DNA of 64,000 nucleotides from an uncultured Candidatus Binatia bacterium (GCA_965215605.1 OZ244070.1:3456001-3520000); one strand, 5' to 3'. Positions 1 through 64,000 are shown, counted from the first letter of the stretch. Translations and numbers: made by a program. Notes: generated by a model from the letters alone, not told the origin.

Positions 1-313
1 CGGCGCGAGCCTTTCGTTCCTGCTGCGGGCCTGGACGGTCCCGTCAACCGCTGACGGCGCTCTCTTCATCGGCATCGGCGTCCTCAACGGAACCGCCAGC
101 TACCTCATGTCCCAGGGATACCGCGTCTCGGTGCCCGCGGCGCTGGCGCCGTTCGAGTACGTGGCGCTGCCCATGTCGGTGTTCTGGGGGGTGCTGTTCT
201 TCGGCGACTGGCCGGACGCGGTGACCTATACCGGGATGGCGCTGGTCTGCGGTGGCGGCCTCTACGTGCTGAACCACGAAAGGATCCGCAGACGGCGTCG
301 CCGTGTCAGCTGA
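1..313 (+). CDS. DMT/EamA family transporter, 3' part (5' end outside window)
   Basis: C-terminal EamA pattern 'AALAPFEYVALPMSVFWGVLFFGDWP...GMALVCGGGLYV'; hydrophobic helices. Confidence 0.8.
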   Translation, partial: GASLSFLLRAWTVPSTADGALFIGIGVLNGTASYLMSQGYRVSVPAALAPFEYVALPMSVFWGVLFFGDWPDAVTYTGMALVCGGGLYVLNHERIRRRRRRVS

Positions 314-390
314 TTGCGAGCAGGACGATCCATGGTTTATCTTGCGGAACACTGCGGGGGATTCTCTTGAACGTCGAGGAGAAGAAGAAC

Positions 391-1251
391 ATGGACAAGA
401 AGGAGAAGGCGAAGAAACGGAAAGGCAAGGAGGGCAAGGGGGCGTCGCACCGGCTCGGGAAGATCGACAACAAGCGCTACGAGAAGGAGTTGCTCCGGCT
501 CCAGATCGAGCTCGTGACCATGCTCGAGTGGGTCAAGGAGAGGGGGCTCAAGGTCGTGGTCTTGTTCGAGGGCCGCGACGCTGCGGGCAAGGGCGGCGTC
601 ATCAAGCGCATTACCCAGCACCTGAGCCCCCGCATCTGCCGGGTGGTGGCCCTGCCGGCGCCCACCGAGCGCGAGCAGACCCAATGGTATTTCCAGCGCT
701 ACGTCCCTCACCTTCCGGCGGCCGGAGAGATGGCCCTGTTCGATCGGAGCTGGTACAACCGCGCCGGCGTCGAGCGGGTCATGAACTTCTGCAGCGATGA
801 AGAGTACCGCGAGTTCCTGCGTACGTGCCCGCAGTTCGAGCGCATGCTCATTCGATCGGGCATCATTCTGATCAAATACTGGTTCTCCATATCGGACGAA
901 GAGCAGGAAAGGCGCTTCCAGAACCGACTCAAGCTCAGGCATAAACGCTGGAAGCTGAGCCCCATGGACCTGGAGTCGCGGCGCCGCTGGATCGATTATT
1001 CCAGGGCCAAGGACGAGATGTTCAGTTACACCGACACCAAGGAGGCTCCCTGGTACGTGGTCGATGCCGACGTGAAAAAGCACGCGCGGTTGAACTGTAT
1101 CCACCACCTGCTGAGCACGATCCCGTATCAGGATTTGGAGCCGGAGCCCATCGAACTCCCTGAACGCACGGAGGCCGGCTCGTACCTCCGCCCGCCCTTC
1201 ACCGATCAGACCTTTGTCCCGGAGGTATATCCGGGAACCGGAGAGAAGTAG
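391..1251 (+). CDS. ppk2: Polyphosphate kinase 2
   Basis: Walker A 'FEGRDAAGKGG', 'LFDRSWYNR', 'WKLSPMD'; ATG at 391 after GAGGAG. Confidence 0.95.
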   Translation: MDKKEKAKKRKGKEGKGASHRLGKIDNKRYEKELLRLQIELVTMLEWVKERGLKVVVLFEGRDAAGKGGVIKRITQHLSPRICRVVALPAPTEREQTQWYFQRYVPHLPAAGEMALFDRSWYNRAGVERVMNFCSDEEYREFLRTCPQFERMLIRSGIILIKYWFSISDEEQERRFQNRLKLRHKRWKLSPMDLESRRRWIDYSRAKDEMFSYTDTKEAPWYVVDADVKKHARLNCIHHLLSTIPYQDLEPEPIELPERTEAGSYLRPPFTDQTFVPEVYPGTGEK

Positions 1252-1281
1252 CGTCGGGACGCGACAGGGGGGTCGGATCGC

Positions 1282-2715
1282 TCAGCTTTGGGTTGAAAGG
1301 TGGGCGTCGATGTAGCCGATGCCTGCCGCGAGTCGCGCCAGGGTCACGTCCCGCCCCAGCACGTCGATGACCTCGTAGATTCCCGGGCTCACGGTCGAGC
1401 CGGTGAGCGCCACCCGCACCGGCTGGGCCACCTTGCCCAGTTTGATCTCCCGCTCCGCGATGATGTCGCCGAAGACCTGCTCGATGCCGGCGGCGTTGAA
1501 GTCGGCCAGGTTTCCCAGCCTGGCCGACAACTCCTGAAGCAGGGTCTTGGCCTCGGGAACCAGATGTTTGCGCCCGGCCTTCTCGTCGATGTCGACGGTA
1601 TCCGTGAGGAAATAGTGCGCCATCTCCACCAACTCCACCAGGGACTTGGCGCGTTCCCTCAGAGTTTCGACCATCCTTTCCAGCCACGGACGGTCGTCGG
1701 GGGTTGGGTAACCCTTCGCGGCGAGGTAGGGAAGTGCATCTTCGGCCAGACCGGACAGCGGTCGCTCCTTGAGGTAGTGGGCGTTGAGCCACAGCAGCTT
1801 CTCGGGGTTGAAGACCGCCGCCGACTTGCCTACGGCGTCGATGTCGAACTTCTCGACGAGCTCCCGAGCGTTGAATATCTCCTGGTCGCCGTGTGACCAG
1901 CCCAACCGCACCAGGTAGTTGTTCAGGGCTTCGGGATAGTAGCCCATGTCCCGGTAGGCCATGACCGAGGTGGCGCCGTGCCGCTTGCTGAGGCGTTTCT
2001 TGTCTTCGCCCAGGATCAGCGGCACGTGGGCGAACACCGGAGGCTCCGAGCCCAGCGCCTCGTAGAGTTGCATCTGCCGCGGCGTGTTGGACAGGTGGTC
2101 GTCGCCCCGGATGATGTGGGTGATGCCCATGTCGATGTCGTCGCACACCACGCAGAAGTTGTACGTGGGGCTGCCGTCCGACCGGGCGAGGATCAGGTCG
2201 TCCAGCTCCGTGTTATCGAAGTCGACCCGGCCCTTGACCTTGTCGTCCACCACCGTGGCGCCGCTCCCCGGCGACCGGAACCGGATGGTAAACGGGACAC
2301 CTTCCGGCAACGGCACCGCTGCCCGCTCCGCCGGCCGGCAGGTGCCGTCATACATCGGCTTGCGCTTGGCCTCCATCGCCGCCTGCCGCTTGGCGTCCAG
2401 GGTCTCAGGCGTGCATACGCAGGGATAGGCGTCCCCCGCGCTCAGCAGAGCACCGAGCCGCTCCTTGTAGAGCGCCATCCGTTCGGTCTGGTAGAACGGC
2501 CCCTCGTCCCACTCCAGTTGCAGCCATTCCATGCTCCGGAGGATGGCGTCGATGGCCTCCGGCGTGGAACGCTTGCGGTCCGTGTCCTCGATACGCAGAA
2601 CGAACTTACCGCCGGAGTGCCGCGCGTACAGGTAGTTGAACAGCGCCGTACGGGCGCCGCCGATGTGCAGGTACCCGGTAGGGCTGGGGGCGAAGCGTGT
2701 TCGGATTTCGGGCAT
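1282..2715 (-). CDS. gltX: Glutamate--tRNA ligase
   Basis: '[16 protein letters not shown]', 'LRIEDTD', 'RGDDH', KMSKS-like 'RLSKR'; start taken at MPEIRTRF. Confidence 0.97.
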
Positions 2716-2798
2716 GGGAGTCGGTGGTTCGGGGGCAGGCCAGCGCCGCGTGGCGCGCAAGCCGTGCGGTTTGAGGCGTGTCCCGCCTGTGAGGCTCC

Positions 2799-2827
2799 TT
2801 GTTACTGGCGCACTCCGATATTGTCAA
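2799..2827 (-). promoter_or_regulatory. Putative sigma70 promoter for gltX
   Basis: Minus strand TTGACA-17 nt-TAACAA. Confidence 0.5.
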
Positions 2828-2886
2828 ATCACACCGAGGCGGCGTGGCTGGCCGATGCGGGACGAGTATTCGCGGAAACCCGAAAT

Positions 2887-2915
2887 TTGACCCGGTCCGC
2901 CCCGTATGCCATATT
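2887..2915 (+). promoter_or_regulatory. Putative sigma70 promoter for tRNA-Ser
   Basis: TTGACC-17 nt-CATATT about 20 nt upstream of the tRNA. Confidence 0.5.
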
Positions 2916-2934
2916 GCCGGTTCGTTCCTGCTTC

Positions 2935-3025
2935 GGAGAGATGGCCGAGCGGTCGAAGGCGCACGCCTGCTAAGCGTGTGTACCTCAAAAGGGTACCGAG
3001 GGTTCGAATCCCTCTCTCTCCGCCA
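2935..3025 (+). tRNA. tRNA-Ser(GCT)
   Basis: GGAGAGA acceptor stem, anticodon arm CACGC-CT-GCT-AA-GCGTG, long variable arm, GGTTCGAATCC T-arm, encoded CCA. Confidence 0.97.
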
Positions 3026-3062
3026 CCCTTCCTTCAATGGTTTTCGTAGACGAGGTCAGCGG

Positions 3063-3266
3063 TTAGCCGAGATAACGGACCGTGGCCACAACCACGGCGG
3101 CGATGCTGACGACGATGCCGAGGATGCGCCATTCCCGGCTCGCGGCCCGCTGTTCCGATTCGCGCATGTCCCGCACCAGCCGACTCTCAAGCGAGCCGAT
3201 TCGCTCCACAACGCGGGTTTCCAGTTGTGCCAAGTCTTCACGTGTAGCGTAGTGGGTCATTTCCAT
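3063..3266 (-). CDS. Small coiled-coil protein with C-terminal transmembrane anchor (DUF1640/CCDC90-like), 67 aa
   Basis: 'ATREDLAQLETRVVERIGSLESRL' heptads followed by 'WRILGIVVSIAAVVVATVRYL'. Confidence 0.6.
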   Translation of the reverse strand: MEMTHYATREDLAQLETRVVERIGSLESRLVRDMRESEQRAASREWRILGIVVSIAAVVVATVRYLG

Positions 3267-3430
3267 GGTGGGTGTTCTCTTGGTGGAATTCTGAACTGTA
3301 TGGTACCTTAACTGGAAGACGGTTTCAATGACCGAGCGCGGCTGTTTACCATCCACGGGCGGCGTGCCCGGGAGGCATTGCGGTTTCCCGGTCAGTGTGG
3401 TTAATTTCTCTCAGTTCTCCCCGACAATTT

Positions 3431-3507
3431 GCGCCCGTAGCTCAATTGGATAGAGCGCCAGACTACGGATCTGGAGGTTAGGGGTTCGACTCCCTTCGGG
3501 CGCGCCA
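3431..3507 (+). tRNA. tRNA-Arg(ACG)
   Basis: GCGCCCG acceptor stem, anticodon arm CCAGA-CT-ACG-GA-TCTGG, GGTTCGACTCC, encoded CCA. Confidence 0.97.
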
Positions 3508-3625
3508 CTTTCGCAGCGTTGAACTCCCCGGGTTGGACCAGGATGGATGCTCAGGTAGCACCGGATCTTCCAAGGCTACTACTTCGACAAGATCGGCCGT
3601 GACAAGGACGAGCGCGATCGGCCCT

Positions 3626-4291
3626 CTACTCCTCCTCCAGCACCTGTAGCAGCAACGGCCGGTGTCCGAATTCGGGAGAACGGTTGCCCCGCCCGGGACA
3701 CGCGGACACCGCCACCAGGCAATCCCGTTCAGCCCGCAGTTCCAGGTAGTCTCCCGCCACGGAGTCGGCGGGCTCCTGGAACAGGCGATCTTCCTCGTCG
3801 ACGCCGGTCTTCATGAAGATGTTGAATGCGTCGTGGACGTCGTGGACGGTAAGACCATGAGGTTCGATGGCGCGCGTCAGGTTGTTCTGGCAGTTGGGCG
3901 CGTCATCGACGCCGCGAAGCTGCCACAGCTCCGAGCTGCAACGCGCCCACAGCAGGTCGTGGGAGATGCCGCGGCGCGGCGAGTCCATGGCCTCCACCGT
4001 ATCCGCGGTGATGGTGAACAGGACCTCCATGCTCGGTGAGGACCATAGCCGGTTTCCGGTGGACAGGTGCGTCCCTTCGAGGATCCGGGTGCGGCCGGAC
4101 CAGAACCGTTCCTTGAGGTCGGGAAGGCGCCACGCGTTGAAGTCGGCCACCTGGCCACCCTCCACGTCCACCACCCGGAGCCGTTGGCCGCACACGACGG
4201 TGCAGGCGGCGCCTCCGCCCGCGGGAACCTGAACGGAGTCGACTTCCCTGAGTTCCACGGCAGCTCTCCCTTCATCGATGTAGGCCTTCAT
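3626..4291 (-). CDS. DUF1989 / urea carboxylase-associated family protein
   Basis: 'LRVVDVEGGQVADF', 'HDLLWARC', 'NCQNNL', 'FNIFM', 'AGDYLELRAE..CLVAVSACP'. Confidence 0.85.
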   Translation of the reverse strand: MKAYIDEGRAAVELREVDSVQVPAGGGAACTVVCGQRLRVVDVEGGQVADFNAWRLPDLKERFWSGRTRILEGTHLSTGNRLWSSPSMEVLFTITADTVEAMDSPRRGISHDLLWARCSSELWQLRGVDDAPNCQNNLTRAIEPHGLTVHDVHDAFNIFMKTGVDEEDRLFQEPADSVAGDYLELRAERDCLVAVSACPGRGNRSPEFGHRPLLLQVLEEE

Positions 4292-4397
4292 TCTTCCAGC
4301 ATTGGCCGGCCGCGGCAACTCTTCGGGCCGGGTTGCGGATCAACGGGGGAGGGGCTATTTTCGATCAAGGGTTCGAATTTCGATAAAGGAGGCTGCC

Positions 4398-5171
4398 ATG
4401 ACACGTTCAAGACTACTTGTCGGGGTTTTGTTCATGGTGCTCGCGCTCCAGGCGGCGGCCGGCGCCGCCTACGCCCAGTCCATGAAGATCACCACCGCGG
4501 ACGTGGCCTATGACAACGGCAACGCCAAGGTCAGGGGCTACCTGGCCAAGCCCGCGGACAAGAAGGCGCGTCCCGGGCTGATCCTGATCCATGAGTGGTG
4601 GGGCCTGAACGACAACATCAAGGAGAACGCGCGCACGTTCGCCGAGTTGGGCTACGTGGCCCTGGCGGTGGACCTCTGCAACGGCGAGGTTGCGACGGAC
4701 AGGGACGGCGCGCGCAGGCTGGCCGGCGGCGTGCGCAAGAACACGGACGCGGCCTTCGCCAACCTGAAGCAGGCCGTGAGCTACCTCACCGGCCTCGAGG
4801 GCGAGGTGGATCCGGCCCGCGTCGCCTCGGTGGGCTGGTGCTTCGGCGGCGGCTGGTCGTACCAGATGGCCAAGAACGACCTCGGGGTGAAGGCGTCCGT
4901 GATCTACTACGGCCGCTTCAACCCCAAGGACGACCTCAGCCGGATGCGCGCCACCATCCTCGGGCACTTCGGCGAGACGGACCGGGGCATCAAGGTGGAC
5001 AACGTCCGGGAGTTTCAGGCGAAGCTCAAGACCCTGACGGGCGACCACATGGTCTTCATCTACCCCAACGCGGGGCACGCCTTCGCCAATGCCGACAGCG
5101 GCAATTACGACAAGGCGGCGGCGGAGACCGCCTGGAAGCGGACCATGGACTTCTTCCGGAAGCATCTGTAG
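4398..5171 (+). CDS. Dienelactone hydrolase family protein with signal peptide
   Basis: 'IHEWWGL', nucleophile 'GWCFGG', 'YPNAGHAF'; N-terminal signal ending AYA; RBS AAGGAGG. Confidence 0.9.
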   Translation: MTRSRLLVGVLFMVLALQAAAGAAYAQSMKITTADVAYDNGNAKVRGYLAKPADKKARPGLILIHEWWGLNDNIKENARTFAELGYVALAVDLCNGEVATDRDGARRLAGGVRKNTDAAFANLKQAVSYLTGLEGEVDPARVASVGWCFGGGWSYQMAKNDLGVKASVIYYGRFNPKDDLSRMRATILGHFGETDRGIKVDNVREFQAKLKTLTGDHMVFIYPNAGHAFANADSGNYDKAAAETAWKRTMDFFRKHL

Positions 5172-5194
5172 CCGCCTGCAGGGAGGAGACTGAC

Positions 5195-5563
5195 ATGGCG
5201 CGCATCCGTCACATCGCCATCCTCACAGACCACAAGGAGAAGCTGGTGGAATATTACACCGGCGTGTTCGGACTCAAGGTGGTCAAGGGCGTGGGCACCG
5301 CCACCTATCTTTCGGACGGCCACGTGAATCTGGCCATCATCCCCAAGGGTCCGGAGGAGGAGGTGGAAGGCCATCCGCTGGAGAGCGGCCTCAATCACAT
5401 CGGCTTCGAAGTGGAGGATGTGCAGGCCGTAAAACCGTTGTCGGATCGGATGGGCGCCGCGGACGATGTCCGGAAGCGCCCGCCTGACCGTGAATCGGAG
5501 TACCGGGTCCAGGACCCGGACGGCAACCTGATCGACCTGTCGCAGCACGGCTGGCCGGTCTGA
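5195..5563 (+). CDS. VOC (glyoxalase-like) family protein
   Basis: 'IRHIAI', 'YLSDGHVNLAI', 'GLNHIGFEVED', 'DPDGNLIDLS'; RBS GGAGGAG. Confidence 0.85.
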   Translation: MARIRHIAILTDHKEKLVEYYTGVFGLKVVKGVGTATYLSDGHVNLAIIPKGPEEEVEGHPLESGLNHIGFEVEDVQAVKPLSDRMGAADDVRKRPPDRESEYRVQDPDGNLIDLSQHGWPV

Positions 5564-5613
5564 GAGCGCCGCGCGCGTCCGGCGATCTTTCCGGACCTTC
5601 TTGGAGACCCTGT

Positions 5614-8208
5614 ATGGCTGAGCAGGAACGGGTGCTGCTGCCCGACGACGTTTCACCAAAGCGTTACGACATAACCCTCAAGCCTGACCTGGAGGGCTTT
5701 ACCTTCAGCGGCAGCGAGTCCGTGGACATCGAGGTGAAGGCGGCCACTCGCCGGGTGGTGCTGCACGTGGCGGAGCTGGATCTCCACACGGTGGTGCTGG
5801 AGCGGGACGGGGTGTCCCGTGAGCCGGAGCGCATCGAGGCCAACGAAGAAGAAGAGACTGTCACGTTCGTATTCGGCGAAGAGTTGCAGCCGGGTTCGGC
5901 GCGGCTGGTCGTCGAGTTCACCGGGCAATTGAACGACAAGATGCACGGCTTCTACCGCAGCGTCTACCGCTTGGAAGGCGAGGAGCGGATCATGGCCGTG
6001 ACCCAGTTCGAGGCCACCGACGCCCGGCGTGCCTTCCCGTGCTGGGACGAGCCGGCGCAAAAGGCCGTGTTCAAGGTGACGCTGGTGGTGCCGGAGGACC
6101 GGGTGGCGGTCTCCAACATGCCGCCGAGCGAGATCGAGACCGGGGACGACGGTCTCAAGACCGTGCGGTTCGCCGAGACCCCGGTGATGTCCACGTATCT
6201 GCTGGCGTTCGTCGTCGGCGAGTTCGACTACGTGGAGACGCAGACGGCGGAAGGCGTGACCGTGCGGGTGTACACTCCGGTGGGCCGGCGCGAGCAGGGA
6301 CGGTTCGCGCTGGACGTGGCCGCCCGGACGCTGTCGTTCTTCCACGAGTACTTCGCCATCGCCTATCCGTTGCCCAAGATGGACCTGCTGGCGATCCCGG
6401 ACTTCGCCGCCGGGGCCATGGAGAACTGGGGCGCGGTGACCTACCGGGAGACCGCGATTCTCGTGGACCCGGAGGAGTCCTCGGCGGGCACGCGCCAGCG
6501 GGTGGCCATTATCGTGGCCCATGAGCTGGCGCACCAGTGGTTCGGCAATCTCGTCACCATGGAGTGGTGGACGCACCTGTGGCTCAACGAGGGATTCGCC
6601 TCGTGGATCGAGTTTATGGCGGTGGACCACCTGTTCCCGGAATGGGACATGTGGACGCAGTTCGTTTTTTCCGACTTCGGCCGCGCCCTTTCCCTGGACG
6701 GGCTCAAGAGCTCGCACCCCATCGAGGTGGAAGTGCGGGACCCCAAGCAGATCAGCGAGATTTTCGACGGCATCAGCTACAGCAAGGGCGCCTCGGTGAT
6801 CCGGATGCTGGCCGCCTACCTGGGCGCGGAGCCGTTCCGCCGTGGGCTGCGGCGTTACCTCGGGCGGCATCAATACGCCAACGCCACCACCGAGGACCTG
6901 TGGCAGGCTCTGGCGGAGGAGTCCGGGCAGCCGGTGAAGCAGATCATGGACACCTGGACCAAGCAGACGGGCTACCCGCTGTTGTCCGTGGACATGAAGC
7001 AGGGGGAGGTGGAGCTGCGGCAGACGCGGTTCTTCCTGAGCGGCGTGCCGGATCGGGACGACGCCAGCCGGTGGTCGGTCCCCCTGGGCATACGAACGGG
7101 AGCGGGGGAGGACACGTTCCGCGTGGTGGAAGACGAGCGGGCGAGCATTGGCGTCGACGGAAGCAGCGGGGGGTGGTTGAAGGTCAATCCGGACCAGACC
7201 GGATTCTACCGCAGTACCTACAGCGCCGAGCTGTGGGACCGGCTGGCCCTGGCCGTGGAGGCCGGCGAGCTCGCGTCGGCCACGGACCGGCTCGGGCTGG
7301 AAAACGACGCGTTCGCGCTGGCCCGGGCGGGTTATCTGGATGCGGCCCGGCCTTTGGCCCTGGTGCCGGCCTATGGCAGCGAGACGCACTACACGGTGTG
7401 GGCGGACCTCTCGGAGAATCTCCGGGCCTACGACATCCTGTTGTCCGGCGAGCCCTGTCATCCGTCGTTCCGCGCTTTCGCCCGGAGCCTGTACCAGACC
7501 ATCTACGGGACTTTGGGATGGGACCCCCGGCCTGACGAAAGCCATCTCACGAAGCTGCTGCGGCCCATGGTCATCGGCCTTCTGGGGCGCTACGGCGACC
7601 CGGGGGTCAACGCCGAAGCCTTGCGCCGGTTCGATGAGGGGGTCCGGGATGCCACGCCGGTGGCGGCGGACCTGCGGGCTGCGGTGTATGGCCAGGTGGT
7701 GGAGAGCCGGGGCGTGGATGGGTATGAGGCCGTGCTGGGGATCTACCGTCAAGCCGAGCTCCATGAAGAGAAGAACCGCTGCCTGCGGGCGTTGGGATGC
7801 AGCACCGACCCGGCCGTGCTTCGGCGGACGCTCGACTTCGCGCTGTCCGGCGAGGTGCGCGGGCAGGACACCCCGCTGGCCGTGGCCGGCGTGGCCGCGA
7901 ACCCGTTGGGACGAGATCTGGCCTGGGATTTCCTGCGGGAGAAGTGGGCCGAGTTCGATCGTCGCTACGGCCAGGGCGGTTTCATCATCGCCCGCATCAT
8001 ATCCATCACCACCGAGGACTTCACCACCCTGGACAAGGCCCGGGAAGTGGAGCAGTTCTTCGAGTCGCATCCCGCGCCCGCCGCCGCGCGCACGGTGCGC
8101 CAGTCGTTGGAGCGGATTCGCTCCAACGCGCTGTGGCTCGAGCGCGACGGCGAGGCCATTGCAAAGTGGCTCGAAGCCGTTGCGCCGACGCCCATCGAGG
8201 GAACGTAG
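5614..8208 (+). CDS. M1 family zinc aminopeptidase (puromycin-sensitive aminopeptidase type, ERAP1-like C-terminal domain)
   Basis: 'TQFEATDARRAFPCWDEP', 'GAMENWG', 'HELAHQW...WLNEGFA', 'YSKGA'. Confidence 0.95.
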   Translation: MAEQERVLLPDDVSPKRYDITLKPDLEGFTFSGSESVDIEVKAATRRVVLHVAELDLHTVVLERDGVSREPERIEANEEEETVTFVFGEELQPGSARLVVEFTGQLNDKMHGFYRSVYRLEGEERIMAVTQFEATDARRAFPCWDEPAQKAVFKVTLVVPEDRVAVSNMPPSEIETGDDGLKTVRFAETPVMSTYLLAFVVGEFDYVETQTAEGVTVRVYTPVGRREQGRFALDVAARTLSFFHEYFAIAYPLPKMDLLAIPDFAAGAMENWGAVTYRETAILVDPEESSAGTRQRVAIIVAHELAHQWFGNLVTMEWWTHLWLNEGFASWIEFMAVDHLFPEWDMWTQFVFSDFGRALSLDGLKSSHPIEVEVRDPKQISEIFDGISYSKGASVIRMLAAYLGAEPFRRGLRRYLGRHQYANATTEDLWQALAEESGQPVKQIMDTWTKQTGYPLLSVDMKQGEVELRQTRFFLSGVPDRDDASRWSVPLGIRTGAGEDTFRVVEDERASIGVDGSSGGWLKVNPDQTGFYRSTYSAELWDRLALAVEAGELASATDRLGLENDAFALARAGYLDAARPLALVPAYGSETHYTVWADLSENLRAYDILLSGEPCHPSFRAFARSLYQTIYGTLGWDPRPDESHLTKLLRPMVIGLLGRYGDPGVNAEALRRFDEGVRDATPVAADLRAAVYGQVVESRGVDGYEAVLGIYRQAELHEEKNRCLRALGCSTDPAVLRRTLDFALSGEVRGQDTPLAVAGVAANPLGRDLAWDFLREKWAEFDRRYGQGGFIIARIISITTEDFTTLDKAREVEQFFESHPAPAAARTVRQSLERIRSNALWLERDGEAIAKWLEAVAPTPIEGT

Positions 8209-8319
8209 GGGGCGGGTTTTCAGGCTGGTCGAGTAAACTTGGCTTGACCATGCGCCGCGTTGATGTGTGACCGGCATGGAGGTCAATCCACACATCACGA
8301 ACGATCCGGGAGTTCTACG

Positions 8320-10797
8320 ATGAGAAAAGTACTAGCAGCATTCGCGGTATTCACCATGTTCGCGGCGGGCCAGGTACATGGCGACGGGCTGGCGCCAGCG
8401 CCACAGATCATCGCCGAGTACGACCGCAGCTTCATCGAGCGTTCCGGCGCCCAGACGTTCGGCGAGATGCTCGACACGGGCATCATCCGCTACTTCTTCA
8501 CCGGAGGGCGCAACCTGCTCATTCTGGTGAACGGGCGGCCCTACGCGACGACCGCGCACAATCTGGACTCTCTCCCGCTCTCGGCGATCGAGCGCATCGA
8601 GGTGCTGAGAGCCGAGAGCCTGGGGACGCTCGGCGGCCAGGCCGCGGTACGTGGTGCATTCAACCTCGTGCTGAGGAAGGATCTGGACGGCTTCGACGTG
8701 CGCACCGTCGCCCGGATGCCGAGCCGCGACGGCGGGGACGCACGCCAGGCCAGCGCTGTATGGGGCGGCGCGGTCGGCGCCGGCGGACACGTGACCGTCG
8801 GCGTCGACATCTTCGACCGCGAGGAGATCGCCGGCAGCACCCGCGAGCACAGCCGCTCGGAGTGGGCGGAGGATGGGAGCTTCGCCGAGGCCAAAAACGT
8901 GAGCGTTGGCGGCAACACCGTCTACGTCTTCGACACGATCGAGCGCGAGTTGCGAGCCGTCCCGCTCGGCAAGTGCGACCGTGCGCACGGCTACACCGGC
9001 CCGCTGAGCAACCCGCCGGGGATCAACTCGGGCGACAAAGGCTGTGGGTTCGCCTACGGCAACTTCTGGTGGGACAGCGGGAGCTACGACCAGAGGAACG
9101 CAATCCTGAACCTGAGCCACCCGCTCGGAGAGCGCGCCGAACTCGATGTGGACGCAAACGTCACGAGCGCACGCTCGGCGTTCCGCTACGCACCGTCGGT
9201 CTCTGTCTTCTCCGTTGCCCCGAGCCAGAGCCTGCTCGACGCAATCAACGAATCGGGGAGGAACGCCGACCGGGCGTTCGAGGCGACGACGGAGGACATC
9301 TTCGCGGTCGGGCACCGCTTCATCGGCCATGGCAACCGGGACTGGAGGACGAGCACCGAGGAGTACGACGTCTCGGCAAGCGTCAAGGGCCGGCTCGCCG
9401 AAGGCCTCGGCTACGACTCCCGCATCAGCGCCTATAGGCTCGACGGCTCGGTGTCGGGCGATACCTTCGTGGACGCCGAGACCATCAGGGACGAGATCAA
9501 GGCCGGAAGGTACAACGTGGCTGATCCGCTGTCGGTGGAACCGGACCACCTGAGAGCGATCGAGAGGAGCAGCCTACGCGAGGAGGTGGACTTCGGCACG
9601 AGGTATCTGGACGCACGATTCTCGCTTGAGGGCACCGGGCCGGGCATCGGCGGTCGCAAAACGGCATGGACTGCCGGGGTCGAATTCGCCGACGTGGAGC
9701 ACTACAGCCTGCTGGCGTTCCGGGCAAACGACGGCCGGAGCCGCAACGTCGACGGGGTGCTCGGGTCGGGCGGCACCAGCTACTCCGGCGAGCGCGATGC
9801 GGCAGGAGCCTTCGCCGAGGTGTCCCTGCCTCTGGCCGACACCGTGGACCTGAGAGCTGCAGCACGGGTCGATGAATACGATGACGTCGGCGGGCTGCGC
9901 GCGTGGCGCCTCGGGGCTGAGTATCGTCCGAGCGACATCATCACGCTGCGCGCCTCGTGGAGCACGGGCGACCAGGCGCCCTCCATGTACCACCTGCACA
10001 GCACCGCGGCGCAGGACCACCCCTATGTCCGTTGCGTCCCGGCGAGCGGCCCGGCGCCGCGCACGTGCGACAGGGCGCATTACCGGCAGGTGACGCGCCG
10101 CACGAGCGGTGACCCCGAGCTCAAGCCGTCGGGATCGGAGAGGCGCTCCATTGGCGCGGGGGCCCGCAGGGGGCCGTTCTACCTCATCGCCGACTGGTAC
10201 TGGCTCACGACCTCGGATTTGCCGGGACGGCACAACGCCACTTGGGCGATGCTGAACCACCCCGAGTGTCCGCCGGGCGACGGCAGCAGGTGCATCGAGC
10301 GCGCGGCTGGAGACATCACCATCCACGAGAGCTTCGCGAACATCGTCGAGACCGAGGTCTCGGGCGTTAACACCCGGTTCGGAGGCCGCTTGGAGACCGG
10401 CTGGGGCTTTGTGGCAATGCGCGGGTTCTGGCGCTACGTCACCAGCAGCGAGGAGGAGATCGCAGGCGTGAAGCGGCCGTACCCGCTCCCGCGCAACGCC
10501 GTGCGCATCGTGCCCTCGGTCGGGCACGGCAACCTCACCGCCTTCTGGGCGCTGAACTACCGCGACGAGATCGAAAGCCGGTGGGACGACGGACGGTTCA
10601 AATCCTGGACCGGCCACGACGTGACGCTCGATTGGAGAGAGCCGCTAGGGCTCGAAAACATGCGCTTGACCGCAGGCGTGTACAACGTCACCGACGCGAA
10701 GCTCTCCACGAACACCGCAAATCCCGCTGTGACCGACGGGCCGCGCGCGGCTGGCTGGGGACGCACCTTCTTCGCAACCCTCAACATGCAGTTTTGA
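8320..10797 (+). CDS. TonB-dependent outer-membrane receptor
   Basis: Signal peptide MRKVLAAF; plug 'LILVNGRP...LDSLPLSAIERIEVL'; C-terminal 'GVYNVTD...GRTFFATLNMQF' with terminal Phe. Confidence 0.9.
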   Translation: MRKVLAAFAVFTMFAAGQVHGDGLAPAPQIIAEYDRSFIERSGAQTFGEMLDTGIIRYFFTGGRNLLILVNGRPYATTAHNLDSLPLSAIERIEVLRAESLGTLGGQAAVRGAFNLVLRKDLDGFDVRTVARMPSRDGGDARQASAVWGGAVGAGGHVTVGVDIFDREEIAGSTREHSRSEWAEDGSFAEAKNVSVGGNTVYVFDTIERELRAVPLGKCDRAHGYTGPLSNPPGINSGDKGCGFAYGNFWWDSGSYDQRNAILNLSHPLGERAELDVDANVTSARSAFRYAPSVSVFSVAPSQSLLDAINESGRNADRAFEATTEDIFAVGHRFIGHGNRDWRTSTEEYDVSASVKGRLAEGLGYDSRISAYRLDGSVSGDTFVDAETIRDEIKAGRYNVADPLSVEPDHLRAIERSSLREEVDFGTRYLDARFSLEGTGPGIGGRKTAWTAGVEFADVEHYSLLAFRANDGRSRNVDGVLGSGGTSYSGERDAAGAFAEVSLPLADTVDLRAAARVDEYDDVGGLRAWRLGAEYRPSDIITLRASWSTGDQAPSMYHLHSTAAQDHPYVRCVPASGPAPRTCDRAHYRQVTRRTSGDPELKPSGSERRSIGAGARRGPFYLIADWYWLTTSDLPGRHNATWAMLNHPECPPGDGSRCIERAAGDITIHESFANIVETEVSGVNTRFGGRLETGWGFVAMRGFWRYVTSSEEEIAGVKRPYPLPRNAVRIVPSVGHGNLTAFWALNYRDEIESRWDDGRFKSWTGHDVTLDWREPLGLENMRLTAGVYNVTDAKLSTNTANPAVTDGPRAAGWGRTFFATLNMQF

Positions 10798-10829
10798 GGT
10801 GCTGACCGAAGCGGGAGTGACTTCGATGG

Positions 10830-10853
10830 CCAGCGGGGGCCGGCCCCCGCTGG
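10830..10853. terminator. Perfect 24-bp palindrome after the TonB receptor gene (hairpin, possible terminator)
   Basis: CCAGCGGGGGCCGGCCCCCGCTGG equals its own reverse complement; no U-tract. Confidence 0.45.
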
Positions 10854-10882
10854 GCGACAGGGGAAACAGAGAGGGGAGATTG

Positions 10883-11725
10883 ATGGCGGGAAAAGCCGAA
10901 TTGCTTTCATTCGTGACCGCGGACCGGGAGACGCTGCACGGAGCCTTGTTTCGCGCCGATGCATCGCCGCGCCCCGATCTGGCGCTGGTGATGATTCACG
11001 GCGTGGCCATGAGCTTCTATACCGGCCCGCTGCGGGTATTCGCCGAGGCTCTGGCCGGACGCGGCCATCATGCCTTCTCCATCAACTGCCGCGGCCATGA
11101 CTGGATCGCCCGGGGCGGGGACCTCACGGCCTTCCGAGGCGCCGCCTACGAGAACTTCGAGGACTGCGTGCTGGACATCGACGCCGCCATCGACCGGCTG
11201 AAGCAGGAGGGCTACGCCCGCTTCGTGCTGGTGGGGCACAGCCTGGGCGCGGTCAAGTCCATCTACTACCAGGGCACCCGCCGGCGCGACGACGTGGTCG
11301 GGGTGATTTCCTGTTCCGCGCCCAAGCAGTTCTATGCCGCCCGCGTCGGGGAGGATACGGAGTTCGAGGCGCGCATGGCAAGCGCGGAGAAGCGGGTAGC
11401 GGAAGGGCAGGGAGAGGAGTTCCTGTGGGCGCCCGCCAGCGGCGCCACCGGCCTGTTCACCTACAGAACCTACGTCAGCAAGTACGGCCGCCACGAGACC
11501 AACGACGTGCGCCCCCATGCCGCAAGGCTGGGCTGTCCGTTACTGGCGACCGCGGGAGAGATCGAGGCCGCCTACTTCCGGGAATACGCGCACGAACTGA
11601 ACGAATCGGCGGGTCCGGACAACGGCACCTGCATCATCGTCCCCGGCGCCAACCACTTCTACGCCGGCTGCGAGGCCTTCATGATCGACGCCCTCGACGG
11701 CTGGCTCAAGGAAAACGTGGCCTAG
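10883..11725 (+). CDS. Alpha/beta hydrolase (DUF1749-like)
   Basis: 'VMIHG', nucleophile 'LVGHSLGA', 'GANHFY'. Confidence 0.85.
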   Translation: MAGKAELLSFVTADRETLHGALFRADASPRPDLALVMIHGVAMSFYTGPLRVFAEALAGRGHHAFSINCRGHDWIARGGDLTAFRGAAYENFEDCVLDIDAAIDRLKQEGYARFVLVGHSLGAVKSIYYQGTRRRDDVVGVISCSAPKQFYAARVGEDTEFEARMASAEKRVAEGQGEEFLWAPASGATGLFTYRTYVSKYGRHETNDVRPHAARLGCPLLATAGEIEAAYFREYAHELNESAGPDNGTCIIVPGANHFYAGCEAFMIDALDGWLKENVA

Positions 11726-12429
11726 CCGCACGCCAGCAACCTGCCGAACCCCTCCACCGGCTGGTCCAGCTTCATGGCCTTGAGCGCGGTCCAGATCCAG
11801 GCCTGGGTGTTGGTGACCACGGGCTTGCCGAACTCCTGCTCCAATTGATCGATGATAGGCGTGATCCGCCACTTGTTGCAGGGCATGTAAAGCCCGTCGA
11901 CCTCGGGGTTTTCCCGCAATAAAGGCCGGGCCACCTCCAGCCCCGACTCCGGCGGCAGGCCCCAGATGACCCTGGTGTTTTCGTATGCAAGACCCCGGCT
12001 GGCCGTGACATGGATCTCGTCGTGTGCGAGAAAACGGGCCAGCCGGGCGTCTTGGTCCGCCGGAAAAGGGGACGCCATCACCACGCGTTTCAGGCCCAAC
12101 TCACGGCAGGCGTCCACCACGGAGGTGAGTACGGTGGACGCGGGCACCGGGGTGATCTCGCTCACGGCCTCAAGGAGTTGGCGGTCCGAGCCGGGGCCTT
12201 TGTAGGACAGGAACAGCTCCCCGGTGACCATGATGAAGTCGAGGGGGAACTCGGTCAGCTCCCTGACCAAGCCGAAAAACTCGCTTTCCGCCCGGGCGAA
12301 CTCCTCGTCCGTGAATTCGCGCACCCGGAGTCCGCGGCCCTCCACCGTGATGTCCGGAGGCAGGATCCGGTAGACGTCGGTCAGCACCTCTTCACTCATG
12401 TTGGGTGATATCAGGCCGATGCGTTTCAT
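11722..12429 (-). CDS. Asp/Glu racemase superfamily protein (maleate isomerase / arylmalonate decarboxylase group)
   Basis: 'RIGLISP', 'LGLKRVVMASPF', 'DGLYMPCNKW', 'LEQEFGKPVVTNTQA'. Confidence 0.85.
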   Translation of the reverse strand: MKRIGLISPNMSEEVLTDVYRILPPDITVEGRGLRVREFTDEEFARAESEFFGLVRELTEFPLDFIMVTGELFLSYKGPGSDRQLLEAVSEITPVPASTVLTSVVDACRELGLKRVVMASPFPADQDARLARFLAHDEIHVTASRGLAYENTRVIWGLPPESGLEVARPLLRENPEVDGLYMPCNKWRITPIIDQLEQEFGKPVVTNTQAWIWTALKAMKLDQPVEGFGRLLACG

Positions 12430-12487
12430 TCGACACCACGTTCTTTAGAGCCGGTGCGTTTCCCTTGGCCGGGAACGGGACAGGGGA

Positions 12488-12805
12488 TCACACGTTGCCC
12501 AGCGACAGGAGTGACAGCGAGCTCACCTCGAAGTCCTTGACCCAGTACTCGCCGGTGTACATGCCCTCCGCTCCCTTGGCGATGTCTGCGCGGGCTTGGC
12601 TTGCGACGTAGGTCTCCATGTCCTGTTTCGTCTCCCAGAACGTGAGGGAGATCCCCTCGTCGGGATTCTCGGAGCTTCGGAGCAGTTGGCGTCCTCGGAA
12701 GCCCGGCATCTTCGCCGTGGCGGGAACCACCACCTCGTTGTAGTAGCGCTCGTATTCCGCCCATTTCCCGAGTCGAAGCTTGCCCCAGAAAATTCTGCAC
12801 ATCAT
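12488..12805 (-). CDS. Antibiotic biosynthesis monooxygenase (ABM)-like small protein
   Basis: 'MPGFRGRQLLR...DEGISLTFWET' dimeric alpha/beta-barrel pattern; RBS AGGAGG. Confidence 0.75.
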   Translation of the reverse strand: MMCRIFWGKLRLGKWAEYERYYNEVVVPATAKMPGFRGRQLLRSSENPDEGISLTFWETKQDMETYVASQARADIAKGAEGMYTGEYWVKDFEVSSLSLLSLGNV

Positions 12806-12902
12806 GGTGTCCTCCTGACAGACCGTCGCCCGAAAACGCGCGTTCCCGGCTTTGGCCTTTTTCCCCGCGATGGAGCCCGCGAATTTCGGCCCAGAGTCTG
12901 GC

Positions 12903-14657
12903 TCAACCGGCCGGGTTGCGGCAGATGACGTTGAGTAGCGCCTGCCGTCCTTCTTCCTTGACCGCCTTGAGGCCGCGCTCCAGCGCCGCCGGCAGTTCCG
13001 TGGGATCGTCTACCCGCTCGGCGTAGGCGCCGCACGCCTGGGCGGTCATTTCGAATTGCGGCGACGGCGTCAGGTCGGTACCCGGGAAGTTACCGGTCTG
13101 GTGGGCGACGCCGTCCGGGTACAGTTCGCGCACGGTGCTGAGCGTGGCGTTCCAGGCTTGGTTGTTGTAGATGACGGTGAGGAACGGCACCTGGTATTTC
13201 TGCGCGGTGAAGTGGCACGCCGTGGGTACGCAGAACATGTAGGAGCCGTCGCCCTCACAGGCGATGACCGTGTGGTCGGGGGCTGCCAGCTTGGCGCCGA
13301 TGGCGGCTCCCATGCCCCATCCCAGATGTCCGGCCGGTGCCTGGTCGAAGAACGATCCGGGCCGCTCCAGCCCGAGTACCGGCCCCAGGGGCGAGGTCAC
13401 CGCTTCTCCCATGACGATAGTCTTTTCATCCACCACGTTGGCGATGCAGCGGGACAGCCACAAGGGATGAATGGGCCGCTCGTCCTTCACGTTCTCGATG
13501 CGTTCCGCCAGTTCCGTCCGCGTCCGTCCGTGGGCGGCCTGAATGCGGGCCTGTCGCTCCTCCACGGCCTTCCGCAGCGCCTCCGAGCCGTCGAGCGCCT
13601 GCCGGATCAGGCCGTTGAGCACCGGCAGGGTGACGTCGGCGGCTCCGGTCATGGCGTGATCCACCGGAAAGCCCCACACCGGAATGGAGGAGAACAGCGG
13701 GTCGATCTCCAGTTGCAGCACGGTTGCCTCGGGACGCAGCTTGTCCCGGTTGGCCGGCGTCCACGGAACGTCGATGTCGATGAGAAAGACCACGTCCGCC
13801 CGTTGGATGTGACTGTCGATGTCGTGACCGGCATGACACGGGTGGCTCGACGGGAAGTTCATGTACGGCGACTGCGGGTGTTGCACCACCGGAATCGCCA
13901 GCAGGTCGGCCAGCTCCACCAGCGGTTTCACCGCCGCGGGGTTCCGTCCGACATAGCGCGTCACGATGACGGGGTCGGCGGCCGCGACGAGGATCTCCGC
14001 CGCCTGCGCGAGGTCCTCCATGGGCGTCTGGTACTTGGTGGGCGGCTTGAACACGTCCGCCGACACCCGGGTGCTCTCCATGGACTCGTAGAGCCACTCC
14101 CGCGGCAGCGACAGGTACACCGGACCCCTGGGCTCGGCCATGGCGATCTTGAAGGCCCGGGGCACGATGGCGCCGAGCTGCTCGTTGGCGCGGTTCTCGA
14201 AATCCCACTTGACGAATTCGCGCACGATGCTGCCCTGGTCCCGGGACTCCTGGCGCCAGTGGATGTGGCGGCTCTTGCCCCCCGGCACCTCCCCCTCTGT
14301 GACCGGGGTCCTTCCGGCCACGAACAGCAGGGGCACTTGGCACGCCTTGGCGTTCATGAGGCCGCCGAGGCCGTTGGCGGTGCCGGGCAGGGTATGCACC
14401 AGCACCACCTGCGGCTTGCCGGAAGCGCAGTAGTAGCCGTGGGCCATGGACACCGCCGCCTGCTCGTGGGGTACTACGATGATCTCCGCCCCCTTGGACT
14501 CGCTCCGGTGCATCTTGGCCAGCGCCTCCAGGATCGGGCCGTGGTCCGTCCCGGTGTTGGCGAAGATGTAGTCCACGTCGGGATTGGCGTTGATCTGCGC
14601 CAGAAAGGCTTCCGCTCCGTTGGCCACGGGCACGTCTTCGAATCGAGGTCCCGGCAT
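12903..14657 (-). CDS. Thiamine diphosphate-dependent enzyme (acetolactate synthase / benzoylformate decarboxylase superfamily)
   Basis: 'PHEQAAVSMAHGY', 'PRGPVYLSLP', ThDP motif 'GDGS...YNNQAW'. Confidence 0.9.
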   Translation of the reverse strand: MPGPRFEDVPVANGAEAFLAQINANPDVDYIFANTGTDHGPILEALAKMHRSESKGAEIIVVPHEQAAVSMAHGYYCASGKPQVVLVHTLPGTANGLGGLMNAKACQVPLLFVAGRTPVTEGEVPGGKSRHIHWRQESRDQGSIVREFVKWDFENRANEQLGAIVPRAFKIAMAEPRGPVYLSLPREWLYESMESTRVSADVFKPPTKYQTPMEDLAQAAEILVAAADPVIVTRYVGRNPAAVKPLVELADLLAIPVVQHPQSPYMNFPSSHPCHAGHDIDSHIQRADVVFLIDIDVPWTPANRDKLRPEATVLQLEIDPLFSSIPVWGFPVDHAMTGAADVTLPVLNGLIRQALDGSEALRKAVEERQARIQAAHGRTRTELAERIENVKDERPIHPLWLSRCIANVVDEKTIVMGEAVTSPLGPVLGLERPGSFFDQAPAGHLGWGMGAAIGAKLAAPDHTVIACEGDGSYMFCVPTACHFTAQKYQVPFLTVIYNNQAWNATLSTVRELYPDGVAHQTGNFPGTDLTPSPQFEMTAQACGAYAERVDDPTELPAALERGLKAVKEEGRQALLNVICRNPAG

Positions 14658-14833
14658 GTTCGAACTCTCCTTGGGTCTACGGCGGCGTACTTGCCTCCGA
14701 TGTGCCAGCGAGGACACTAACAACGGTGTCGCCGACGTGTCAAATCAATGGCCGGGCGAGGGAAGGCGGAGTTGACCGGGTACCCGAATCAGCTTATGTT
14801 CGGCGTTTCACATTATTTCAGGAGGGAGCGGCC

Positions 14834-15196
14834 ATGAGCCAGTCTGGCGAGGAGTCGGAGAGCATCGAGGGCACCTACGTGTTCGACGGTACCCAGTCGC
14901 GCAAGGGCTATCGTCTCAACAAGTTCTTCTTTTCCCTCAACGAGGCACGGAACCGCTCGGCCTTCAAGGAGGACGCGGAGGCGCTGATGGATCGCTTCGG
15001 CCTCACGGACTGGGAGAAGCGCAAGGTCGGCGAGAAGGACTGGCTGGCGCTGGCGCGTGAGGGCGGCGCCAACATCTACGTCATGTACAAGATGGGCTCG
15101 GTGACGGGCGACAGCCTGCAGCACATCGGGGCGGCGTTCCGCGGGCAGAGCCTCGACGAGTTCCTCGGCACCCGAAAGGTCCAGGGGGCCAGGTAG
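14834..15196 (+). CDS. ligA: Protocatechuate 4,5-dioxygenase alpha subunit
   Basis: 'GTYVFDG..SRKGYRLNKFFFSL', 'GANIYVMYK'; directly upstream of ligB. Confidence 0.85.
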   Translation: MSQSGEESESIEGTYVFDGTQSRKGYRLNKFFFSLNEARNRSAFKEDAEALMDRFGLTDWEKRKVGEKDWLALAREGGANIYVMYKMGSVTGDSLQHIGAAFRGQSLDEFLGTRKVQGAR

Positions 15197-15197
15197 C

Positions 15198-16046
15198 ATG
15201 GGAAGCGTCGTCGCGGGAATAGGGTCGTCGCACGTGCCGGCGGTGGGTGCGGCATTCGACCAGGGCAAACAGGAAACCCCGGAATGGAAACCGTTGTTCG
15301 ACGGCTACCGCCCGGCCATGGCATGGCTCCGGGAGGCCCGCGTCGACGTGGCCATCTTCATTTACAACGACCACGGCTCGGAATTCTTCTTTGACAAGTA
15401 CCCGACCTTCGCCATGGGCGTGGCCGACAGCTATCCGCCGGCGGACGAGGGTTGGGGTCCGCGCCCGCTGGAGCCGGTTCCCGGCGACCCCGAGTTCTCC
15501 TGGCACGTGGCGGAGTCGCTGATCCGCGAGAGCGAGTTCGACATGACCGTGTGCCAGGAGCTGTCCGTGGACCACGGGCTGCTGACCCCGCTTCCGTTGC
15601 TGTGGTCCAACGAGCCGCGTTGGGACATCAAGGTCGTGCCGGTGGCGGTGAACGTGCTGCAGCACCCGCTGCCCACGGCGCGCCGGCTGTGGAAGCTCGG
15701 GCAGGCCTTGCGCACGGCGGTGGAGAGCTATCCGCGGGATATCCGGGTGGCCGTCCTCGGCACCGGCGGGTTGTCGCACCAGCTCCACGGCGAGCGCTTC
15801 GGTTTCCGCAACGAAGAATGGGACCGGCGCTTCATGGACCGCATCGTCAACGGCCCGGAGGAGTTGGTGGCGCTGTCCCACCACGAGTACATGGTGCAGG
15901 GCGGCGCCGAGGCGGTGGAGATGATCATGTGGCTGGGCATGCGCGGCGCCATGTCCCCGGAAGTGAAGCTGGTGCACCAGAACTACTACGCCCCCATGTT
16001 GACGGGGATGGGGCTGTTGCTGCTGGAAGACACGGCGTCGTCGTGA
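15198..16046 (+). CDS. ligB: Protocatechuate 4,5-dioxygenase beta subunit (class III extradiol)
   Basis: 'SSHVPAVG', 'YNDHG', 'VDHGL', 'GTGGLSHQL', 'GAEAVEMIMW'. Confidence 0.9.
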   Translation: MGSVVAGIGSSHVPAVGAAFDQGKQETPEWKPLFDGYRPAMAWLREARVDVAIFIYNDHGSEFFFDKYPTFAMGVADSYPPADEGWGPRPLEPVPGDPEFSWHVAESLIRESEFDMTVCQELSVDHGLLTPLPLLWSNEPRWDIKVVPVAVNVLQHPLPTARRLWKLGQALRTAVESYPRDIRVAVLGTGGLSHQLHGERFGFRNEEWDRRFMDRIVNGPEELVALSHHEYMVQGGAEAVEMIMWLGMRGAMSPEVKLVHQNYYAPMLTGMGLLLLEDTASS

Positions 16047-16056
16047 ACGCAGGGCC

Positions 16057-16257
16057 CCGCCGGAAGAAGCCGCTTCGGTCTTCTCCCAGGTCAAGCCCAA
16101 GGTCGCGGCCTTCACCCACGTGGTCTCCTACGGCATCGAGCGCAGTGAGATCGTCGAACGCACCCGGGCGGGTTACGCGGGCGAGCTGGTCATGGGCGAG
16201 GACCTCATGCGCTTCGAGATCGCCGACGAGGTGACCGTGGTCCCGCCGGCCTCCTAG
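16057..16257 (+). pseudogene. C-terminal remnant of an RNase Z-like metallo-beta-lactamase-fold hydrolase
   Basis: Own translation: PPEEAASVFSQVKPKVAAFTHVVSYGIERSEIVERTRAGYAGELVMGEDLMRFEIADEVTVVPPAS*; no start codon; host-like codon use. Confidence 0.65.
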
Positions 16258-17027
16258 TCCTCGGCCGGCAACCCCACCATATCGGCTACCCGTTGCGCGT
16301 AGTGGTTCCAGGTCCACTCGTAGACTTTCGAGACGGCGGCCTGGAGGCCTTGTTCCAACACGAAGGCGAAGGCGTCGAGGTCCGCCTGGGGGAGCAGCTC
16401 CAGCGGGCGTCCTCCGGTAGCGCGGGTGGCGTCCAGGGTGACCTTCGCCAACATTTCCAGGCGCAGCGCCAGCAGGGTCACGGCTTCGACCGTCGGCCCG
16501 ATGACGGTGAGGCCGTGCCCGCGCATGAGACAGCAGTCCCGGTCGCCCATGACGGCCATGAAATCCGCGGCCAGCTCCGGAGTGTCGATGAGCACCGACC
16601 TGGGATAGACGGGGATCCCCTGGATCGCGGCGCCGAGGCTCAGGGGGTCGTAGGAGCCGTAGATGGGCCGCAACTCCAGGCCGGCGATGGTGGCCACGAG
16701 ACAGTGATACGGGTGGGCGTGGAGGACGGCGTGGGCTTCCGGCCGTGTCTTGTAGAGCTCCCCGTGGATCGGCAGCTCCAAAGGCACCCGGTATCCGTCC
16801 ACTTGCTCCACCGTGCGGTCGAAGCCCAGCCGGCGCACGTGACGGACGTCGGAGTAGAGCAGCCCCTTCTCTTCGTCTCCGAGCAAGCGCATGAACATCT
16901 CGCCGGTGCCCGGTATCCGCGCCGATAGATGGCCGAGTATGTCGCCCAGGCATCCCTGGCTGGCGAGGATGCGGGTGCCCAGCGCGATCTTGCGCCGGAG
17001 GGTCTGCAACGATTCATCCATGATCAT
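16254..17027 (-). CDS. Class II aldolase/adducin family protein, 3,4-dihydroxyphthalate decarboxylase (PhtC/PadC)-like
   Basis: 'ILGHLSAR', 'GYRVPLELPIH', 'HAHP', 'RPIYGSYD', 'IPVYPRSVLI', 'MRGHGLT'. Confidence 0.8.
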   Translation of the reverse strand: MIMDESLQTLRRKIALGTRILASQGCLGDILGHLSARIPGTGEMFMRLLGDEEKGLLYSDVRHVRRLGFDRTVEQVDGYRVPLELPIHGELYKTRPEAHAVLHAHPYHCLVATIAGLELRPIYGSYDPLSLGAAIQGIPVYPRSVLIDTPELAADFMAVMGDRDCCLMRGHGLTVIGPTVEAVTLLALRLEMLAKVTLDATRATGGRPLELLPQADLDAFAFVLEQGLQAAVSKVYEWTWNHYAQRVADMVGLPAED

Positions 17028-17171
17028 CCTTTCAGGAGCGGTCGCCGTTAGCCGTATGCGCACGTGTAAACCGCGAACGCCCCGGAGTGTCAAGCATCCC
17101 TTCCCGAACTTCCGCCTCGTTACAAACCCAATTGAAACAACGGTGGCCTTGATCTATGGTCAGCCTGATCC

Positions 17172-18737
17172 ATGACCGCGTACGCCACCATACAGGAGAT
17201 GTTGTCGCACCAGGTCGTGGAGCGGCCGGATCGTCCTTGCCTGGTCCACAACGACCGGCGTTGGAGCTACGCCGAGTTCGCCGAGGAGGCGGAACGGGTG
17301 GCCCGTGCCTTCGCCGCCCATGGCCTTCGGCGCGGCGAGAGGGTGGCGCTTCTGCTCCCCAATTGTCCCGAGTTCCTCTGGGCCGTGTTTGCCATGGCTC
17401 GCACCGGCGCGGTGTTCGTTCCTCTCAACACCTCGCAGACGGCAAGCGAGCTTCGGTACCTGCTGGCCCACTCCGAGGCGCGTTTTCTGTTGACCACCAG
17501 CGCATTCGCGCCGGTGATCGAGGCCATCCGGAGCGACTGTCCCGACCTGGAGTGCGTGGTGGCGCTTGATTCCGAGGGCGGGAGAGGGAACATCGGGCGA
17601 AACGAGTTCCTGGCGTCAGGCGGCCCTGCGCGCGGGCTGGCGGCGGCCTCGCCCCAGGATCTCGCCTCCATCATCTATACGTCCGGCACCACCGACCGCC
17701 CGAAGGGCGTCATGCTGAAGCACTACGCTTTCGCTTTCGCCCCGAGCCACAGGGCCCGCGCGCTTGGATGGACCGGGGACGACCGGGTGTTGGTGGTGAT
17801 GCCGTTGTTCCACGTGAACGCGCTGTGCCACATGACCCTTGCGATGATGTCGGTGGGCGGCGTGGTTGTGCTCCAGGAACGGTTCAGCGCTTCCCGGTTC
17901 TGGGATGACGTCAGGAAGCACGGCATCACGACCTCCAGCATCATGCAGACCATCCCGAGGATCCTGCTGAACCTGCCACCGGATCCGGCGGACGCGGACA
18001 CGCCGTTGCGGCAGGTGATGGCGCTCCTGCCCCCGGACGTGCATCTGGAGTTCGAGCGGCGTTTCGGCGTCGCCGCGATTCCGTCCTACAGCCTTACCGA
18101 GGACCTGTTAAGCGTTCTCGGCCCGTTGCAAGAGTCCCGCCGGAAGCTAGGCAGTTGCGGCGTGGCCATCGCTCCGGAGGTGCACCGGCTGCGCATCCGC
18201 AACGAGGAAGGGGAGAGCTGCGCGCCCGGGGAGCTGGGGGAGATCGTCAAGCAGAGCCCGGCGGTGATGATGGGGTACTACAAGAACCCGGAGGCGACGG
18301 CCGCGGCGCTCCGGGACGGCTGGCTCCACACCGGCGACCTCGGCCACCTGGACGAGGACGGGTTCCTGTACTTTGTCGACCGCAAGAAGGACATGATCAA
18401 GCGCAGCGGAGAGAACATCGCCTCCGCCGAGGTGGAACGTGTCTTGACTTCCCATCCGCTGATTGCCGAGTGCGCGGTGGTGGCGGTCGCCGATCCCATC
18501 CGGCAGGAAGAGGTCAAGGCCTGCATCGTGCTCGGGTCCGGCGGCTCCCGGGAGACATTGCCGCCGGAACGACTATGGGAGTTTTGCGCGGAGCATCTGG
18601 CCCCGTTCAAGATCCCGCGTTACCTCGACTACCGGAAGGAGTTGCCGAAAACGCCCAGTTCCAAGGTGCAGAAGAACCTCCTCCGGGAAGAAGGTCTGGC
18701 CGCCGGCGTGGTGGATCGCCAGACCGCGGAACGGTGA
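17172..18737 (+). CDS. ATP-dependent acyl-CoA ligase (CaiC-like, AMP-binding)
   Basis: 'IIYTSGTTDRPKG', 'MPLFHVNA', 'YSLTE', 'WLHTGD', 'DRKKDMIKRSGENI', 'PKTPSSKVQK'. Confidence 0.9.
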   Translation: MTAYATIQEMLSHQVVERPDRPCLVHNDRRWSYAEFAEEAERVARAFAAHGLRRGERVALLLPNCPEFLWAVFAMARTGAVFVPLNTSQTASELRYLLAHSEARFLLTTSAFAPVIEAIRSDCPDLECVVALDSEGGRGNIGRNEFLASGGPARGLAAASPQDLASIIYTSGTTDRPKGVMLKHYAFAFAPSHRARALGWTGDDRVLVVMPLFHVNALCHMTLAMMSVGGVVVLQERFSASRFWDDVRKHGITTSSIMQTIPRILLNLPPDPADADTPLRQVMALLPPDVHLEFERRFGVAAIPSYSLTEDLLSVLGPLQESRRKLGSCGVAIAPEVHRLRIRNEEGESCAPGELGEIVKQSPAVMMGYYKNPEATAAALRDGWLHTGDLGHLDEDGFLYFVDRKKDMIKRSGENIASAEVERVLTSHPLIAECAVVAVADPIRQEEVKACIVLGSGGSRETLPPERLWEFCAEHLAPFKIPRYLDYRKELPKTPSSKVQKNLLREEGLAAGVVDRQTAER

Positions 18738-18880
18738 CCGCCAGGACCGAAACGGGAAGGGGGCCATTGGCGCGCCTTGACAATGAAGCGGGCAACGGAT
18801 GATGATGGCCGAGTCCGAGGCAACGGTGCCGTAACCACTCCTGGCGCCGTAACCATTCCGACAACAGAAAGGAACACACA

Positions 18881-20707
18881 GTGGCCAAACGCAACGACAG
18901 CACTGCGCAAAAACATCGACCCAAGAATCTCGGTAGCCCGAAAATGCGCTGGGGCAGCGACGTGGTGGCGGCGGTGACCCGCAAGCTGAATCTCAAGTAC
19001 ATCGCGCTGGTCCCGGGGGCGAGCTATCGCGGGTTCCACGACAGTCTGGTGAACTACCTGGGGAACGAGAATCCGCAGATGGTCACCTGTCTGCACGAGG
19101 AGCACTCGGTCTCCATCGCCGACGGCTACGCCAAGGCCACGGATGAGCCCATGGCGGTGGCGCTCCACTCCAACGTGGGGCTGATGCACGCCACCATGAC
19201 CATTTTCAACGCTTGGTGCGACCGGACGCCCATGGTGATATTCGGCGCCACCGGCCCGGTGGACGCCCACAAGCGGCGCCCGTGGATCGACTGGATCCAC
19301 ACCGCCGCCGACCAGGGCGCGATCATCCGGAACTACACCAAGTGGGACGACCAGCCGGCCTCGCCGCAGGCGGCGGTGGAATCCGTGTTGCGGGCCAACC
19401 AGATGGCTCGCACCGCCCCCTGCGGCCCGACCTACGTCTGTCTCGATGTGGGTCTTCAGGAGCAGCCGCTCACCGAGGAGGTGCTGATCCCTGACGCGGC
19501 CCGGTATGCTCCGGCGGACCCGCCGTGCGCGCCGGCGGCTACGGTGAAGCGGGCCCGGGCGCTGCTCAAGAAGGCCAAGTTCCCGGTCATCCTCATGGGA
19601 CGCGTGTCTCGGAACAAGGCGGACTGGGACCGCCGGGTTCAGTTGGCGGAAGCCCTCAACGCGCCGGTCCTGACCAGCTCCAACGATCCGTCGTCCTTCC
19701 CCACCACGCACGCGTTGCACCTGGCCCCGCCGGGACTGCGGCCGGCCAAGCAGGCGACGGCGCTGGTCAACAAGGCCGACGTCATCCTGAGCCTCGACTT
19801 TCTGGACCTGGCAGGCTATCTCCGGGGCTGCCTGGGAGCGTCACAGACCCAGGCGCCGCCCGACAAGACCATCATCCATTGTTCCATGGACACCTACCGT
19901 ACCAACGGCTGGAGCATGGATCACCAAGCCCTCCCGGCGGTGGACATTCCGGTGGCGTCGACCCCGGATACTTTCGTGGAACAGCTTCTGGACGGCTTCG
20001 GCCGCAAACGCCCGGCGGCGGCGGGTTTGAAGAACATCACCCATTGGACCCGCACGCCCACCGGCAAGGCCCGGCCCAGGCAGGGCGTCCCCATGACGGT
20101 CATGGACATGGCGCTCACCGTGCGCGAGTTCGCCCGTGACAAGCCCGTGACGTTCGCGCGTTTGCCCATCGGCTGGTCCGGCGAAGGCTCGGAGTTCACC
20201 GGTCCGCTGTCCTTCATGGGCAATGACGGCGGCGGCGGCGTGGGCAGCGGTCCCGGCCACGCGGTGGGCGCGGCGCTGGCGCTCAAGGGCAAGGGCCGGC
20301 TGGTGATAGGGGTGCTGGGCGACGGCGACTACCTGATGGGCTGCAACGCTCTGTGGACCGCCACGCACATGGACCTGCCTCTGCTCGTGGTCATCGCCGA
20401 CAACCGTTCCTACTACAACGACGAGATGCACCAGGAGCGGGTGGCGGTGATGCGCAAGCGGCCGGTGCAGAACCGCTGGATCGGTCAGCGGCTCGATGAC
20501 CCGCCGGTGGACCTCGTTGCCATGGGCAAGGCGCAAGGGTTCGACGGCGAGGCCCCCGTTGCCACGTCCGAGGAACTGGCCGCCGCATTGGAACGCGGCG
20601 CAAAGGTGGTGGGCAAGGGCGGCCGCTACGTCATCAATGCGCTGGTGGAGCCTGGTTACGCAGAGACCGGCGTGGATCAGCGGGCGGCGATGGACAAGAA
20701 GAAGTAG
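18881..20707 (+). CDS. Thiamine diphosphate-dependent enzyme (benzoylformate decarboxylase-like)
   Basis: 'PGASYRGFHDS', 'CLHEEHSVSIADGY', 'GDGDYLMG...ADNRSYYND'; GTG start after GAAAGGA. Confidence 0.9.
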   Translation: MAKRNDSTAQKHRPKNLGSPKMRWGSDVVAAVTRKLNLKYIALVPGASYRGFHDSLVNYLGNENPQMVTCLHEEHSVSIADGYAKATDEPMAVALHSNVGLMHATMTIFNAWCDRTPMVIFGATGPVDAHKRRPWIDWIHTAADQGAIIRNYTKWDDQPASPQAAVESVLRANQMARTAPCGPTYVCLDVGLQEQPLTEEVLIPDAARYAPADPPCAPAATVKRARALLKKAKFPVILMGRVSRNKADWDRRVQLAEALNAPVLTSSNDPSSFPTTHALHLAPPGLRPAKQATALVNKADVILSLDFLDLAGYLRGCLGASQTQAPPDKTIIHCSMDTYRTNGWSMDHQALPAVDIPVASTPDTFVEQLLDGFGRKRPAAAGLKNITHWTRTPTGKARPRQGVPMTVMDMALTVREFARDKPVTFARLPIGWSGEGSEFTGPLSFMGNDGGGGVGSGPGHAVGAALALKGKGRLVIGVLGDGDYLMGCNALWTATHMDLPLLVVIADNRSYYNDEMHQERVAVMRKRPVQNRWIGQRLDDPPVDLVAMGKAQGFDGEAPVATSEELAAALERGAKVVGKGGRYVINALVEPGYAETGVDQRAAMDKKK

Positions 20708-20715
20708 CTCTGGAT

Positions 20716-20758
20716 GGCGTCCTTGGACTTCGTTTGCGAAGCGAAGTCCAGGGATGCC
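20716..20758. terminator. Long hairpin between convergent genes (likely bidirectional terminator)
   Basis: GGCGTCCTTGGACTTCG ... CGAAGTCCAGGGATGCC, 17-bp stem with two G-U pairs. Confidence 0.6.
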
Positions 20759-20773
20759 AAATCCGACAGGCCC

Positions 20774-21358
20774 CTAAACGTCGAAGAAGACCGTTTCGCT
20801 TGCTCCCTGAAGGTGGATGTCGAACTCGTAGACCGGCGGCATCCCTTCACCTTCCCGCATGACGGCTACGAGCGTGTCGCGCCGGCCGGCATCCTTGACG
20901 GATTGCAAGACCGGGTCCTTCTCGTTGGCCGCGGCCTCGTCCGCGAAATAGATCCGCGTCACCAAGTGCTTCAACAGCCCCCGGGCGAACACCGACAGGG
21001 AGATATGCGGTGCCTGGACGCTTTCGCCGGGTCCGGGCACGCAACCGGGCTTCACCGTGACGATGGTGAAGCGGCCCCCGCCGTCGGTGATGGCGCGGCC
21101 GAAGCCGTCGAACCCCGCCACCAGAGGCATCTCCCGGGTGTCCTCGGCATGGGCGTAACGGCCGTGGACATTGGCCTGCCACAGCTCAACGACGCTGTCA
21201 TCCACCGGCTCTCCCGCGCCGTCGAGGATCCGTCCCTCGATGCGGATGGCGTGGGGGTTGTCCGGCGGCACCAGCTCGGCGCCGCCTTCCCACGGCACCA
21301 TGATGCGGTGGAACGGCCCGATGGTCTGGGAGGGTGTGGTTCCGCGCCGCGCCGCCAT
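20774..21358 (-). CDS. pcaG: Protocatechuate 3,4-dioxygenase alpha subunit
   Basis: 'TPSQTIGPF', 'ELWQAN..GRY', 'QAPHISLSVFARGLL', 'LQGASETVFFDV'. Confidence 0.95.
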   Translation of the reverse strand: MAARRGTTPSQTIGPFHRIMVPWEGGAELVPPDNPHAIRIEGRILDGAGEPVDDSVVELWQANVHGRYAHAEDTREMPLVAGFDGFGRAITDGGGRFTIVTVKPGCVPGPGESVQAPHISLSVFARGLLKHLVTRIYFADEAAANEKDPVLQSVKDAGRRDTLVAVMREGEGMPPVYEFDIHLQGASETVFFDV

Positions 21359-21362
21359 TCCT

Positions 21363-22067
21363 TCAAGCCTCCATGGGAGTGGCGTCCCGCCCGCGCAGGA
21401 CGATATCGAACTCATACGCCAGGGCCCACTCCGGTTCGGTGTGGTCCAGGTCCAGCCTGCACACCAGCCGGTCTCTCGCTCCTGCGTCGGGAACGGAGTT
21501 GAAGATCGCGTCGCAGGCGAGCAGCGGATCGCCCGGAAAGTACATCTGCGTGATCAGCCGCGTGGCGAAAGCGCTGCCGAAGAGCGAGAAGTGGATGTGC
21601 GCCGGCCGCCATGCGTTGGCGTCGTTGCCCCAGGGATAGGGGGCCGGCTTGATGGTGACGAAACGGTAGCGGCCGTCCGCATCGGTCACGCAACGGCCGC
21701 CGCCGCTGAAGTTGGGGTCGAGCGGGGCAGAGTGGTCGTCGATCTCGTGCCGGTACCGCCCGGCCGAGTTGGCCTGCCAGATCTCCATGAGCGCGTCCGG
21801 CACCGGCCTGCCGTCAGTGTCCGTCACTCGACCGAGGACGATGATTCGCTCTCCCAGCGGTTCCCCGTCATGCTGGCGGGTGAGATCGTGGTCCAGGGGT
21901 CCCACCTTCTCGTGACCGTACACGGGGCCGGTGATCTCCGACAGCGTGTGCGACAGCGGCACCAACGGCCGCTTGGGCGCCCTCAGCGCCGTGGAGCGGT
22001 ATCCCGGATGGAGGTAGGGCGGCTGGTCCGTGGCTTCGTCGCGTTTGAATCCGGTGAGTTGGGCCAT
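21363..22067 (-). CDS. pcaH: Protocatechuate 3,4-dioxygenase beta subunit
   Basis: 'YRSTALRAP', 'EIWQANSAGRYRH', 'PYPW', 'WRPAHIHFS', 'TQMYFPGDP'. Confidence 0.95.
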   Translation of the reverse strand: MAQLTGFKRDEATDQPPYLHPGYRSTALRAPKRPLVPLSHTLSEITGPVYGHEKVGPLDHDLTRQHDGEPLGERIIVLGRVTDTDGRPVPDALMEIWQANSAGRYRHEIDDHSAPLDPNFSGGGRCVTDADGRYRFVTIKPAPYPWGNDANAWRPAHIHFSLFGSAFATRLITQMYFPGDPLLACDAIFNSVPDAGARDRLVCRLDLDHTEPEWALAYEFDIVLRGRDATPMEA

Positions 22068-22238
22068 GTTCCGGTGGTCCTTTCTTCATGGAGAATCGCG
22101 CTTGAGGCATCGAGTCCGTACTGGGGTACATGCTGCCTGGGAGTCGCCATGTCAAGGTGTCTCCCTCCGCGGCCCGTGACCGGAGGCGAGCCGGGCGGTC
22201 TGGTGTCCTGTCCCACGTAATACCTCAAATCTGGTGGT

Positions 22239-23390
22239 CTAGCTCGTGTGTCGAGGCTTGTAGAGCAGCGCCACCCCGGCGCCCAGGAACGTGAACAGCC
22301 CGACTCCGACGAAACCCAGGTGGAAGGCGCCCAGGTCGCCGGCCAGGCCCAGAAGCCATGGGGTCATCCCGCCGCCGATGACGAATGCCACGGGCACCAC
22401 GAGGGACACGGCCGTGCCGCGGGTCTGTGCGTCGCCCAGGGTCGAGAGGGCGGTGAAGCCCGCGGGAAAGAAGCCCACCGCCACCGACGGCTGGATGAAA
22501 ACCGCTGCCGCCAGCCAGGGATCCGGCACGAGCCCCAGCAACGCCGTGGTGATGCCGCTCAGGGCCAGGGTCACCGACAGGGTGCGGCGGACGCCGAAGC
22601 GGTCCGCGGCCCAGCCCGCCGCCAGGGCCAGCAACGGACAGGCGCCACGGGAAAGCCCCACCAGGGTGTTGGCCCAACCCTCCCCGAGACCGCGGTCCGA
22701 GACCAGGTAGAGCGGCAGCATGGTGAAGACGGCCAGCGTGATGGCGACGCCCATGATGAACATCAGCAGAACGATCCACAGCATGGGGTCCTTGAGGAAC
22801 CGCCAGATGACGGCCAAGGCGGGCGGCTCGCCGGGAAACTTGCCGCCGCGGCCGAGGACGGCGTAAAGCCCGCCGGCCAGGAAGGTGACGACCCCGAAAC
22901 GGAAGAGGATGGAACGCCACGACAGGCTTCGCAGCAGAAGCTCTGCCAGCAACGGTACGGCGACGAAGCTCGTGTTGGGCGCCAGCTCGTGGATAGAGAT
23001 GGCTTTGCCCCAGTGGGGGCGGGTGACCAGGGAGGTGATGGTGGCGATGGCCGACGGCAGGTAGAGCCCCGCTCCCAGGCCCATGGTGAAGAGCCCGAGG
23101 CGCATGCTCGACAGGGAAGACGCTCCGGCCACCGCCATGGTCGACAGGCCCAGCAGGCCGAAGGACAGCACGATGGTGCGGTGGTGCGTCAACCGGGCCG
23201 ATGCGTACCCCGCCCCGGACATGGCGGTGAGGTACCCCGCGGAGATGAACAGGAAGAACATGCCGGCCTGGGCGTGGGTGATGTCCAGGTCCGTCTCCAC
23301 GATGGGCAACAAGGGCGCCAGGATGACGCGCCCGGTGAAGTTCAGCAGGAAGATCACCGCCATCAGCAGCACGGCGGGGGCCTGCTGCAT
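22239..23390 (-). CDS. MFS transporter
   Basis: About 12 hydrophobic segments; 'GWAADRFGVRR' motif A-like. Confidence 0.85.
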   Translation of the reverse strand: MQQAPAVLLMAVIFLLNFTGRVILAPLLPIVETDLDITHAQAGMFFLFISAGYLTAMSGAGYASARLTHHRTIVLSFGLLGLSTMAVAGASSLSSMRLGLFTMGLGAGLYLPSAIATITSLVTRPHWGKAISIHELAPNTSFVAVPLLAELLLRSLSWRSILFRFGVVTFLAGGLYAVLGRGGKFPGEPPALAVIWRFLKDPMLWIVLLMFIMGVAITLAVFTMLPLYLVSDRGLGEGWANTLVGLSRGACPLLALAAGWAADRFGVRRTLSVTLALSGITTALLGLVPDPWLAAAVFIQPSVAVGFFPAGFTALSTLGDAQTRGTAVSLVVPVAFVIGGGMTPWLLGLAGDLGAFHLGFVGVGLFTFLGAGVALLYKPRHTS

Positions 23391-23444
23391 GAAGCCGGCG
23401 TCGTTGGAGGTGCGCGGGAAGTCTATTGCCTGATCCTCGTTCGA

Positions 23445-23561
23445 CTACCTGCCGGACGACGGTTCCCAGCAGGCGAAGCCCATGCCGCACCCCGTGCCGG
23501 CGGCGGTGCGGTATCCGGGGACGTAGTCCACCAGGGTCATCTCCATGGGCTCGGCGGCGCC
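23445..23561 (-). pseudogene. C-terminal remnant of a LigB-superfamily extradiol dioxygenase
   Basis: Own translation: GAAEPMEMTLVDYVPGYRTAAGTGCGMGFACWEPSSGR*; resembles the 'DYxPxYRxxAGTGxxMxFxxW' end of DesZ/LigZ-like enzymes; upstream codons not homologous. Confidence 0.55.
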
Positions 23562-23643
23562 GGAACGATCTCTGCCATGGCGCCTTTGTACCAGATGTGA
23601 GACGCCAAGGCATCATTGTCGATCGGATCCGGCCGGGCCGCCC

Positions 23644-23672
23644 CTGGATTCCCGCTTTCTCCGGTATGACGG
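23644..23672 (-). repeat. CGTC-type palindromic (REP-like) repeat
   Basis: Reverse complement CCGTCATACCGGAGAAAGCGGGAATCCAG. Confidence 0.7.
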
Positions 23673-23812
23673 AAGAGGGTATGCGGGGATGGCGGAAACG
23701 GAGCACCGGACTGTTGAATGGACCTGATCGATCCCGGCTTCGGGTTGACACTCCGAAAGATCCTTGGATAAAGTCTCCCGGTGCGAGATTTCAACCCTAC
23801 CAGGAGGTACCG

Positions 23813-24841
23813 ATGAGACTATTCATGGCCATGACCGCCTTGCTTCTGGCTGTCATGATTTCCGGCCCGCTTTATGGAGCGGATGATTTCTACAAGGGCA
23901 AGAGAGTGCGCTTGATCGTTTCCTCAAGCCCCGGAGGGGGCAACGACACCTATTCGCGCCTCATTGCGCGGCATATCACCAGGCATATTCCGGGCAACCC
24001 CTCGTTCGTCGTGCAGAACATGCCCGGCGCCGGCGGCATCATGGCCGCGGACTACCTCTACCGGAAGGCCAAGCGGGACGGCACGGTGTTGGAGCAGATC
24101 AACTGGGGCGTGTGGTTCCACCAGGTCATCGGGTCCAAGCGCGCGCGATTCGACTTCAACAAGATGAACGCCGTCGGCGTCGCCGCCATCGAGAGCGCCA
24201 TCCTGTTCACCCGCAAGTCCGAGTTTCCCGATTGGAAGTCGGTGCTGGCTTCCAAGAAGCTCATCACCAGCGGAAACAGCGGACGACAATCCCTGGGCTA
24301 CACCATGGGCAAGGTGATGGAAGTGTTGTCAGGGAAGAAGGTCTTCGACTACGTCTTCGGCTACCCCGGCGCGCGGCAGTACAGTCTCGCGTTTCGCCAG
24401 GGCGAGGTCCAGTCGTCCGGAAACACCCCGGGCTCGTTCGCCGATCAGCTCGGCGACATGTGGGACGAAGGCAAGGTTGCCATGCTGGCGCAGGCGCCGA
24501 CGCCCGAAGGCGGCAGGACCAAGGAATTCCCGGATACGCCCACGTTGTTGGAATACGCCAAGACCGATGCTCACCGTGAGTTGATAAAGGTCACCTTCGA
24601 TCTCACTCACTACGGCCGCCCGTACGCGCTTCCTCCTGGTGTGCCCAAGGACCGCGTCAAGATCATGCGGGATGCCTTTACGGCTACGATGAAGGACCCG
24701 AAGTTCCTGTCGGAGGCCAAGAGGATCAAGCGTGTCATCATTCCGTCCACGGGCGCGCAACTCCAGCAACTCTGGAAGAATGTCCTCAACGCGTCCCCCG
24801 AGAACCTGGCTATCTTCAAGGAGATATTCGGTGAATCGTAG
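23813..24841 (+). CDS. tctC: Tripartite tricarboxylate transporter substrate-binding protein (copy 1)
   Basis: Signal peptide; 'SPGGGND', 'VVQNMPGAGG', 'PPGVPKDRV'; RBS AGGAGG. Confidence 0.9.
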   Translation: MRLFMAMTALLLAVMISGPLYGADDFYKGKRVRLIVSSSPGGGNDTYSRLIARHITRHIPGNPSFVVQNMPGAGGIMAADYLYRKAKRDGTVLEQINWGVWFHQVIGSKRARFDFNKMNAVGVAAIESAILFTRKSEFPDWKSVLASKKLITSGNSGRQSLGYTMGKVMEVLSGKKVFDYVFGYPGARQYSLAFRQGEVQSSGNTPGSFADQLGDMWDEGKVAMLAQAPTPEGGRTKEFPDTPTLLEYAKTDAHRELIKVTFDLTHYGRPYALPPGVPKDRVKIMRDAFTATMKDPKFLSEAKRIKRVIIPSTGAQLQQLWKNVLNASPENLAIFKEIFGES

Positions 24842-24893
24842 TGCCGGATCGGGCGCAACGAGGAACATCGGCAAAAGAAACCAGGAGGTAAGG

Positions 24894-25934
24894 ATGCAGG
24901 CTGTATTGGGTGTTGTGATGCTCGTGCTGTTCCTGTTCGGAGCAGGCTCGGCAGGGGCGGCGGACTTCTACGAGGGCAAGAAGATCCGGCTGATCGTTTC
25001 GTCATCGCCCGGCGGCGGCAACGACACGTACTCGCGGTTGCTGGCGCGCCATATCGGGAGGCATATTCCCGGAAATCCGACGATCATCGTTCAGAACATG
25101 CCGGGAGCCGGCGGCGTCCGGGCGGCCAGCTACATCTACAACAAGGCGAGGCGCGACGGCACCGTCATGGAGCAGATCAACTGGGGCGTGTGGAACTGGC
25201 AGGTGGTGGGTGACAAGGCTCGTGGCAGCCAGTTCGACTTCAACAAGATGCAGGCCATCGGCGTGATCGTCATCGAGAACGGCCTGCTCTACAGCCGCAA
25301 GGACCGTTTCACCACGCTGGATGAAATCAAGAAGTCGGGCAAGCAGGCCCGGGTCGGCATCAGCGGCAACCAGTCCAGCGGGTTCGTGCTCGGGAACATC
25401 GTCGAGAAGCTGCGCGGCGAAAAGTTGTTCGAGTACGTCTTCGGCTATCCCGGCGCGCGCCAGTACAGCCTCGCGTTCCGTCAGGGTGAGGTGGACGTTT
25501 CCGGCAACGTGACCTCGTCGTTCCTCGACCAGCTCGGGGACATGTGGAAGGCGGGGGACATCACCATGCTCGCCCAGACCGGCACGGTGGAGGGCAAGAA
25601 GAGTCCGGAGTTCCCCGACGCGCCGTTGCTCGAGGACATGGCCAAGACCGAGAAGCAGAAGAATCTGGTGCGGGCTACCTTCCTGCTCTCGCGCTACGGA
25701 CGTCCGTACGCCATGCCCCCGGGAGTTCCCGCGGACCGCGTGGCGCTCGTGCGCAAGGCCTTCGATGACACCATGAAGGACCCGAAGTTCCTGGCCGAGG
25801 CCAAGAAGCTGAAGAGGCCCGTGAGGCCGACGAGCGGTCCGGCCCTTCAGAAGATGTGGAAGGATTCGCTTGGCGCCTCACCGGAAGACAAGGCCATCGT
25901 CAAGCAGATCTTCAACCCCCCGGGCAAGAAGTAG
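24894..25934 (+). CDS. tctC: Tripartite tricarboxylate transporter substrate-binding protein (copy 2)
   Basis: Same Bug/TctC motifs; RBS AGGAGG. Confidence 0.9.
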   Translation: MQAVLGVVMLVLFLFGAGSAGAADFYEGKKIRLIVSSSPGGGNDTYSRLLARHIGRHIPGNPTIIVQNMPGAGGVRAASYIYNKARRDGTVMEQINWGVWNWQVVGDKARGSQFDFNKMQAIGVIVIENGLLYSRKDRFTTLDEIKKSGKQARVGISGNQSSGFVLGNIVEKLRGEKLFEYVFGYPGARQYSLAFRQGEVDVSGNVTSSFLDQLGDMWKAGDITMLAQTGTVEGKKSPEFPDAPLLEDMAKTEKQKNLVRATFLLSRYGRPYAMPPGVPADRVALVRKAFDDTMKDPKFLAEAKKLKRPVRPTSGPALQKMWKDSLGASPEDKAIVKQIFNPPGKK

Positions 25935-25964
25935 CGCCTGCCCGGACTGCCGGGACGCTGTAAC

Positions 25965-26006
25965 AAGGGGCGCCGGGGACATCCAATCCCCGGCGCCCTT
26001 TGTTTT
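25965..26006 (+). terminator. Rho-independent terminator after tctC copy 2
   Basis: GGGCGCCGGGGA-loop-TCCCCGGCGCCC followed by TTTGTTTT. Confidence 0.8.
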
Positions 26007-26121
26007 GGAGTCCGTCTTGCCGGCATTTCATCTTGCCTTTTCATCTTGCCTTTTCAGGGTGCTTGATGCAGGATTCGTGCGTGACGAACCCTTCGAAGTT
26101 TTCTCAAGCTGGGAGGTAACC

Positions 26122-27162
26122 ATGCAGACTGTATTGACTCTCGTGATGCTCATGCTCTTCCTGTTCGGCGCCGGTTCGGCCGGGGCGGCGGACTTCTACG
26201 AGGGCAAGAAGATCCGGCTGATCGTTTCGTCCTCGCCCGGCGGCGGCAACGACACGTACTCGCGCCTGCTGGCTCGCCATATCGGCAGGAACATTCCCGG
26301 GAACCCGACGGTTATCGTGCAGAACATGCCGGGAGCGGGCGGCGTCCGGGCGGCCAGCTATCTCTACAACAAGGCCCGCCGGGACGGCACCGTCATGGAG
26401 CAGATCAACTGGGGGGTGTGGAACTGGCAGGTGGTGGGCGACAAGAAACGTGGCGGCCAGTTCGATTTCAACAAGATGAACGCCATCGGCGTCATCGTCA
26501 TCGAGAACGGCCTGTTCTACAGCCGGAAGGACCGGTTCAAATCGCTGGATGAGATCGAGAAGTCGGGCAAGCTGGCCCGGGTCGGCATCAGCGGCAATCA
26601 GTCGGGCGGGTTCGTGATGGGGAACATCCTCGAGAAGCTGCGCGGCAAGAAGCTCTTCGAGTACGTATTCGGCTATCCGGGCGCGCGCCAGTACAGCCTG
26701 GCGCTGCGGCAAGGCGAGGTGGACACCTCCGGCAACGTCACCTCGTCGTTCCTGGACCAGCTCGGCGACATGTGGAAGGCCGGGGATCTCGTCATGCTCG
26801 CTCAGACCGGCACGGTGGAAGGAAAGAAGGCTCCCGAGTTCCCCGACGCTCCCTTGCTCGAGGAAATGGCGAAGACCGAGAAGCAGAAGAATCTCGTGCG
26901 GGCCACCTTCCTGCTGTCGCGCTACGGGCGTCCCTACACCATGCCGCCGGGAGTGCCGGCGGACCGCGTCGCACTCGTGCGCAAGGCCTTCGACGCGACC
27001 ATGAAGGACCCGAAGTTCCTGGCCGAAGCCAAGAAGCTCAAGCGGCCCGTCAACCCCACGACCGGTCCGGACCTTCAGAGGATGTGGAAGGATTCGATAG
27101 CCGCCTCGCCGGAAGACAAGGCCATCGTGGCGCAGATTTTCAACCCCAAGGGCGGGAAGTAG
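26122..27162 (+). CDS. tctC: Tripartite tricarboxylate transporter substrate-binding protein (copy 3)
   Basis: Same length as copy 2 (1041 bp) with long identical peptide stretches. Confidence 0.9.
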   Translation: MQTVLTLVMLMLFLFGAGSAGAADFYEGKKIRLIVSSSPGGGNDTYSRLLARHIGRNIPGNPTVIVQNMPGAGGVRAASYLYNKARRDGTVMEQINWGVWNWQVVGDKKRGGQFDFNKMNAIGVIVIENGLFYSRKDRFKSLDEIEKSGKLARVGISGNQSGGFVMGNILEKLRGKKLFEYVFGYPGARQYSLALRQGEVDTSGNVTSSFLDQLGDMWKAGDLVMLAQTGTVEGKKAPEFPDAPLLEEMAKTEKQKNLVRATFLLSRYGRPYTMPPGVPADRVALVRKAFDATMKDPKFLAEAKKLKRPVNPTTGPDLQRMWKDSIAASPEDKAIVAQIFNPKGGK

Positions 27163-27191
27163 CACCCGCTCGCACCGCAGGATGCCGAAAC

Positions 27192-27232
27192 GAAGGGCGC
27201 CGGGGACACAAGCCCCGGCGCCCTTTCTGTTT
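27192..27232 (+). terminator. Rho-independent terminator after tctC copy 3
   Basis: AAGGGCGCCGGGG-loop-CCCCGGCGCCCTTTCTGTTT. Confidence 0.8.
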
Positions 27233-27308
27233 CCCGACGGACGTCCCCGCCGCCCCTGACGTCCCCATCACACCCTGGACGTCTCCGCCACCTCGGACCC
27301 TCTCCCCG

Positions 27309-27824
27309 TCACCCCAGCCAGGGCATCAGGCTCTTCAGGAAATTCTCGGGACCCGAAATGACGGGTTCGAGCCAGTGGATGTGCAGGATCTGGTCGAACA
27401 CGCCGACGAAGAACACGAGCATGGCGGCGGTGAGCCACAGGGTCATGTGCCAGCCTTCCTTGGCCTGGTACTTCAGATACAGAAGGGTGAACGCCGGCAC
27501 CGTGATGAAGAAGCCCAATAGCAGGATGCCGAAGAACATGCCCAGGAGCCATCCGGCAAAGGTCAGGCCCCGGGTCGCCACCTCGGCCGCGGACATGGTC
27601 CAGTCCACCTGCAGGTCGCCGGTTTCCCGCTCCTGGCCGCCGGTTGTCTTGAGGGTGCGGTAGGCGTCCATGATCAGTTGGACCAGCGCCATGACCAGGA
27701 CGGGGATGCCGACGGAGCGGGGAAACAGGCCGGTGCCCAGCGGCCAGTCCCTGGCCGTGACAACCATGCCGGCGGCGACCACGGCAACGAACAGCGTGAA
27801 CAGGAGCGACGGTGTGATGTGCAT
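27309..27824 (-). CDS. tctB: Tripartite tricarboxylate transporter small membrane subunit
   Basis: Four to five TM helices, 'GLFPRSVG', 'LLGFFITVP'; directly downstream of tctA. Confidence 0.85.
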   Translation of the reverse strand: MHITPSLLFTLFVAVVAAGMVVTARDWPLGTGLFPRSVGIPVLVMALVQLIMDAYRTLKTTGGQERETGDLQVDWTMSAAEVATRGLTFAGWLLGMFFGILLLGFFITVPAFTLLYLKYQAKEGWHMTLWLTAAMLVFFVGVFDQILHIHWLEPVISGPENFLKSLMPWLG

Positions 27825-27826
27825 GG

Positions 27827-29326
27827 TTATTCTCCCTCTCCCGTATCTCCCGTGAGCTGCCGGACCTTCCGTTCCTGCTTGACGCTGTAGTAGATGGTCG
27901 CGATGGTGACGGCCAGGACCACCAGGACCAGAGGCCGGATGAGGAAGGCGGCGCCGTAGGCGCGGACCGAGATGAAGAGATACCGCTCGATCAGCCCGCC
28001 CAGCAGGAAGCCCAGCAGCAGCGGCGGCCGGGGCCAGCCGCAACGCTTCATGACCCACCCCAGCAGCCCGAAGAGCAGCACCGTCACCAGGTCGAAGATG
28101 CTGGCCGTTGCCTGATAGGCGGCCAGGAACACCACCACCGTCACCAGCGGCGCCAGGATGTTGATCCGCACCGACGAGATCTTGGCGAGCTGGTTGGTGA
28201 AGCACAACGCGATGACCGTGGCCATGATGTTGGCGATGGCCGTGCTCCACACGATGGAGTAGGTGAGATCCAGGTGCTCGTTCAGCATGGAGGGGCCCGG
28301 TTGCAGGCCGTGGATCATGAAGGCGCCGATCAGGAGCGCCATGGAGGCGCTGCCGGGGATGCCGAAGGCCAGCGTGGGCACCAGCGCGCCGCCCTGCTTG
28401 GCGTTGTTGGCGCTCTCCGGCGCGATCACGCCGCGGACGTCACCGGTGCCGAAGGTGAGGGCGGCGTCCTTGCAGGTGGACTTGGCGTGTCCGTAGGCCA
28501 GCCAGTCCACCACCGCCGAGCCCAGCCCCGGAATGACCCCGACCCAGGTCCCCAGGAAGGCGCAGCGGAGCATCAGCCACCAGTTGGCGAACACGTCCCG
28601 GATGCCGTGTCCCACCCCCTTCATGGCCTGTTTGGGCACGCTGCTGATCTGCTTCCCCTCGATCACCATGTCGGCCAGCTCCGGCAGCGCGAAGATGCCG
28701 AGGCTCACCACGATGATGTTCAGGCCGTCGAACAGGTAGAGCGAATCGAAGGTCCACCGCAGCAGCCCTTCCTGCTTGTCGATGCCGATCATCGACAGCA
28801 GCAGTCCCATGCCGCCGGCGACGATGCCCTTGAGGGGCACCCGGCCGCTCAGGATGGCCACCATGGAGATGCCCATGATGCCCAGGGAAAAGAGCTCCGG
28901 GGCGGCGAACAGCAGCACCAGCGGCTTCAGCACGGGAATGAGCATTCCGAGGATGACGGCGCCGACGACACCCCCCAGCAGGGAGGAGAAGTAGGCGGCG
29001 CCGAAGGCCCGTCCGGCTTCGCCCTTCCGGGCCATGGGGTGGCCGTCCAGGATGGTGGCCTGGGAGCCCACGGTTCCCGGCACGGCGAACAGCACGGAGG
29101 GGATGGTATCGGTGGTGACCGGGACCGAGGACAGGGCGACCAGCATGGCGATGGCCGCGGTCGGGTCCATGTCGAACGTGAACGGCAGCAGCAGGGCCAG
29201 GCCGACGACGCCGCCCAGGCCCGGTATGGCGCCCAGCGCCATGCCCACCAGGACGCCGAACATCATGAAAAGAAACCGTTCCACGCTCAGCAGCGCGGTC
29301 AGTCCATCGGCCATTGCTTCAAACAC
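27827..29326 (-). CDS. tctA: Tripartite tricarboxylate transporter large membrane subunit
   Basis: 'GAIPGLGG', 'DGHPMARKGEAGRA', 'APESANNA', 'PTLAFGIPGS', 'GLQPGP'. Confidence 0.95.
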   Translation of the reverse strand: MFEAMADGLTALLSVERFLFMMFGVLVGMALGAIPGLGGVVGLALLLPFTFDMDPTAAIAMLVALSSVPVTTDTIPSVLFAVPGTVGSQATILDGHPMARKGEAGRAFGAAYFSSLLGGVVGAVILGMLIPVLKPLVLLFAAPELFSLGIMGISMVAILSGRVPLKGIVAGGMGLLLSMIGIDKQEGLLRWTFDSLYLFDGLNIIVVSLGIFALPELADMVIEGKQISSVPKQAMKGVGHGIRDVFANWWLMLRCAFLGTWVGVIPGLGSAVVDWLAYGHAKSTCKDAALTFGTGDVRGVIAPESANNAKQGGALVPTLAFGIPGSASMALLIGAFMIHGLQPGPSMLNEHLDLTYSIVWSTAIANIMATVIALCFTNQLAKISSVRINILAPLVTVVVFLAAYQATASIFDLVTVLLFGLLGWVMKRCGWPRPPLLLGFLLGGLIERYLFISVRAYGAAFLIRPLVLVVLAVTIATIYYSVKQERKVRQLTGDTGEGE

Positions 29327-29418
29327 ATTGTGCTCCTGGTTCGTGGTTTGAGGTGGATTCCGAGCGTGCCATGGGAGGGAGCCGGCCGTTTCCCCGAAAG
29401 GCGAACTCAGCCGAGCTT

Positions 29419-29446
29419 CTTAACGGTTAAGCTCATCGTCTGTCAA
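29419..29446 (-). promoter_or_regulatory. Putative tctA promoter with palindromic operator over the -10 region
   Basis: Minus-strand TTGACA (29441-29446) and palindrome CTTAAC-N-GTTAAG (29419-29431). Confidence 0.4.
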
Positions 29447-29524
29447 GGCGAACGCCTGATTTCTCGTATGGTTACGCTTACGCCCGTGGCGTCATGACGG
29501 GTCCCTTCGGAGGCCCTTACGGCG

Positions 29525-32353
29525 TCACGGCTTGAACTCATAGGCCTCCGGCGCCGGCTTGTACGCGCGCAGGAGCCACAGGGGGCGGCGCAGGTTGCCG
29601 GGCCCCGGCGCTGGCCGGGTCAGCTTGAGCCAGCGCTTGTACACCTCGTGGGACTTGTTGGTGTCCACGAAGATGTCGCCGTAACGGTCGCCGGCGCCAG
29701 GCCTCTCCACCCGCACCTTCTGGTGCCAGCAATGCTGGCCGCTGATGTTGTCGGGCTGCACCGGGAAGGTCAGGTTCTGGTGCACCCCGGCCTCCTGCCA
29801 CCACACTCGCCCGGAGTCCTTGTCGTCGCTTTCGAAGGGCCGGACGCCGTGGATCTGGCGCATCATCCACTGGCCGGGCTTCACCTGTTCCAGGTTGACC
29901 AGGGCGGTGGCGAAGCGGCCGCCGCCGTCCTCCTCCTGGAGACGCCAACGCCCGAGATGGTGCGAGCACGCCACCACGCCGGGGCGGATGCCCTCGGTGG
30001 CCCACACCCGGTCCACGAAGTAGCCGATCTCGGTATGGACCTTGACGAGATCGCCGGTGTCCACCTCCAGCCGCCGGGCGTCCTGGGGATGCAGCCACAC
30101 CGGATTCTTGTGGGAGATCTCGTAGAGCCACTTGGCGTTGCCCGAGCGGCTGTGGATCAGGGTCGGCAGCCGGAAGGTGGGGAGCAGCAGCATCTCGCCC
30201 TTGGCGGCGTCGATGTTGGAAGGATGCACGTGGCTCTTGATGTATCCCGGGAACCGATGCTCGGGGTATTTCCAGTCCTTCAGGGTCTCGGAATAGAACT
30301 CGAGCTTGCGCGACGGCGTCGGAAAACCCGCGTGGCCCTTGCCGTCCACCTCCACCCCGATCGCCGCGCCTCCCTTGGAGACCACCTTGGTGACCGGGTC
30401 CACCGTGGCTTCGGCCATGTCCGCTTCCTTGATCTCGTTGGCATGGCTGCTGTAGATGTCTTCGGCCACCAGGAAGGCGCCGTACTTCTGCATGTACCGC
30501 AGCGGCGAGATGTCTTCGCTGGCCGCGGCCTCGGGCAGCCCCGGCACGCTGTTCTCGAACATCCACTGGTAGTACTCGTGCACCGTGAGCTTCTCGCCCG
30601 GCCGGTAGGGCGACTCGAAGTATTTCCGGATGCCCAGGGAACCGTCGGGATCGATGCGCCAGGACAACTCGATCCAGAACTCGTCCTCTTCCCACACTTC
30701 GCCCAGCCCGGCTTCCGCGTGCGCCTCCCAAGTGGTGGCGAAGGTCTTGCCCTGCCGTTCCATGGCAACCCGGAGCACCGGCTGGCGGAACCCGATCCAG
30801 CGGGCGGAGTGGGTCTCCTGGCTCATGAGATCGTGGCGTTCCGACGCCAGGCCCATGGGCAGCACGTAGTCTGCGAACCAGGCGGTCTCGCTCCAGGTGG
30901 GCGTGAGGCAGGCGTGGCGCTCCACCTTGGCCTCGTCGCTCAGCATCTCGATCCAGCTCATGCCGTCGGGGTTGGTCCACACCGGGTTGTAGACCCGGGT
31001 AAAGTACATGGCCAGCTTGCCCCGGCCCTCCTTTATGAGGTGCGGCAAGAGAAAGCTCATCTCGAAGAAGGCCAGCGGGTACTCCGGCGGGTACATCAGC
31101 GTGTTCCACACCTTGGCCGGGGGCGGCATCATGGGCGGCGCCGGGATGAACTTGTTCCAGGCGTTGGGGGTGGTGCCGCCGGGAGCGCCCACGGCTCCCA
31201 TCAGGACCACCAGGAATTCCAGCGCCCGGGCCACCTCCCAGCCCCCCAGGTTGCCGGCGGCGGCGTTGCGCCACACGTGGGTGGACAGCGCCGAGCCGGC
31301 CCGCGCCACCTCGTGGGCCACCTCCACGATCATGGCCGCGTCCGCCCCGGACTCGGCGGCCGCGAACTCCGGCGTGTACTGCGCGTAAAGGGTCTTGAGA
31401 ATTTCCTCGAAGCGCTCGAAGGTCTGCGGCTCGTCCGGATGCTCCTGGCGCAGGAACTGCTCCCAGTTGACCCACTTCCTTACGAACTCGCGGTCGTAGA
31501 GTTTCTCCTGGAGCAGCACGTTGCAGATGGACAGGAGCACCGCGGCCTCGGTGCCGGGCCAGGTGGGCATCCAGTAGTCGGCCTTGGACGCGGTGTTGGA
31601 CAGCCGGGTGTCGATGACGCAGACCTTGGCGCCCCGCTCCTTGGCCTCGATGATGCGCTGGGCGTGGGGGTTGAAGTAGTGCCCGGTCTCCAGGTGCGAG
31701 CTGAGCAGCAGCATGAAGCGCGAGTTGGCGTGGTCGGGGGAGGGGCGGTCGATGCCGCACCAGAACGCGTAGCCGGTCCGGGCTCCCGCGGAGCAGACGT
31801 TGGTGTGGCTGTTGTGGGCGTCGATGCCCCAGGCGTGCATGATGCGCTGGTGGTAGAGGAGCTCGTGCCCCGGACGCCCGACGTGGTACATGATCTCGTT
31901 GCGGCGGTCTTCCTCGATGGCCTTCCGGATCCTCCCGGCCATGTCGTCCAGCACCTCGTCCCAGGTCACCCGTTCCCATTGGCCGCCGCCGCGCGCCCCC
32001 TTGCGTTTCATGGGATAGAGGATGCGCTCGGCGTCGTACACCTGGTTGATGGTGGCCGGCCCCTTGGCGCAGTTCCGCCCGCGGCTTCCCGGGTGCTCCG
32101 GGTTGCCCTCGAACTTGCGTATCTTCCCAGTGTCCTTGTCCACGTAGGCCAAGAGGCCGCAGCCCGCCTCGCAGTTGAAGCAGATGGTGGGGATAAGGTC
32201 GTAGTGCTTCTCCACGCGCTTGGGCCACGCGGCTGCGTCGTATTCGGTCCAGTCCGACCAGCGCTCCCGGGGCGGGAAGCTCCGGAGTCCGCCCTGCGGC
32301 GGCTCGAGGTTGGCGGCGTCAGGGCTCAGCGGTTGCATGTCGTTCTTCGTCAC
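29525..32353 (-). CDS. Molybdopterin (bis-MGD) oxidoreductase catalytic subunit, DMSO reductase superfamily
   Basis: FS0 motif 'CFNCEAGC...RNCAKG', 'RILYPMKR..RG..WERVTWDE', 'ADYVLP', C-terminal 'HSRSGN..WL..NPVWLHPQDA'. Confidence 0.92.
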   Translation of the reverse strand: MTKNDMQPLSPDAANLEPPQGGLRSFPPRERWSDWTEYDAAAWPKRVEKHYDLIPTICFNCEAGCGLLAYVDKDTGKIRKFEGNPEHPGSRGRNCAKGPATINQVYDAERILYPMKRKGARGGGQWERVTWDEVLDDMAGRIRKAIEEDRRNEIMYHVGRPGHELLYHQRIMHAWGIDAHNSHTNVCSAGARTGYAFWCGIDRPSPDHANSRFMLLLSSHLETGHYFNPHAQRIIEAKERGAKVCVIDTRLSNTASKADYWMPTWPGTEAAVLLSICNVLLQEKLYDREFVRKWVNWEQFLRQEHPDEPQTFERFEEILKTLYAQYTPEFAAAESGADAAMIVEVAHEVARAGSALSTHVWRNAAAGNLGGWEVARALEFLVVLMGAVGAPGGTTPNAWNKFIPAPPMMPPPAKVWNTLMYPPEYPLAFFEMSFLLPHLIKEGRGKLAMYFTRVYNPVWTNPDGMSWIEMLSDEAKVERHACLTPTWSETAWFADYVLPMGLASERHDLMSQETHSARWIGFRQPVLRVAMERQGKTFATTWEAHAEAGLGEVWEEDEFWIELSWRIDPDGSLGIRKYFESPYRPGEKLTVHEYYQWMFENSVPGLPEAAASEDISPLRYMQKYGAFLVAEDIYSSHANEIKEADMAEATVDPVTKVVSKGGAAIGVEVDGKGHAGFPTPSRKLEFYSETLKDWKYPEHRFPGYIKSHVHPSNIDAAKGEMLLLPTFRLPTLIHSRSGNAKWLYEISHKNPVWLHPQDARRLEVDTGDLVKVHTEIGYFVDRVWATEGIRPGVVACSHHLGRWRLQEEDGGGRFATALVNLEQVKPGQWMMRQIHGVRPFESDDKDSGRVWWQEAGVHQNLTFPVQPDNISGQHCWHQKVRVERPGAGDRYGDIFVDTNKSHEVYKRWLKLTRPAPGPGNLRRPLWLLRAYKPAPEAYEFKP

Positions 32354-32366
32354 GGTGATGTCCCTT

Positions 32367-33902
32367 TCAACTGAGGGGTACGGCTTGTCCGGCCTCGACC
32401 CACAGGCGTTCGAATGCCCAGAGTCCGATGAGCGCCAGCACGGCGGACAGGGGATACAGCAACCAGGACGCCTGCTCCTGGGCGCCGGCCCACAACAGGA
32501 ATATCACCGGCAGGAGGATGCCCACGGCCATGAACAGGCCCCAGAACTGCTCCCGCAACGCCCCGCAGGTCAGCAACTCGGTGGCGCGGCGCACGTCCTC
32601 GCTGACCGGCGTCAGCGCCACCTCCACCAGCACCAGCGCCCCGGTGATGACCAGCGAGACCATGAGGAGGGTGGCCATGGTGGCCAGGGATTGGCCGCTC
32701 AGGCCGGTCACCAGCCCGAACAGGATCAGGGTGGCGGCCCCGGCGGTCACCGCCTGCGCGATGAGATGCCAGAAGAAGAGCGGGCTCTGCCAAAGGTCGC
32801 GCCCCTTGGCCTGGGCGAACAGAAATGCCGTGTACCCGGCGGCGCCGATGCCGAGGACGGCGCAGGCGGCCACGACCCATCCCGGCACGCTGCCCGTGCC
32901 GGCGCCGTAGGCGAGCCAGAGGACGCTCACCAGGGAATAAGCCATCAGGATGTAGCCCCCGAGCACCAGCCACGAACGCAGGTTGGGTTTGGTGAGAAGG
33001 TAGTAGAAGCGGTCGGGCCGCTTGAGATCGAAGATCAGGAAGCCGGTGGTGAGCCCGGTAAAGATCAGCGCGAGGATGGGGCTCACGGTGTTCATGAGCA
33101 GTCCTGCCTCGCCACGGCCCAGCAGCATCAATAACGCCGCCACCATCAGCACTCCGGCGCCGATGGACTTGGTCCAGAGATAGGCGGCGATTTTCGGCCC
33201 CCAGGGCCGCGGGTGGGGCACGTCGTAGACTTCGCGCGCGCCGCCCGGCATCGGGGTGCCGTGCCTGGAAGCGGAGAGGGCGTACAGGTCCTCCCCGGGA
33301 AATTTGTCGGCCCAGAAGTGGGTATCGGAGGTTTCGGTCATGGTGGGCTGCAACGCATCTTCCTCCACGCCGACGTAAAAGAGCTTGGGGCGGGTGCCCT
33401 TGTGGGGCTTGCGCAGCGACACCTTGCGGGTGGCCACGGTGCGGGCGATGGGGCTTTCCGGATCGTCCAGGTCGCCGGACATGATGGCCTGGGTGGGGCA
33501 AACCACCTCGCAGGCGGGCTGCAATCCGAGTTCCACCCGGTGCGCGCAGAAGTTGCACTTGGCCGCGGTGTTGTGGTCCGGGTCGATGTACAGGGCGTCA
33601 TAGGGGCAGGCCTGCATGCACGACTTGCAGCCGATGCAGCGTTCGTTGTCGAAGTCAACGATGCCGTTGGGGCTTCGGTAGAGCGCCACCGTGGGACAGA
33701 TCTCGATGCATGGGGCGTCGTCGCAATGGTTGCAACGGAGCACCGCGAAGTGGCGGCTGGTGGCCGGGAACGCGCCCTTCTCGATGTACTTGACCCAGGT
33801 GCGGTTCACCCCCAGGGGCACCTCGTGCTCGTCCTTGCAGGCCACGGTGCAGGCGTGACAGCCGATGCAGCGGTTCTGGTCGATGACAAATCCGTAACGC
33901 AT
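32367..33902 (-). CDS. Fused four-cluster ferredoxin (DmsB/PsrB-like) and NrfD/PsrC membrane anchor
   Basis: 'CIGCHACTVAC', 'CNHCDDAPCIEICP', 'CIGCKSCMQACPY', 'KCNFC...PACEVVCP', then 'PWGPKIAAYLW', 'DLKRPDRF', 'RSWL' and about 8 TM helices. Confidence 0.9.
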   Translation of the reverse strand: MRYGFVIDQNRCIGCHACTVACKDEHEVPLGVNRTWVKYIEKGAFPATSRHFAVLRCNHCDDAPCIEICPTVALYRSPNGIVDFDNERCIGCKSCMQACPYDALYIDPDHNTAAKCNFCAHRVELGLQPACEVVCPTQAIMSGDLDDPESPIARTVATRKVSLRKPHKGTRPKLFYVGVEEDALQPTMTETSDTHFWADKFPGEDLYALSASRHGTPMPGGAREVYDVPHPRPWGPKIAAYLWTKSIGAGVLMVAALLMLLGRGEAGLLMNTVSPILALIFTGLTTGFLIFDLKRPDRFYYLLTKPNLRSWLVLGGYILMAYSLVSVLWLAYGAGTGSVPGWVVAACAVLGIGAAGYTAFLFAQAKGRDLWQSPLFFWHLIAQAVTAGAATLILFGLVTGLSGQSLATMATLLMVSLVITGALVLVEVALTPVSEDVRRATELLTCGALREQFWGLFMAVGILLPVIFLLWAGAQEQASWLLYPLSAVLALIGLWAFERLWVEAGQAVPLS

Positions 33903-34012
33903 GAGTTCCTCCAAGCGGCTATATATCCGCCTGGACTTCAGGCAGTCAAACCGCGGGTGAAGATCCGCACACCATCGTTCGCGCCATCCGCTCGGTCGTT
34001 CGCGTCCCCCCT

Positions 34013-34101
34013 GTCATTCCCGACCCAACCCCGCCCCCCTGGATTCCCGCTTTCGCGGGAATGACGGGACTGGGGGCGGGAATGACGAAGAGGGAATGAC
34101 G
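34013..34101. repeat. Cluster of CGTC-type palindromic repeats
   Basis: GTCATTCCCG, TGGATTCCCGCTTTCGCGGGAATGACG, then two further GGGAATGACG half-units. Confidence 0.8.
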
Positions 34102-34164
34102 TTTCGGCGCATGGCCTCGAAGGCAGCTTGCTTCACGGGGGCCAACCCGTTAGAACCTTCTGCC

Positions 34165-35076
34165 ATGCCGAAGCTCCGGAGCCTTCGAGACGCCATCGCG
34201 GAGGAAGTCGAGGACGGCATGTCCGTCTTCATGGGCGCCGCCCTCGAGTCGCTCATCCCTTTCGCCGCCGGCCACGAAATCATTCGTCAGCGAAAGCGCG
34301 GCCTCACGCTGATGACCACCATTTCGGACATGCAGTTCGACCAGTTCATCGGCGCGGGCTGCGCCAGCAGGGTGTGCGGCGCGTGGGTCGGCAACGTGGC
34401 GGCGGGCCTCGGCCACAACTTCCGGCGGGCGGTGGAGCGCCGCGAGCCGGGTCCGCTGGCGGTTGAGAACCATTCGAACTTCTCCATGGCCCTGGGACTC
34501 AAGGCCGGGGCCATGGGTGTGCCGTTCCTGCCCACGCGGACGCTCATGGGCAGCGACTTCCGGGAAGAGGAGTCGTTCGCCGGCGTTGTCTGTCCGTTCA
34601 CCGATGAGAATCTGCTGGCAGTGCGGGCCGTGAAGCCGGACGTTGCGATCCTGCACGTGCAGCGCGCCGACGCGGAGGGCAACGCCCACGTGTGGGGCAA
34701 TCTGGGGGTCACCCAGGACGCTGCCATGGCCGCGGGCAAGGTGGTGCTCACCTGCGAGGAGATCGTGCCGCACGGGGTGATCCTGAGCGACCCGAACCGG
34801 ACGCTGGTGCCCGGATTCCTGGTGGCGGCGGTGGCGTGCGTCCCGTCCGGCTCCCACCCGTCGCCGACTCAGGGCTACAGCCGCCGTGACGACCCCTTCT
34901 ACTTCGACTATCACGCGCAGTCCCGGGAGCGGGCCGGATTCGACGCTTGGCTCGAACGGTGGGTCCTGGGGGTGGCCGGTCACGACGGCTACCTGGAACG
35001 GCTCGGGAGCGGGCGGGTGGCGGACCTCAAGCCGGACGGCAACCACATGGCGGCGCCGGTGAGCTATGGCATGTGA
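34165..35076 (+). CDS. Family I CoA-transferase subunit A (GctA/CatI-like)
   Basis: 'IPFAAGHEIIRQ', 'AGAMGVPFLP', 'HVQRADAEGN', 'HPSPTQGYSRRD'. Confidence 0.9.
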   Translation: MPKLRSLRDAIAEEVEDGMSVFMGAALESLIPFAAGHEIIRQRKRGLTLMTTISDMQFDQFIGAGCASRVCGAWVGNVAAGLGHNFRRAVERREPGPLAVENHSNFSMALGLKAGAMGVPFLPTRTLMGSDFREEESFAGVVCPFTDENLLAVRAVKPDVAILHVQRADAEGNAHVWGNLGVTQDAAMAAGKVVLTCEEIVPHGVILSDPNRTLVPGFLVAAVACVPSGSHPSPTQGYSRRDDPFYFDYHAQSRERAGFDAWLERWVLGVAGHDGYLERLGSGRVADLKPDGNHMAAPVSYGM

Positions 35077-35200
35077 CCGCTCGACTGCTGCCGCCCTGCC
35101 GTCTTGCGCGGGCGGAGGGGAGGGCGCCCGTTGATTCATGGCGCCGGGAATGCTACCGGGAACGGAACGGCGGAGGCGGTGGAGGCATCGGGACCCTTCC

Positions 35201-35253
35201 GTGACCGCCCCGGATCAAGTCCCGGGTGACTGCCCTGGATCAGGTCCGGGGCA
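35201..35253. repeat. Two tandem CCCGGATCAAGTCCGGG-type palindromic repeats
   Basis: GTGACCGCCCCGGATCAAGTCCCGG followed by GTGACTGCCCTGGATCAGGTCCGGGGCA. Confidence 0.65.
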
Positions 35254-35262
35254 GCGGCTTCT

Positions 35263-36018
35263 ATGGACTACACACGGCGAGAGCTCATGGTGATTGCAGC
35301 GGCCCGCGAAATTCGCGACGGCGAGCGCGTCTTCGTGGGCATGCGGCTGCCGCTGCTGGGCTTCGCCGTGGCCAAGGAGTTGCATGCGCCCGATGCCATC
35401 GGCATCTTCGAGAGCGGCGTGGTGCGGGACTGGCCGGCGCTGGAGCCGATCTTTACCATGAGCGATCCGCCCAACGTCGCCGGCGCGCTCTTCTGCTGCG
35501 GCCTCATCGAGGTCATGAGCCTGCTCCAGAGCGGGCGGGTGGAGATGGGGTTCATCGGCGGCGCCGAGGTGGACCGTCATGGCAACCTGAACACCCATTG
35601 GGTCGGCGGCGACGGCCGGCGGCTGCGGCTTCCGGGCAGCGGCGGCGCCGCCGACATCGCCACCCTGGCGGGCCGGTGCGTCATCATCATGAATCACGAA
35701 CGGCGCCGTTTCGTGCCACGGGTGCAGTTCATCACGTCGCCCGGTTTCGGCGACGGCGCCGGCTGGCGCGAGCAGCGCGGCCTGTCGGTCGGCGGGCCGA
35801 GCCGGACCATCAGCAGCCTGGGTATCTTTGCCTTCGACCCCGCGACGCGGGAGATGCAGATCGAGTCGTATCATCCCGGAGTGACGGTGCGGGAGATCCG
35901 GGACGAGACAGACTGGCCGTTGAAGGTGGCCCCGGACGTCACCGAAACCCCGGCGCCGTCCCGGGACGAGCTCCTGGCCGTGCGAAAGTACGACCCGGAC
36001 GGGGTATGGACATCCTGA
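35263..36018 (+). CDS. Family I CoA-transferase subunit B (GctB/CatJ-like)
   Basis: Catalytic Glu in 'IFESG', 'GGAEVDRHGNLN', 'RLPGSGGAADI', 'FITSPG'. Confidence 0.9.
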   Translation: MDYTRRELMVIAAAREIRDGERVFVGMRLPLLGFAVAKELHAPDAIGIFESGVVRDWPALEPIFTMSDPPNVAGALFCCGLIEVMSLLQSGRVEMGFIGGAEVDRHGNLNTHWVGGDGRRLRLPGSGGAADIATLAGRCVIIMNHERRRFVPRVQFITSPGFGDGAGWREQRGLSVGGPSRTISSLGIFAFDPATREMQIESYHPGVTVREIRDETDWPLKVAPDVTETPAPSRDELLAVRKYDPDGVWTS

Positions 36019-36049
36019 TGCATCCCGGAAAACCCCTGGATCGACCTCG

Positions 36050-38344
36050 ATGATTGTCGCTGTCCTCTCCGGTTTCGTTCTGGCCCTGCTGGCGCCGTCG
36101 CTGTACCGGCTGAGCCCAAGGTGGGCCGGCTGCTTGTTCTCGCTGTTTCCGGCGGTGTTGGCGCTCTATTTCCTGGGCCACATGGAAGGCGTGGTGGCCG
36201 GTGACGCGGTGCGGGTCGCCTATCCCTGGGTTCCGGCCATGGGGCTCGAACTCTCCTTCAACCTGGACGGCTTGGGATTGCTGTTCGCCCTCGCCATCAC
36301 GGTGGTGGGGACCCTGATCGTCACTTACGCCGGCAGCTACCTCCACGGGCATCCGTCGCTGCCGCGTTTCTATCTCTTCATCCTGATGTTCATGGCGTCC
36401 ATGCTGGGCGTGGTCCTGTCCGACAACCTCATCGCGCTGTTCATCTTCTGGGAGTTGACCAGCATTACCTCCTACTTCCTCATCGGCTTCGAGCATGACA
36501 AGGACACGGCCCGGGCCGCGGCGCTGCAGGCCCTGCTGGTGACGGGCAGCGGCGGGCTGGCGCTCATGGCGGGCGTGCTGCTCATGGGCCAGATCGGCGG
36601 CAGCTTCGAGATATCGGCCCTGGCCTCGGACAACGCCGCGCTCCACGGCCACCATCTCTATCCCTTGGTGCTGGCGCTGGTGTTCGCCGGCGCGTTCACG
36701 AAGTCGGCCCAGGTGCCGTTCCATTTCTGGCTGCCGGCGGCCATGGAGGCGCCCACGCCGGTGAGCGCCTACCTTCACTCCGCCACCATGGTCAAGGCCG
36801 GCGTGTACCTGCTGGCGCGGTTCAGCCCGGTGCTGGGCGGCAGCGACATCTGGCTCTACGTCGTCACCGGCTTCGGCGCCGCCACCATGCTGGCGAGCGC
36901 CTACCAGGCTCTCTACCAGACCGATCTCAAGAAGATCCTGGCCTACTCCACGGTGAGCGTGCTCGGCACCCTCACCATGCTCATCGGCCTCGGCAACAAG
37001 CTGGCCATCCAGGCGGCCATGGTCTTTCTCATGGCCCATGTCCTCTACAAGGCGGCGCTCTTCCTGGTGGCCGGGTCCATCGACCACGAGACCGGCACCC
37101 GCGACGTCCGGCAGCTCGGCGGGCTGCGCAAGACCATGCCCATCATCTGTGCCGGCGCCGCCATCGGAGCCCTGTCCATGGCCGGGCTGCCGCCGTTCTT
37201 CGGTTTCGTGGGCAAGGAGGCGCTGTACGAGGCGTTGACCCACGACAACATGCTGGTGACGGTGGTGGGCGTCCTCACCAGCATGCTGTTGTTCGCGGTG
37301 GCTTGGCTGGCGGGCATCCGGCCGTTCTCCGGCGAAGAGACCCACACGCCGAAGCACCCCCATGACCCGCCCTGGACCATGTGGCTGGGTCCGGTGTTCC
37401 TGGGGTGCCTGAGCGTGTTGTTCGGGCTGATGCCGGCCCTGCCCGAGAAGCTCCTGTCGGCCGCCGCCGGGTCCGTGCTGGGCAAGGAAGCGCCCATGCA
37501 CCTGGCGCTGTGGCACGGGTTCAATCCGCTGCTGGCGCTGAGCCTGGCGACCTTCGCCTTGGGCGTGCTGGTCTATCTCAACCGCGCCACGTTGCTGAGG
37601 GTCACCGAATTCGCCCTGCCCGTGGTCAGCCGCGGCCCGTCCTGCTGGTACGCGTCGTGGCTCCGCTTTCTCAACTGGTCGGCGGCGGGGCAGACCCGGA
37701 TGATTCAGAACGGCTACCTGCGCCTCTATCTCGCCACCATCATGACGGTGACCGCGGTGCTCGCATGGTACACCGTGCTGGCGCAGGCGGACATTGGCGT
37801 CATCGAGTTCAAGTGGGGTGAGATCCGCATCCATGAGTGGGTGTTGGGGATCGTGACGCTGGTGGCTTCCATCGCCACGGTCCGGGCGCAGACATTCCTG
37901 CGCGCGGTCATGGCTCTCGGGGTGGTGGGCTACAGCGTGGCGCTGTTCTTCGTCCTTTACGGCGCTCCCGACCTGGCCATGACGCAGTTCCTCATCGAGA
38001 CCCTGTCGCTCATCCTGTTCGTGTTCGTGTTCTACTACATGCCCCCGTTCAAGCGGTTCTCTACCCGCGGCGTGATCATGCGCCACGTGGCCATCGGCAC
38101 GGCGGTGGGGGCGCTGTTCACGCTGCTGGTGCTGGTGGCGACGTCGGTGCAGTGGCATCCCACCATTTCCACCTACTTCTCCCAGAACTCGTACCTGATG
38201 GGACAGGGACGGAACATCGTGAACGTGATCCTGGTGGACTTCAGGGGCTTCGACACGCTGGGCGAAATCACGGTGCTGGCGGTGGCCGGCATCGGCGTCT
38301 ACTCGCTGATCCGGCTGAGGCTCGGGAAGGGAGGGGACTCGTGA
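36050..38344 (+). CDS. mrpA: Multisubunit Na+/H+ antiporter subunit A
   Basis: '[14 protein letters not shown]', '[35 protein letters not shown]', '[13 protein letters not shown]'. Confidence 0.95.
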
Positions 38345-38766
38345 ACTCGCTGATTCTCAGGACGGCCAGCCGGTTCCTGCTGATCCTGCTGTTCCAGTTC
38401 TCCATCTTCCTGCTGCTCCGGGGGCACAACGACCCCGGCGGCGGTTTCGTCGGCGGGCTGGTGCTGGCGGCGGCGCTGACCCTCTACGCCATCGCCTACG
38501 ACGTGCGCTCCATGCGCCGTTTCCTGCCCTGCCGGGCACAGACCATCATCGCCTGGGGCCTCCTGGCCGCGGCCCTGAGCGGGGTCTGGTCCTTGTTCAA
38601 GGGGCAACCGTTCATGACCGGCCAGTGGGCGCATGTCTACATCCTGGGCCTCGATCTTCACCTGGGCACGCCGCTGATCTTCGACATCGGCGTCTACCTG
38701 ACGGTGGTGGGGGTCGTGCTCATCGTCATCATGAGCCTGGCGGAGGAAGTGGAGGACGACGACTAA
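38341..38766 (+). CDS. mrpB: Multisubunit Na+/H+ antiporter subunit B
   Basis: '[15 protein letters not shown]', 'FDIGVYL'; GTGA overlap with mrpA. Confidence 0.93.
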
Positions 38767-39113
38767 TGGAAGCGTTGCTCGCCATCGTCATCGGCGTACT
38801 CTATGCCTCCGGCGTCTACATGCTCATGCGCCGGAGCATCGTCAAGCTCATCATCGGGCTGGCGCTGCTGGCCCACGGCGCGAGCTTGCTGGTGTTCACC
38901 GCCGCGGGCCTGACCCGGGCGGTGCCTCCGGTGATCCCCTTCGGAGAAAAGGCCATAACCGGAACGGTGGCGGATCCGTTACCCCAGGCCTTGATCCTGA
39001 CGGCCATCGTCATCAGCTTCGGCGTGCAGGCCTTCGCCATGGTGCTGGCGTACCGCGCGTATCAGACCGTGGGCACCGACGACCTCGACGACATGAAGGC
39101 AACGGACACGTGA
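38766..39113 (+). CDS. mrpC: Multisubunit Na+/H+ antiporter subunit C
   Basis: '[16 protein letters not shown]'; TAATG overlap. Confidence 0.93.
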
Positions 39114-40612
39114 ACTCGCTTATCGTCTTGCCCATCCTGCTTCCGCTGCTGGTGGGGGCGAGTTGCGTGGTGGTGTGGCGCTACGTGGCCGCGCAGCGGA
39201 TCCTCACTCTGGCCGGCAGCATCGTCTACCTCGCGGTCGCGGTCGTGCTGCTGGAGCGGGTCGCCTCGGAGGGGGTCCAGGCGGTGCAGAAGGGCGCCTG
39301 GATCGCCCCCTTCGGCATCACGCTGGTGGCCGACATGTTCAGCGCCATCATGGTGGCCGCCACCGGGGTCGTGACGCTGGTGATCGTCGTCTATTCGCTC
39401 GGCACCATGGACCGCGCCCGGGAAGCCTGGGGCTACTATCCGCTGTTCAACATCCTCATCATGGGCGTGTCCGGCGCCTTCCTGACCGGCGATATCTTCA
39501 ACCTGTTCGTGTGGTTCGAGGTGCTGCTGATCTCGTCCTTCGTGCTGCTGGCGCTGGGAGGAGAGCGGGCGCAGCTCGAGGGCGCCATCAAGTACGTCAC
39601 CCTCAATCTGGTGGCGTCGGCGTTCTTTCTGGCCGCCGTGGGCATCCTCTACGCCATGGCCGGCTCCCTCAACATGGCCGACCTGTCGCAACGCCTCGGA
39701 GACGTGGCCCAACCGGGCCTGGTCACCACCCTCGCCATCCTGTTCCTGGTGGCTTTCGGCATCAAGGGGGCGATTTTTCCGTTGTTCTTCTGGTTGCCGG
39801 CCTCCTACCACACGCCGCCGGTGGCGGTCTCGGCCATCTTCGGCGGGCTGCTGACCAAGGTGGGCGTGTACGCCCTGATCCGCGTCTTCACGCTGCTGTT
39901 CCTCAACAACGTCGACTACACCCACACCATCATCCTTTGGGCCGGCGGCATCACCATGGTGACCGGCGTGCTGGGCGCCGTGGCCCAGTACGAGTTTCGC
40001 CGGCTGCTGTCCTTCCACATCGTGAGCCAGATCGGCTACATGGTCATGGGCCTCGGTTTCTTCACCCCCCTGGCCATGGCCGGCACGGTGTTCTTCATCG
40101 TCCACAACATCTTCGTCAAGACCAACCTGTTCCTGGTGAGCGGGGTCTCGCATCGCCTGCACGGCACCTACGACCTCAAGAAGCTGGGCGGGCTCTACCG
40201 CGCCCATCCGTGGATCGGGATGCTGTTCCTGCTGTCGGCGTTGTCGCTGGCCGGGGTGCCGCCCCTTTCCGGCTTTTTCGGCAAGCTGGTGCTGATCAAG
40301 GCCGGGCTCGACATCGGGCAGTTCGCGCTGGTGGCGGCGGCGCTGGGGGTGAGCCTGCTGACGCTCTTCTCCATGACCAAGATCTGGGCGGAGGCATTCT
40401 GGAAACCGCTGCCGGACGGCGCCGCGGTGAACGCGCCGGACGGCGGCATGGCGCTCATGCTGGGTCCCATCGTGACCCTCGCCATTCTGGCCGTGGTCAT
40501 GGGCGCCGCCGCGGCGCCGCTCTTCGAGCTGGCGCAACAGGCGGGCGAACAGTTGATGAACCCGGAGTCCTACATCCGGGCCGTGCTTGGAGCGAGGGGG
40601 GAGGGGGCATGA
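39110..40612 (+). CDS. mrpD: Multisubunit Na+/H+ antiporter subunit D
   Basis: '[12 protein letters not shown]', 'WLPASY', 'LLTKVGVYA', 'GVPPLSGF'. Confidence 0.95.
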
Positions 40613-41082
40613 CCGTTCTCCTGTGGAACATCATGCTGGCGGTGAGCTGGGCCGCGTTGACCGGGGAGGTGACGGCCTTGAACCTCGCCGTCGGTTTCGT
40701 CTTCGGTTTTCTGATCCTGTACTCGGTGCGGCGGCTGCTGCGCCCCTCCCGGTATTTCGAGAAGCTGTGGCAGAGCGTCAGCCTGGCCGCCTTGTTCGCG
40801 TGGGAGCTCCTGCTGGCGAACCTGCGCATCGCCTACGAGGTGGTGACCCCGTCGCACAACATGAAGCCCGGCGTGGTGGCGATCCCCCTGGATGCGGAGA
40901 CGGACGCCGAGATCACGCTGCTGGCGAACCTCATTACCCTGACGCCCGGCACCCTGAGCCTGGACGTGTCGGACGACCGGCGGGTGCTCTACATACACGC
41001 CATGTACGTGGACGACGCCGAGGAGTTGCGCCGGTCCATCAAGGACGGTTTCGAGAAGAGCGTCCTGGAGTTGCTGCGATGA
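40609..41082 (+). CDS. mrpE: Multisubunit Na+/H+ antiporter subunit E
   Basis: '[11 protein letters not shown]', 'LYIHAM'. Confidence 0.93.
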
Positions 41083-41348
41083 CGAGTCTGGCTTTCATTC
41101 TGCTCGCGGTCCTGAGCATCGGCATCGTGCTGGCGTTCATCCGCCTGCTGCGCGGCCCCAACATCCCGGACCGGCTGGTGGCGCTGGACCTGCTGACCAC
41201 CGTGGGCGTCGGCATCGCGGCGCTCTACTCCATTGCCTACGACGAGCCGGTCTATCTGGATGTCGCCATCGTCCTGGCGTTGGTCGCTTTCCTGGGAACG
41301 GTCACGTTCTCACGTTACATCGAGAAATGGGCACACCATGGTGACTGA
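41079..41348 (+). CDS. mrpF: Multisubunit Na+/H+ antiporter subunit F
   Basis: 'RLLRGPNIPDRLVALD'. Confidence 0.93.
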   Translation: MTSLAFILLAVLSIGIVLAFIRLLRGPNIPDRLVALDLLTTVGVGIAALYSIAYDEPVYLDVAIVLALVAFLGTVTFSRYIEKWAHHGD

Positions 41349-41685
41349 AATCATCTGCGGCGCGTTCATGATCATCGGCACCGCCTTCATGTTCCTGGGG
41401 TGCCTGGGCATCCTGCGCATGCCGGATCTGCTCACCCGGATGCAGACCGCCACCAAGCCGCCGACCCTGGGGGTGTTCTTCCTGATGCTCTCGGTGGCGT
41501 TGTACTTCCCGGACATCGGCGTCACCGTGAGGGTCCTCGCGATCACGGTCTTCGTCTTCCTCACGGCGCCCGTGTCGGCGCACATGATCGGCCGCGCCGG
41601 CTATCAGGTGGGCGTCAAGTTCTGGAAGGGCACGGTCATGGACGAGCTCAAGGACAAGTACCGCGGCACGTCCATCGACTCGTGA
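41338..41685 (+). CDS. mrpG: Multisubunit Na+/H+ antiporter subunit G
   Basis: 'GILRMPD..TRMQ.ATK..TLG', 'LTAPVSAH'. Confidence 0.93.
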   Translation: MVTEIICGAFMIIGTAFMFLGCLGILRMPDLLTRMQTATKPPTLGVFFLMLSVALYFPDIGVTVRVLAITVFVFLTAPVSAHMIGRAGYQVGVKFWKGTVMDELKDKYRGTSIDS

Positions 41686-41704
41686 AGAGCCGGGGCGCGC
41701 GCGA

Positions 41705-42646
41705 TCACACGCCGGCAAGGGGCCCGTATTCCAGGACGATATAGAGGGTATAGACGCCGAGGCAGAGAGCGCCCGTCCAACGTCCGAGCCGCCCGCGAAA
41801 CGCCAGCCAGGAGACCAGCAGGATCGTGGCTCCCATCATCGTCCATACGGCGAGATGGAGCAGATGTGGTGGAATGTCCAGCGGATGGACCGCCGCCACG
41901 AGGCCGCCGATGGCCAGGAGGTTGAAGATGTTGGCGCCGAGCACATTGCCCACCGCCACCTCCGAATGGCCGCGGTAGGCGGAGACCACGGCGGTGGCAA
42001 GCTCCGGCAACGAGGTGCCGACGGCAACGACCGTCACGCCGATGACCGCCTCGGACACGCCCAGAAGGCGCGCCAGCCCGATGGCGCCTTCGACCAGCAG
42101 GTGCGATCCCAGGACCACCAGGGCGAGGCCGATGGCGAGAGTGCCGACGGTCATCCACATCGAGTGGTCCGTCGCATCGTCCCCGGTCTCCGCGTCCGGA
42201 GGGTTGCGCCGCGCCCGCCGGATGGAGATTGCCGTGAAAGCGGCCAGGCAGGCCAGCAGCAGCGCCCCGTCGAAACGGCTCAGACTGCCGATCATCCCGA
42301 GGGTGATGAACAGCGCGGCCACGCCGGCGGCGGCGGCTCCCTCAAAGCGCACCTCGCGCGGATTCACGACCATCGGACTGACGCAGGCCGCCGCGCCGAG
42401 GATCAGGAGCAGATTGCAGATGTTGCTGCCGACGATGTTGCCGATGGAGATGCCGGGCGCGCCGCGAACGGCCGCTTCCAGGCTCACCAGCAACTCCGGC
42501 ATGGTGGTGCAATAGGCCACCACGGTGAGCCCGATGATCAGCGGCGAGACGCCGAGGCGCCGCGCAAGCTGCACCGCGCCCCGCAATACGGACTCTGCTC
42601 CGCCCAGGAGCAGGACGAAGCCACCTGCCAATTCGAGATAAATCAT
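41705..42646 (-). CDS. Ca2+/Na+ antiporter (CaCA, YrbG-like)
   Basis: Repeated alpha motifs 'TTMPEL...GNIVGSNI.N' and 'GTSLPEL...GNVLGANIFN'. Confidence 0.9.
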   Translation of the reverse strand: MIYLELAGGFVLLLGGAESVLRGAVQLARRLGVSPLIIGLTVVAYCTTMPELLVSLEAAVRGAPGISIGNIVGSNICNLLLILGAAACVSPMVVNPREVRFEGAAAAGVAALFITLGMIGSLSRFDGALLLACLAAFTAISIRRARRNPPDAETGDDATDHSMWMTVGTLAIGLALVVLGSHLLVEGAIGLARLLGVSEAVIGVTVVAVGTSLPELATAVVSAYRGHSEVAVGNVLGANIFNLLAIGGLVAAVHPLDIPPHLLHLAVWTMMGATILLVSWLAFRGRLGRWTGALCLGVYTLYIVLEYGPLAGV

Positions 42647-42871
42647 GTGGATCTTCAGGTATGGTTCGTGGGACCGGGACCGCCCGGAGGTCCATTCTGA
42701 ATAGTCGGAACCCCGGCGCGAGTCAAACCGGCGGGTGCCTTTCCTCTTCATTTCCGCGAAAGCGGGAACAGGGGCTTCCGATGAGGCATGACGTGTCCAG
42801 GGCGCGCTGGAAGAGACAGCGTCCGATCTGATAGTGTGGGCAGGGCTCGACCGACAAGGAGACAACGCAAC

Positions 42872-43792
42872 ATGGGAATCGGCATCGGAATCGGATTCAC
42901 GGGGTGGCCCTTCGGGGAGCCCAACCCCGAGGCGTTCTGGAGTGCCGTGGACCTGGCGGAAAACCTTGCCATCGATTCGCTGTGGCTGAGCGATCGCGTG
43001 GTGTCGGAGACCCTGAGCCTCGAGCCCGTGGTGGCGCTTTCGTGGGTGGCCGCGCGCACTCGCAAGATGAAGTTCGGCACCAGCGTCATGGCCCTCCCGC
43101 TCAGGAACCCCACCGTGCTGGCCAAGGAGCTCGCCACCCTGGACTTCCTGTCGGGCGGGCGCCTGCTGCTGGCCGTGGGCCTCGGCCGCGACGACGACAC
43201 CGAGCTCCAGGCCTGCGGCATTCACCGTTCCGAGCGCGCCGGCCGCACCGAGGAGATGGTGCACCTCCTGCGCGCCCTCTGGTCCGGGAACAACGTGCAT
43301 TTCGCGGGCAGGTACTACCACCTCGAGGACGTCTCCATTCAACCCAAGCCCGCCCAGACCGAGCCGCCCATCTGGGTCGGCGGACGGAGCGGCCCCGCCT
43401 TCCGGCGCACCGCCCGCCTGGCCGACGGCTGGCTGGCCTCCCAGATGATCCCCTCGGAAGTGGAGACCGCCATCACGCGTATCCGAAACTACGCCGCCGA
43501 CTACGGCCGCCGCATCGACGACGATCACTTCGGCGTGCTCTTCAACTTCTGCTTCGCCAAGGATTCAGAGGAAGCCGCCCGCATCGCCCGCCCCTACGCG
43601 CTGCGCAACCGCACCGACGTGGACTTTACCGGAACCTCCGCCCTGGGCACCGCCCGGGACATAGCCGCAACGATCCAACGCTTCATCGACGCCGGCGCTT
43701 CCAAGTTCGTCGCGCGCCCTGCCTGCCCCCCGGAGGCCATTCACGAACAGCTTCGCCGCCTCGGCACGGAGATAATTACGCGGTTCGCGTAA
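42872..43792 (+). CDS. LLM-class flavin-dependent oxidoreductase
   Basis: 'SLWLSD', 'LPLRNPTVLAKELATLDFLSGGRL', 'PPIWVGG', 'ARLADGW'. Confidence 0.9.
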   Translation: MGIGIGIGFTGWPFGEPNPEAFWSAVDLAENLAIDSLWLSDRVVSETLSLEPVVALSWVAARTRKMKFGTSVMALPLRNPTVLAKELATLDFLSGGRLLLAVGLGRDDDTELQACGIHRSERAGRTEEMVHLLRALWSGNNVHFAGRYYHLEDVSIQPKPAQTEPPIWVGGRSGPAFRRTARLADGWLASQMIPSEVETAITRIRNYAADYGRRIDDDHFGVLFNFCFAKDSEEAARIARPYALRNRTDVDFTGTSALGTARDIAATIQRFIDAGASKFVARPACPPEAIHEQLRRLGTEIITRFA

Positions 43793-43820
43793 GTGACGAT
43801 GGCCGGAAACCGCACCAACG

Positions 43821-45227
43821 CTACCGCACTTCGGCGATCTTGTTGAAGCCGTCGTAGGCCGCCACCTTGTAGGCTTCGGCGAAGGTGGGGTAGTTGAAGA
43901 CGTTGTCGCGGAAGTACTCGATGGTGCCGCCGAGGGCGATGACGGCGTGGCCGATGTGGATGATCTCGGTGGCCTCCTCGCCGATGGCGTGAACGCTCAG
44001 GAGCTTGAGGGTGTCGGGGTCGAAGATCAGCTTCAGCATGCCGGCGCGGTCGCCCACCATCTGAGCCTTGGCGACATCCTCGTAGAGGGCCTTGCCCACC
44101 TCGTAGGGCACGCGCTCGGCGGTGAGTTCCTGTTCCGTGCGGCCCACCATGGAGATCTCCGGGATGGTGTAGATGCCGTAAGGGAAGAAAGGCGCGGGGG
44201 CGAGGGACGGGCCGTCGAACATGTGGGTGCTGGCAAGGCGGCCCTGCTCCATGGAGGTGGAGGCCAAGGCCGGGAAGCCGATGCAGTCGCCCACCGCGTA
44301 GATGTGGGGTTGCGTGGTCTGGAAGCGCTCGTTCACGGCGATGCGTCCACGCGCGTCGGTGTCGATGCCGATGCGGTCGAGCTCGAGTTGGTCGGCGTTC
44401 GACTGCCGCCCCACGGTGTAGAGCAGGGACTCGCCGACGACCCGTTTGCCGCTCTCCAGTTCGGCACGCACCAAGCCGTTGTCCTGAATGCGCACGCCGG
44501 TGACGTGCTCGCCCAAGCGGAAAATGGCGTCGCGCCGGCGCATGTGGTAGCGCAGCGCCTCGATGATCTCCCGGTCGACAAAGTCGAGCATGGTGTCGCG
44601 CCGCTCGATGAGCGTCACGCGCACGCCCAGCGCCGACAGCATGGAGGCGTATTCCAGCCCGATGACGCCGGCGCCCACGACGATCATGCTGCGCGGCAAA
44701 TCGCCGCGGCCCGCGCTGCCGAAATCCTCCGCCACCATCACCTTGCGTCCGTCGTAAGGGATGTCCGGGTTGCGCGCCGAGCGGGTGCCGCAGGCGATGA
44801 TGATATGGTCGCCGCGTACCTGCTGCCCGTCCTCCACCTGCAGCGTATGGGCGTCCACGAAGTGAGCCCAGCCGTTCACCAGGGTCACGCCGTTGCGCTG
44901 GAGCTGATCGGTCACCTGTGACTGTTCCCGTTCGACCACCTTGCGCACCCGGAACATGAGGTCGTCCACGGTGACGTGCGCCTTGGGTGAGTAGGCTTGC
45001 CCGTAGAACGTCTTCTGCTGGAAACCAGTGAGGTAAAGCACCGCCAGCCGCATGGTCTTGCTGGGGATGGTGCCCGAGTGCAGGCACACGCCGCCGAGCA
45101 TGTCGTAGCGGTCGATGAGCGCCACGCGCTTGTTCATCTTGGCGGCCGCGATGGCGCCTTTCTGGCCTGCCGGGCCGCTGCCGATGACCAAGAGGTCGTA
45201 GGATTGTGCGTCCATGGGTTTCGTCAA
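43821..45227 (-). CDS. sthA: Soluble pyridine nucleotide transhydrogenase
   Basis: 'GSGPAG', 'GGVCLHSGTIPSK' (CxxxxT, second Cys absent), 'GAGVIGLEYA', C-terminal 'FNYPTFAEAYKVAA'; start may be 45215. Confidence 0.92.
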   Translation of the reverse strand: MTKPMDAQSYDLLVIGSGPAGQKGAIAAAKMNKRVALIDRYDMLGGVCLHSGTIPSKTMRLAVLYLTGFQQKTFYGQAYSPKAHVTVDDLMFRVRKVVEREQSQVTDQLQRNGVTLVNGWAHFVDAHTLQVEDGQQVRGDHIIIACGTRSARNPDIPYDGRKVMVAEDFGSAGRGDLPRSMIVVGAGVIGLEYASMLSALGVRVTLIERRDTMLDFVDREIIEALRYHMRRRDAIFRLGEHVTGVRIQDNGLVRAELESGKRVVGESLLYTVGRQSNADQLELDRIGIDTDARGRIAVNERFQTTQPHIYAVGDCIGFPALASTSMEQGRLASTHMFDGPSLAPAPFFPYGIYTIPEISMVGRTEQELTAERVPYEVGKALYEDVAKAQMVGDRAGMLKLIFDPDTLKLLSVHAIGEEATEIIHIGHAVIALGGTIEYFRDNVFNYPTFAEAYKVAAYDGFNKIAEVR

Positions 45228-45325
45228 GCCATTTCATGCGGGCCGGGCGCGAATACGGTTCCGGTGCTCATCGCTTCGCCTCGCCGGGTTCGCGCCGCTC
45301 ACCGTGGTGTCGTCGCGCCCCGGCT

Positions 45326-45691
45326 TCACAGCTTCTCATCGTCGGGCACCGTGTCGGTCACGAGGTCGCGGATCAACGGCCGCTTGGGCAACGGCTCCAC
45401 CCGGCTGCCCTCGGGCGTGAGGCGCGCGGTGCACAGGTAGGCCACCTGCCCATCCACCAGGGCCATGCAGGTCTTGCACGCGTTGGCGTTGACGCATCCG
45501 TAGCGGAAGGCCAAGCTGGAGTCCACGTGGCCGCGCACCCACACCAGCGCGTCGAGGACAGACATGCCCTCATCGTAGGGGACCCGGTACGTGTCGTACC
45601 GTTCCGGGTCCCCGGGGCGGCCGCGCCGCACGCACAACTCGGTCGTGTGCTGGTTGGTCTGTGTTGTCGTGCCGCCCATGCCGACGTCCAT
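45326..45691 (-). CDS. Stand-alone 2Fe-2S protein resembling only the N-terminal domain of SdhB/FrdB
   Basis: 'MSVLDAL...SLAFRYGCVNANACKTC...VDG..AYLC...VEPLP..PLIRDL'; ends where the 4Fe-4S domain would begin. Confidence 0.8.
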   Translation of the reverse strand: MDVGMGGTTTQTNQHTTELCVRRGRPGDPERYDTYRVPYDEGMSVLDALVWVRGHVDSSLAFRYGCVNANACKTCMALVDGQVAYLCTARLTPEGSRVEPLPKRPLIRDLVTDTVPDDEKL

Positions 45692-45703
45692 CCTCTCCAC
45701 TGG

Positions 45704-45777
45704 TGGATTCCCGCTCTACAGGCTGGTCAGAACTCCCCGAGACGAGCGTGACGAATACGTCATTCCCGCGGAAGCGC
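45704..45777. repeat. Degenerate CGTC-type repeat pair between the flavoprotein and 2Fe-2S genes
   Basis: TGGATTCCCGCT at 45704 and CGTCATTCCCGCGGAAGCG at 45758. Confidence 0.6.
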
Positions 45778-45779
45778 AA

Positions 45780-47444
45780 TTACCACTGCCAGCGCGCCGC
45801 CAGTTCTTCCCCGTTCATTTCAACGGCTTGGTTGCGGACGAGTCCCGGATCGCTCTCCGGGAAGTCCAGGCGTTGGTGGGCGCCGCGGCTCTCGGCGCGC
45901 CCCAGCGCCGCCCGCGTTACCGCTTCGGCGGTGGTGAGCATGGCGCGAAGCTCCAACCGGTCCTGCAGATCGAGGTTGAAGCCGACGGCTTCGTGCGCCG
46001 CCACCGGCGTTTTCCGGATCTCGCGGATGCCGTCGAGCGCGCGGCGGAGTCGCTCGCCGGTTCGGAAAGGGCCGACATCGTTCCACATGAGGTCCTGCAG
46101 GCGGCGTTGCAGCACATTGGCCGGGGCGCCGTCCTCCAGACGCGCGGCCGCGGCGCACCGGAGGCGCGCCTCCGCGCCGCCGGTCGCGGCGCCGTTCCAA
46201 CTCGAAGGAATGCCGGCCGCCGCCTTGCCGGCCGCCCGCCCCGCGCATTCGCCGAACACCAGCGCCTCGGTGATGGCGTTGCCCGACAGCCGGTTGGCGC
46301 CGTTGGCTCCGCCCACGGCCTCGCCCGCGGCGTAGAGCCCGGGCACGCGGGTCTCCATGCGCTCGTCCACACGGATGCCGCCCATATGGTAGTGCGCCGT
46401 CGGCGCCACCTCCACGGGCGTTTGCGTGAGGTCGATGCCGTTTGTGGCCAACCGGTCGATGACCGGGCCGAAAGCGTCGCGCAGAGTCTCGTCGGGAACG
46501 TGCCGGAAGTCCAGGTAGACGCCGCCGTGGGGGGAGCCCCGTCCCGCTTCCACCTCCTTCAGGATGGCGTAGGAAGCCTGGTCGCGCACTGTCGTGTACT
46601 TGCCGCCGTCCTGCCCGCCGTAACGGTGCATGAACTCCTCGAAGTCGCCGTTCAGGAGCCGGCCGCCGAGCTTGTAGCGGAAAGGGTCCCACATGATGGG
46701 GTCCATGCCCACCAGCCGCGGCGCCAGGTGGGCGATGGGAAAGAACTGCACGAACTCCATGTCGACGAGTTCGGCGCCGGCGCGCAGCGCCAGCGCGTAG
46801 GCCTCGCCGCCCATGTTGGTGGACGCGCTGTTGCGGCGATAGATCTTGGTGAGTCCGCCTGCCGCCAGAATGACGGCCTTGGCGGTGAAGGTCGCCACTT
46901 CACCCGACACCACGTCCAGGCCCACGGCGCCGGCCGCGCGGCCGTCCCGCACGACGACATCCGTGACCGTCACGTTGCTGACCCGGCGCACCGCGCTCAT
47001 GGTGCCCACCTGGCGCCGCAACGTCCCCGCGACGCCCGGCCCGGTGTTGAGGAAGTCCACGTAGCAGCAGCGCGCCCGGCCGTGGCCCGGAGCCTGGACC
47101 TGGCGGATGCGTCCACTTGGGCCGCGCGCCCAGTGGGCGCCCCAGCGATCCATGTCGAAAATGCGGGCGGGACCGTTCTCGCACAACAGGCGGGCGAGTT
47201 TCTCGTCACACAGTTCGCGGCCCGCGGCGAGGGTGTCGTTGAGATGGTCGCTCCAGTGGTCCCGTTCCTCGTGCCCGATGGCCGCGGCCACGGTCATCTG
47301 CGCCATGATGGTGGCGCCGCCGCGGCCCACCAGGGACTTGTCCAGCAGCAGAACCGACGCGCCTTCCCGTGCCGCGGCGATGGCCGCGTACATGCCGGCC
47401 CCGCCCGCTCCCACCACCAGAACGTCTGTGGACAGATGGACCAC
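45780..47444 (-). CDS. SdhA/FrdA/NadB-family FAD-binding flavoprotein, substrate unknown
   Basis: 'DVLVVGAGGAG', 'DMEFVQF', 'HYHMGGI', 'GLYAAGE', 'GANRL', 'RAESRGAH.R.DFPE'. Confidence 0.9.
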   Translation of the reverse strand: MVHLSTDVLVVGAGGAGMYAAIAAAREGASVLLLDKSLVGRGGATIMAQMTVAAAIGHEERDHWSDHLNDTLAAGRELCDEKLARLLCENGPARIFDMDRWGAHWARGPSGRIRQVQAPGHGRARCCYVDFLNTGPGVAGTLRRQVGTMSAVRRVSNVTVTDVVVRDGRAAGAVGLDVVSGEVATFTAKAVILAAGGLTKIYRRNSASTNMGGEAYALALRAGAELVDMEFVQFFPIAHLAPRLVGMDPIMWDPFRYKLGGRLLNGDFEEFMHRYGGQDGGKYTTVRDQASYAILKEVEAGRGSPHGGVYLDFRHVPDETLRDAFGPVIDRLATNGIDLTQTPVEVAPTAHYHMGGIRVDERMETRVPGLYAAGEAVGGANGANRLSGNAITEALVFGECAGRAAGKAAAGIPSSWNGAATGGAEARLRCAAAARLEDGAPANVLQRRLQDLMWNDVGPFRTGERLRRALDGIREIRKTPVAAHEAVGFNLDLQDRLELRAMLTTAEAVTRAALGRAESRGAHQRLDFPESDPGLVRNQAVEMNGEELAARWQW

Positions 47445-47787
47445 GCCGCAAAGTCTAGTGCAAAGCGAAGGAACCGTCCAGCACGCCCCCGGAACGCCTG
47501 CAGAAAAGGACCGGGACCGCGGGGAGGCGGTTCACTTGATGGGGCTGGTGTTCGGACGGGCCGAGCGGAACCTCCTTGGCGCGCCGCCCGCACGGGCTTG
47601 ATCCCCGTCGTTGCCGCTCTTCCCCGGGCTGGCTCCGGGGAACTGCCGTGAGCCGCGCATCTCCTTGACGCCGCAACGCCTTTCGTTCTAACAAGAAACC
47701 TCAAGGACAGGGACAGAGCAGGGACGGGTGGGCGCAACTTCTACGCAGTCTACACAAGGCAGCAAGCCGCAAAGGGGAGGACCCGAC

Positions 47788-49461
47788 ATGGCGCATGATC
47801 TGGTTATCAAGAACGGGCTCGTGGTCGACGGCACCGGCAGTCCCGGTTTCGAGGCGGACGTGGCCATCGACGGGGGAACCATCGCCGCCATCGGAAAGGA
47901 CGTGGGGTCCGGCACGACCGAGATCGACGCCCGCGGCCAGGTGGTGGCGCCTGGTTTCATCGACTCCCACACCCACATGGACCTCTTCATCGTGCAGTAT
48001 CCCCACGGAAATCCCGTGGTGAACTACGGCGTCACCTCCATCGTCATCGGCGACTGCGGCGCCTCCATCGCACCGGTGCCGCCTCAGGGCGAGCCGCGCG
48101 ACGTGCTGATTTCCTATCTGCGCCGGGTCCTCGACGACTACGTCAACGACGACGACTGGAAGTGGACCACTTTCCCCGAATACCTGGACTACCTCGAAGG
48201 ACGCGTAGGCGTGAACGTGGCCGCCTTGGTGCCGCACTCCCCGGTGCGCCTGACGGTCATGGGCGAGGCGGCCTACAAGCGCGAGTCCACTCCCGAGGAG
48301 CTGGAAACCATGAAGCAGATGGTCCGGGAGGGCATGGAGGCGGGCGGCATCGGCTTCTCGTCCAGCCCCCGGGGCGGTCCGGCGATCCATGCCGGCACTC
48401 CCAGCACCCTGGCCAGCCAGGAAGAGATGGCGGCCCTGGCCAACGTGGCGGGCGAATACGGCGGCTGTTTCCAGTTCAACGGCTTCGGCAACCTGCTGAA
48501 GCCCGAGAGCGGCTTCCCTGAGCTGGTGGAGAAGATCAACGTGCCGATGATCGGCAACGAGTTCCGGGTGAGGCCCGGGGAGAAGGACGACGGGCTGCGG
48601 GCCATCGAGCTCATGCGGGAGGCCCGGGAGAGGGGCAAGGACATCTACGGCGTGGTCATCCCTTACTCGCACATCCGGCGCTTCAATCTCGACGACTGCT
48701 TCATCCTGGAGGGCCTGCCTCTCTGGGAGGAGATCAAGGGCGACCGGAAGGAGCTGCCGCGGAAGCTCAAGGATCCCGAGGTGCGGCGCAGGCTGGACGA
48801 GCAGCGGCGTGAGAACGCGGGCGAGCCCGCGTATCCCGAATGGCTCGGATGGGGCGGCGTCTACTTCGACGGGATGGAGCGCGAGGACCTCAAGTCCCAC
48901 GAGGGCAGGAACGTCTCGGAGATCGCCGCCGCCGGCGGCAAGTCCGAGACGGACGCCTTCTTCGACACCTGGCTGGAGGACGGCCTCCAGTCCAGGCTCT
49001 ACTATCAGGGTTTCGCCAACGGACACCAGGATCTCCTGGCCGAGATGATCAAGACCACCGAAGGGCTCATCGGCACCGACGCGGGCGCGCATCTGGACCG
49101 GTTCTTCTGGCACGGCGCGCCCACCCGTGTGCTGGGCTACTGGCGCCGCGACAAGAACATCTTCAACCTCGAGGAGGCCGTCCACAAGGTAACCGGCCAT
49201 CCCGCCGCCAAGCTGCGCATGAACCGCGGCATCCTCAAGACCGGCCTTCCGGCCGACGTCACGGTGTTCGACCCCGACAAGATCGACGATCTGGCCAGCA
49301 AGCGCATGCCGGCCAAGCTCGACGAGGAGGAGATCCACCGGCATCCGCCCGGCATCGCCGCGGTGGTGGTCAACGGCAAGGTGGTGCTGGAACACGGCGA
49401 GTGCAAGGACGTCTTCCCCGGCCAGGTGAGGCGGCAGGATCTCTTCGTCCAGGGACAGTAG
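47788..49461 (+). CDS. Amidohydrolase (N-acyl-D-amino-acid deacylase-like)
   Basis: 'DLVIKNGLVVDGTG', 'PGFIDSHTH.D', 'GDCG', 'TDAGAH', 'ADVTVFDP'. Confidence 0.88.
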   Translation: MAHDLVIKNGLVVDGTGSPGFEADVAIDGGTIAAIGKDVGSGTTEIDARGQVVAPGFIDSHTHMDLFIVQYPHGNPVVNYGVTSIVIGDCGASIAPVPPQGEPRDVLISYLRRVLDDYVNDDDWKWTTFPEYLDYLEGRVGVNVAALVPHSPVRLTVMGEAAYKRESTPEELETMKQMVREGMEAGGIGFSSSPRGGPAIHAGTPSTLASQEEMAALANVAGEYGGCFQFNGFGNLLKPESGFPELVEKINVPMIGNEFRVRPGEKDDGLRAIELMREARERGKDIYGVVIPYSHIRRFNLDDCFILEGLPLWEEIKGDRKELPRKLKDPEVRRRLDEQRRENAGEPAYPEWLGWGGVYFDGMEREDLKSHEGRNVSEIAAAGGKSETDAFFDTWLEDGLQSRLYYQGFANGHQDLLAEMIKTTEGLIGTDAGAHLDRFFWHGAPTRVLGYWRRDKNIFNLEEAVHKVTGHPAAKLRMNRGILKTGLPADVTVFDPDKIDDLASKRMPAKLDEEEIHRHPPGIAAVVVNGKVVLEHGECKDVFPGQVRRQDLFVQGQ

Positions 49462-49494
49462 ACCGCCGTGCCGGGAACAGAGGAGAACACACGC

Positions 49495-50241
49495 ATGGAG
49501 GTCCTTGGACCGGAAGGGCTGATCGACGATCTTCGCCGTGTGCTGCGCGGCCGGTATCCCGTTCATCCCTTGCGCAAGCTGCTCCTGGGCGGTGAGCTCA
49601 CCCGGGAGCAGTTGCAGGGGTGGGCCAAGAACCAGTTTCACGAGTTCCGCAACATCCATCGCTTCTTCGGCATCCGTTACCAGAAGTGCCCGGTCCAGGC
49701 ATTGCGGCGCATGTTGCTGGAGAACATGGTGGAGGAAGAGGGCGAGGATCTGTTCGGCGGAAAGTATCCCAGCCATGCGGAGTTGTGGACCCGCTTCGGC
49801 GAGGGGCTGGGGATCACGCGCGAGGAACTGCACGGCTACGAGCCCTTGCCGGGAATCAAGGCGGGGCTGGAGATGTACGTGCAACTGGTCCAGCAGAGCC
49901 ACTGGGCCGTCGCCATCGGCACCGGCCTCGTCTTCGAGGGCGAAGGCCCCAGGCGGATGGGGGAGGAGCGCCAGGCCCTGGAGGCCCGGTATCCCTGGAT
50001 ACCCTCGGAGTCCCTGGCCTTCTTTCGCGCCCACGAGTATCATGACGAGGGGCATGGCGACTTCATCGTCGACGTGATCAAGGAACACATCATGGACGGG
50101 GGGCTTCAGGAGGAAATGCGGGCTGCGGTGCGGACGCGCGTGGACATCATGTGGCTTCAGAACGAGTCCATCTATCAGGCCTTCGTGCGCCCCCGGCTCA
50201 GCTCGGAGACTCTCGGCCGAATCGAGGCCGCCGGCAACTGA
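49495..50241 (+). CDS. Heme-oxygenase-like diiron enzyme (PqqC/CADD/TenA fold)
   Basis: 'GELTREQLQGW', 'ENMVEEEG..SHAELW', 'FEGE', 'FFRAHEYHDEGHG'; RBS AGGAG. Confidence 0.85.
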   Translation: MEVLGPEGLIDDLRRVLRGRYPVHPLRKLLLGGELTREQLQGWAKNQFHEFRNIHRFFGIRYQKCPVQALRRMLLENMVEEEGEDLFGGKYPSHAELWTRFGEGLGITREELHGYEPLPGIKAGLEMYVQLVQQSHWAVAIGTGLVFEGEGPRRMGEERQALEARYPWIPSESLAFFRAHEYHDEGHGDFIVDVIKEHIMDGGLQEEMRAAVRTRVDIMWLQNESIYQAFVRPRLSSETLGRIEAAGN

Positions 50242-50296
50242 ATCGGTCTGGGGGCGCGAGCCGCGCGTCCGGGCCGCCACCATCTTGACGAGATCC

Positions 50297-51166
50297 ATGA
50301 GTTCACAGTTCGGTAAAGCGCTTGCAGTGGTGATCCTTCTGGCGGCCACGGTTGCGATGGGATACACGGCGTGGCAGACCCGCAACCTCCGGGCCGCCTT
50401 CGACCGGATGACGGCGGGGGACGAGAAGAACCTCACGGAGATGATGATCGCGCTTGCCCAGACCGAGGGGCATCTCGCGCGAGTGCGGGAGACGATGGAA
50501 CTGCTCGGCAGCGCGGTCACATCGGAAGCCGATGACAATGCGCGCGCCGGCGCGCTGGAGGGGAAGCTCGCGGCCACCCTGACCGCAGCTCAGCGGAAAA
50601 TCCTCCAGCAGGAGTTGAAGAAATGGGTCGCGCAGCTTCAGGAACAGAGAGAGAAGGGCTGGGCGGCGTTGCGGGAGGGCTTCAAGCAGGAGTTGAGCCG
50701 TAGCGAGGCCAAGGGCCGGAAGGAGCTGACGGCGACTCTGAACAGGAATCGGAGGACTCTCACCAACCAGTTGAACGCCTTGGGAAAGAACCTGCCCAAG
50801 CCGTCCACGGAGGAGCCCGGCGAGGAGCTGGCCGCCCTGGAGCGGCGGCTGGCCGCCATTCTCGAGGCGGATGAGAATCGCGCGCAGACCGCCAGACAAA
50901 GAACGGAACGCGACGAGGAGTACTGGAAACAGCTCTTCCTGGCCTTGCAGGAGAGCCAGGACGTGGCGCGGCGGCGTTACGCCGAGTTGGCGGCGCGTCT
51001 GGATGAGTTGCGGAAGGAGGGGTCCGGCAAGCCGTCGGCCGTGGAGGAGGCGCCGCGGCAGGAACCGGCAACGCCCCCGGCGGTCCAGGGTAATCCGACC
51101 GAACGCGAAAGGCTGGCGGAATTTTGCGCCGAGGTGCCTCAATCCGCGCTCTGCCGCGATCTCTAG
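50297..51166 (+). CDS. Hypothetical N-terminally anchored coiled-coil protein
   Basis: One N-terminal hydrophobic helix, long E/Q/R/L-rich heptads, Pro-rich linker, C-terminal 'FCAEVPQSALC'. Confidence 0.65.
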   Translation: MSSQFGKALAVVILLAATVAMGYTAWQTRNLRAAFDRMTAGDEKNLTEMMIALAQTEGHLARVRETMELLGSAVTSEADDNARAGALEGKLAATLTAAQRKILQQELKKWVAQLQEQREKGWAALREGFKQELSRSEAKGRKELTATLNRNRRTLTNQLNALGKNLPKPSTEEPGEELAALERRLAAILEADENRAQTARQRTERDEEYWKQLFLALQESQDVARRRYAELAARLDELRKEGSGKPSAVEEAPRQEPATPPAVQGNPTERERLAEFCAEVPQSALCRDL

Positions 51167-51203
51167 TGGCGGGACACCAACGATTCGTCACACCGGGAAC
51201 GAC

Positions 51204-51827
51204 ATGGGATTTTACGACATCTCGCTGCGATTGAGCCCCGACACCGCTCGTTGGGTCACCGCGACGCCGTTCGAGCTGGTGGACCGTAGGCGGATGCAGC
51301 GGGGCGACCACAATAACTCGTCGAGCGTCAACATGAGCGTCCACAGCGGTACGCACATGGATGCGCCGTTCCATTTCGTGTCCGACGGGGCGGCCATCGA
51401 CCAGTTGCCTCTGGATCTTTTCATCGGGCCGGTCCTGGTGCACGAGGTGACCTCCCGCCGCTACATCACCGAGGAGCATGTGGCGGCGGTTCCGCCCGGA
51501 GAGCGCATCCTGTTCAAGACCCGCAACTCGGAGCTTCTGCGGCGGGCGGAGTACGATCCGGACTTCACCGCCTTCTCCGTCGGAGCGGCCGAGGCGCTGG
51601 TGGCCAAGGGCTACAGGCTCGTGGGTCTGGACTATCTCTCGGTGGCCCACGCGGACGAGCAGGTGCCGGTGCACCGGGCCTTCCTGGATCACGGTCTCGC
51701 GCTGCTGGAAGGCGTGGACCTCACCGGAATCCGGCCGGGCCGGTACGAGTTGATCTGCTTTCCCGTCTGCATCGCCGGCGCGGACGGCGCTCCCTGCCGC
51801 GCCATCCTCCGTGACCTCGATCCTTGA
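51204..51827 (+). CDS. Cyclase family metal hydrolase (kynurenine formamidase-like)
   Basis: 'HSGTHMDAPFH', 'VGLDYLS', 'VHRAFL', 'GADGAPCRA'. Confidence 0.9.
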   Translation: MGFYDISLRLSPDTARWVTATPFELVDRRRMQRGDHNNSSSVNMSVHSGTHMDAPFHFVSDGAAIDQLPLDLFIGPVLVHEVTSRRYITEEHVAAVPPGERILFKTRNSELLRRAEYDPDFTAFSVGAAEALVAKGYRLVGLDYLSVAHADEQVPVHRAFLDHGLALLEGVDLTGIRPGRYELICFPVCIAGADGAPCRAILRDLDP

Positions 51828-51913
51828 GAAGACGGGATTCCTCGATTCCCACGCGCGCTTCGTGCCGCCGACTGCGGTAGCCGAAATGAGACAGCACCCG
51901 TGAAAGGCACCCC

Positions 51914-52873
51914 ATGAGCAAGGTACAGGCCGCCATCCTGGATGATTATCAGAATATCGCCAAGCCCCTGATGGACGCCCGGGAGGTGCCGGACAACCTG
52001 GAAATCACCGTTTTCCGCGACCATCTGACCGACGAGGATGCGCTGGCCGACAGGCTGCGGCGTTTCGAGGTCGTGTGCGTCATGCGGGAGCGGACGCCCT
52101 TCCGGCGCAGCCTCCTGGAGCGCCTGCCCAACCTCGGGCTGCTCGTGACAAGCGGCATGCGGAACGCGTCCGTGGACATGAACGCCGCTGCGGAACGGGG
52201 CGTGACGGTTTGCGGCACGCCCAGCGTCGGCGGGCCCACGGCCGAGCTGGCATGGGGACTCATCATCGGTTTGCTCCGGCACATTCCGCGGGAGGACCGG
52301 GCCACGCGCGAAGGGCGCTGGCAGGAGACCGTCGGCGGAGGTCTCCTGGGCAAGACGCTGGGGGTGGCGGGCTTGGGCAAGCTGGGCGCCCGGGTGGCGC
52401 GCGTGGGACTGGCGTTCGAGATGGACGTCATCGCGTGGAGTCAGAACCTTACGGAGGAACGATGCCGCGAGGTGGGCGTGTCCCGTGTCAGCAAGGAAGA
52501 GTTGCTGTCGCGGTCCGACGTCCTCACCATCCATCTGGTGCTGAGCGACCGCAGCCGCGGCCTGTTCGGCGCCGCCGAGCTCGCGATGATGAAACCCGCG
52601 GCGGTGCTCATCAACACGTCGAGGGGCCCCATCGTCGATGAGGCGGCTCTGGTGCAGGCGCTGGAACGGGGCGCCATCGGCGGCGCGGGCCTTGACGTCT
52701 ACGACACCGAACCGTTGCCGCACGACCACCCTCTCCGGCGTTTGGACAACACGGTCATCACGCCCCACCTGGGGTACGTGGAACAGGCGAACTACGGCGC
52801 CTACTTCGACGGCTATCTGGCCGCCATACGAGGCTATCTCGACGGCGCGCCGGTCAACGTCGTCAAGGCATAA
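51914..52873 (+). CDS. D-2-hydroxyacid dehydrogenase family protein
   Basis: 'ILDDYQ', 'MRERT', 'GLGKLG', 'INTSRGPIVDE', 'DVYDTEP', 'TPHLGY'. Confidence 0.92.
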   Translation: MSKVQAAILDDYQNIAKPLMDAREVPDNLEITVFRDHLTDEDALADRLRRFEVVCVMRERTPFRRSLLERLPNLGLLVTSGMRNASVDMNAAAERGVTVCGTPSVGGPTAELAWGLIIGLLRHIPREDRATREGRWQETVGGGLLGKTLGVAGLGKLGARVARVGLAFEMDVIAWSQNLTEERCREVGVSRVSKEELLSRSDVLTIHLVLSDRSRGLFGAAELAMMKPAAVLINTSRGPIVDEAALVQALERGAIGGAGLDVYDTEPLPHDHPLRRLDNTVITPHLGYVEQANYGAYFDGYLAAIRGYLDGAPVNVVKA

Positions 52874-52902
52874 CCTTGAACGAGAAAGAACAGAACGCAA
52901 AC

Positions 52903-53796
52903 ATGGCACAAACACAGACCGATAACATGGCGCCAACCGAAAACCTGGCGCTCTATTGCGACTTCGAGAACATCGCCATCGGCGTCCGCGACGCACGCTA
53001 CGCCGACTTCGACATGCGGAAGGTCCTGGACCGGCTGCTGGTCAAGGGCAAGATCGTGGTGAAGAAGGCGTATTGCGACTGGGAGCGGTACCGCGAGTAC
53101 AAGCCAGCCATGCACGAGGCCTCCTTCGAGATGATCGAGATCCCTCACGTGCGCCAGTCGGGCAAGAACTCCGCGGACATCCGCATGGTCGTGGACGCGC
53201 TGGACCTCTGTTACACGAAATCCCACGTGGACACCTTCGTGATCATCAGCGGCGACTCCGATTTCTCCGCGCTGGTGAGCAAGCTGCGCGAGAACAACAA
53301 GGTCGTCATCGGCGTCGGCGTGAAGAATTCCACCTCCGACCTGCTGATCGCCAACTGCGACGAGTTCATCTACTACGACGACCTGGCGCGCGACTCCAGG
53401 CGCCGGGGCGGCGCCAAGCGCGCCAAGGCGGCGGCACGGACGCCGCGCAAGACGGCAGCGGCGCCGGTGGAGGAGAAGGAAAAGGCAGAGGAGAAGGCAG
53501 AGGAGAAGGCAGAGGAGAAGGAAAAGGAGGAGAAGAAAGAGGCCCAGGAGGCCCTGGACCTGGTGGTCGAGACCGTCACCCACCTCTTTGACGAACGCGG
53601 CGAGAAGGACACCATCTGGGGCTCCATGGTCAAGCAGGCCCTGAAGCGGCGCAAGCCGGGGTTCAACGAGCGCTACCACGGCTTCCGCTCCTTCGGAAAG
53701 CTGCTGGAGGAAGCCCAGACCCTGCGGCTTCTGGATCTCGAGCCGGACGAGAAATCCGGCGACTACGTGGTCAAGGGGGTTGTCCAGGACGACTGA
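52903..53796 (+). CDS. NYN domain protein with C-terminal OST-HTH/LOTUS domain (LabA/DUF88)
   Basis: 'YCDFEN', 'GKNSADIRMVVDA', 'SGDSDF', C-terminal 'PGFNERYHGFRSFGKLL'. Confidence 0.9.
   Translation: MAQTQTDNMAPTENLALYCDFENIAIGVRDARYADFDMRKVLDRLLVKGKIVVKKAYCDWERYREYKPAMHEASFEMIEIPHVRQSGKNSADIRMVVDALDLCYTKSHVDTFVIISGDSDFSALVSKLRENNKVVIGVGVKNSTSDLLIANCDEFIYYDDLARDSRRRGGAKRAKAAARTPRKTAAAPVEEKEKAEEKAEEKAEEKEKEEKKEAQEALDLVVETVTHLFDERGEKDTIWGSMVKQALKRRKPGFNERYHGFRSFGKLLEEAQTLRLLDLEPDEKSGDYVVKGVVQDD
53482..53517 (+). repeat. In-frame 12-bp tandem repeat, three copies (KAEE)
   Basis: AAGGCAGAGGAG three times, perfect, in the NYN-LOTUS linker. Confidence 0.85.
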
Positions 53797-53836
53797 CGGA
53801 TGCGCCGGCGGACCTCCCTCGCTCCGAGAACCATTC

Positions 53837-55252
53837 GTGCGCATCCCTTCCTTTCCGCAAGCACGAGCCCGTGAAATCAGGATCCTGAGCGTCCTTTCCG
53901 CCGGCACCTTCCTGTTCTTCAACAGCTACGGCAGCATCAACGTCGCCATCCCCAGCATCCAGGCCGAGTTCGGCAGCAGCCTGTCGGCGGTGCAGTGGAT
54001 CGCCACCATGGGGCTGGTCCTGTCCTCCAGCGTGGCCCTTTGCCTGGGCAGGGCAGGCGACATCCTGGGCCGCAACCGACTCTACAAGCTGGGGGTTACG
54101 CTTTACGGCGCCGGCGCGGCGCTGGCGGCCGCCTCGCAGACGTTCACGCAATTGGTCGCGTGCCGGGTGGTCATGACCGTAGGTCTCGCCATGGCCATGC
54201 CCATGTCGACGGCCATCACGGCCGCGGCGTCGCGGCCGGAACGGACCGGGTGGAGCCTGGGCTTCCTGTTGTCGGCGGCAGGCATCGGACGGGCCACGGG
54301 GCCGGCCCTCGGCGGCTTCTTCATCCACTTGGCGGGCTGGCGCGCGGTCTTCCTGGCCAACGCCGTGATCGGCCTGGCGGTGAGCGTCGCCGTGTGGCTC
54401 ATGCTTCGCGAGCGGGAGCGCCGCGGCAGCGAATCGTTCGACTACGCGGGAGCGGCGGCGTTGATCCTGGGGTATCCGTCGATCCTGGTGGGGTTGAGCC
54501 TCGGAGCCAACAGCGACTGGCGCTCGCCTTTCATCGCCTGGTGGTTCCTTCTCGGGGGCGCCGGCATGGCCGCCTTCGTGCTGCGTCAGTTCCGGGCGCG
54601 GCGGCCCTTGATACCGTTGCCGATGATGACGGACGTACCTCTGGTGCTGGCGTTCCTGACCATGGTGTTGTTTTCGGCGGCCTACTTCCCCATCTTCATG
54701 CTGTCGCCGCTGTACATGCGCAACGTGCTGGAGGTGACGCCGCTTCATCTCGGGCTCATCCTTACGACGCTGCCGGTGGTGGCCGCGGTCTGCTCACCCG
54801 TGAGCGGGCGTCTGTCGGATCGTATGGAGACCTGGATGCTGGTGGCGGTGGGGCTGGTGGCCGGCGCGGCCGGAATCGTTGTCTACGCCGGCTTGCAAGA
54901 CGGATCGAGTCCGGCCATGGTGTTGCTGGCGCTTGCGCTGATGGGGGTCGGAGTGGGCGTCTTTCTGCCCGCCCATCAGAAGACCGTGTTCGCGCTGGCC
55001 CCGCGCGAACACTACGGTCTCGCCGGCGGGCTGCTGTCGGCGTGCGGCCCGGGGGCGGGAGCCCTGGGCATCGGGCTTGCCGTCTCCCTCATGGAAGGCG
55101 CGGGTACGTTGGAATTCGTGGCCGCGCAAAGGGCCGCCATGCTGTGGTTGCTGCCGCTGCCTTTCCTCGCGCTCGGCCTCGTCTTCATCGGGCGTTTGCG
55201 CGCCAGGCGGAAGGGGCCGCCGCGAACGGATGCCGCGGCCGGTAAGGAATGA
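53837..55252 (+). CDS. MFS transporter (DHA2-like, about 14 TM)
   Basis: 'INVAIPSI', 'LGRAGDILGRNR', 'GPALGG', 'WRAVFLAN', 'FDYAG'; start uncertain (ORF opens at 53780). Confidence 0.85.
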   Translation: MRIPSFPQARAREIRILSVLSAGTFLFFNSYGSINVAIPSIQAEFGSSLSAVQWIATMGLVLSSSVALCLGRAGDILGRNRLYKLGVTLYGAGAALAAASQTFTQLVACRVVMTVGLAMAMPMSTAITAAASRPERTGWSLGFLLSAAGIGRATGPALGGFFIHLAGWRAVFLANAVIGLAVSVAVWLMLRERERRGSESFDYAGAAALILGYPSILVGLSLGANSDWRSPFIAWWFLLGGAGMAAFVLRQFRARRPLIPLPMMTDVPLVLAFLTMVLFSAAYFPIFMLSPLYMRNVLEVTPLHLGLILTTLPVVAAVCSPVSGRLSDRMETWMLVAVGLVAGAAGIVVYAGLQDGSSPAMVLLALALMGVGVGVFLPAHQKTVFALAPREHYGLAGGLLSACGPGAGALGIGLAVSLMEGAGTLEFVAAQRAAMLWLLPLPFLALGLVFIGRLRARRKGPPRTDAAAGKE

Positions 55253-56433
55253 TGCGCTTGCGGATCAGAGCCTCGGCCAACCTGCTCTATACACTATCCG
55301 CCATCTGCATGGCCTCGGGCGCCATCGGCGCCTCCATGCTGGCGCCCTTCTACATGGACGCCAGGGGTTTCCCGTTGGCGGTGGTGGGCATGCCCCTTCT
55401 GGTCAACGGCGTCGGCGCCCTGTGCTCCGACGTCGTGTCCGGCACACTGGCTTCCTACTTCCGGTCGAGCTTCCTGTTGCTGGCGTCGGTGGTCATCGCG
55501 GTGGTCACGGCGCTTCTGGGTTATGCTTTCGAGGACAGCCTGACCGTTTTCCTCGTGGCCTTCACCATCCTGGGCCTCACCGAGGCCATGTTCAGCCTCG
55601 CCATCCGGCGCATCGTGTTCGTGCAGTCCACTCCCGACCAGCAAGGAAAGGCCCAGGGACAGGTGGCGGCGGCGCTGGGGCTCGGCTTCGCCCTGGGCCC
55701 CACCATGGGCGGGTTCGTGGGCGAGTGGTGGGGGCTCGACAAGCTGTTCCTGGTGGTGGCGGTCCCTCAGAGCGTCAGCCTGGTCTTCATCCTGCTGGCC
55801 CGGGGGCACCGCACGGAAAAGCCGGTGGAGCGCAGTCCGCTGCCGCTGTGGCGGGTGGGCACGGGCCTGCTGGCACAGCCCGGCTTTCTCGGCGCCACCC
55901 TCGCCATCTTCCAGTCGTTCCTCTGCCTCATCGGCGTCACCCGCATCGCCTTTCCGTTCCTGGCGGTGCGGCGGGGCCTGTCCCTTGACATCATCGGCAC
56001 CATGGTGAGCATCTCCCGCCTGACCGACACCGCCGGGAGGCTGGGAGGCGGATGGCTCTCGGACCGAATCGGCACCCGCACGGTGATCCTCCTGGGAGTC
56101 TTCGTCACCGTGCCGGCCTTCGTCCTTCAGATCTTCGGCCACGGCTACATCGCGTTGCTGCTGCCGCTGTGCCTGATGACCGCCGGCTTCGGCCTCTCCA
56201 ACGTCGGCTCCACCACCCTCGCCCTTCAAGTCGCCGACGACTCCAGCAAGGGCGTGGCCCTCGGGCTGATCCGCGGCGGCACCTCCTTCGGCCGCATGAT
56301 CGGCCCCCTCCTCGCCGGCGTTCTGGTGGCCGACCTGGGTTTCCACTGGGGATTCATCGCCCTGGGGCTGATCTCGTTGGTGATCGGCGGGGGAGTAGCG
56401 GGTTTGTTCCGGAAACAACGGCAGCCGGTGTGA
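55249..56433 (+). CDS. MFS transporter
   Basis: 'GWLSDRIGTR', 'GPLLAG'; about 12 TM; ATGA overlap. Confidence 0.85.
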   Translation: MMRLRIRASANLLYTLSAICMASGAIGASMLAPFYMDARGFPLAVVGMPLLVNGVGALCSDVVSGTLASYFRSSFLLLASVVIAVVTALLGYAFEDSLTVFLVAFTILGLTEAMFSLAIRRIVFVQSTPDQQGKAQGQVAAALGLGFALGPTMGGFVGEWWGLDKLFLVVAVPQSVSLVFILLARGHRTEKPVERSPLPLWRVGTGLLAQPGFLGATLAIFQSFLCLIGVTRIAFPFLAVRRGLSLDIIGTMVSISRLTDTAGRLGGGWLSDRIGTRTVILLGVFVTVPAFVLQIFGHGYIALLLPLCLMTAGFGLSNVGSTTLALQVADDSSKGVALGLIRGGTSFGRMIGPLLAGVLVADLGFHWGFIALGLISLVIGGGVAGLFRKQRQPV

Positions 56434-56618
56434 GATGGCGAGTTCCCTGGCAACACCTCGGTTGGCAACAGGACCGTTGGGGTCTCGTTGCAATGGCATT
56501 GGCGCGGTGTTATGCACGCTACATTGATGATCGGGCGTCGTGCGAGTGGTTTGGGCGCTTCCGGTCGTTGTGTCTGCCACCGTTGAAGGCACCGGAAGGC
56601 CAACGAGTCCTGTCAGTC

Positions 56619-57461
56619 ATGCGCAATTTCGACCTTCTTGAACCCAAAACCGTGCCGGAAGCGTGCCAAATGCTTGCCGCCGGCGACGATGTCCGCCCCG
56701 TCAGCGGCGGGACGGCCCTCCTCATTCTCGTCAAGCAGGGCCTCCTGCGGCCTCAAACCCTTGTGAACCTGAAGAAGCTGGAGGGAGCCAACGCCATCAG
56801 CCGGGACGCCGGCGGGGCGGTACGCATCGAGGCCATGGCCACCATCCACGAGGTGGAGACCTCCCAGGTGGTGAGGGAGCATTTGCCGGTGCTGGCCGAG
56901 GCTTGCCACCAGGTGGCCAACATCCGCATCCGGCACCTGGCTACCATCGGCGGCAATCTGGCCCACGGGGACCACCAGTCCGACCCCCCGGGGGTGCTGG
57001 TGGCGCTCGACGCGGAGGTGGAGTTGAGCGGCGCGGGCGGCACGCGCACCCTCAAGCTGGCGGATTTTCTACAGGGTACCTACGAGACGGCGCTGGAGCC
57101 GGGCGAGATGGTCACGGCGGTGACGGTTCCGCCCGTGGAGGGACGGCTGGCGGGCGGCTATCTCAAGTTCACCACCGGCTCCTCGGAGGAGCGGCCGTGC
57201 GCGGGAATCACCGCCCTGGTGCGGCTGGAGGGGGACCGCCCGGTGGAAGCGCGGCTTGCGGTGGGGGCGGTGGGGCCGCGGCCCTTGCTGCTCTGCCGGG
57301 ACGACCCGACGGAGGCGGCCCTGGAGCAGATGGCCGACCGGGCCGCCGAGGAGATCGACCCGATCCCGGACCTCCGGGGCTCAGCGGTGTACAAGCGCCA
57401 CCTGGTAAGGGTCCTGGGCCGCCGCGCCCTGGCCGCGGTGTGGCAGGAAGCCTGTTCATGA
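56619..57461 (+). CDS. Xanthine dehydrogenase family FAD-binding (medium) subunit
   Basis: 'SGGTAL', 'IRHLATIGGNL', 'DLRGSAVYK'. Confidence 0.9.
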   Translation: MRNFDLLEPKTVPEACQMLAAGDDVRPVSGGTALLILVKQGLLRPQTLVNLKKLEGANAISRDAGGAVRIEAMATIHEVETSQVVREHLPVLAEACHQVANIRIRHLATIGGNLAHGDHQSDPPGVLVALDAEVELSGAGGTRTLKLADFLQGTYETALEPGEMVTAVTVPPVEGRLAGGYLKFTTGSSEERPCAGITALVRLEGDRPVEARLAVGAVGPRPLLLCRDDPTEAALEQMADRAAEEIDPIPDLRGSAVYKRHLVRVLGRRALAAVWQEACS

Positions 57462-59779
57462 GTGCCGTTGGCGACAGCACCCAGCGGGTGGACGGCAACG
57501 CCAAGGTTTCCGGGTCCGCCCAGTACGCCGCCGACATCGAGCTGCCGGGCATGCTCCATGCCAAGGCTCTCCGCAGCCCTCACCCGCACGCCAGGCTTGT
57601 CAAGATAGATGTGAGCCGGGCGTCGGCGTTGCCCGGCGTCATCGCCGTCGTGACCCGGGACGACCTCGAAGGCCTGAACCCCTATTACGGCGCGGTGGTG
57701 GAGGACCAGCCGGTGCTGGCCATGGACCGGGTGCGCTGCGTTGGCGACATCGTGGCGGCGGTGGCTGCGGAGGAGCGGGAGATCGCGGAAGAGGCGGTGG
57801 AGCTCATCGAGGTGGAGTACGAGCCCTTGCCCGCGGTCTTCGACGTGGTGGAGGCGGCGCAAGCCGGGGCCCCCATCATCCACGAAGAGCGCTTCGAGAC
57901 CCAGGCAGCCATTTTCCGGGAGCAGCTCAACCTGAACGCCGGCGGCAATGTCTGCAGCGTGTTCCGGGCCGGTGACGGCGACGTGGACGCGGGGTTCGCC
58001 GAGGCCGACGAGATCTTCGAGAACACCTACCGCATGCCGCCGGTGCAGCACGGCCACATCGAGCCCCACGTGGCCGCGGCGGTGTGGGAATCGCCCAACC
58101 GTCTGCTGGTGCACACGCCGTGTCAGAACGCGGTGGGGCTCCAGGAGCAGTTGGCGCGGATCTTCAACCTGCCGGAGAGCGGGGTCCGGGTGGTGGTGCC
58201 GTTCGTGGGCGGCGGCTACGGCGGCAAGACCCATGCCCGGCTGGAGCCGGTGACGGCGCTCCTGGCGCGCAAGGCCAGCCGGCCGGTGCAGTGGGTGCTC
58301 ACCCGCGAGGAGGTATTCCTCACCGGCCGCCGCTACGGCGGGTTCGTCAGGATGAAGACCGGCTTCAAGCGCGACGGCCGCCTGGTGGCGCGGGAGGTGG
58401 AAGCCTTCTACGACCTCGGCGCCTATGCTCTCTCCGGGCCCGCCAACGCCAAGACGGGTTCCTACGTCGCCAGCGGCCCCTACCGGGTGCCCAACCGCCG
58501 TCTGACCACCTACGCGGTGTATACGAACCTTCCCCCTGCCGGTCCCTACCGCGGCGTGGGGGTGCCCCACGTGGCCTGGGCCTATGAATCGGAGATGGAC
58601 CGTATCGCCCGGCATCTCGGCATGGATCCTCTGGAGCTTCGGCTCAAGAATCTGGTGCAGGAGGGCGATATTTTCGTCACCGGGGAGCCGCTGGTGTCGG
58701 TGGGCATCTCCGACTGTCTCCGGCAGGTGGCGTCGGGCGTCGGCTGGCGCGGCCGGGAGGAACAGGAGGACGGCTCCGGCCAAGGGTCGTTGAGGCGCGG
58801 CAAGGGCCTCGCGGTGATCATGAAGAGCACCACCACGCCCACGGCGTCGGCGGCCAGCGTGCGGCTCAACGGCGACGGTTCGGTGATGCTGATGACCAGC
58901 AGCACCGAAATGGGCCAGGGCGTACGCACCTGTCTGGCGCAGATCGTCGCCGAGCGCCTCGGCCTGCCGGCGGACCGCGTGACCGTATCGGCGCCGGACA
59001 CCGACGTGACCCCCTATGACAAGTCCACCAGCTCCAGCCGCACCACCTTCCACATGGGCAACGCCGCGCTGCGGGCCGCCGAAGAGGTGCGCGAGCAACT
59101 GCTGGAGGCCGGCGCCCAGGCGTTGGAGGTGGACAAGGGAGACCTCGATCTCGGCGCGGGCGGGGTGCGGGTCCGAGGGGTTCCGGACCGTGGCCTCACG
59201 GTGCCGCAGTTGCTGAAGGTCAAGTACGGCGATGCCGTGGGCAGCATTTTCGGGAGCTGCAACTTCCAGGTCAAGGGCGGCCTCGACCCCAAGACGGGCC
59301 AGGGCAAGGCCGCGGCCTTCTGGTTCTTCTCCGCCTGCGCCGCGGAGGTGGAAGTGGACGTGGACACCGGCAAGGTGCGGGTGCTCGACATCGTTACCTC
59401 GGTGGACGTGGGGAAGGCCATCAATCCCCTTCAATGCTGGCTTCAGAACGAGGGTTCCATGCTGGAGGCCCTGGGAGCGACGTTCTTCGAGGAGATGGTG
59501 TTCGAGCAGGGCCAGCCGGTGAACGGCACCTTGCTGGAGTACATGCTGCCCTCCATGGAGGACCACCCGGAAAGGTTCCAGTCGCTGCTGGTGGAGACCC
59601 CCCATCCCGACGGACCGTTCGGCGCCAAGGGGGTGGGCGAGGCAGTCATACCGGCGGTGACGCCCGCCATCGGCAATGCCGTGGCCAACGCCCTGGGCGG
59701 CGTCAACATCACCGAGCTGCCGCTCCGCCCGGAGCGGATCGTGGCGGCCCTGGCCGAGCATGAAATGAGCACGAGGTAG
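57458..59779 (+). CDS. Xanthine dehydrogenase family molybdopterin-binding (large) subunit
   Basis: 'RSPHPHAR', 'VGGGYGGK', 'PYRGVG', 'EMGQG', 'GPFGAKGVGE'. Confidence 0.92.
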   Translation: MSAVGDSTQRVDGNAKVSGSAQYAADIELPGMLHAKALRSPHPHARLVKIDVSRASALPGVIAVVTRDDLEGLNPYYGAVVEDQPVLAMDRVRCVGDIVAAVAAEEREIAEEAVELIEVEYEPLPAVFDVVEAAQAGAPIIHEERFETQAAIFREQLNLNAGGNVCSVFRAGDGDVDAGFAEADEIFENTYRMPPVQHGHIEPHVAAAVWESPNRLLVHTPCQNAVGLQEQLARIFNLPESGVRVVVPFVGGGYGGKTHARLEPVTALLARKASRPVQWVLTREEVFLTGRRYGGFVRMKTGFKRDGRLVAREVEAFYDLGAYALSGPANAKTGSYVASGPYRVPNRRLTTYAVYTNLPPAGPYRGVGVPHVAWAYESEMDRIARHLGMDPLELRLKNLVQEGDIFVTGEPLVSVGISDCLRQVASGVGWRGREEQEDGSGQGSLRRGKGLAVIMKSTTTPTASAASVRLNGDGSVMLMTSSTEMGQGVRTCLAQIVAERLGLPADRVTVSAPDTDVTPYDKSTSSSRTTFHMGNAALRAAEEVREQLLEAGAQALEVDKGDLDLGAGGVRVRGVPDRGLTVPQLLKVKYGDAVGSIFGSCNFQVKGGLDPKTGQGKAAAFWFFSACAAEVEVDVDTGKVRVLDIVTSVDVGKAINPLQCWLQNEGSMLEALGATFFEEMVFEQGQPVNGTLLEYMLPSMEDHPERFQSLLVETPHPDGPFGAKGVGEAVIPAVTPAIGNAVANALGGVNITELPLRPERIVAALAEHEMSTR

Positions 59780-59788
59780 GAAGACGCC

Positions 59789-60253
<465 letters not shown>

Positions 60254-60287
60254 CGGCCGGAGCGGCCATGTAGCCGGTTCCCCACCC

Positions 60288-60316
60288 CGTCATTGCCGTG
60301 AAGACGGGAATCCAGG
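60288..60316 (+). repeat. CGTC-type palindromic repeat
   Basis: CGTCATTGCCGTGAAGACGGGAATCCAGG. Confidence 0.7.
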
Positions 60317-60359
60317 AGGGGCGGAGCGGGGAATCACGGCCGTGGCGGGAGGAACGGCA

Positions 60360-61403
60360 ATGCGCCGGATCATGGCGGGAACGCAGGAGGGCCTTCAAGT
60401 ATGGCGCGGCAAGGGGCAGGCTTGGGAGGAGCTGGACGTGGGCCTGCCTCACGGGACCGTGGACGCCATTGACGGACCGGCGCAGAGACCCGGCATCGTG
60501 TACGCCAGCGTGGCCGGGGAAGGCCTTTGCCGCAGCGATGACGGCGGGCAGCGATGGCGCACGGTCTTCTCCGGCAACATCCGCGCCGTGACCGTGGACC
60601 CCTCGGACCCCGATGTGGTCTACCTGGGCACGGAACCCATCCATCTCCACCGGAGCGAGGACGGCGGGGAAAGCTGGGAGGAGTTGACCGCCCTGCAGGA
60701 GCTGCCGTCGGAAGTGCGCGCCCAGTGGACCTATCCGCGTCCTCCTCATCGGGAGCACGTACGCCACATCTTCGTCTCCTCCGACGACCCGCGCGTGATC
60801 TACGTCTGCCTGGAGCACGGCGGCATCGTGCGGACCTTTGACCGCGGCGCTTCCTTCGAGGACGTGAGCGGCGGCATCGACTATCTCGACATCCATCACA
60901 TCAGCCATACGCCCGCCGGAGCCGGTCCCATGTTCGTGGCCACCGCCAGGGGTTTCTTCCGCAGCGACGAACCCGGCGCCGGCTGGCGGCGGGCGGAAAG
61001 CGGCATGACCCGGGACTACTTCCACGACTTCGTCTTTCTGCCCGGCAAGACGCCGGTAATGCTGGTGGCCACCGCCGACAAGTCGCCAGGCTACTGGGAC
61101 CGGCCCGAGAAGGCCCAGGGGGCGATCTTCCGCAGCCGCGACCTGGCCTCGAGCTGGGAGCGGGTGGGCGTCCACCGGGGCCTGCCGGACCGTATGGAAC
61201 AGATGGTCTGGGCGCTGACCCAATGCCCCGGCGAGCCGGGACGCGTCTATGCCGGCCTCGGCGCGGTCTCGCGCGGGCGTTCCAGCGATTCGACCCAGAA
61301 GGGGAAGGGCGAGATCCTGGTCTCCGAGGACGAAGGCGAGTCCTGGGAGCGCCTGCCCCTGGAGCTTCCGGCCAACCGGGTGCTGCTGGTGCGGCCGGAC
61401 TAG
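60360..61403 (+). CDS. BNR/Asp-box repeat beta-propeller protein
   Basis: Asp-boxes 'SDDGGQRW', 'SEDGGESW', 'TFDRGASF', 'SEDEGESW'; no signal peptide. Confidence 0.85.
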   Translation: MRRIMAGTQEGLQVWRGKGQAWEELDVGLPHGTVDAIDGPAQRPGIVYASVAGEGLCRSDDGGQRWRTVFSGNIRAVTVDPSDPDVVYLGTEPIHLHRSEDGGESWEELTALQELPSEVRAQWTYPRPPHREHVRHIFVSSDDPRVIYVCLEHGGIVRTFDRGASFEDVSGGIDYLDIHHISHTPAGAGPMFVATARGFFRSDEPGAGWRRAESGMTRDYFHDFVFLPGKTPVMLVATADKSPGYWDRPEKAQGAIFRSRDLASSWERVGVHRGLPDRMEQMVWALTQCPGEPGRVYAGLGAVSRGRSSDSTQKGKGEILVSEDEGESWERLPLELPANRVLLVRPD

Positions 61404-61433
61404 AACAGACCCGGGCGCCCTTCACCAAGAGCC

Positions 61434-62195
61434 ATGATGTACGCCGTCTTCGATATCGAGACCCGTATAGACAAGGCTCTCGTCAAGTCGGTCTACTCCC
61501 CCAAGGAGGAAATCTCCGACCGGCAAGCCTACGAGCGCCTCCGCGCCGAACGGGTGGCCGAGACCGGCAGCGATTTTCTCCCCATCTCCTTCCACGTCCC
61601 GATCTCCATCGCGGTGGGCATCGTGAACAACGACGCCGTCCTGTTGGACGTCGAGACCCTGTGCGCCGGCGACTACGGCGAGGAGGCCATCGTCCGCGAC
61701 TTCTGGGAGCGGGTGGAGCGGTTCAACGGCACCCTGGTCTCGTTCAACGGACGCAACTTCGACCTCCCGGTGCTGGAACTGCACGCCCTCAAGTACGGCT
61801 GCCGGGCGCCGCGCTACTTCAACCAGCGCTTCGGACACCGCTACCGGTATTCGGAAGAGGGCCACTACGACCTCTACGACTTCATCGGCAACCACGGCGT
61901 CAACCGTCTCCGCGGCGGCTTCGATCTCCTGTGCCGGCTCATCGGCCTGCGCGGCAAGGGAGACATTGACGGCTCCATGGTGCAGGATTTCTGGGAAGCG
62001 GGCCGGCTCGATGAAATCCACGAGTACTGCCGCCAGGACGTCATCCAGACCTATTTCCTGCTGCTGAGGGTAGAGCTGATGCGGGGCCGCATCGAACAGG
62101 GTCAGTACGATGCGGCATGGGCCGCCACCGAACGCTTCCGCGACCAACTGGCAGAGGCCAATCGGCCTGACGACGGCGGTGCGGGCCAACCGTAA
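61434..62195 (+). CDS. Stand-alone 3'-5' exonuclease, PolB-related DEDDy family
   Basis: Exo I 'FDIET', Exo II 'FNGRNFDLPVL', Exo III 'YCRQDV'. Confidence 0.88.
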   Translation: MMYAVFDIETRIDKALVKSVYSPKEEISDRQAYERLRAERVAETGSDFLPISFHVPISIAVGIVNNDAVLLDVETLCAGDYGEEAIVRDFWERVERFNGTLVSFNGRNFDLPVLELHALKYGCRAPRYFNQRFGHRYRYSEEGHYDLYDFIGNHGVNRLRGGFDLLCRLIGLRGKGDIDGSMVQDFWEAGRLDEIHEYCRQDVIQTYFLLLRVELMRGRIEQGQYDAAWAATERFRDQLAEANRPDDGGAGQP

Positions 62196-62200
62196 TCTCT

Positions 62201-63445
62201 TTACCGCTCCAGCGTCTCCTTGGCCACGAAGGCCAGCAGCAGCGCCGACAGCCAGAGAATCGGGGTCATGGCGAGAAACGGGATGCCGGGATGGAACGCG
62301 TTGGCGAGCATGCCGCCGGCCAGGGGCGCGCCCAGACCGAAGAGGTCGGCGAGGGTGCGGCGCATGGCCTGAAGGCGGCCGCGGACGTGTTGCGGCGCCA
62401 CGTCGTAGGTGGAAGTGGCAAGGCAGCCCAGGGAGAGGCCGTTGGCGATGCCGAGGACCGACAGCAGCACCGCCAGTTGCAGGAAGGTGCCGGTGAGCGG
62501 GATGACCAGGAAGATCACGGCCGGGATCACGGTGCTGGGGACCGTCGCCCATTTCCTGCCCACCTTGTCGAGCACGAAGCCCGCGGGCACGATCATGAAG
62601 AAGACCACCAGGCCGGAAATGGAGAAGAGCGCGCCCACCTGCACGGGAGTGAAGCCCAGGTACGCGCCGGCGTAGAGCGGCAGCATGCTCTGGAGCGTGA
62701 GCCGGAACATCAGGCTGGCGCCGGTGGCGACCACCAGGACCGCGTAGGTGGGTTGCAGCGACGGCTCCACCTCGCGGTAGAGGGCGGCGATGCGACCGAC
62801 CCAGTGGCGCGGTCCGAAGCCCCTGGACGCAGTCCTCATGGGAGCCCGCGGCGCTGCGCCGCTGGCCGCCGGCTTGTCCACCGTCAGACCGCACAGGGTG
62901 GCGAGCACCGACACCAGGGCGGCGGCCAGGAACACGGTGCGGAAGCCCGCGGCCACGGTGAGGAAGCCGCCCACCAGCGGCCCCAGGGTCACTCCGCTGT
63001 GGTGCACGCCGTGAAAGCCGCTCATGACCCGGCCGCGCTGGTTCTGGGCGGTCAGGTCGATGCCGGTCACCTCCCGCCCCATGGCCCACACCGCGTCGGC
63101 GGCGCCGATGACGAACAGCGCGATCAGCAATCCGGAGAAGGCGGGGCTCAGGAACGCCGCGAGCGCGGCCACGCCGGTGACGGCGGCGCCGCTCACCATC
63201 ATCACCCGCGGCCCGACGCGGTCGAGCATGATGCCGCTCACCGGGGTGCCGCAGAAGCGGCCGGTGGCCCAGGCCGTGACCGTCTGGGCCGCGGCGCCCA
63301 TGGAGATATCGAAGGATACGGCCAAGACCGGGATGGTGGGCAGCACCATGCCCCAGGCCAGTCCCGAAAACAGGGAGCTCCCGTACAACAGGAAAAAGTT
63401 GCGCAACACGCGCGGTCCGAGCCAGGTGGTCGAAGCCACGGTCAC
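62201..63445 (-). CDS. MFS transporter
   Basis: 'GIMLDRVGPR', 'GFVLDKVGRK'; about 12 TM. Confidence 0.85.
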   Translation of the reverse strand: MTVASTTWLGPRVLRNFFLLYGSSLFSGLAWGMVLPTIPVLAVSFDISMGAAAQTVTAWATGRFCGTPVSGIMLDRVGPRVMMVSGAAVTGVAALAAFLSPAFSGLLIALFVIGAADAVWAMGREVTGIDLTAQNQRGRVMSGFHGVHHSGVTLGPLVGGFLTVAAGFRTVFLAAALVSVLATLCGLTVDKPAASGAAPRAPMRTASRGFGPRHWVGRIAALYREVEPSLQPTYAVLVVATGASLMFRLTLQSMLPLYAGAYLGFTPVQVGALFSISGLVVFFMIVPAGFVLDKVGRKWATVPSTVIPAVIFLVIPLTGTFLQLAVLLSVLGIANGLSLGCLATSTYDVAPQHVRGRLQAMRRTLADLFGLGAPLAGGMLANAFHPGIPFLAMTPILWLSALLLAFVAKETLER

Positions 63446-63488
63446 AGAGCCCTTTCACCGGCCGGAAGGCGGACAGAAGCGCGGCGGC

Positions 63489-64000
63489 TCACTTCCAGGC
63501 CCCTCCCCCCAGGGTGATGGCCACCGTTCCGGTCACCACCGCGACACTGCCGCCCACCGTCCTGAGCGTCACCATCTCGATGCTGCGGAGGAAGACCACG
63601 GTGAAGACCAGCACCCACATGGGCTGGGTGGCGACCATGGGGGTCACGATGACCACCGGCCCCACGCTGAGGGCCGTGTTGAACAGGAGAAAGCCCACGT
63701 TCTCCAGGACGGCGGCCGTCAGGAACGGTTTCATGGCGCGCCGGTCCCACACGGGCCGGCCGAACCCGCGCGGCAATGCCAGGAAGCCCGCAAAGGTCAC
63801 CAGGGACACCACCCCGACGATGGCGGCGAACAGGATGGGGTAGCCCGCCGACTTGAGCGAGAAGCGGGCGATGTTGTGGACGACGGCCGCGGTAAAGGCC
63901 CCGGAGAGGGAATAGGCGCCGTGCCACCAGCGCGCCGTGGAGAGTCTCTGCTCCTCCCGCCAGGAGATCAGCACGATGCCCGCCACCACCAGGACGATGC
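63489..64000 (-). CDS. DMT/EamA family transporter, 3' part (5' end outside window)
   Basis: 'ALSVGPVVIVTPMVATQPMWV...FLRSIE' EamA C-terminal pattern. Confidence 0.8.
   Translation of the reverse strand, partial: IVLVVAGIVLISWREEQRLSTARWWHGAYSLSGAFTAAVVHNIARFSLKSAGYPILFAAIVGVVSLVTFAGFLALPRGFGRPVWDRRAMKPFLTAAVLENVGFLLFNTALSVGPVVIVTPMVATQPMWVLVFTVVFLRSIEMVTLRTVGGSVAVVTGTVAITLGGGAWK

Follow-up and report, generated by a model that had tools for sequence, protein, structure and literature searches.

The window analysed here, a 64,000-nucleotide stretch from the genome of an uncultured Candidatus Binatia bacterium, carries three minus-strand open reading frames that bear out the gene layout proposed in an earlier note. 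A 554-aa flavoprotein of the SdhA/FrdA fold is encoded at 45780-47444 (minus strand; Pfam FAD_binding_2, 1.3e-64, and Succ_DH_flav_C, 2.4e-21), followed by a 2Fe-2S protein of about 120 aa at 45326-45700 (minus strand; Fer2_3, 2e-18), here called mini-SdhB or the partner. The partner reading frame spans 124 aa, and its likely start is the ATG at 45691, which is preceded by GGAGAGG and gives 121 aa. Next on the same strand lies sthA, for a soluble pyridine nucleotide transhydrogenase (43821-45227, minus strand); the distance from the partner stop codon to the sthA start, previously put at about 100 bp, measures 98 nt. On the other side, a divergently transcribed Amidohydro_3-family hydrolase occupies 47728-49461 (plus strand; 6.5e-27). 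The genes flanking the flavoprotein-partner pair are thus sthA and the amidohydrolase, so that complex II anchor genes are absent at the locus. A search for hydrophobic segments returned 0 windows above KD 1.6 in both the flavoprotein and the partner, in agreement with the soluble, anchor-less enzyme that had been suggested.

The flavoprotein combines the two domains of complex II flavoproteins, as indicated by Pfam and Foldseek. Its AF2 model (pLDDT 84.7, pTM 0.90) superimposes on M. smegmatis Sdh1 and E. coli FrdA with TM-scores of 0.86-0.91, and loops 39-48 and 240-250, which carry key substitutions, are the low-confidence parts of that model. The protein scores below the cut-off of every SdhA, FrdA, NadB and TfrA model in NCBIfam. 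The best match is TfrA (404.8 bits against a cut-off of 718); TIGR01812 gives 355.8 against 567.3, the nadB model TIGR00551 gives 299.5 against 452.75, and all other SdhA/FrdA models likewise remain below their thresholds.

All sequence motifs quoted in the earlier note are present: GRGGATIMAQMT at residues 40-51, QFFPIAH at 233-239, WDPFRYKLGG at 252-261, R287-D288, HYHMGG at 351-356 and GANRL at 382-386. Residues were mapped by alignment to E. coli FrdA, SdhA and NadB. The histidine that binds FAD covalently (FrdA His44, SdhA His45) aligns with A44, an alanine in 93/93 family sequences, and the FAD is very probably non-covalent, as the note had argued. Within the HPT motif and the hinge, the dicarboxylate ligands FrdA H232, T234 and T244 correspond to F235, I237 and W252, and E245 to D253. 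FrdA R248, R287, H355 and R390 are kept as R256, R287, H351 and R385. Every substituted and every retained catalytic position is invariant in the 93 sequences, which share 56-100% identity; this applies to the three ligand replacements as well as to the proton-shuttle arginine and the His/Arg clamp (R287, H351, R385). This invariance marks the pocket residues as being under strong selection. The remodelled substrate site comprises F235, I237, W252, D253, F255 and Y257, and the family-specific basic residues H239, R243 and K258, also invariant, lie in or near the hinge. The claim that an aromatic pocket replaces one carboxylate site thus holds in the alignment, where half of the dicarboxylate site is exchanged for aromatic and aliphatic residues.

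The partner contains the Fer2_3 domain only and stops just past it, whereas E. coli SdhB and FrdB run on into a two-cluster domain; its score against TIGR00384 is 55.7, below the cut-off of 88. The putative cluster ligands C69, C75, C78 and C90 are spaced C-x5-C-x2-C-x11-C, compared with C-x4-C-x2-C/D in the E. coli alignment, and this unusual spacing, which the note had pointed out for a lone 2Fe-2S partner, is identical in 91/91 loci. In the 89 partner loci with a stop codon, the tail past the last cysteine measures 33-53 aa, and none (0/89) has the two-cluster C-terminal half or a full-length SdhB, whose presence in relatives the note had named as the sign of decay. Decay of an ordinary SdhB is excluded, since the substituted flavoprotein residues are invariant in 93/93 sequences and the small partner is conserved, never with the two-cluster half. 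Among the best 150 mini-SdhB-like cluster representatives, 76 show the C-x5-C motif, 68 of them in proteins of no more than 180 aa. Longer forms hold pieces of the flavoprotein or lack any extra domain that can be recognised, and frameshifts may account for them; four metagenome ORFs (P0121, P0122, P0152 and P0202) fuse the flavoprotein C-terminus to mini-SdhB. No Rosetta-stone fusion of mini-SdhB to another redox partner was present among these longer forms.

Structure prediction supports binding between the two proteins. The complex model reaches an ipSAE of 0.88 (median of 3 runs; best control 0.00), passing a mark attained by 58 of 80 complexes of known structure and by 2 of 110 mismatched pairs, although it may pass simply because SdhA/SdhB complexes have been solved. 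The runs share at least 87% of contacts, with a partner pLDDT of at least 79. In the modelled interface, the cluster loop of the partner (66-77) packs against the FAD loop of the flavoprotein (37-47).

The pair belongs to a widely distributed family. At least 583 matching stretches occur in species-representative genomes, with hosts among Binatia, Alpha-, Beta-, Gamma- and Deltaproteobacteria, Verrucomicrobiia and Acidobacteria; cultivable hosts include Bradyrhizobium, Xanthobacter and Oceanibaculum strains. A phylum-wide search at E 1e-150 recovered the window's own genome only, among 121, and a more informative class-wide search found the family in 13/151 genomes. In metagenomes, the best 120 of 7959 scored proteins are 66-100% identical to the flavoprotein. 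Across many phyla, the partner gene lies directly downstream of the flavoprotein gene in 79 of 80 loci, and in the remaining one the contig ends 47 nt past the flavoprotein. A quick tree, whose outgroup branches are long, supports nothing beyond monophyly, placing the family in a clade (SH-aLRT 99) apart from E. coli SdhA, FrdA and NadB and from the canonical SdhA of the same genome. Public annotation reads 'FAD-binding protein' or, wrongly, 'succinate dehydrogenase/fumarate reductase flavoprotein subunit', and the ESM Atlas offers generic 'FAD-binding protein' clusters only. A literature search, with supplements and subscription journals outside its coverage, found no study or biochemistry of any family member. 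The accessible portion of the literature on Xanthobacter tagetidis and thiophene-2-carboxylate yielded nothing on the flavoprotein gene. A flavoprotein linked to anaerobic benzene metabolism (PMC13416013) is, judging from the available part of that article, a different, PCMH/GlcDEF-type enzyme and irrelevant here.

Comparison with characterized systems places the pair closest to the catalytic head of complex II (SdhA/SdhB, FrdA/FrdB), which has the same two-domain flavoprotein fold (phmmer 6.8e-79 and 2.5e-67) and provides the nearest solved structures, M. smegmatis Sdh1 (7d6v/7d6x) and E. coli QFR (1kf6). The proton-shuttle arginine and the carboxylate clamp are common to both, and the 2Fe-2S domain of SdhB has its homologue in the partner, which is predicted to dock in the same place. 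The differences are nonetheless substantial. Sequence identity is just 26-32%, the flavinylated histidine is absent and three dicarboxylate-site residues are replaced; SdhB carries three clusters and a C-x4-C loop, mini-SdhB a single predicted cluster and a C-x5-C loop; and complex II has membrane anchors and a quinone site, both of which the pair lacks. Thiol:fumarate reductase of methanogens (TfrAB) is the best-scoring curated model for both subunits (TfrA 404.8 bits, TfrB 53.3 bits) and is soluble and anchor-less like the pair. However, both subunits fall far below the cut-offs of 718 and 385, the fumarate ligands are lost in the flavoprotein, and TfrB, at about 490 aa, includes a C-terminal region missing from the 124-aa partner.

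The soluble Fcc3-type 2-enoate reductases UrdA, Ard and Crd belong to the same superfamily and offer a functional analogy, with partial and weak sequence matches to the flavoprotein (E 1e-15 to 1e-24). They are not known to carry the Succ_DH_flav_C domain that the flavoprotein possesses; the Fcc3 type uses haem. According to the accessible part of a bioRxiv preprint (10.1101/2023.03.04.531086), soluble members of the fumarate reductase superfamily whose C1/C4-carboxylate residues are altered act as reductases of acrylate or cinnamate. The same portion of that source describes UrdA, Ard and Crd as having non-covalent FAD, a retained proton-transfer arginine and altered carboxylate ligands that lead to monocarboxylic enoate specificity, with electrons entering via flavin (FMN-binding) domains (10.1101/2023.03.04.531086). 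Neither these FMN-domain enzymes nor the Fcc3 type is known to use an SdhB-like cluster such as the one predicted for the pair.

Taken together, we consider it probable that the pair is a soluble cytoplasmic flavo-iron-sulfur heterodimer acting as an oxidoreductase beside the single carboxylate of a non-dicarboxylate substrate. In effect, it would be a complex II catalytic head that keeps only the first two redox centres. Over the flavin, H351 and R385 would clamp a substrate that has a single carboxylate, and hydride would move between its alpha/beta position and N5 of the non-covalent FAD. The proton would be moved by R287, with R256 and D253, as in fumarate reductase. Electrons would leave or enter singly through the lone [2Fe-2S] cluster, which is predicted to sit against the FAD loop and would be exposed to a diffusible partner standing in for the 4Fe-4S/3Fe-4S wire and the quinone site. 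No external electron partner was identified. Where succinate, fumarate or aspartate enzymes bind the second carboxylate, the alignment suggests an invariant aromatic and aliphatic box of F235, I237, W252, F255 and Y257; with this site replaced, the substrate is unlikely to be a C4-dicarboxylate. A monocarboxylate appears more likely, ending opposite the carboxylate in an aromatic or heterocyclic ring, a nonpolar chain or a cationic group, and the aromatic or monocarboxylic enoate put forward earlier would fit the pocket as well as some neighbourhoods.

A broader proposal is tentative and, taken as a whole, rather doubtful: that the pair defines a widespread 'minimal complex II' class of soluble heterodimers with non-covalent FAD and one exposed 2Fe-2S cluster, in which the box F235/W252/F255/Y257 binds one common non-dicarboxylate metabolite, electrons pass to a diffusible one-electron carrier, and SthA has perhaps been recruited as an NAD(P)H interface in this Binatia genus. 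Such a metabolite would be, for example, an aryl- or heteroaryl-propionate/acrylate pair or a quaternary-ammonium carboxylate. Few respiratory enzymes are understood as well as complex II. Among its soluble relatives, new substrates have been discovered time and again (NadB, flavocytochrome fumarate reductases and urocanate, acrylate or cinnamate reductases); no description of a one-cluster-only SdhB subunit was found in the literature searched. The family occurs in at least several hundred bacterial species. Once its substrate is known, many annotations could be put right; a missing step in how an organic or heteroaromatic acid is degraded would probably come to light, and it would become clear how a one-cluster SdhB passes electrons to a soluble carrier.

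The involvement of SthA deserves separate consideration, since the three genes had been read as one redox module. In that arrangement, SthA would oxidise NAD(P)H and feed the flavoprotein with electrons by way of the mini-SdhB cluster, or the flow would be reversed, all three genes making up a single NAD(P)H-linked enzyme system. The genes share one strand, their order is kept in 17/17 other genomes of the genus, and the gap between partner and sthA is about 16-45 nt in relatives. The genome also contains a second SthA-family gene (508 bits), so the window copy could in principle be dedicated to the pair, and a soluble NADH-dependent fumarate reductase with pyridine-nucleotide-oxidoreductase-type subunits has reportedly been described in Hydrogenobacter. 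No terminator-like site separates partner and sthA, but the scan is uninformative, having returned 0 in the whole 4.4 kb. Against a module, the three-gene neighbourhood fails to hold beyond one genus: sthA adjoins the pair there (8/8, 17/17), in 0/78 loci outside the two closest relatives and in 0/4 loci of the sister family, and the pair is near none of 12 more distant SthA loci. Synteny within the genus extends over the whole block of amidohydrolase, pair, sthA and LLM gene, as kinship this close predicts whatever the function. Moreover, the encoded protein scores 598 bits against the NCBIfam equivalog NF003585 (cut-off 465), as expected of a standard SthA, and has the Pyr_redox_2 and Pyr_redox_dim architecture; by these sequence measures the gene is a bona fide sthA. 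It is 49-66% identical to SthA of other families, to which copy 2 of the genome is only 42-46% identical, so it looks like the ordinary, main sthA of the lineage. SthA is a hydride-transfer flavoprotein, and we know of no case in which it reduces iron-sulfur proteins. A three-component enzyme is thus unlikely, and sthA is most likely merely the next gene in this genus, a local neighbour.

A NadB-like dehydrogenase of amino acids or amines, in which C-N oxidation would release an imine and the iron-sulfur subunit would replace O2 or fumarate as acceptor, is distinctly improbable. NadB, which works without an iron-sulfur subunit, is soluble, has the same fold and likewise lacks the flavinylated histidine, and its hinge insert is similar in length to that of the flavoprotein. 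RidA, an imine/enamine deaminase, recurs near the pair in some loci together with amide hydrolases (M20, Amidohydro_2, hydantoinase and Amidohydro_3). Nevertheless, the amino-group-binding E121 of NadB aligns with the invariant A118 and its H244 with F235, the nadB score is well under its cut-off, and the RidA cluster is found in only 3/80 loci. A replacement of NadB is rejected. NadA was not found in the window's 97%-complete genome, and without it L-aspartate oxidase is unlikely to be needed.

Highly improbable, finally, is a soluble fumarate reductase or succinate dehydrogenase binding its dicarboxylate in another way, for example via H239, R243 or K258: the retained shuttle and clamp, these invariant basic residues and the TfrA match speak for it, but the F, I and W replacements in 93/93 sequences and the scores far under every SdhA, FrdA and TfrA cut-off do not, and a canonical SdhA with full SdhB (983.7 bits vs 819) is already encoded in the genome, together with a second pair that includes a full SdhB. 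Non-covalent FAD, in addition, disfavours succinate oxidation.

Genomic context points to no one function for the proposed monocarboxylate oxidoreductase. The amidohydrolase adjoins the pair in 8/8 loci of the genus, while among the 80 wider loci strong matches are confined to the two closest relatives; it is a syntenic neighbour within the genus only, and a candidate functional link at most. Same-strand neighbours, 101 genes in total, were obtained from 46 of the 80 loci, the other 34 having none by a simple GC3-based gene caller. In the Pfam tally of these neighbours no family appears more than 5 times, and neither a conserved third gene nor a conserved membrane gene is found among them. A MoCo large subunit is encoded in the fetched flanks of 16/80 loci, CoxG in 13/80 and UbiD in 7/80, sometimes in tight operons. 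The window itself has a MoCo hydroxylase 9 kb from the pair, although with 40 such genes in the 4.06-Mb genome this nearness means little, and the 16 of 80 loci, a count without a background rate for other genomes, make a molybdenum hydroxylase link a lead only. Overall, neighbour genes vary widely and frequently serve the catabolism of organic or heteroaromatic acids. The invariant pocket contrasts with such varied gene contexts.

Three consecutive minus-strand genes in head-to-tail order make up the locus. The first encodes a 554-aa flavoprotein (45780-47444) with the Pfam domains FAD_binding_2 and Succ_DH_flav_C. It is followed by a 124-aa ORF (45326-45700) matching Fer2_3, here termed mini-SdhB, and, 98 nt beyond this pair, by the gene for SthA (43821-45227; 468 aa, Pyr_redox_2/Pyr_redox_dim). 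Translation of mini-SdhB most likely begins at the ATG at 45691, judging from the GGAGAGG that precedes it. Comparison with NCBIfam identifies a standard SthA (598 bits against NF003585, cut-off 465). The flavoprotein falls under the cut-off of all curated SdhA, FrdA, NadB, and TfrA models, with TfrA as the top match (404.8 vs 718), and mini-SdhB likewise falls under that of all SdhB/FrdB/TfrB models. Neither protein of the pair contains hydrophobic segments. Moreover, the genes flanking the pair are sthA and a divergent Amidohydro_3 hydrolase gene, and hence no anchor genes are present.

The active site of the flavoprotein is remodelled in a consistent manner. Alignment to solved structures and to E. 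coli K-12 FrdA, SdhA, and NadB places A44 at the position of the flavinylated His, and FrdA residues H232, T234, T244, and E245 are replaced by F235, I237, W252, and D253, respectively. The NadB amino-group ligand E121 corresponds to A118. Retained residues include FrdA R248, R287, H355, and R390, which correspond to R256, R287, H351, and R385. Across 93 aligned flavoproteins (56-100% identity), the substituted positions A44, F235, I237, W252, D253, P254, F255, Y257, and K258 and the catalytic positions R256, R287, H351, and R385 are all invariant. The altered SdhA-like active site described in the earlier note is therefore confirmed, in both its replaced and its retained residues.

The pair is a family and not an accident. 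Of 8000 proteins scored in a word-indexed search with the flavoprotein, 7959 reached E 1e-20 or better. The 120 top-ranking ones share 66-100% identity with the query and carry no more specific name than 'FAD-binding protein' or 'succinate dehydrogenase/fumarate reductase flavoprotein subunit'. Family-specific peptide patterns matched at least 586 stretches in species-representative genomes, at least 583 of which were confirmed. The 80 best of these loci span Binatia, Delta-, Alpha-, Beta-, and Gammaproteobacteria, Verrucomicrobiia, and Acidobacteria, with Bradyrhizobium, Xanthobacter tagetidis, and Oceanibaculum pacificum as cultured carriers. Within the class the pair occurs sporadically: 13 of 151 genomes carry it, and these belong to just two families. 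Full-text searches of the main text of openly accessible articles found no published study of the family.

The partner is equally constant. In alignment, mini-SdhB covers the first 105 or so residues of E. coli SdhB and FrdB and ends where these proteins enter the domain that carries the 4Fe-4S and 3Fe-4S clusters. Five residues separate its first Cys from the second, compared with four in the E. coli proteins. Its gene lies directly downstream of the flavoprotein in 79 of the 80 best loci, the sole exception being a contig that terminates 47 nt past the flavoprotein. When 12 loci from the class search are added, all 91 partner-bearing loci share the spacing C-x5-C-x2-C-x11-C. In the 89 of these with a stop codon, the tail past the last Cys measures 33-53 residues. 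None encodes a full-length SdhB, so the refuting case named in the earlier note, decay of a longer partner, is not borne out. The lone 2Fe-2S partner with C-x5-C-x2-C spacing and the lack of anchor genes, both described in that note, are confirmed by the alignment and the flanking genes, respectively. A mini-SdhB profile matched 861 cluster representatives with an E-value of 1e-10 or lower; the C-x5-C motif occurs in 76 of the best 150, and 68 of those 76 are at most 180 aa long. No naturally occurring SdhB with a single cluster is present in the PDB. In four metagenome ORFs (P0121, P0122, P0152, P0202), the C-terminal part of the flavoprotein and mini-SdhB share one reading frame. Such cases are rare and could be natural fusions, or frameshift or gene-calling artefacts.

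The AlphaFold2 model of the flavoprotein, built from a 48-sequence alignment, reached a pLDDT of 84.7 and a pTM of 0.90, with low confidence at residues 39-48 and 240-250. It resembles M. smegmatis Sdh1 and E. coli FrdA (TM-score 0.86-0.91) at 30-32% identity. The model of the flavoprotein with mini-SdhB gave a median ipSAE of 0.88 over three runs, compared with 0.00 for the best control, and passes a mark attained by 58 of 80 solved complexes vs 2 of 110 mismatched pairs. Because SdhA/SdhB complexes have already been solved, this pass indicates likeness and is not proof of binding. The runs share at least 87% of contacts, with a mini-SdhB pLDDT of at least 79. In the predicted interface, the mini-SdhB cluster loop (66-77) packs against the FAD loop (37-47) and a family-specific hinge insert (242-249) of the flavoprotein. 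A quick tree recovered the family as one clade (SH-aLRT 99), apart from the group with E. coli SdhA, FrdA, NadB, and the genome's canonical SdhA, though outgroup branches are long.

The genome of the window, G000, carries seven SdhA-like genes. One is a canonical SdhA (NF005866, 983.7 bits vs cut-off 819), and a full-length SdhB adjoins this gene and one further copy. Mini-SdhB accompanies only the pair in the window. Four other divergent SdhA-like flavoproteins on contig C1 (L002, L006, L007, L008) lie more than 1.5 kb from any SdhB-like gene; L002 falls under all SdhA/FrdA/NadB cut-offs, and the other three match no NCBIfam model with an E-value of 1e-60 or lower. Neither NadA nor a NadB over its cut-off was found in this 97%-complete genome, which makes an iminoaspartate-producing role of the flavoprotein unlikely; the aspartate route to NAD seems to be absent. 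A Cyclase-family gene (PF04199; 51201-51827), of a family that includes kynurenine formamidases, lies 3.8 kb upstream of the flavoprotein.

In the proposed mechanism, H351 and R385 would hold the substrate carboxylate and hydride would be exchanged between the adjacent carbon and FAD N5, with R287 as putative proton shuttle. The single 2Fe-2S cluster would exchange electrons one by one with a soluble carrier. The lost dicarboxylate half-site may now form an aromatic box, suited to an aromatic or heterocyclic ring, a nonpolar tail, or a cationic group. The potential of non-covalent FAD lies below that of histidyl-FAD, which would make enoate reduction, or the oxidation of a substrate that gives up electrons readily, more favourable than succinate oxidation. 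One study describes a precedent, namely soluble relatives with changed carboxylate ligands that reduce acrylate or cinnamate, and indicates that specificity is not fully determined by the carboxylate-ligand positions (bioRxiv 10.1101/2023.03.04.531086).

The earlier note also proposed a candidate three-gene redox module of SthA and the pair. The order of the divergent amidohydrolase, flavoprotein, partner, and sthA is indeed retained, with short gaps, across the genus (8/8 and 17/17 further genomes), but gene-order conservation within one genus says little about function, and outside the genus the link vanishes. sthA is missing beside the pair in all four sister-family carriers and, among the 80 wider loci, is restricted to the two closest relatives, apart from a weak 30% SthA match upstream in one other locus. 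Conversely, the pair is absent from the surroundings of all 12 more distant SthA loci. The window's SthA shares 49-66% identity with SthA of other families, compared with 42-46% for the genome's second copy, and thus resembles the ordinary sthA of the lineage rather than a dedicated paralog. A functional module of all three proteins is therefore improbable, and the two-protein flavoprotein-partner unit is preferred. The second SthA-family gene (G000:C1:1516596-1518020, L134) scores over the equivalog cut-off (508 bits) and is 43% identical to the window's SthA.

Neighbourhoods of the pair vary widely. The closely spaced neighbours on the same strand number 101 genes, drawn from 46 of the 80 loci, and each Pfam family is found at most five times among them. 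Recurrent neighbours include the large subunit of xanthine-dehydrogenase-family molybdenum hydroxylases (16/80 loci), CoxG (13/80), and UbiD decarboxylases (7/80), together with FAD monooxygenases, Rieske ferredoxins, MFS and TctC transporters, CoA ligases/transferases, enoyl-CoA hydratases, RidA, and several amide hydrolases. Locus L030 exemplifies a tight operon of MoCo large subunit, 2Fe-2S subunit, flavoprotein, partner, and UbiD. Another group of loci has the pair after housekeeping genes (a LeuA-like gene, MnmA, a MiaB-like gene, RNase III). In the window, a molybdenum hydroxylase lies 9 kb from the pair, with a xanthine-dehydrogenase/CO-dehydrogenase-family large subunit (56663-59779, MoCoBD_1) and a 2Fe-2S subunit (59789-60253), preceded by two MFS transporter genes (53780-56433). 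However, the 4.06-Mb genome contains 40 MoCoBD_1 matches, all above cut-off (about one per 100 kb), and hence this closeness is no evidence.

Several additional features were observed around the pair. A PqqC/TENA/haem-oxygenase-like gene (Haem_oxygenas_2) begins 7 nt after the Amidohydro_3 hydrolase gene, which is present in 8/8 genus loci. Both lie within 47728-50241 and are divergent from the flavoprotein; strong matches to the two among the wider loci are confined to the two closest relatives (L009, L010). In a SAR116 single-cell genome (L023:3113-11949), the pair is flanked by genes for a fumarase/adenylosuccinate-lyase-family protein, an acyl-CoA dehydrogenase, a family III CoA-transferase, an HpcH/HpaI-type lyase, and an N-formylglutamate amidohydrolase, an arrangement that resembles a C5-dicarboxylate-CoA or itaconate-like degradation context. 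A DUF6282 protein of about 296 aa is encoded convergently, just downstream on the opposite strand, in six loci (within L011-L017) of a Binatia/Deltaproteobacteria-labelled group. Finally, a series of long, highly hydrophobic ORFs occupies 36050-41685 on the plus strand of the window; their translations resemble those of a multi-subunit Mrp/Mnh-type cation:proton antiporter operon.
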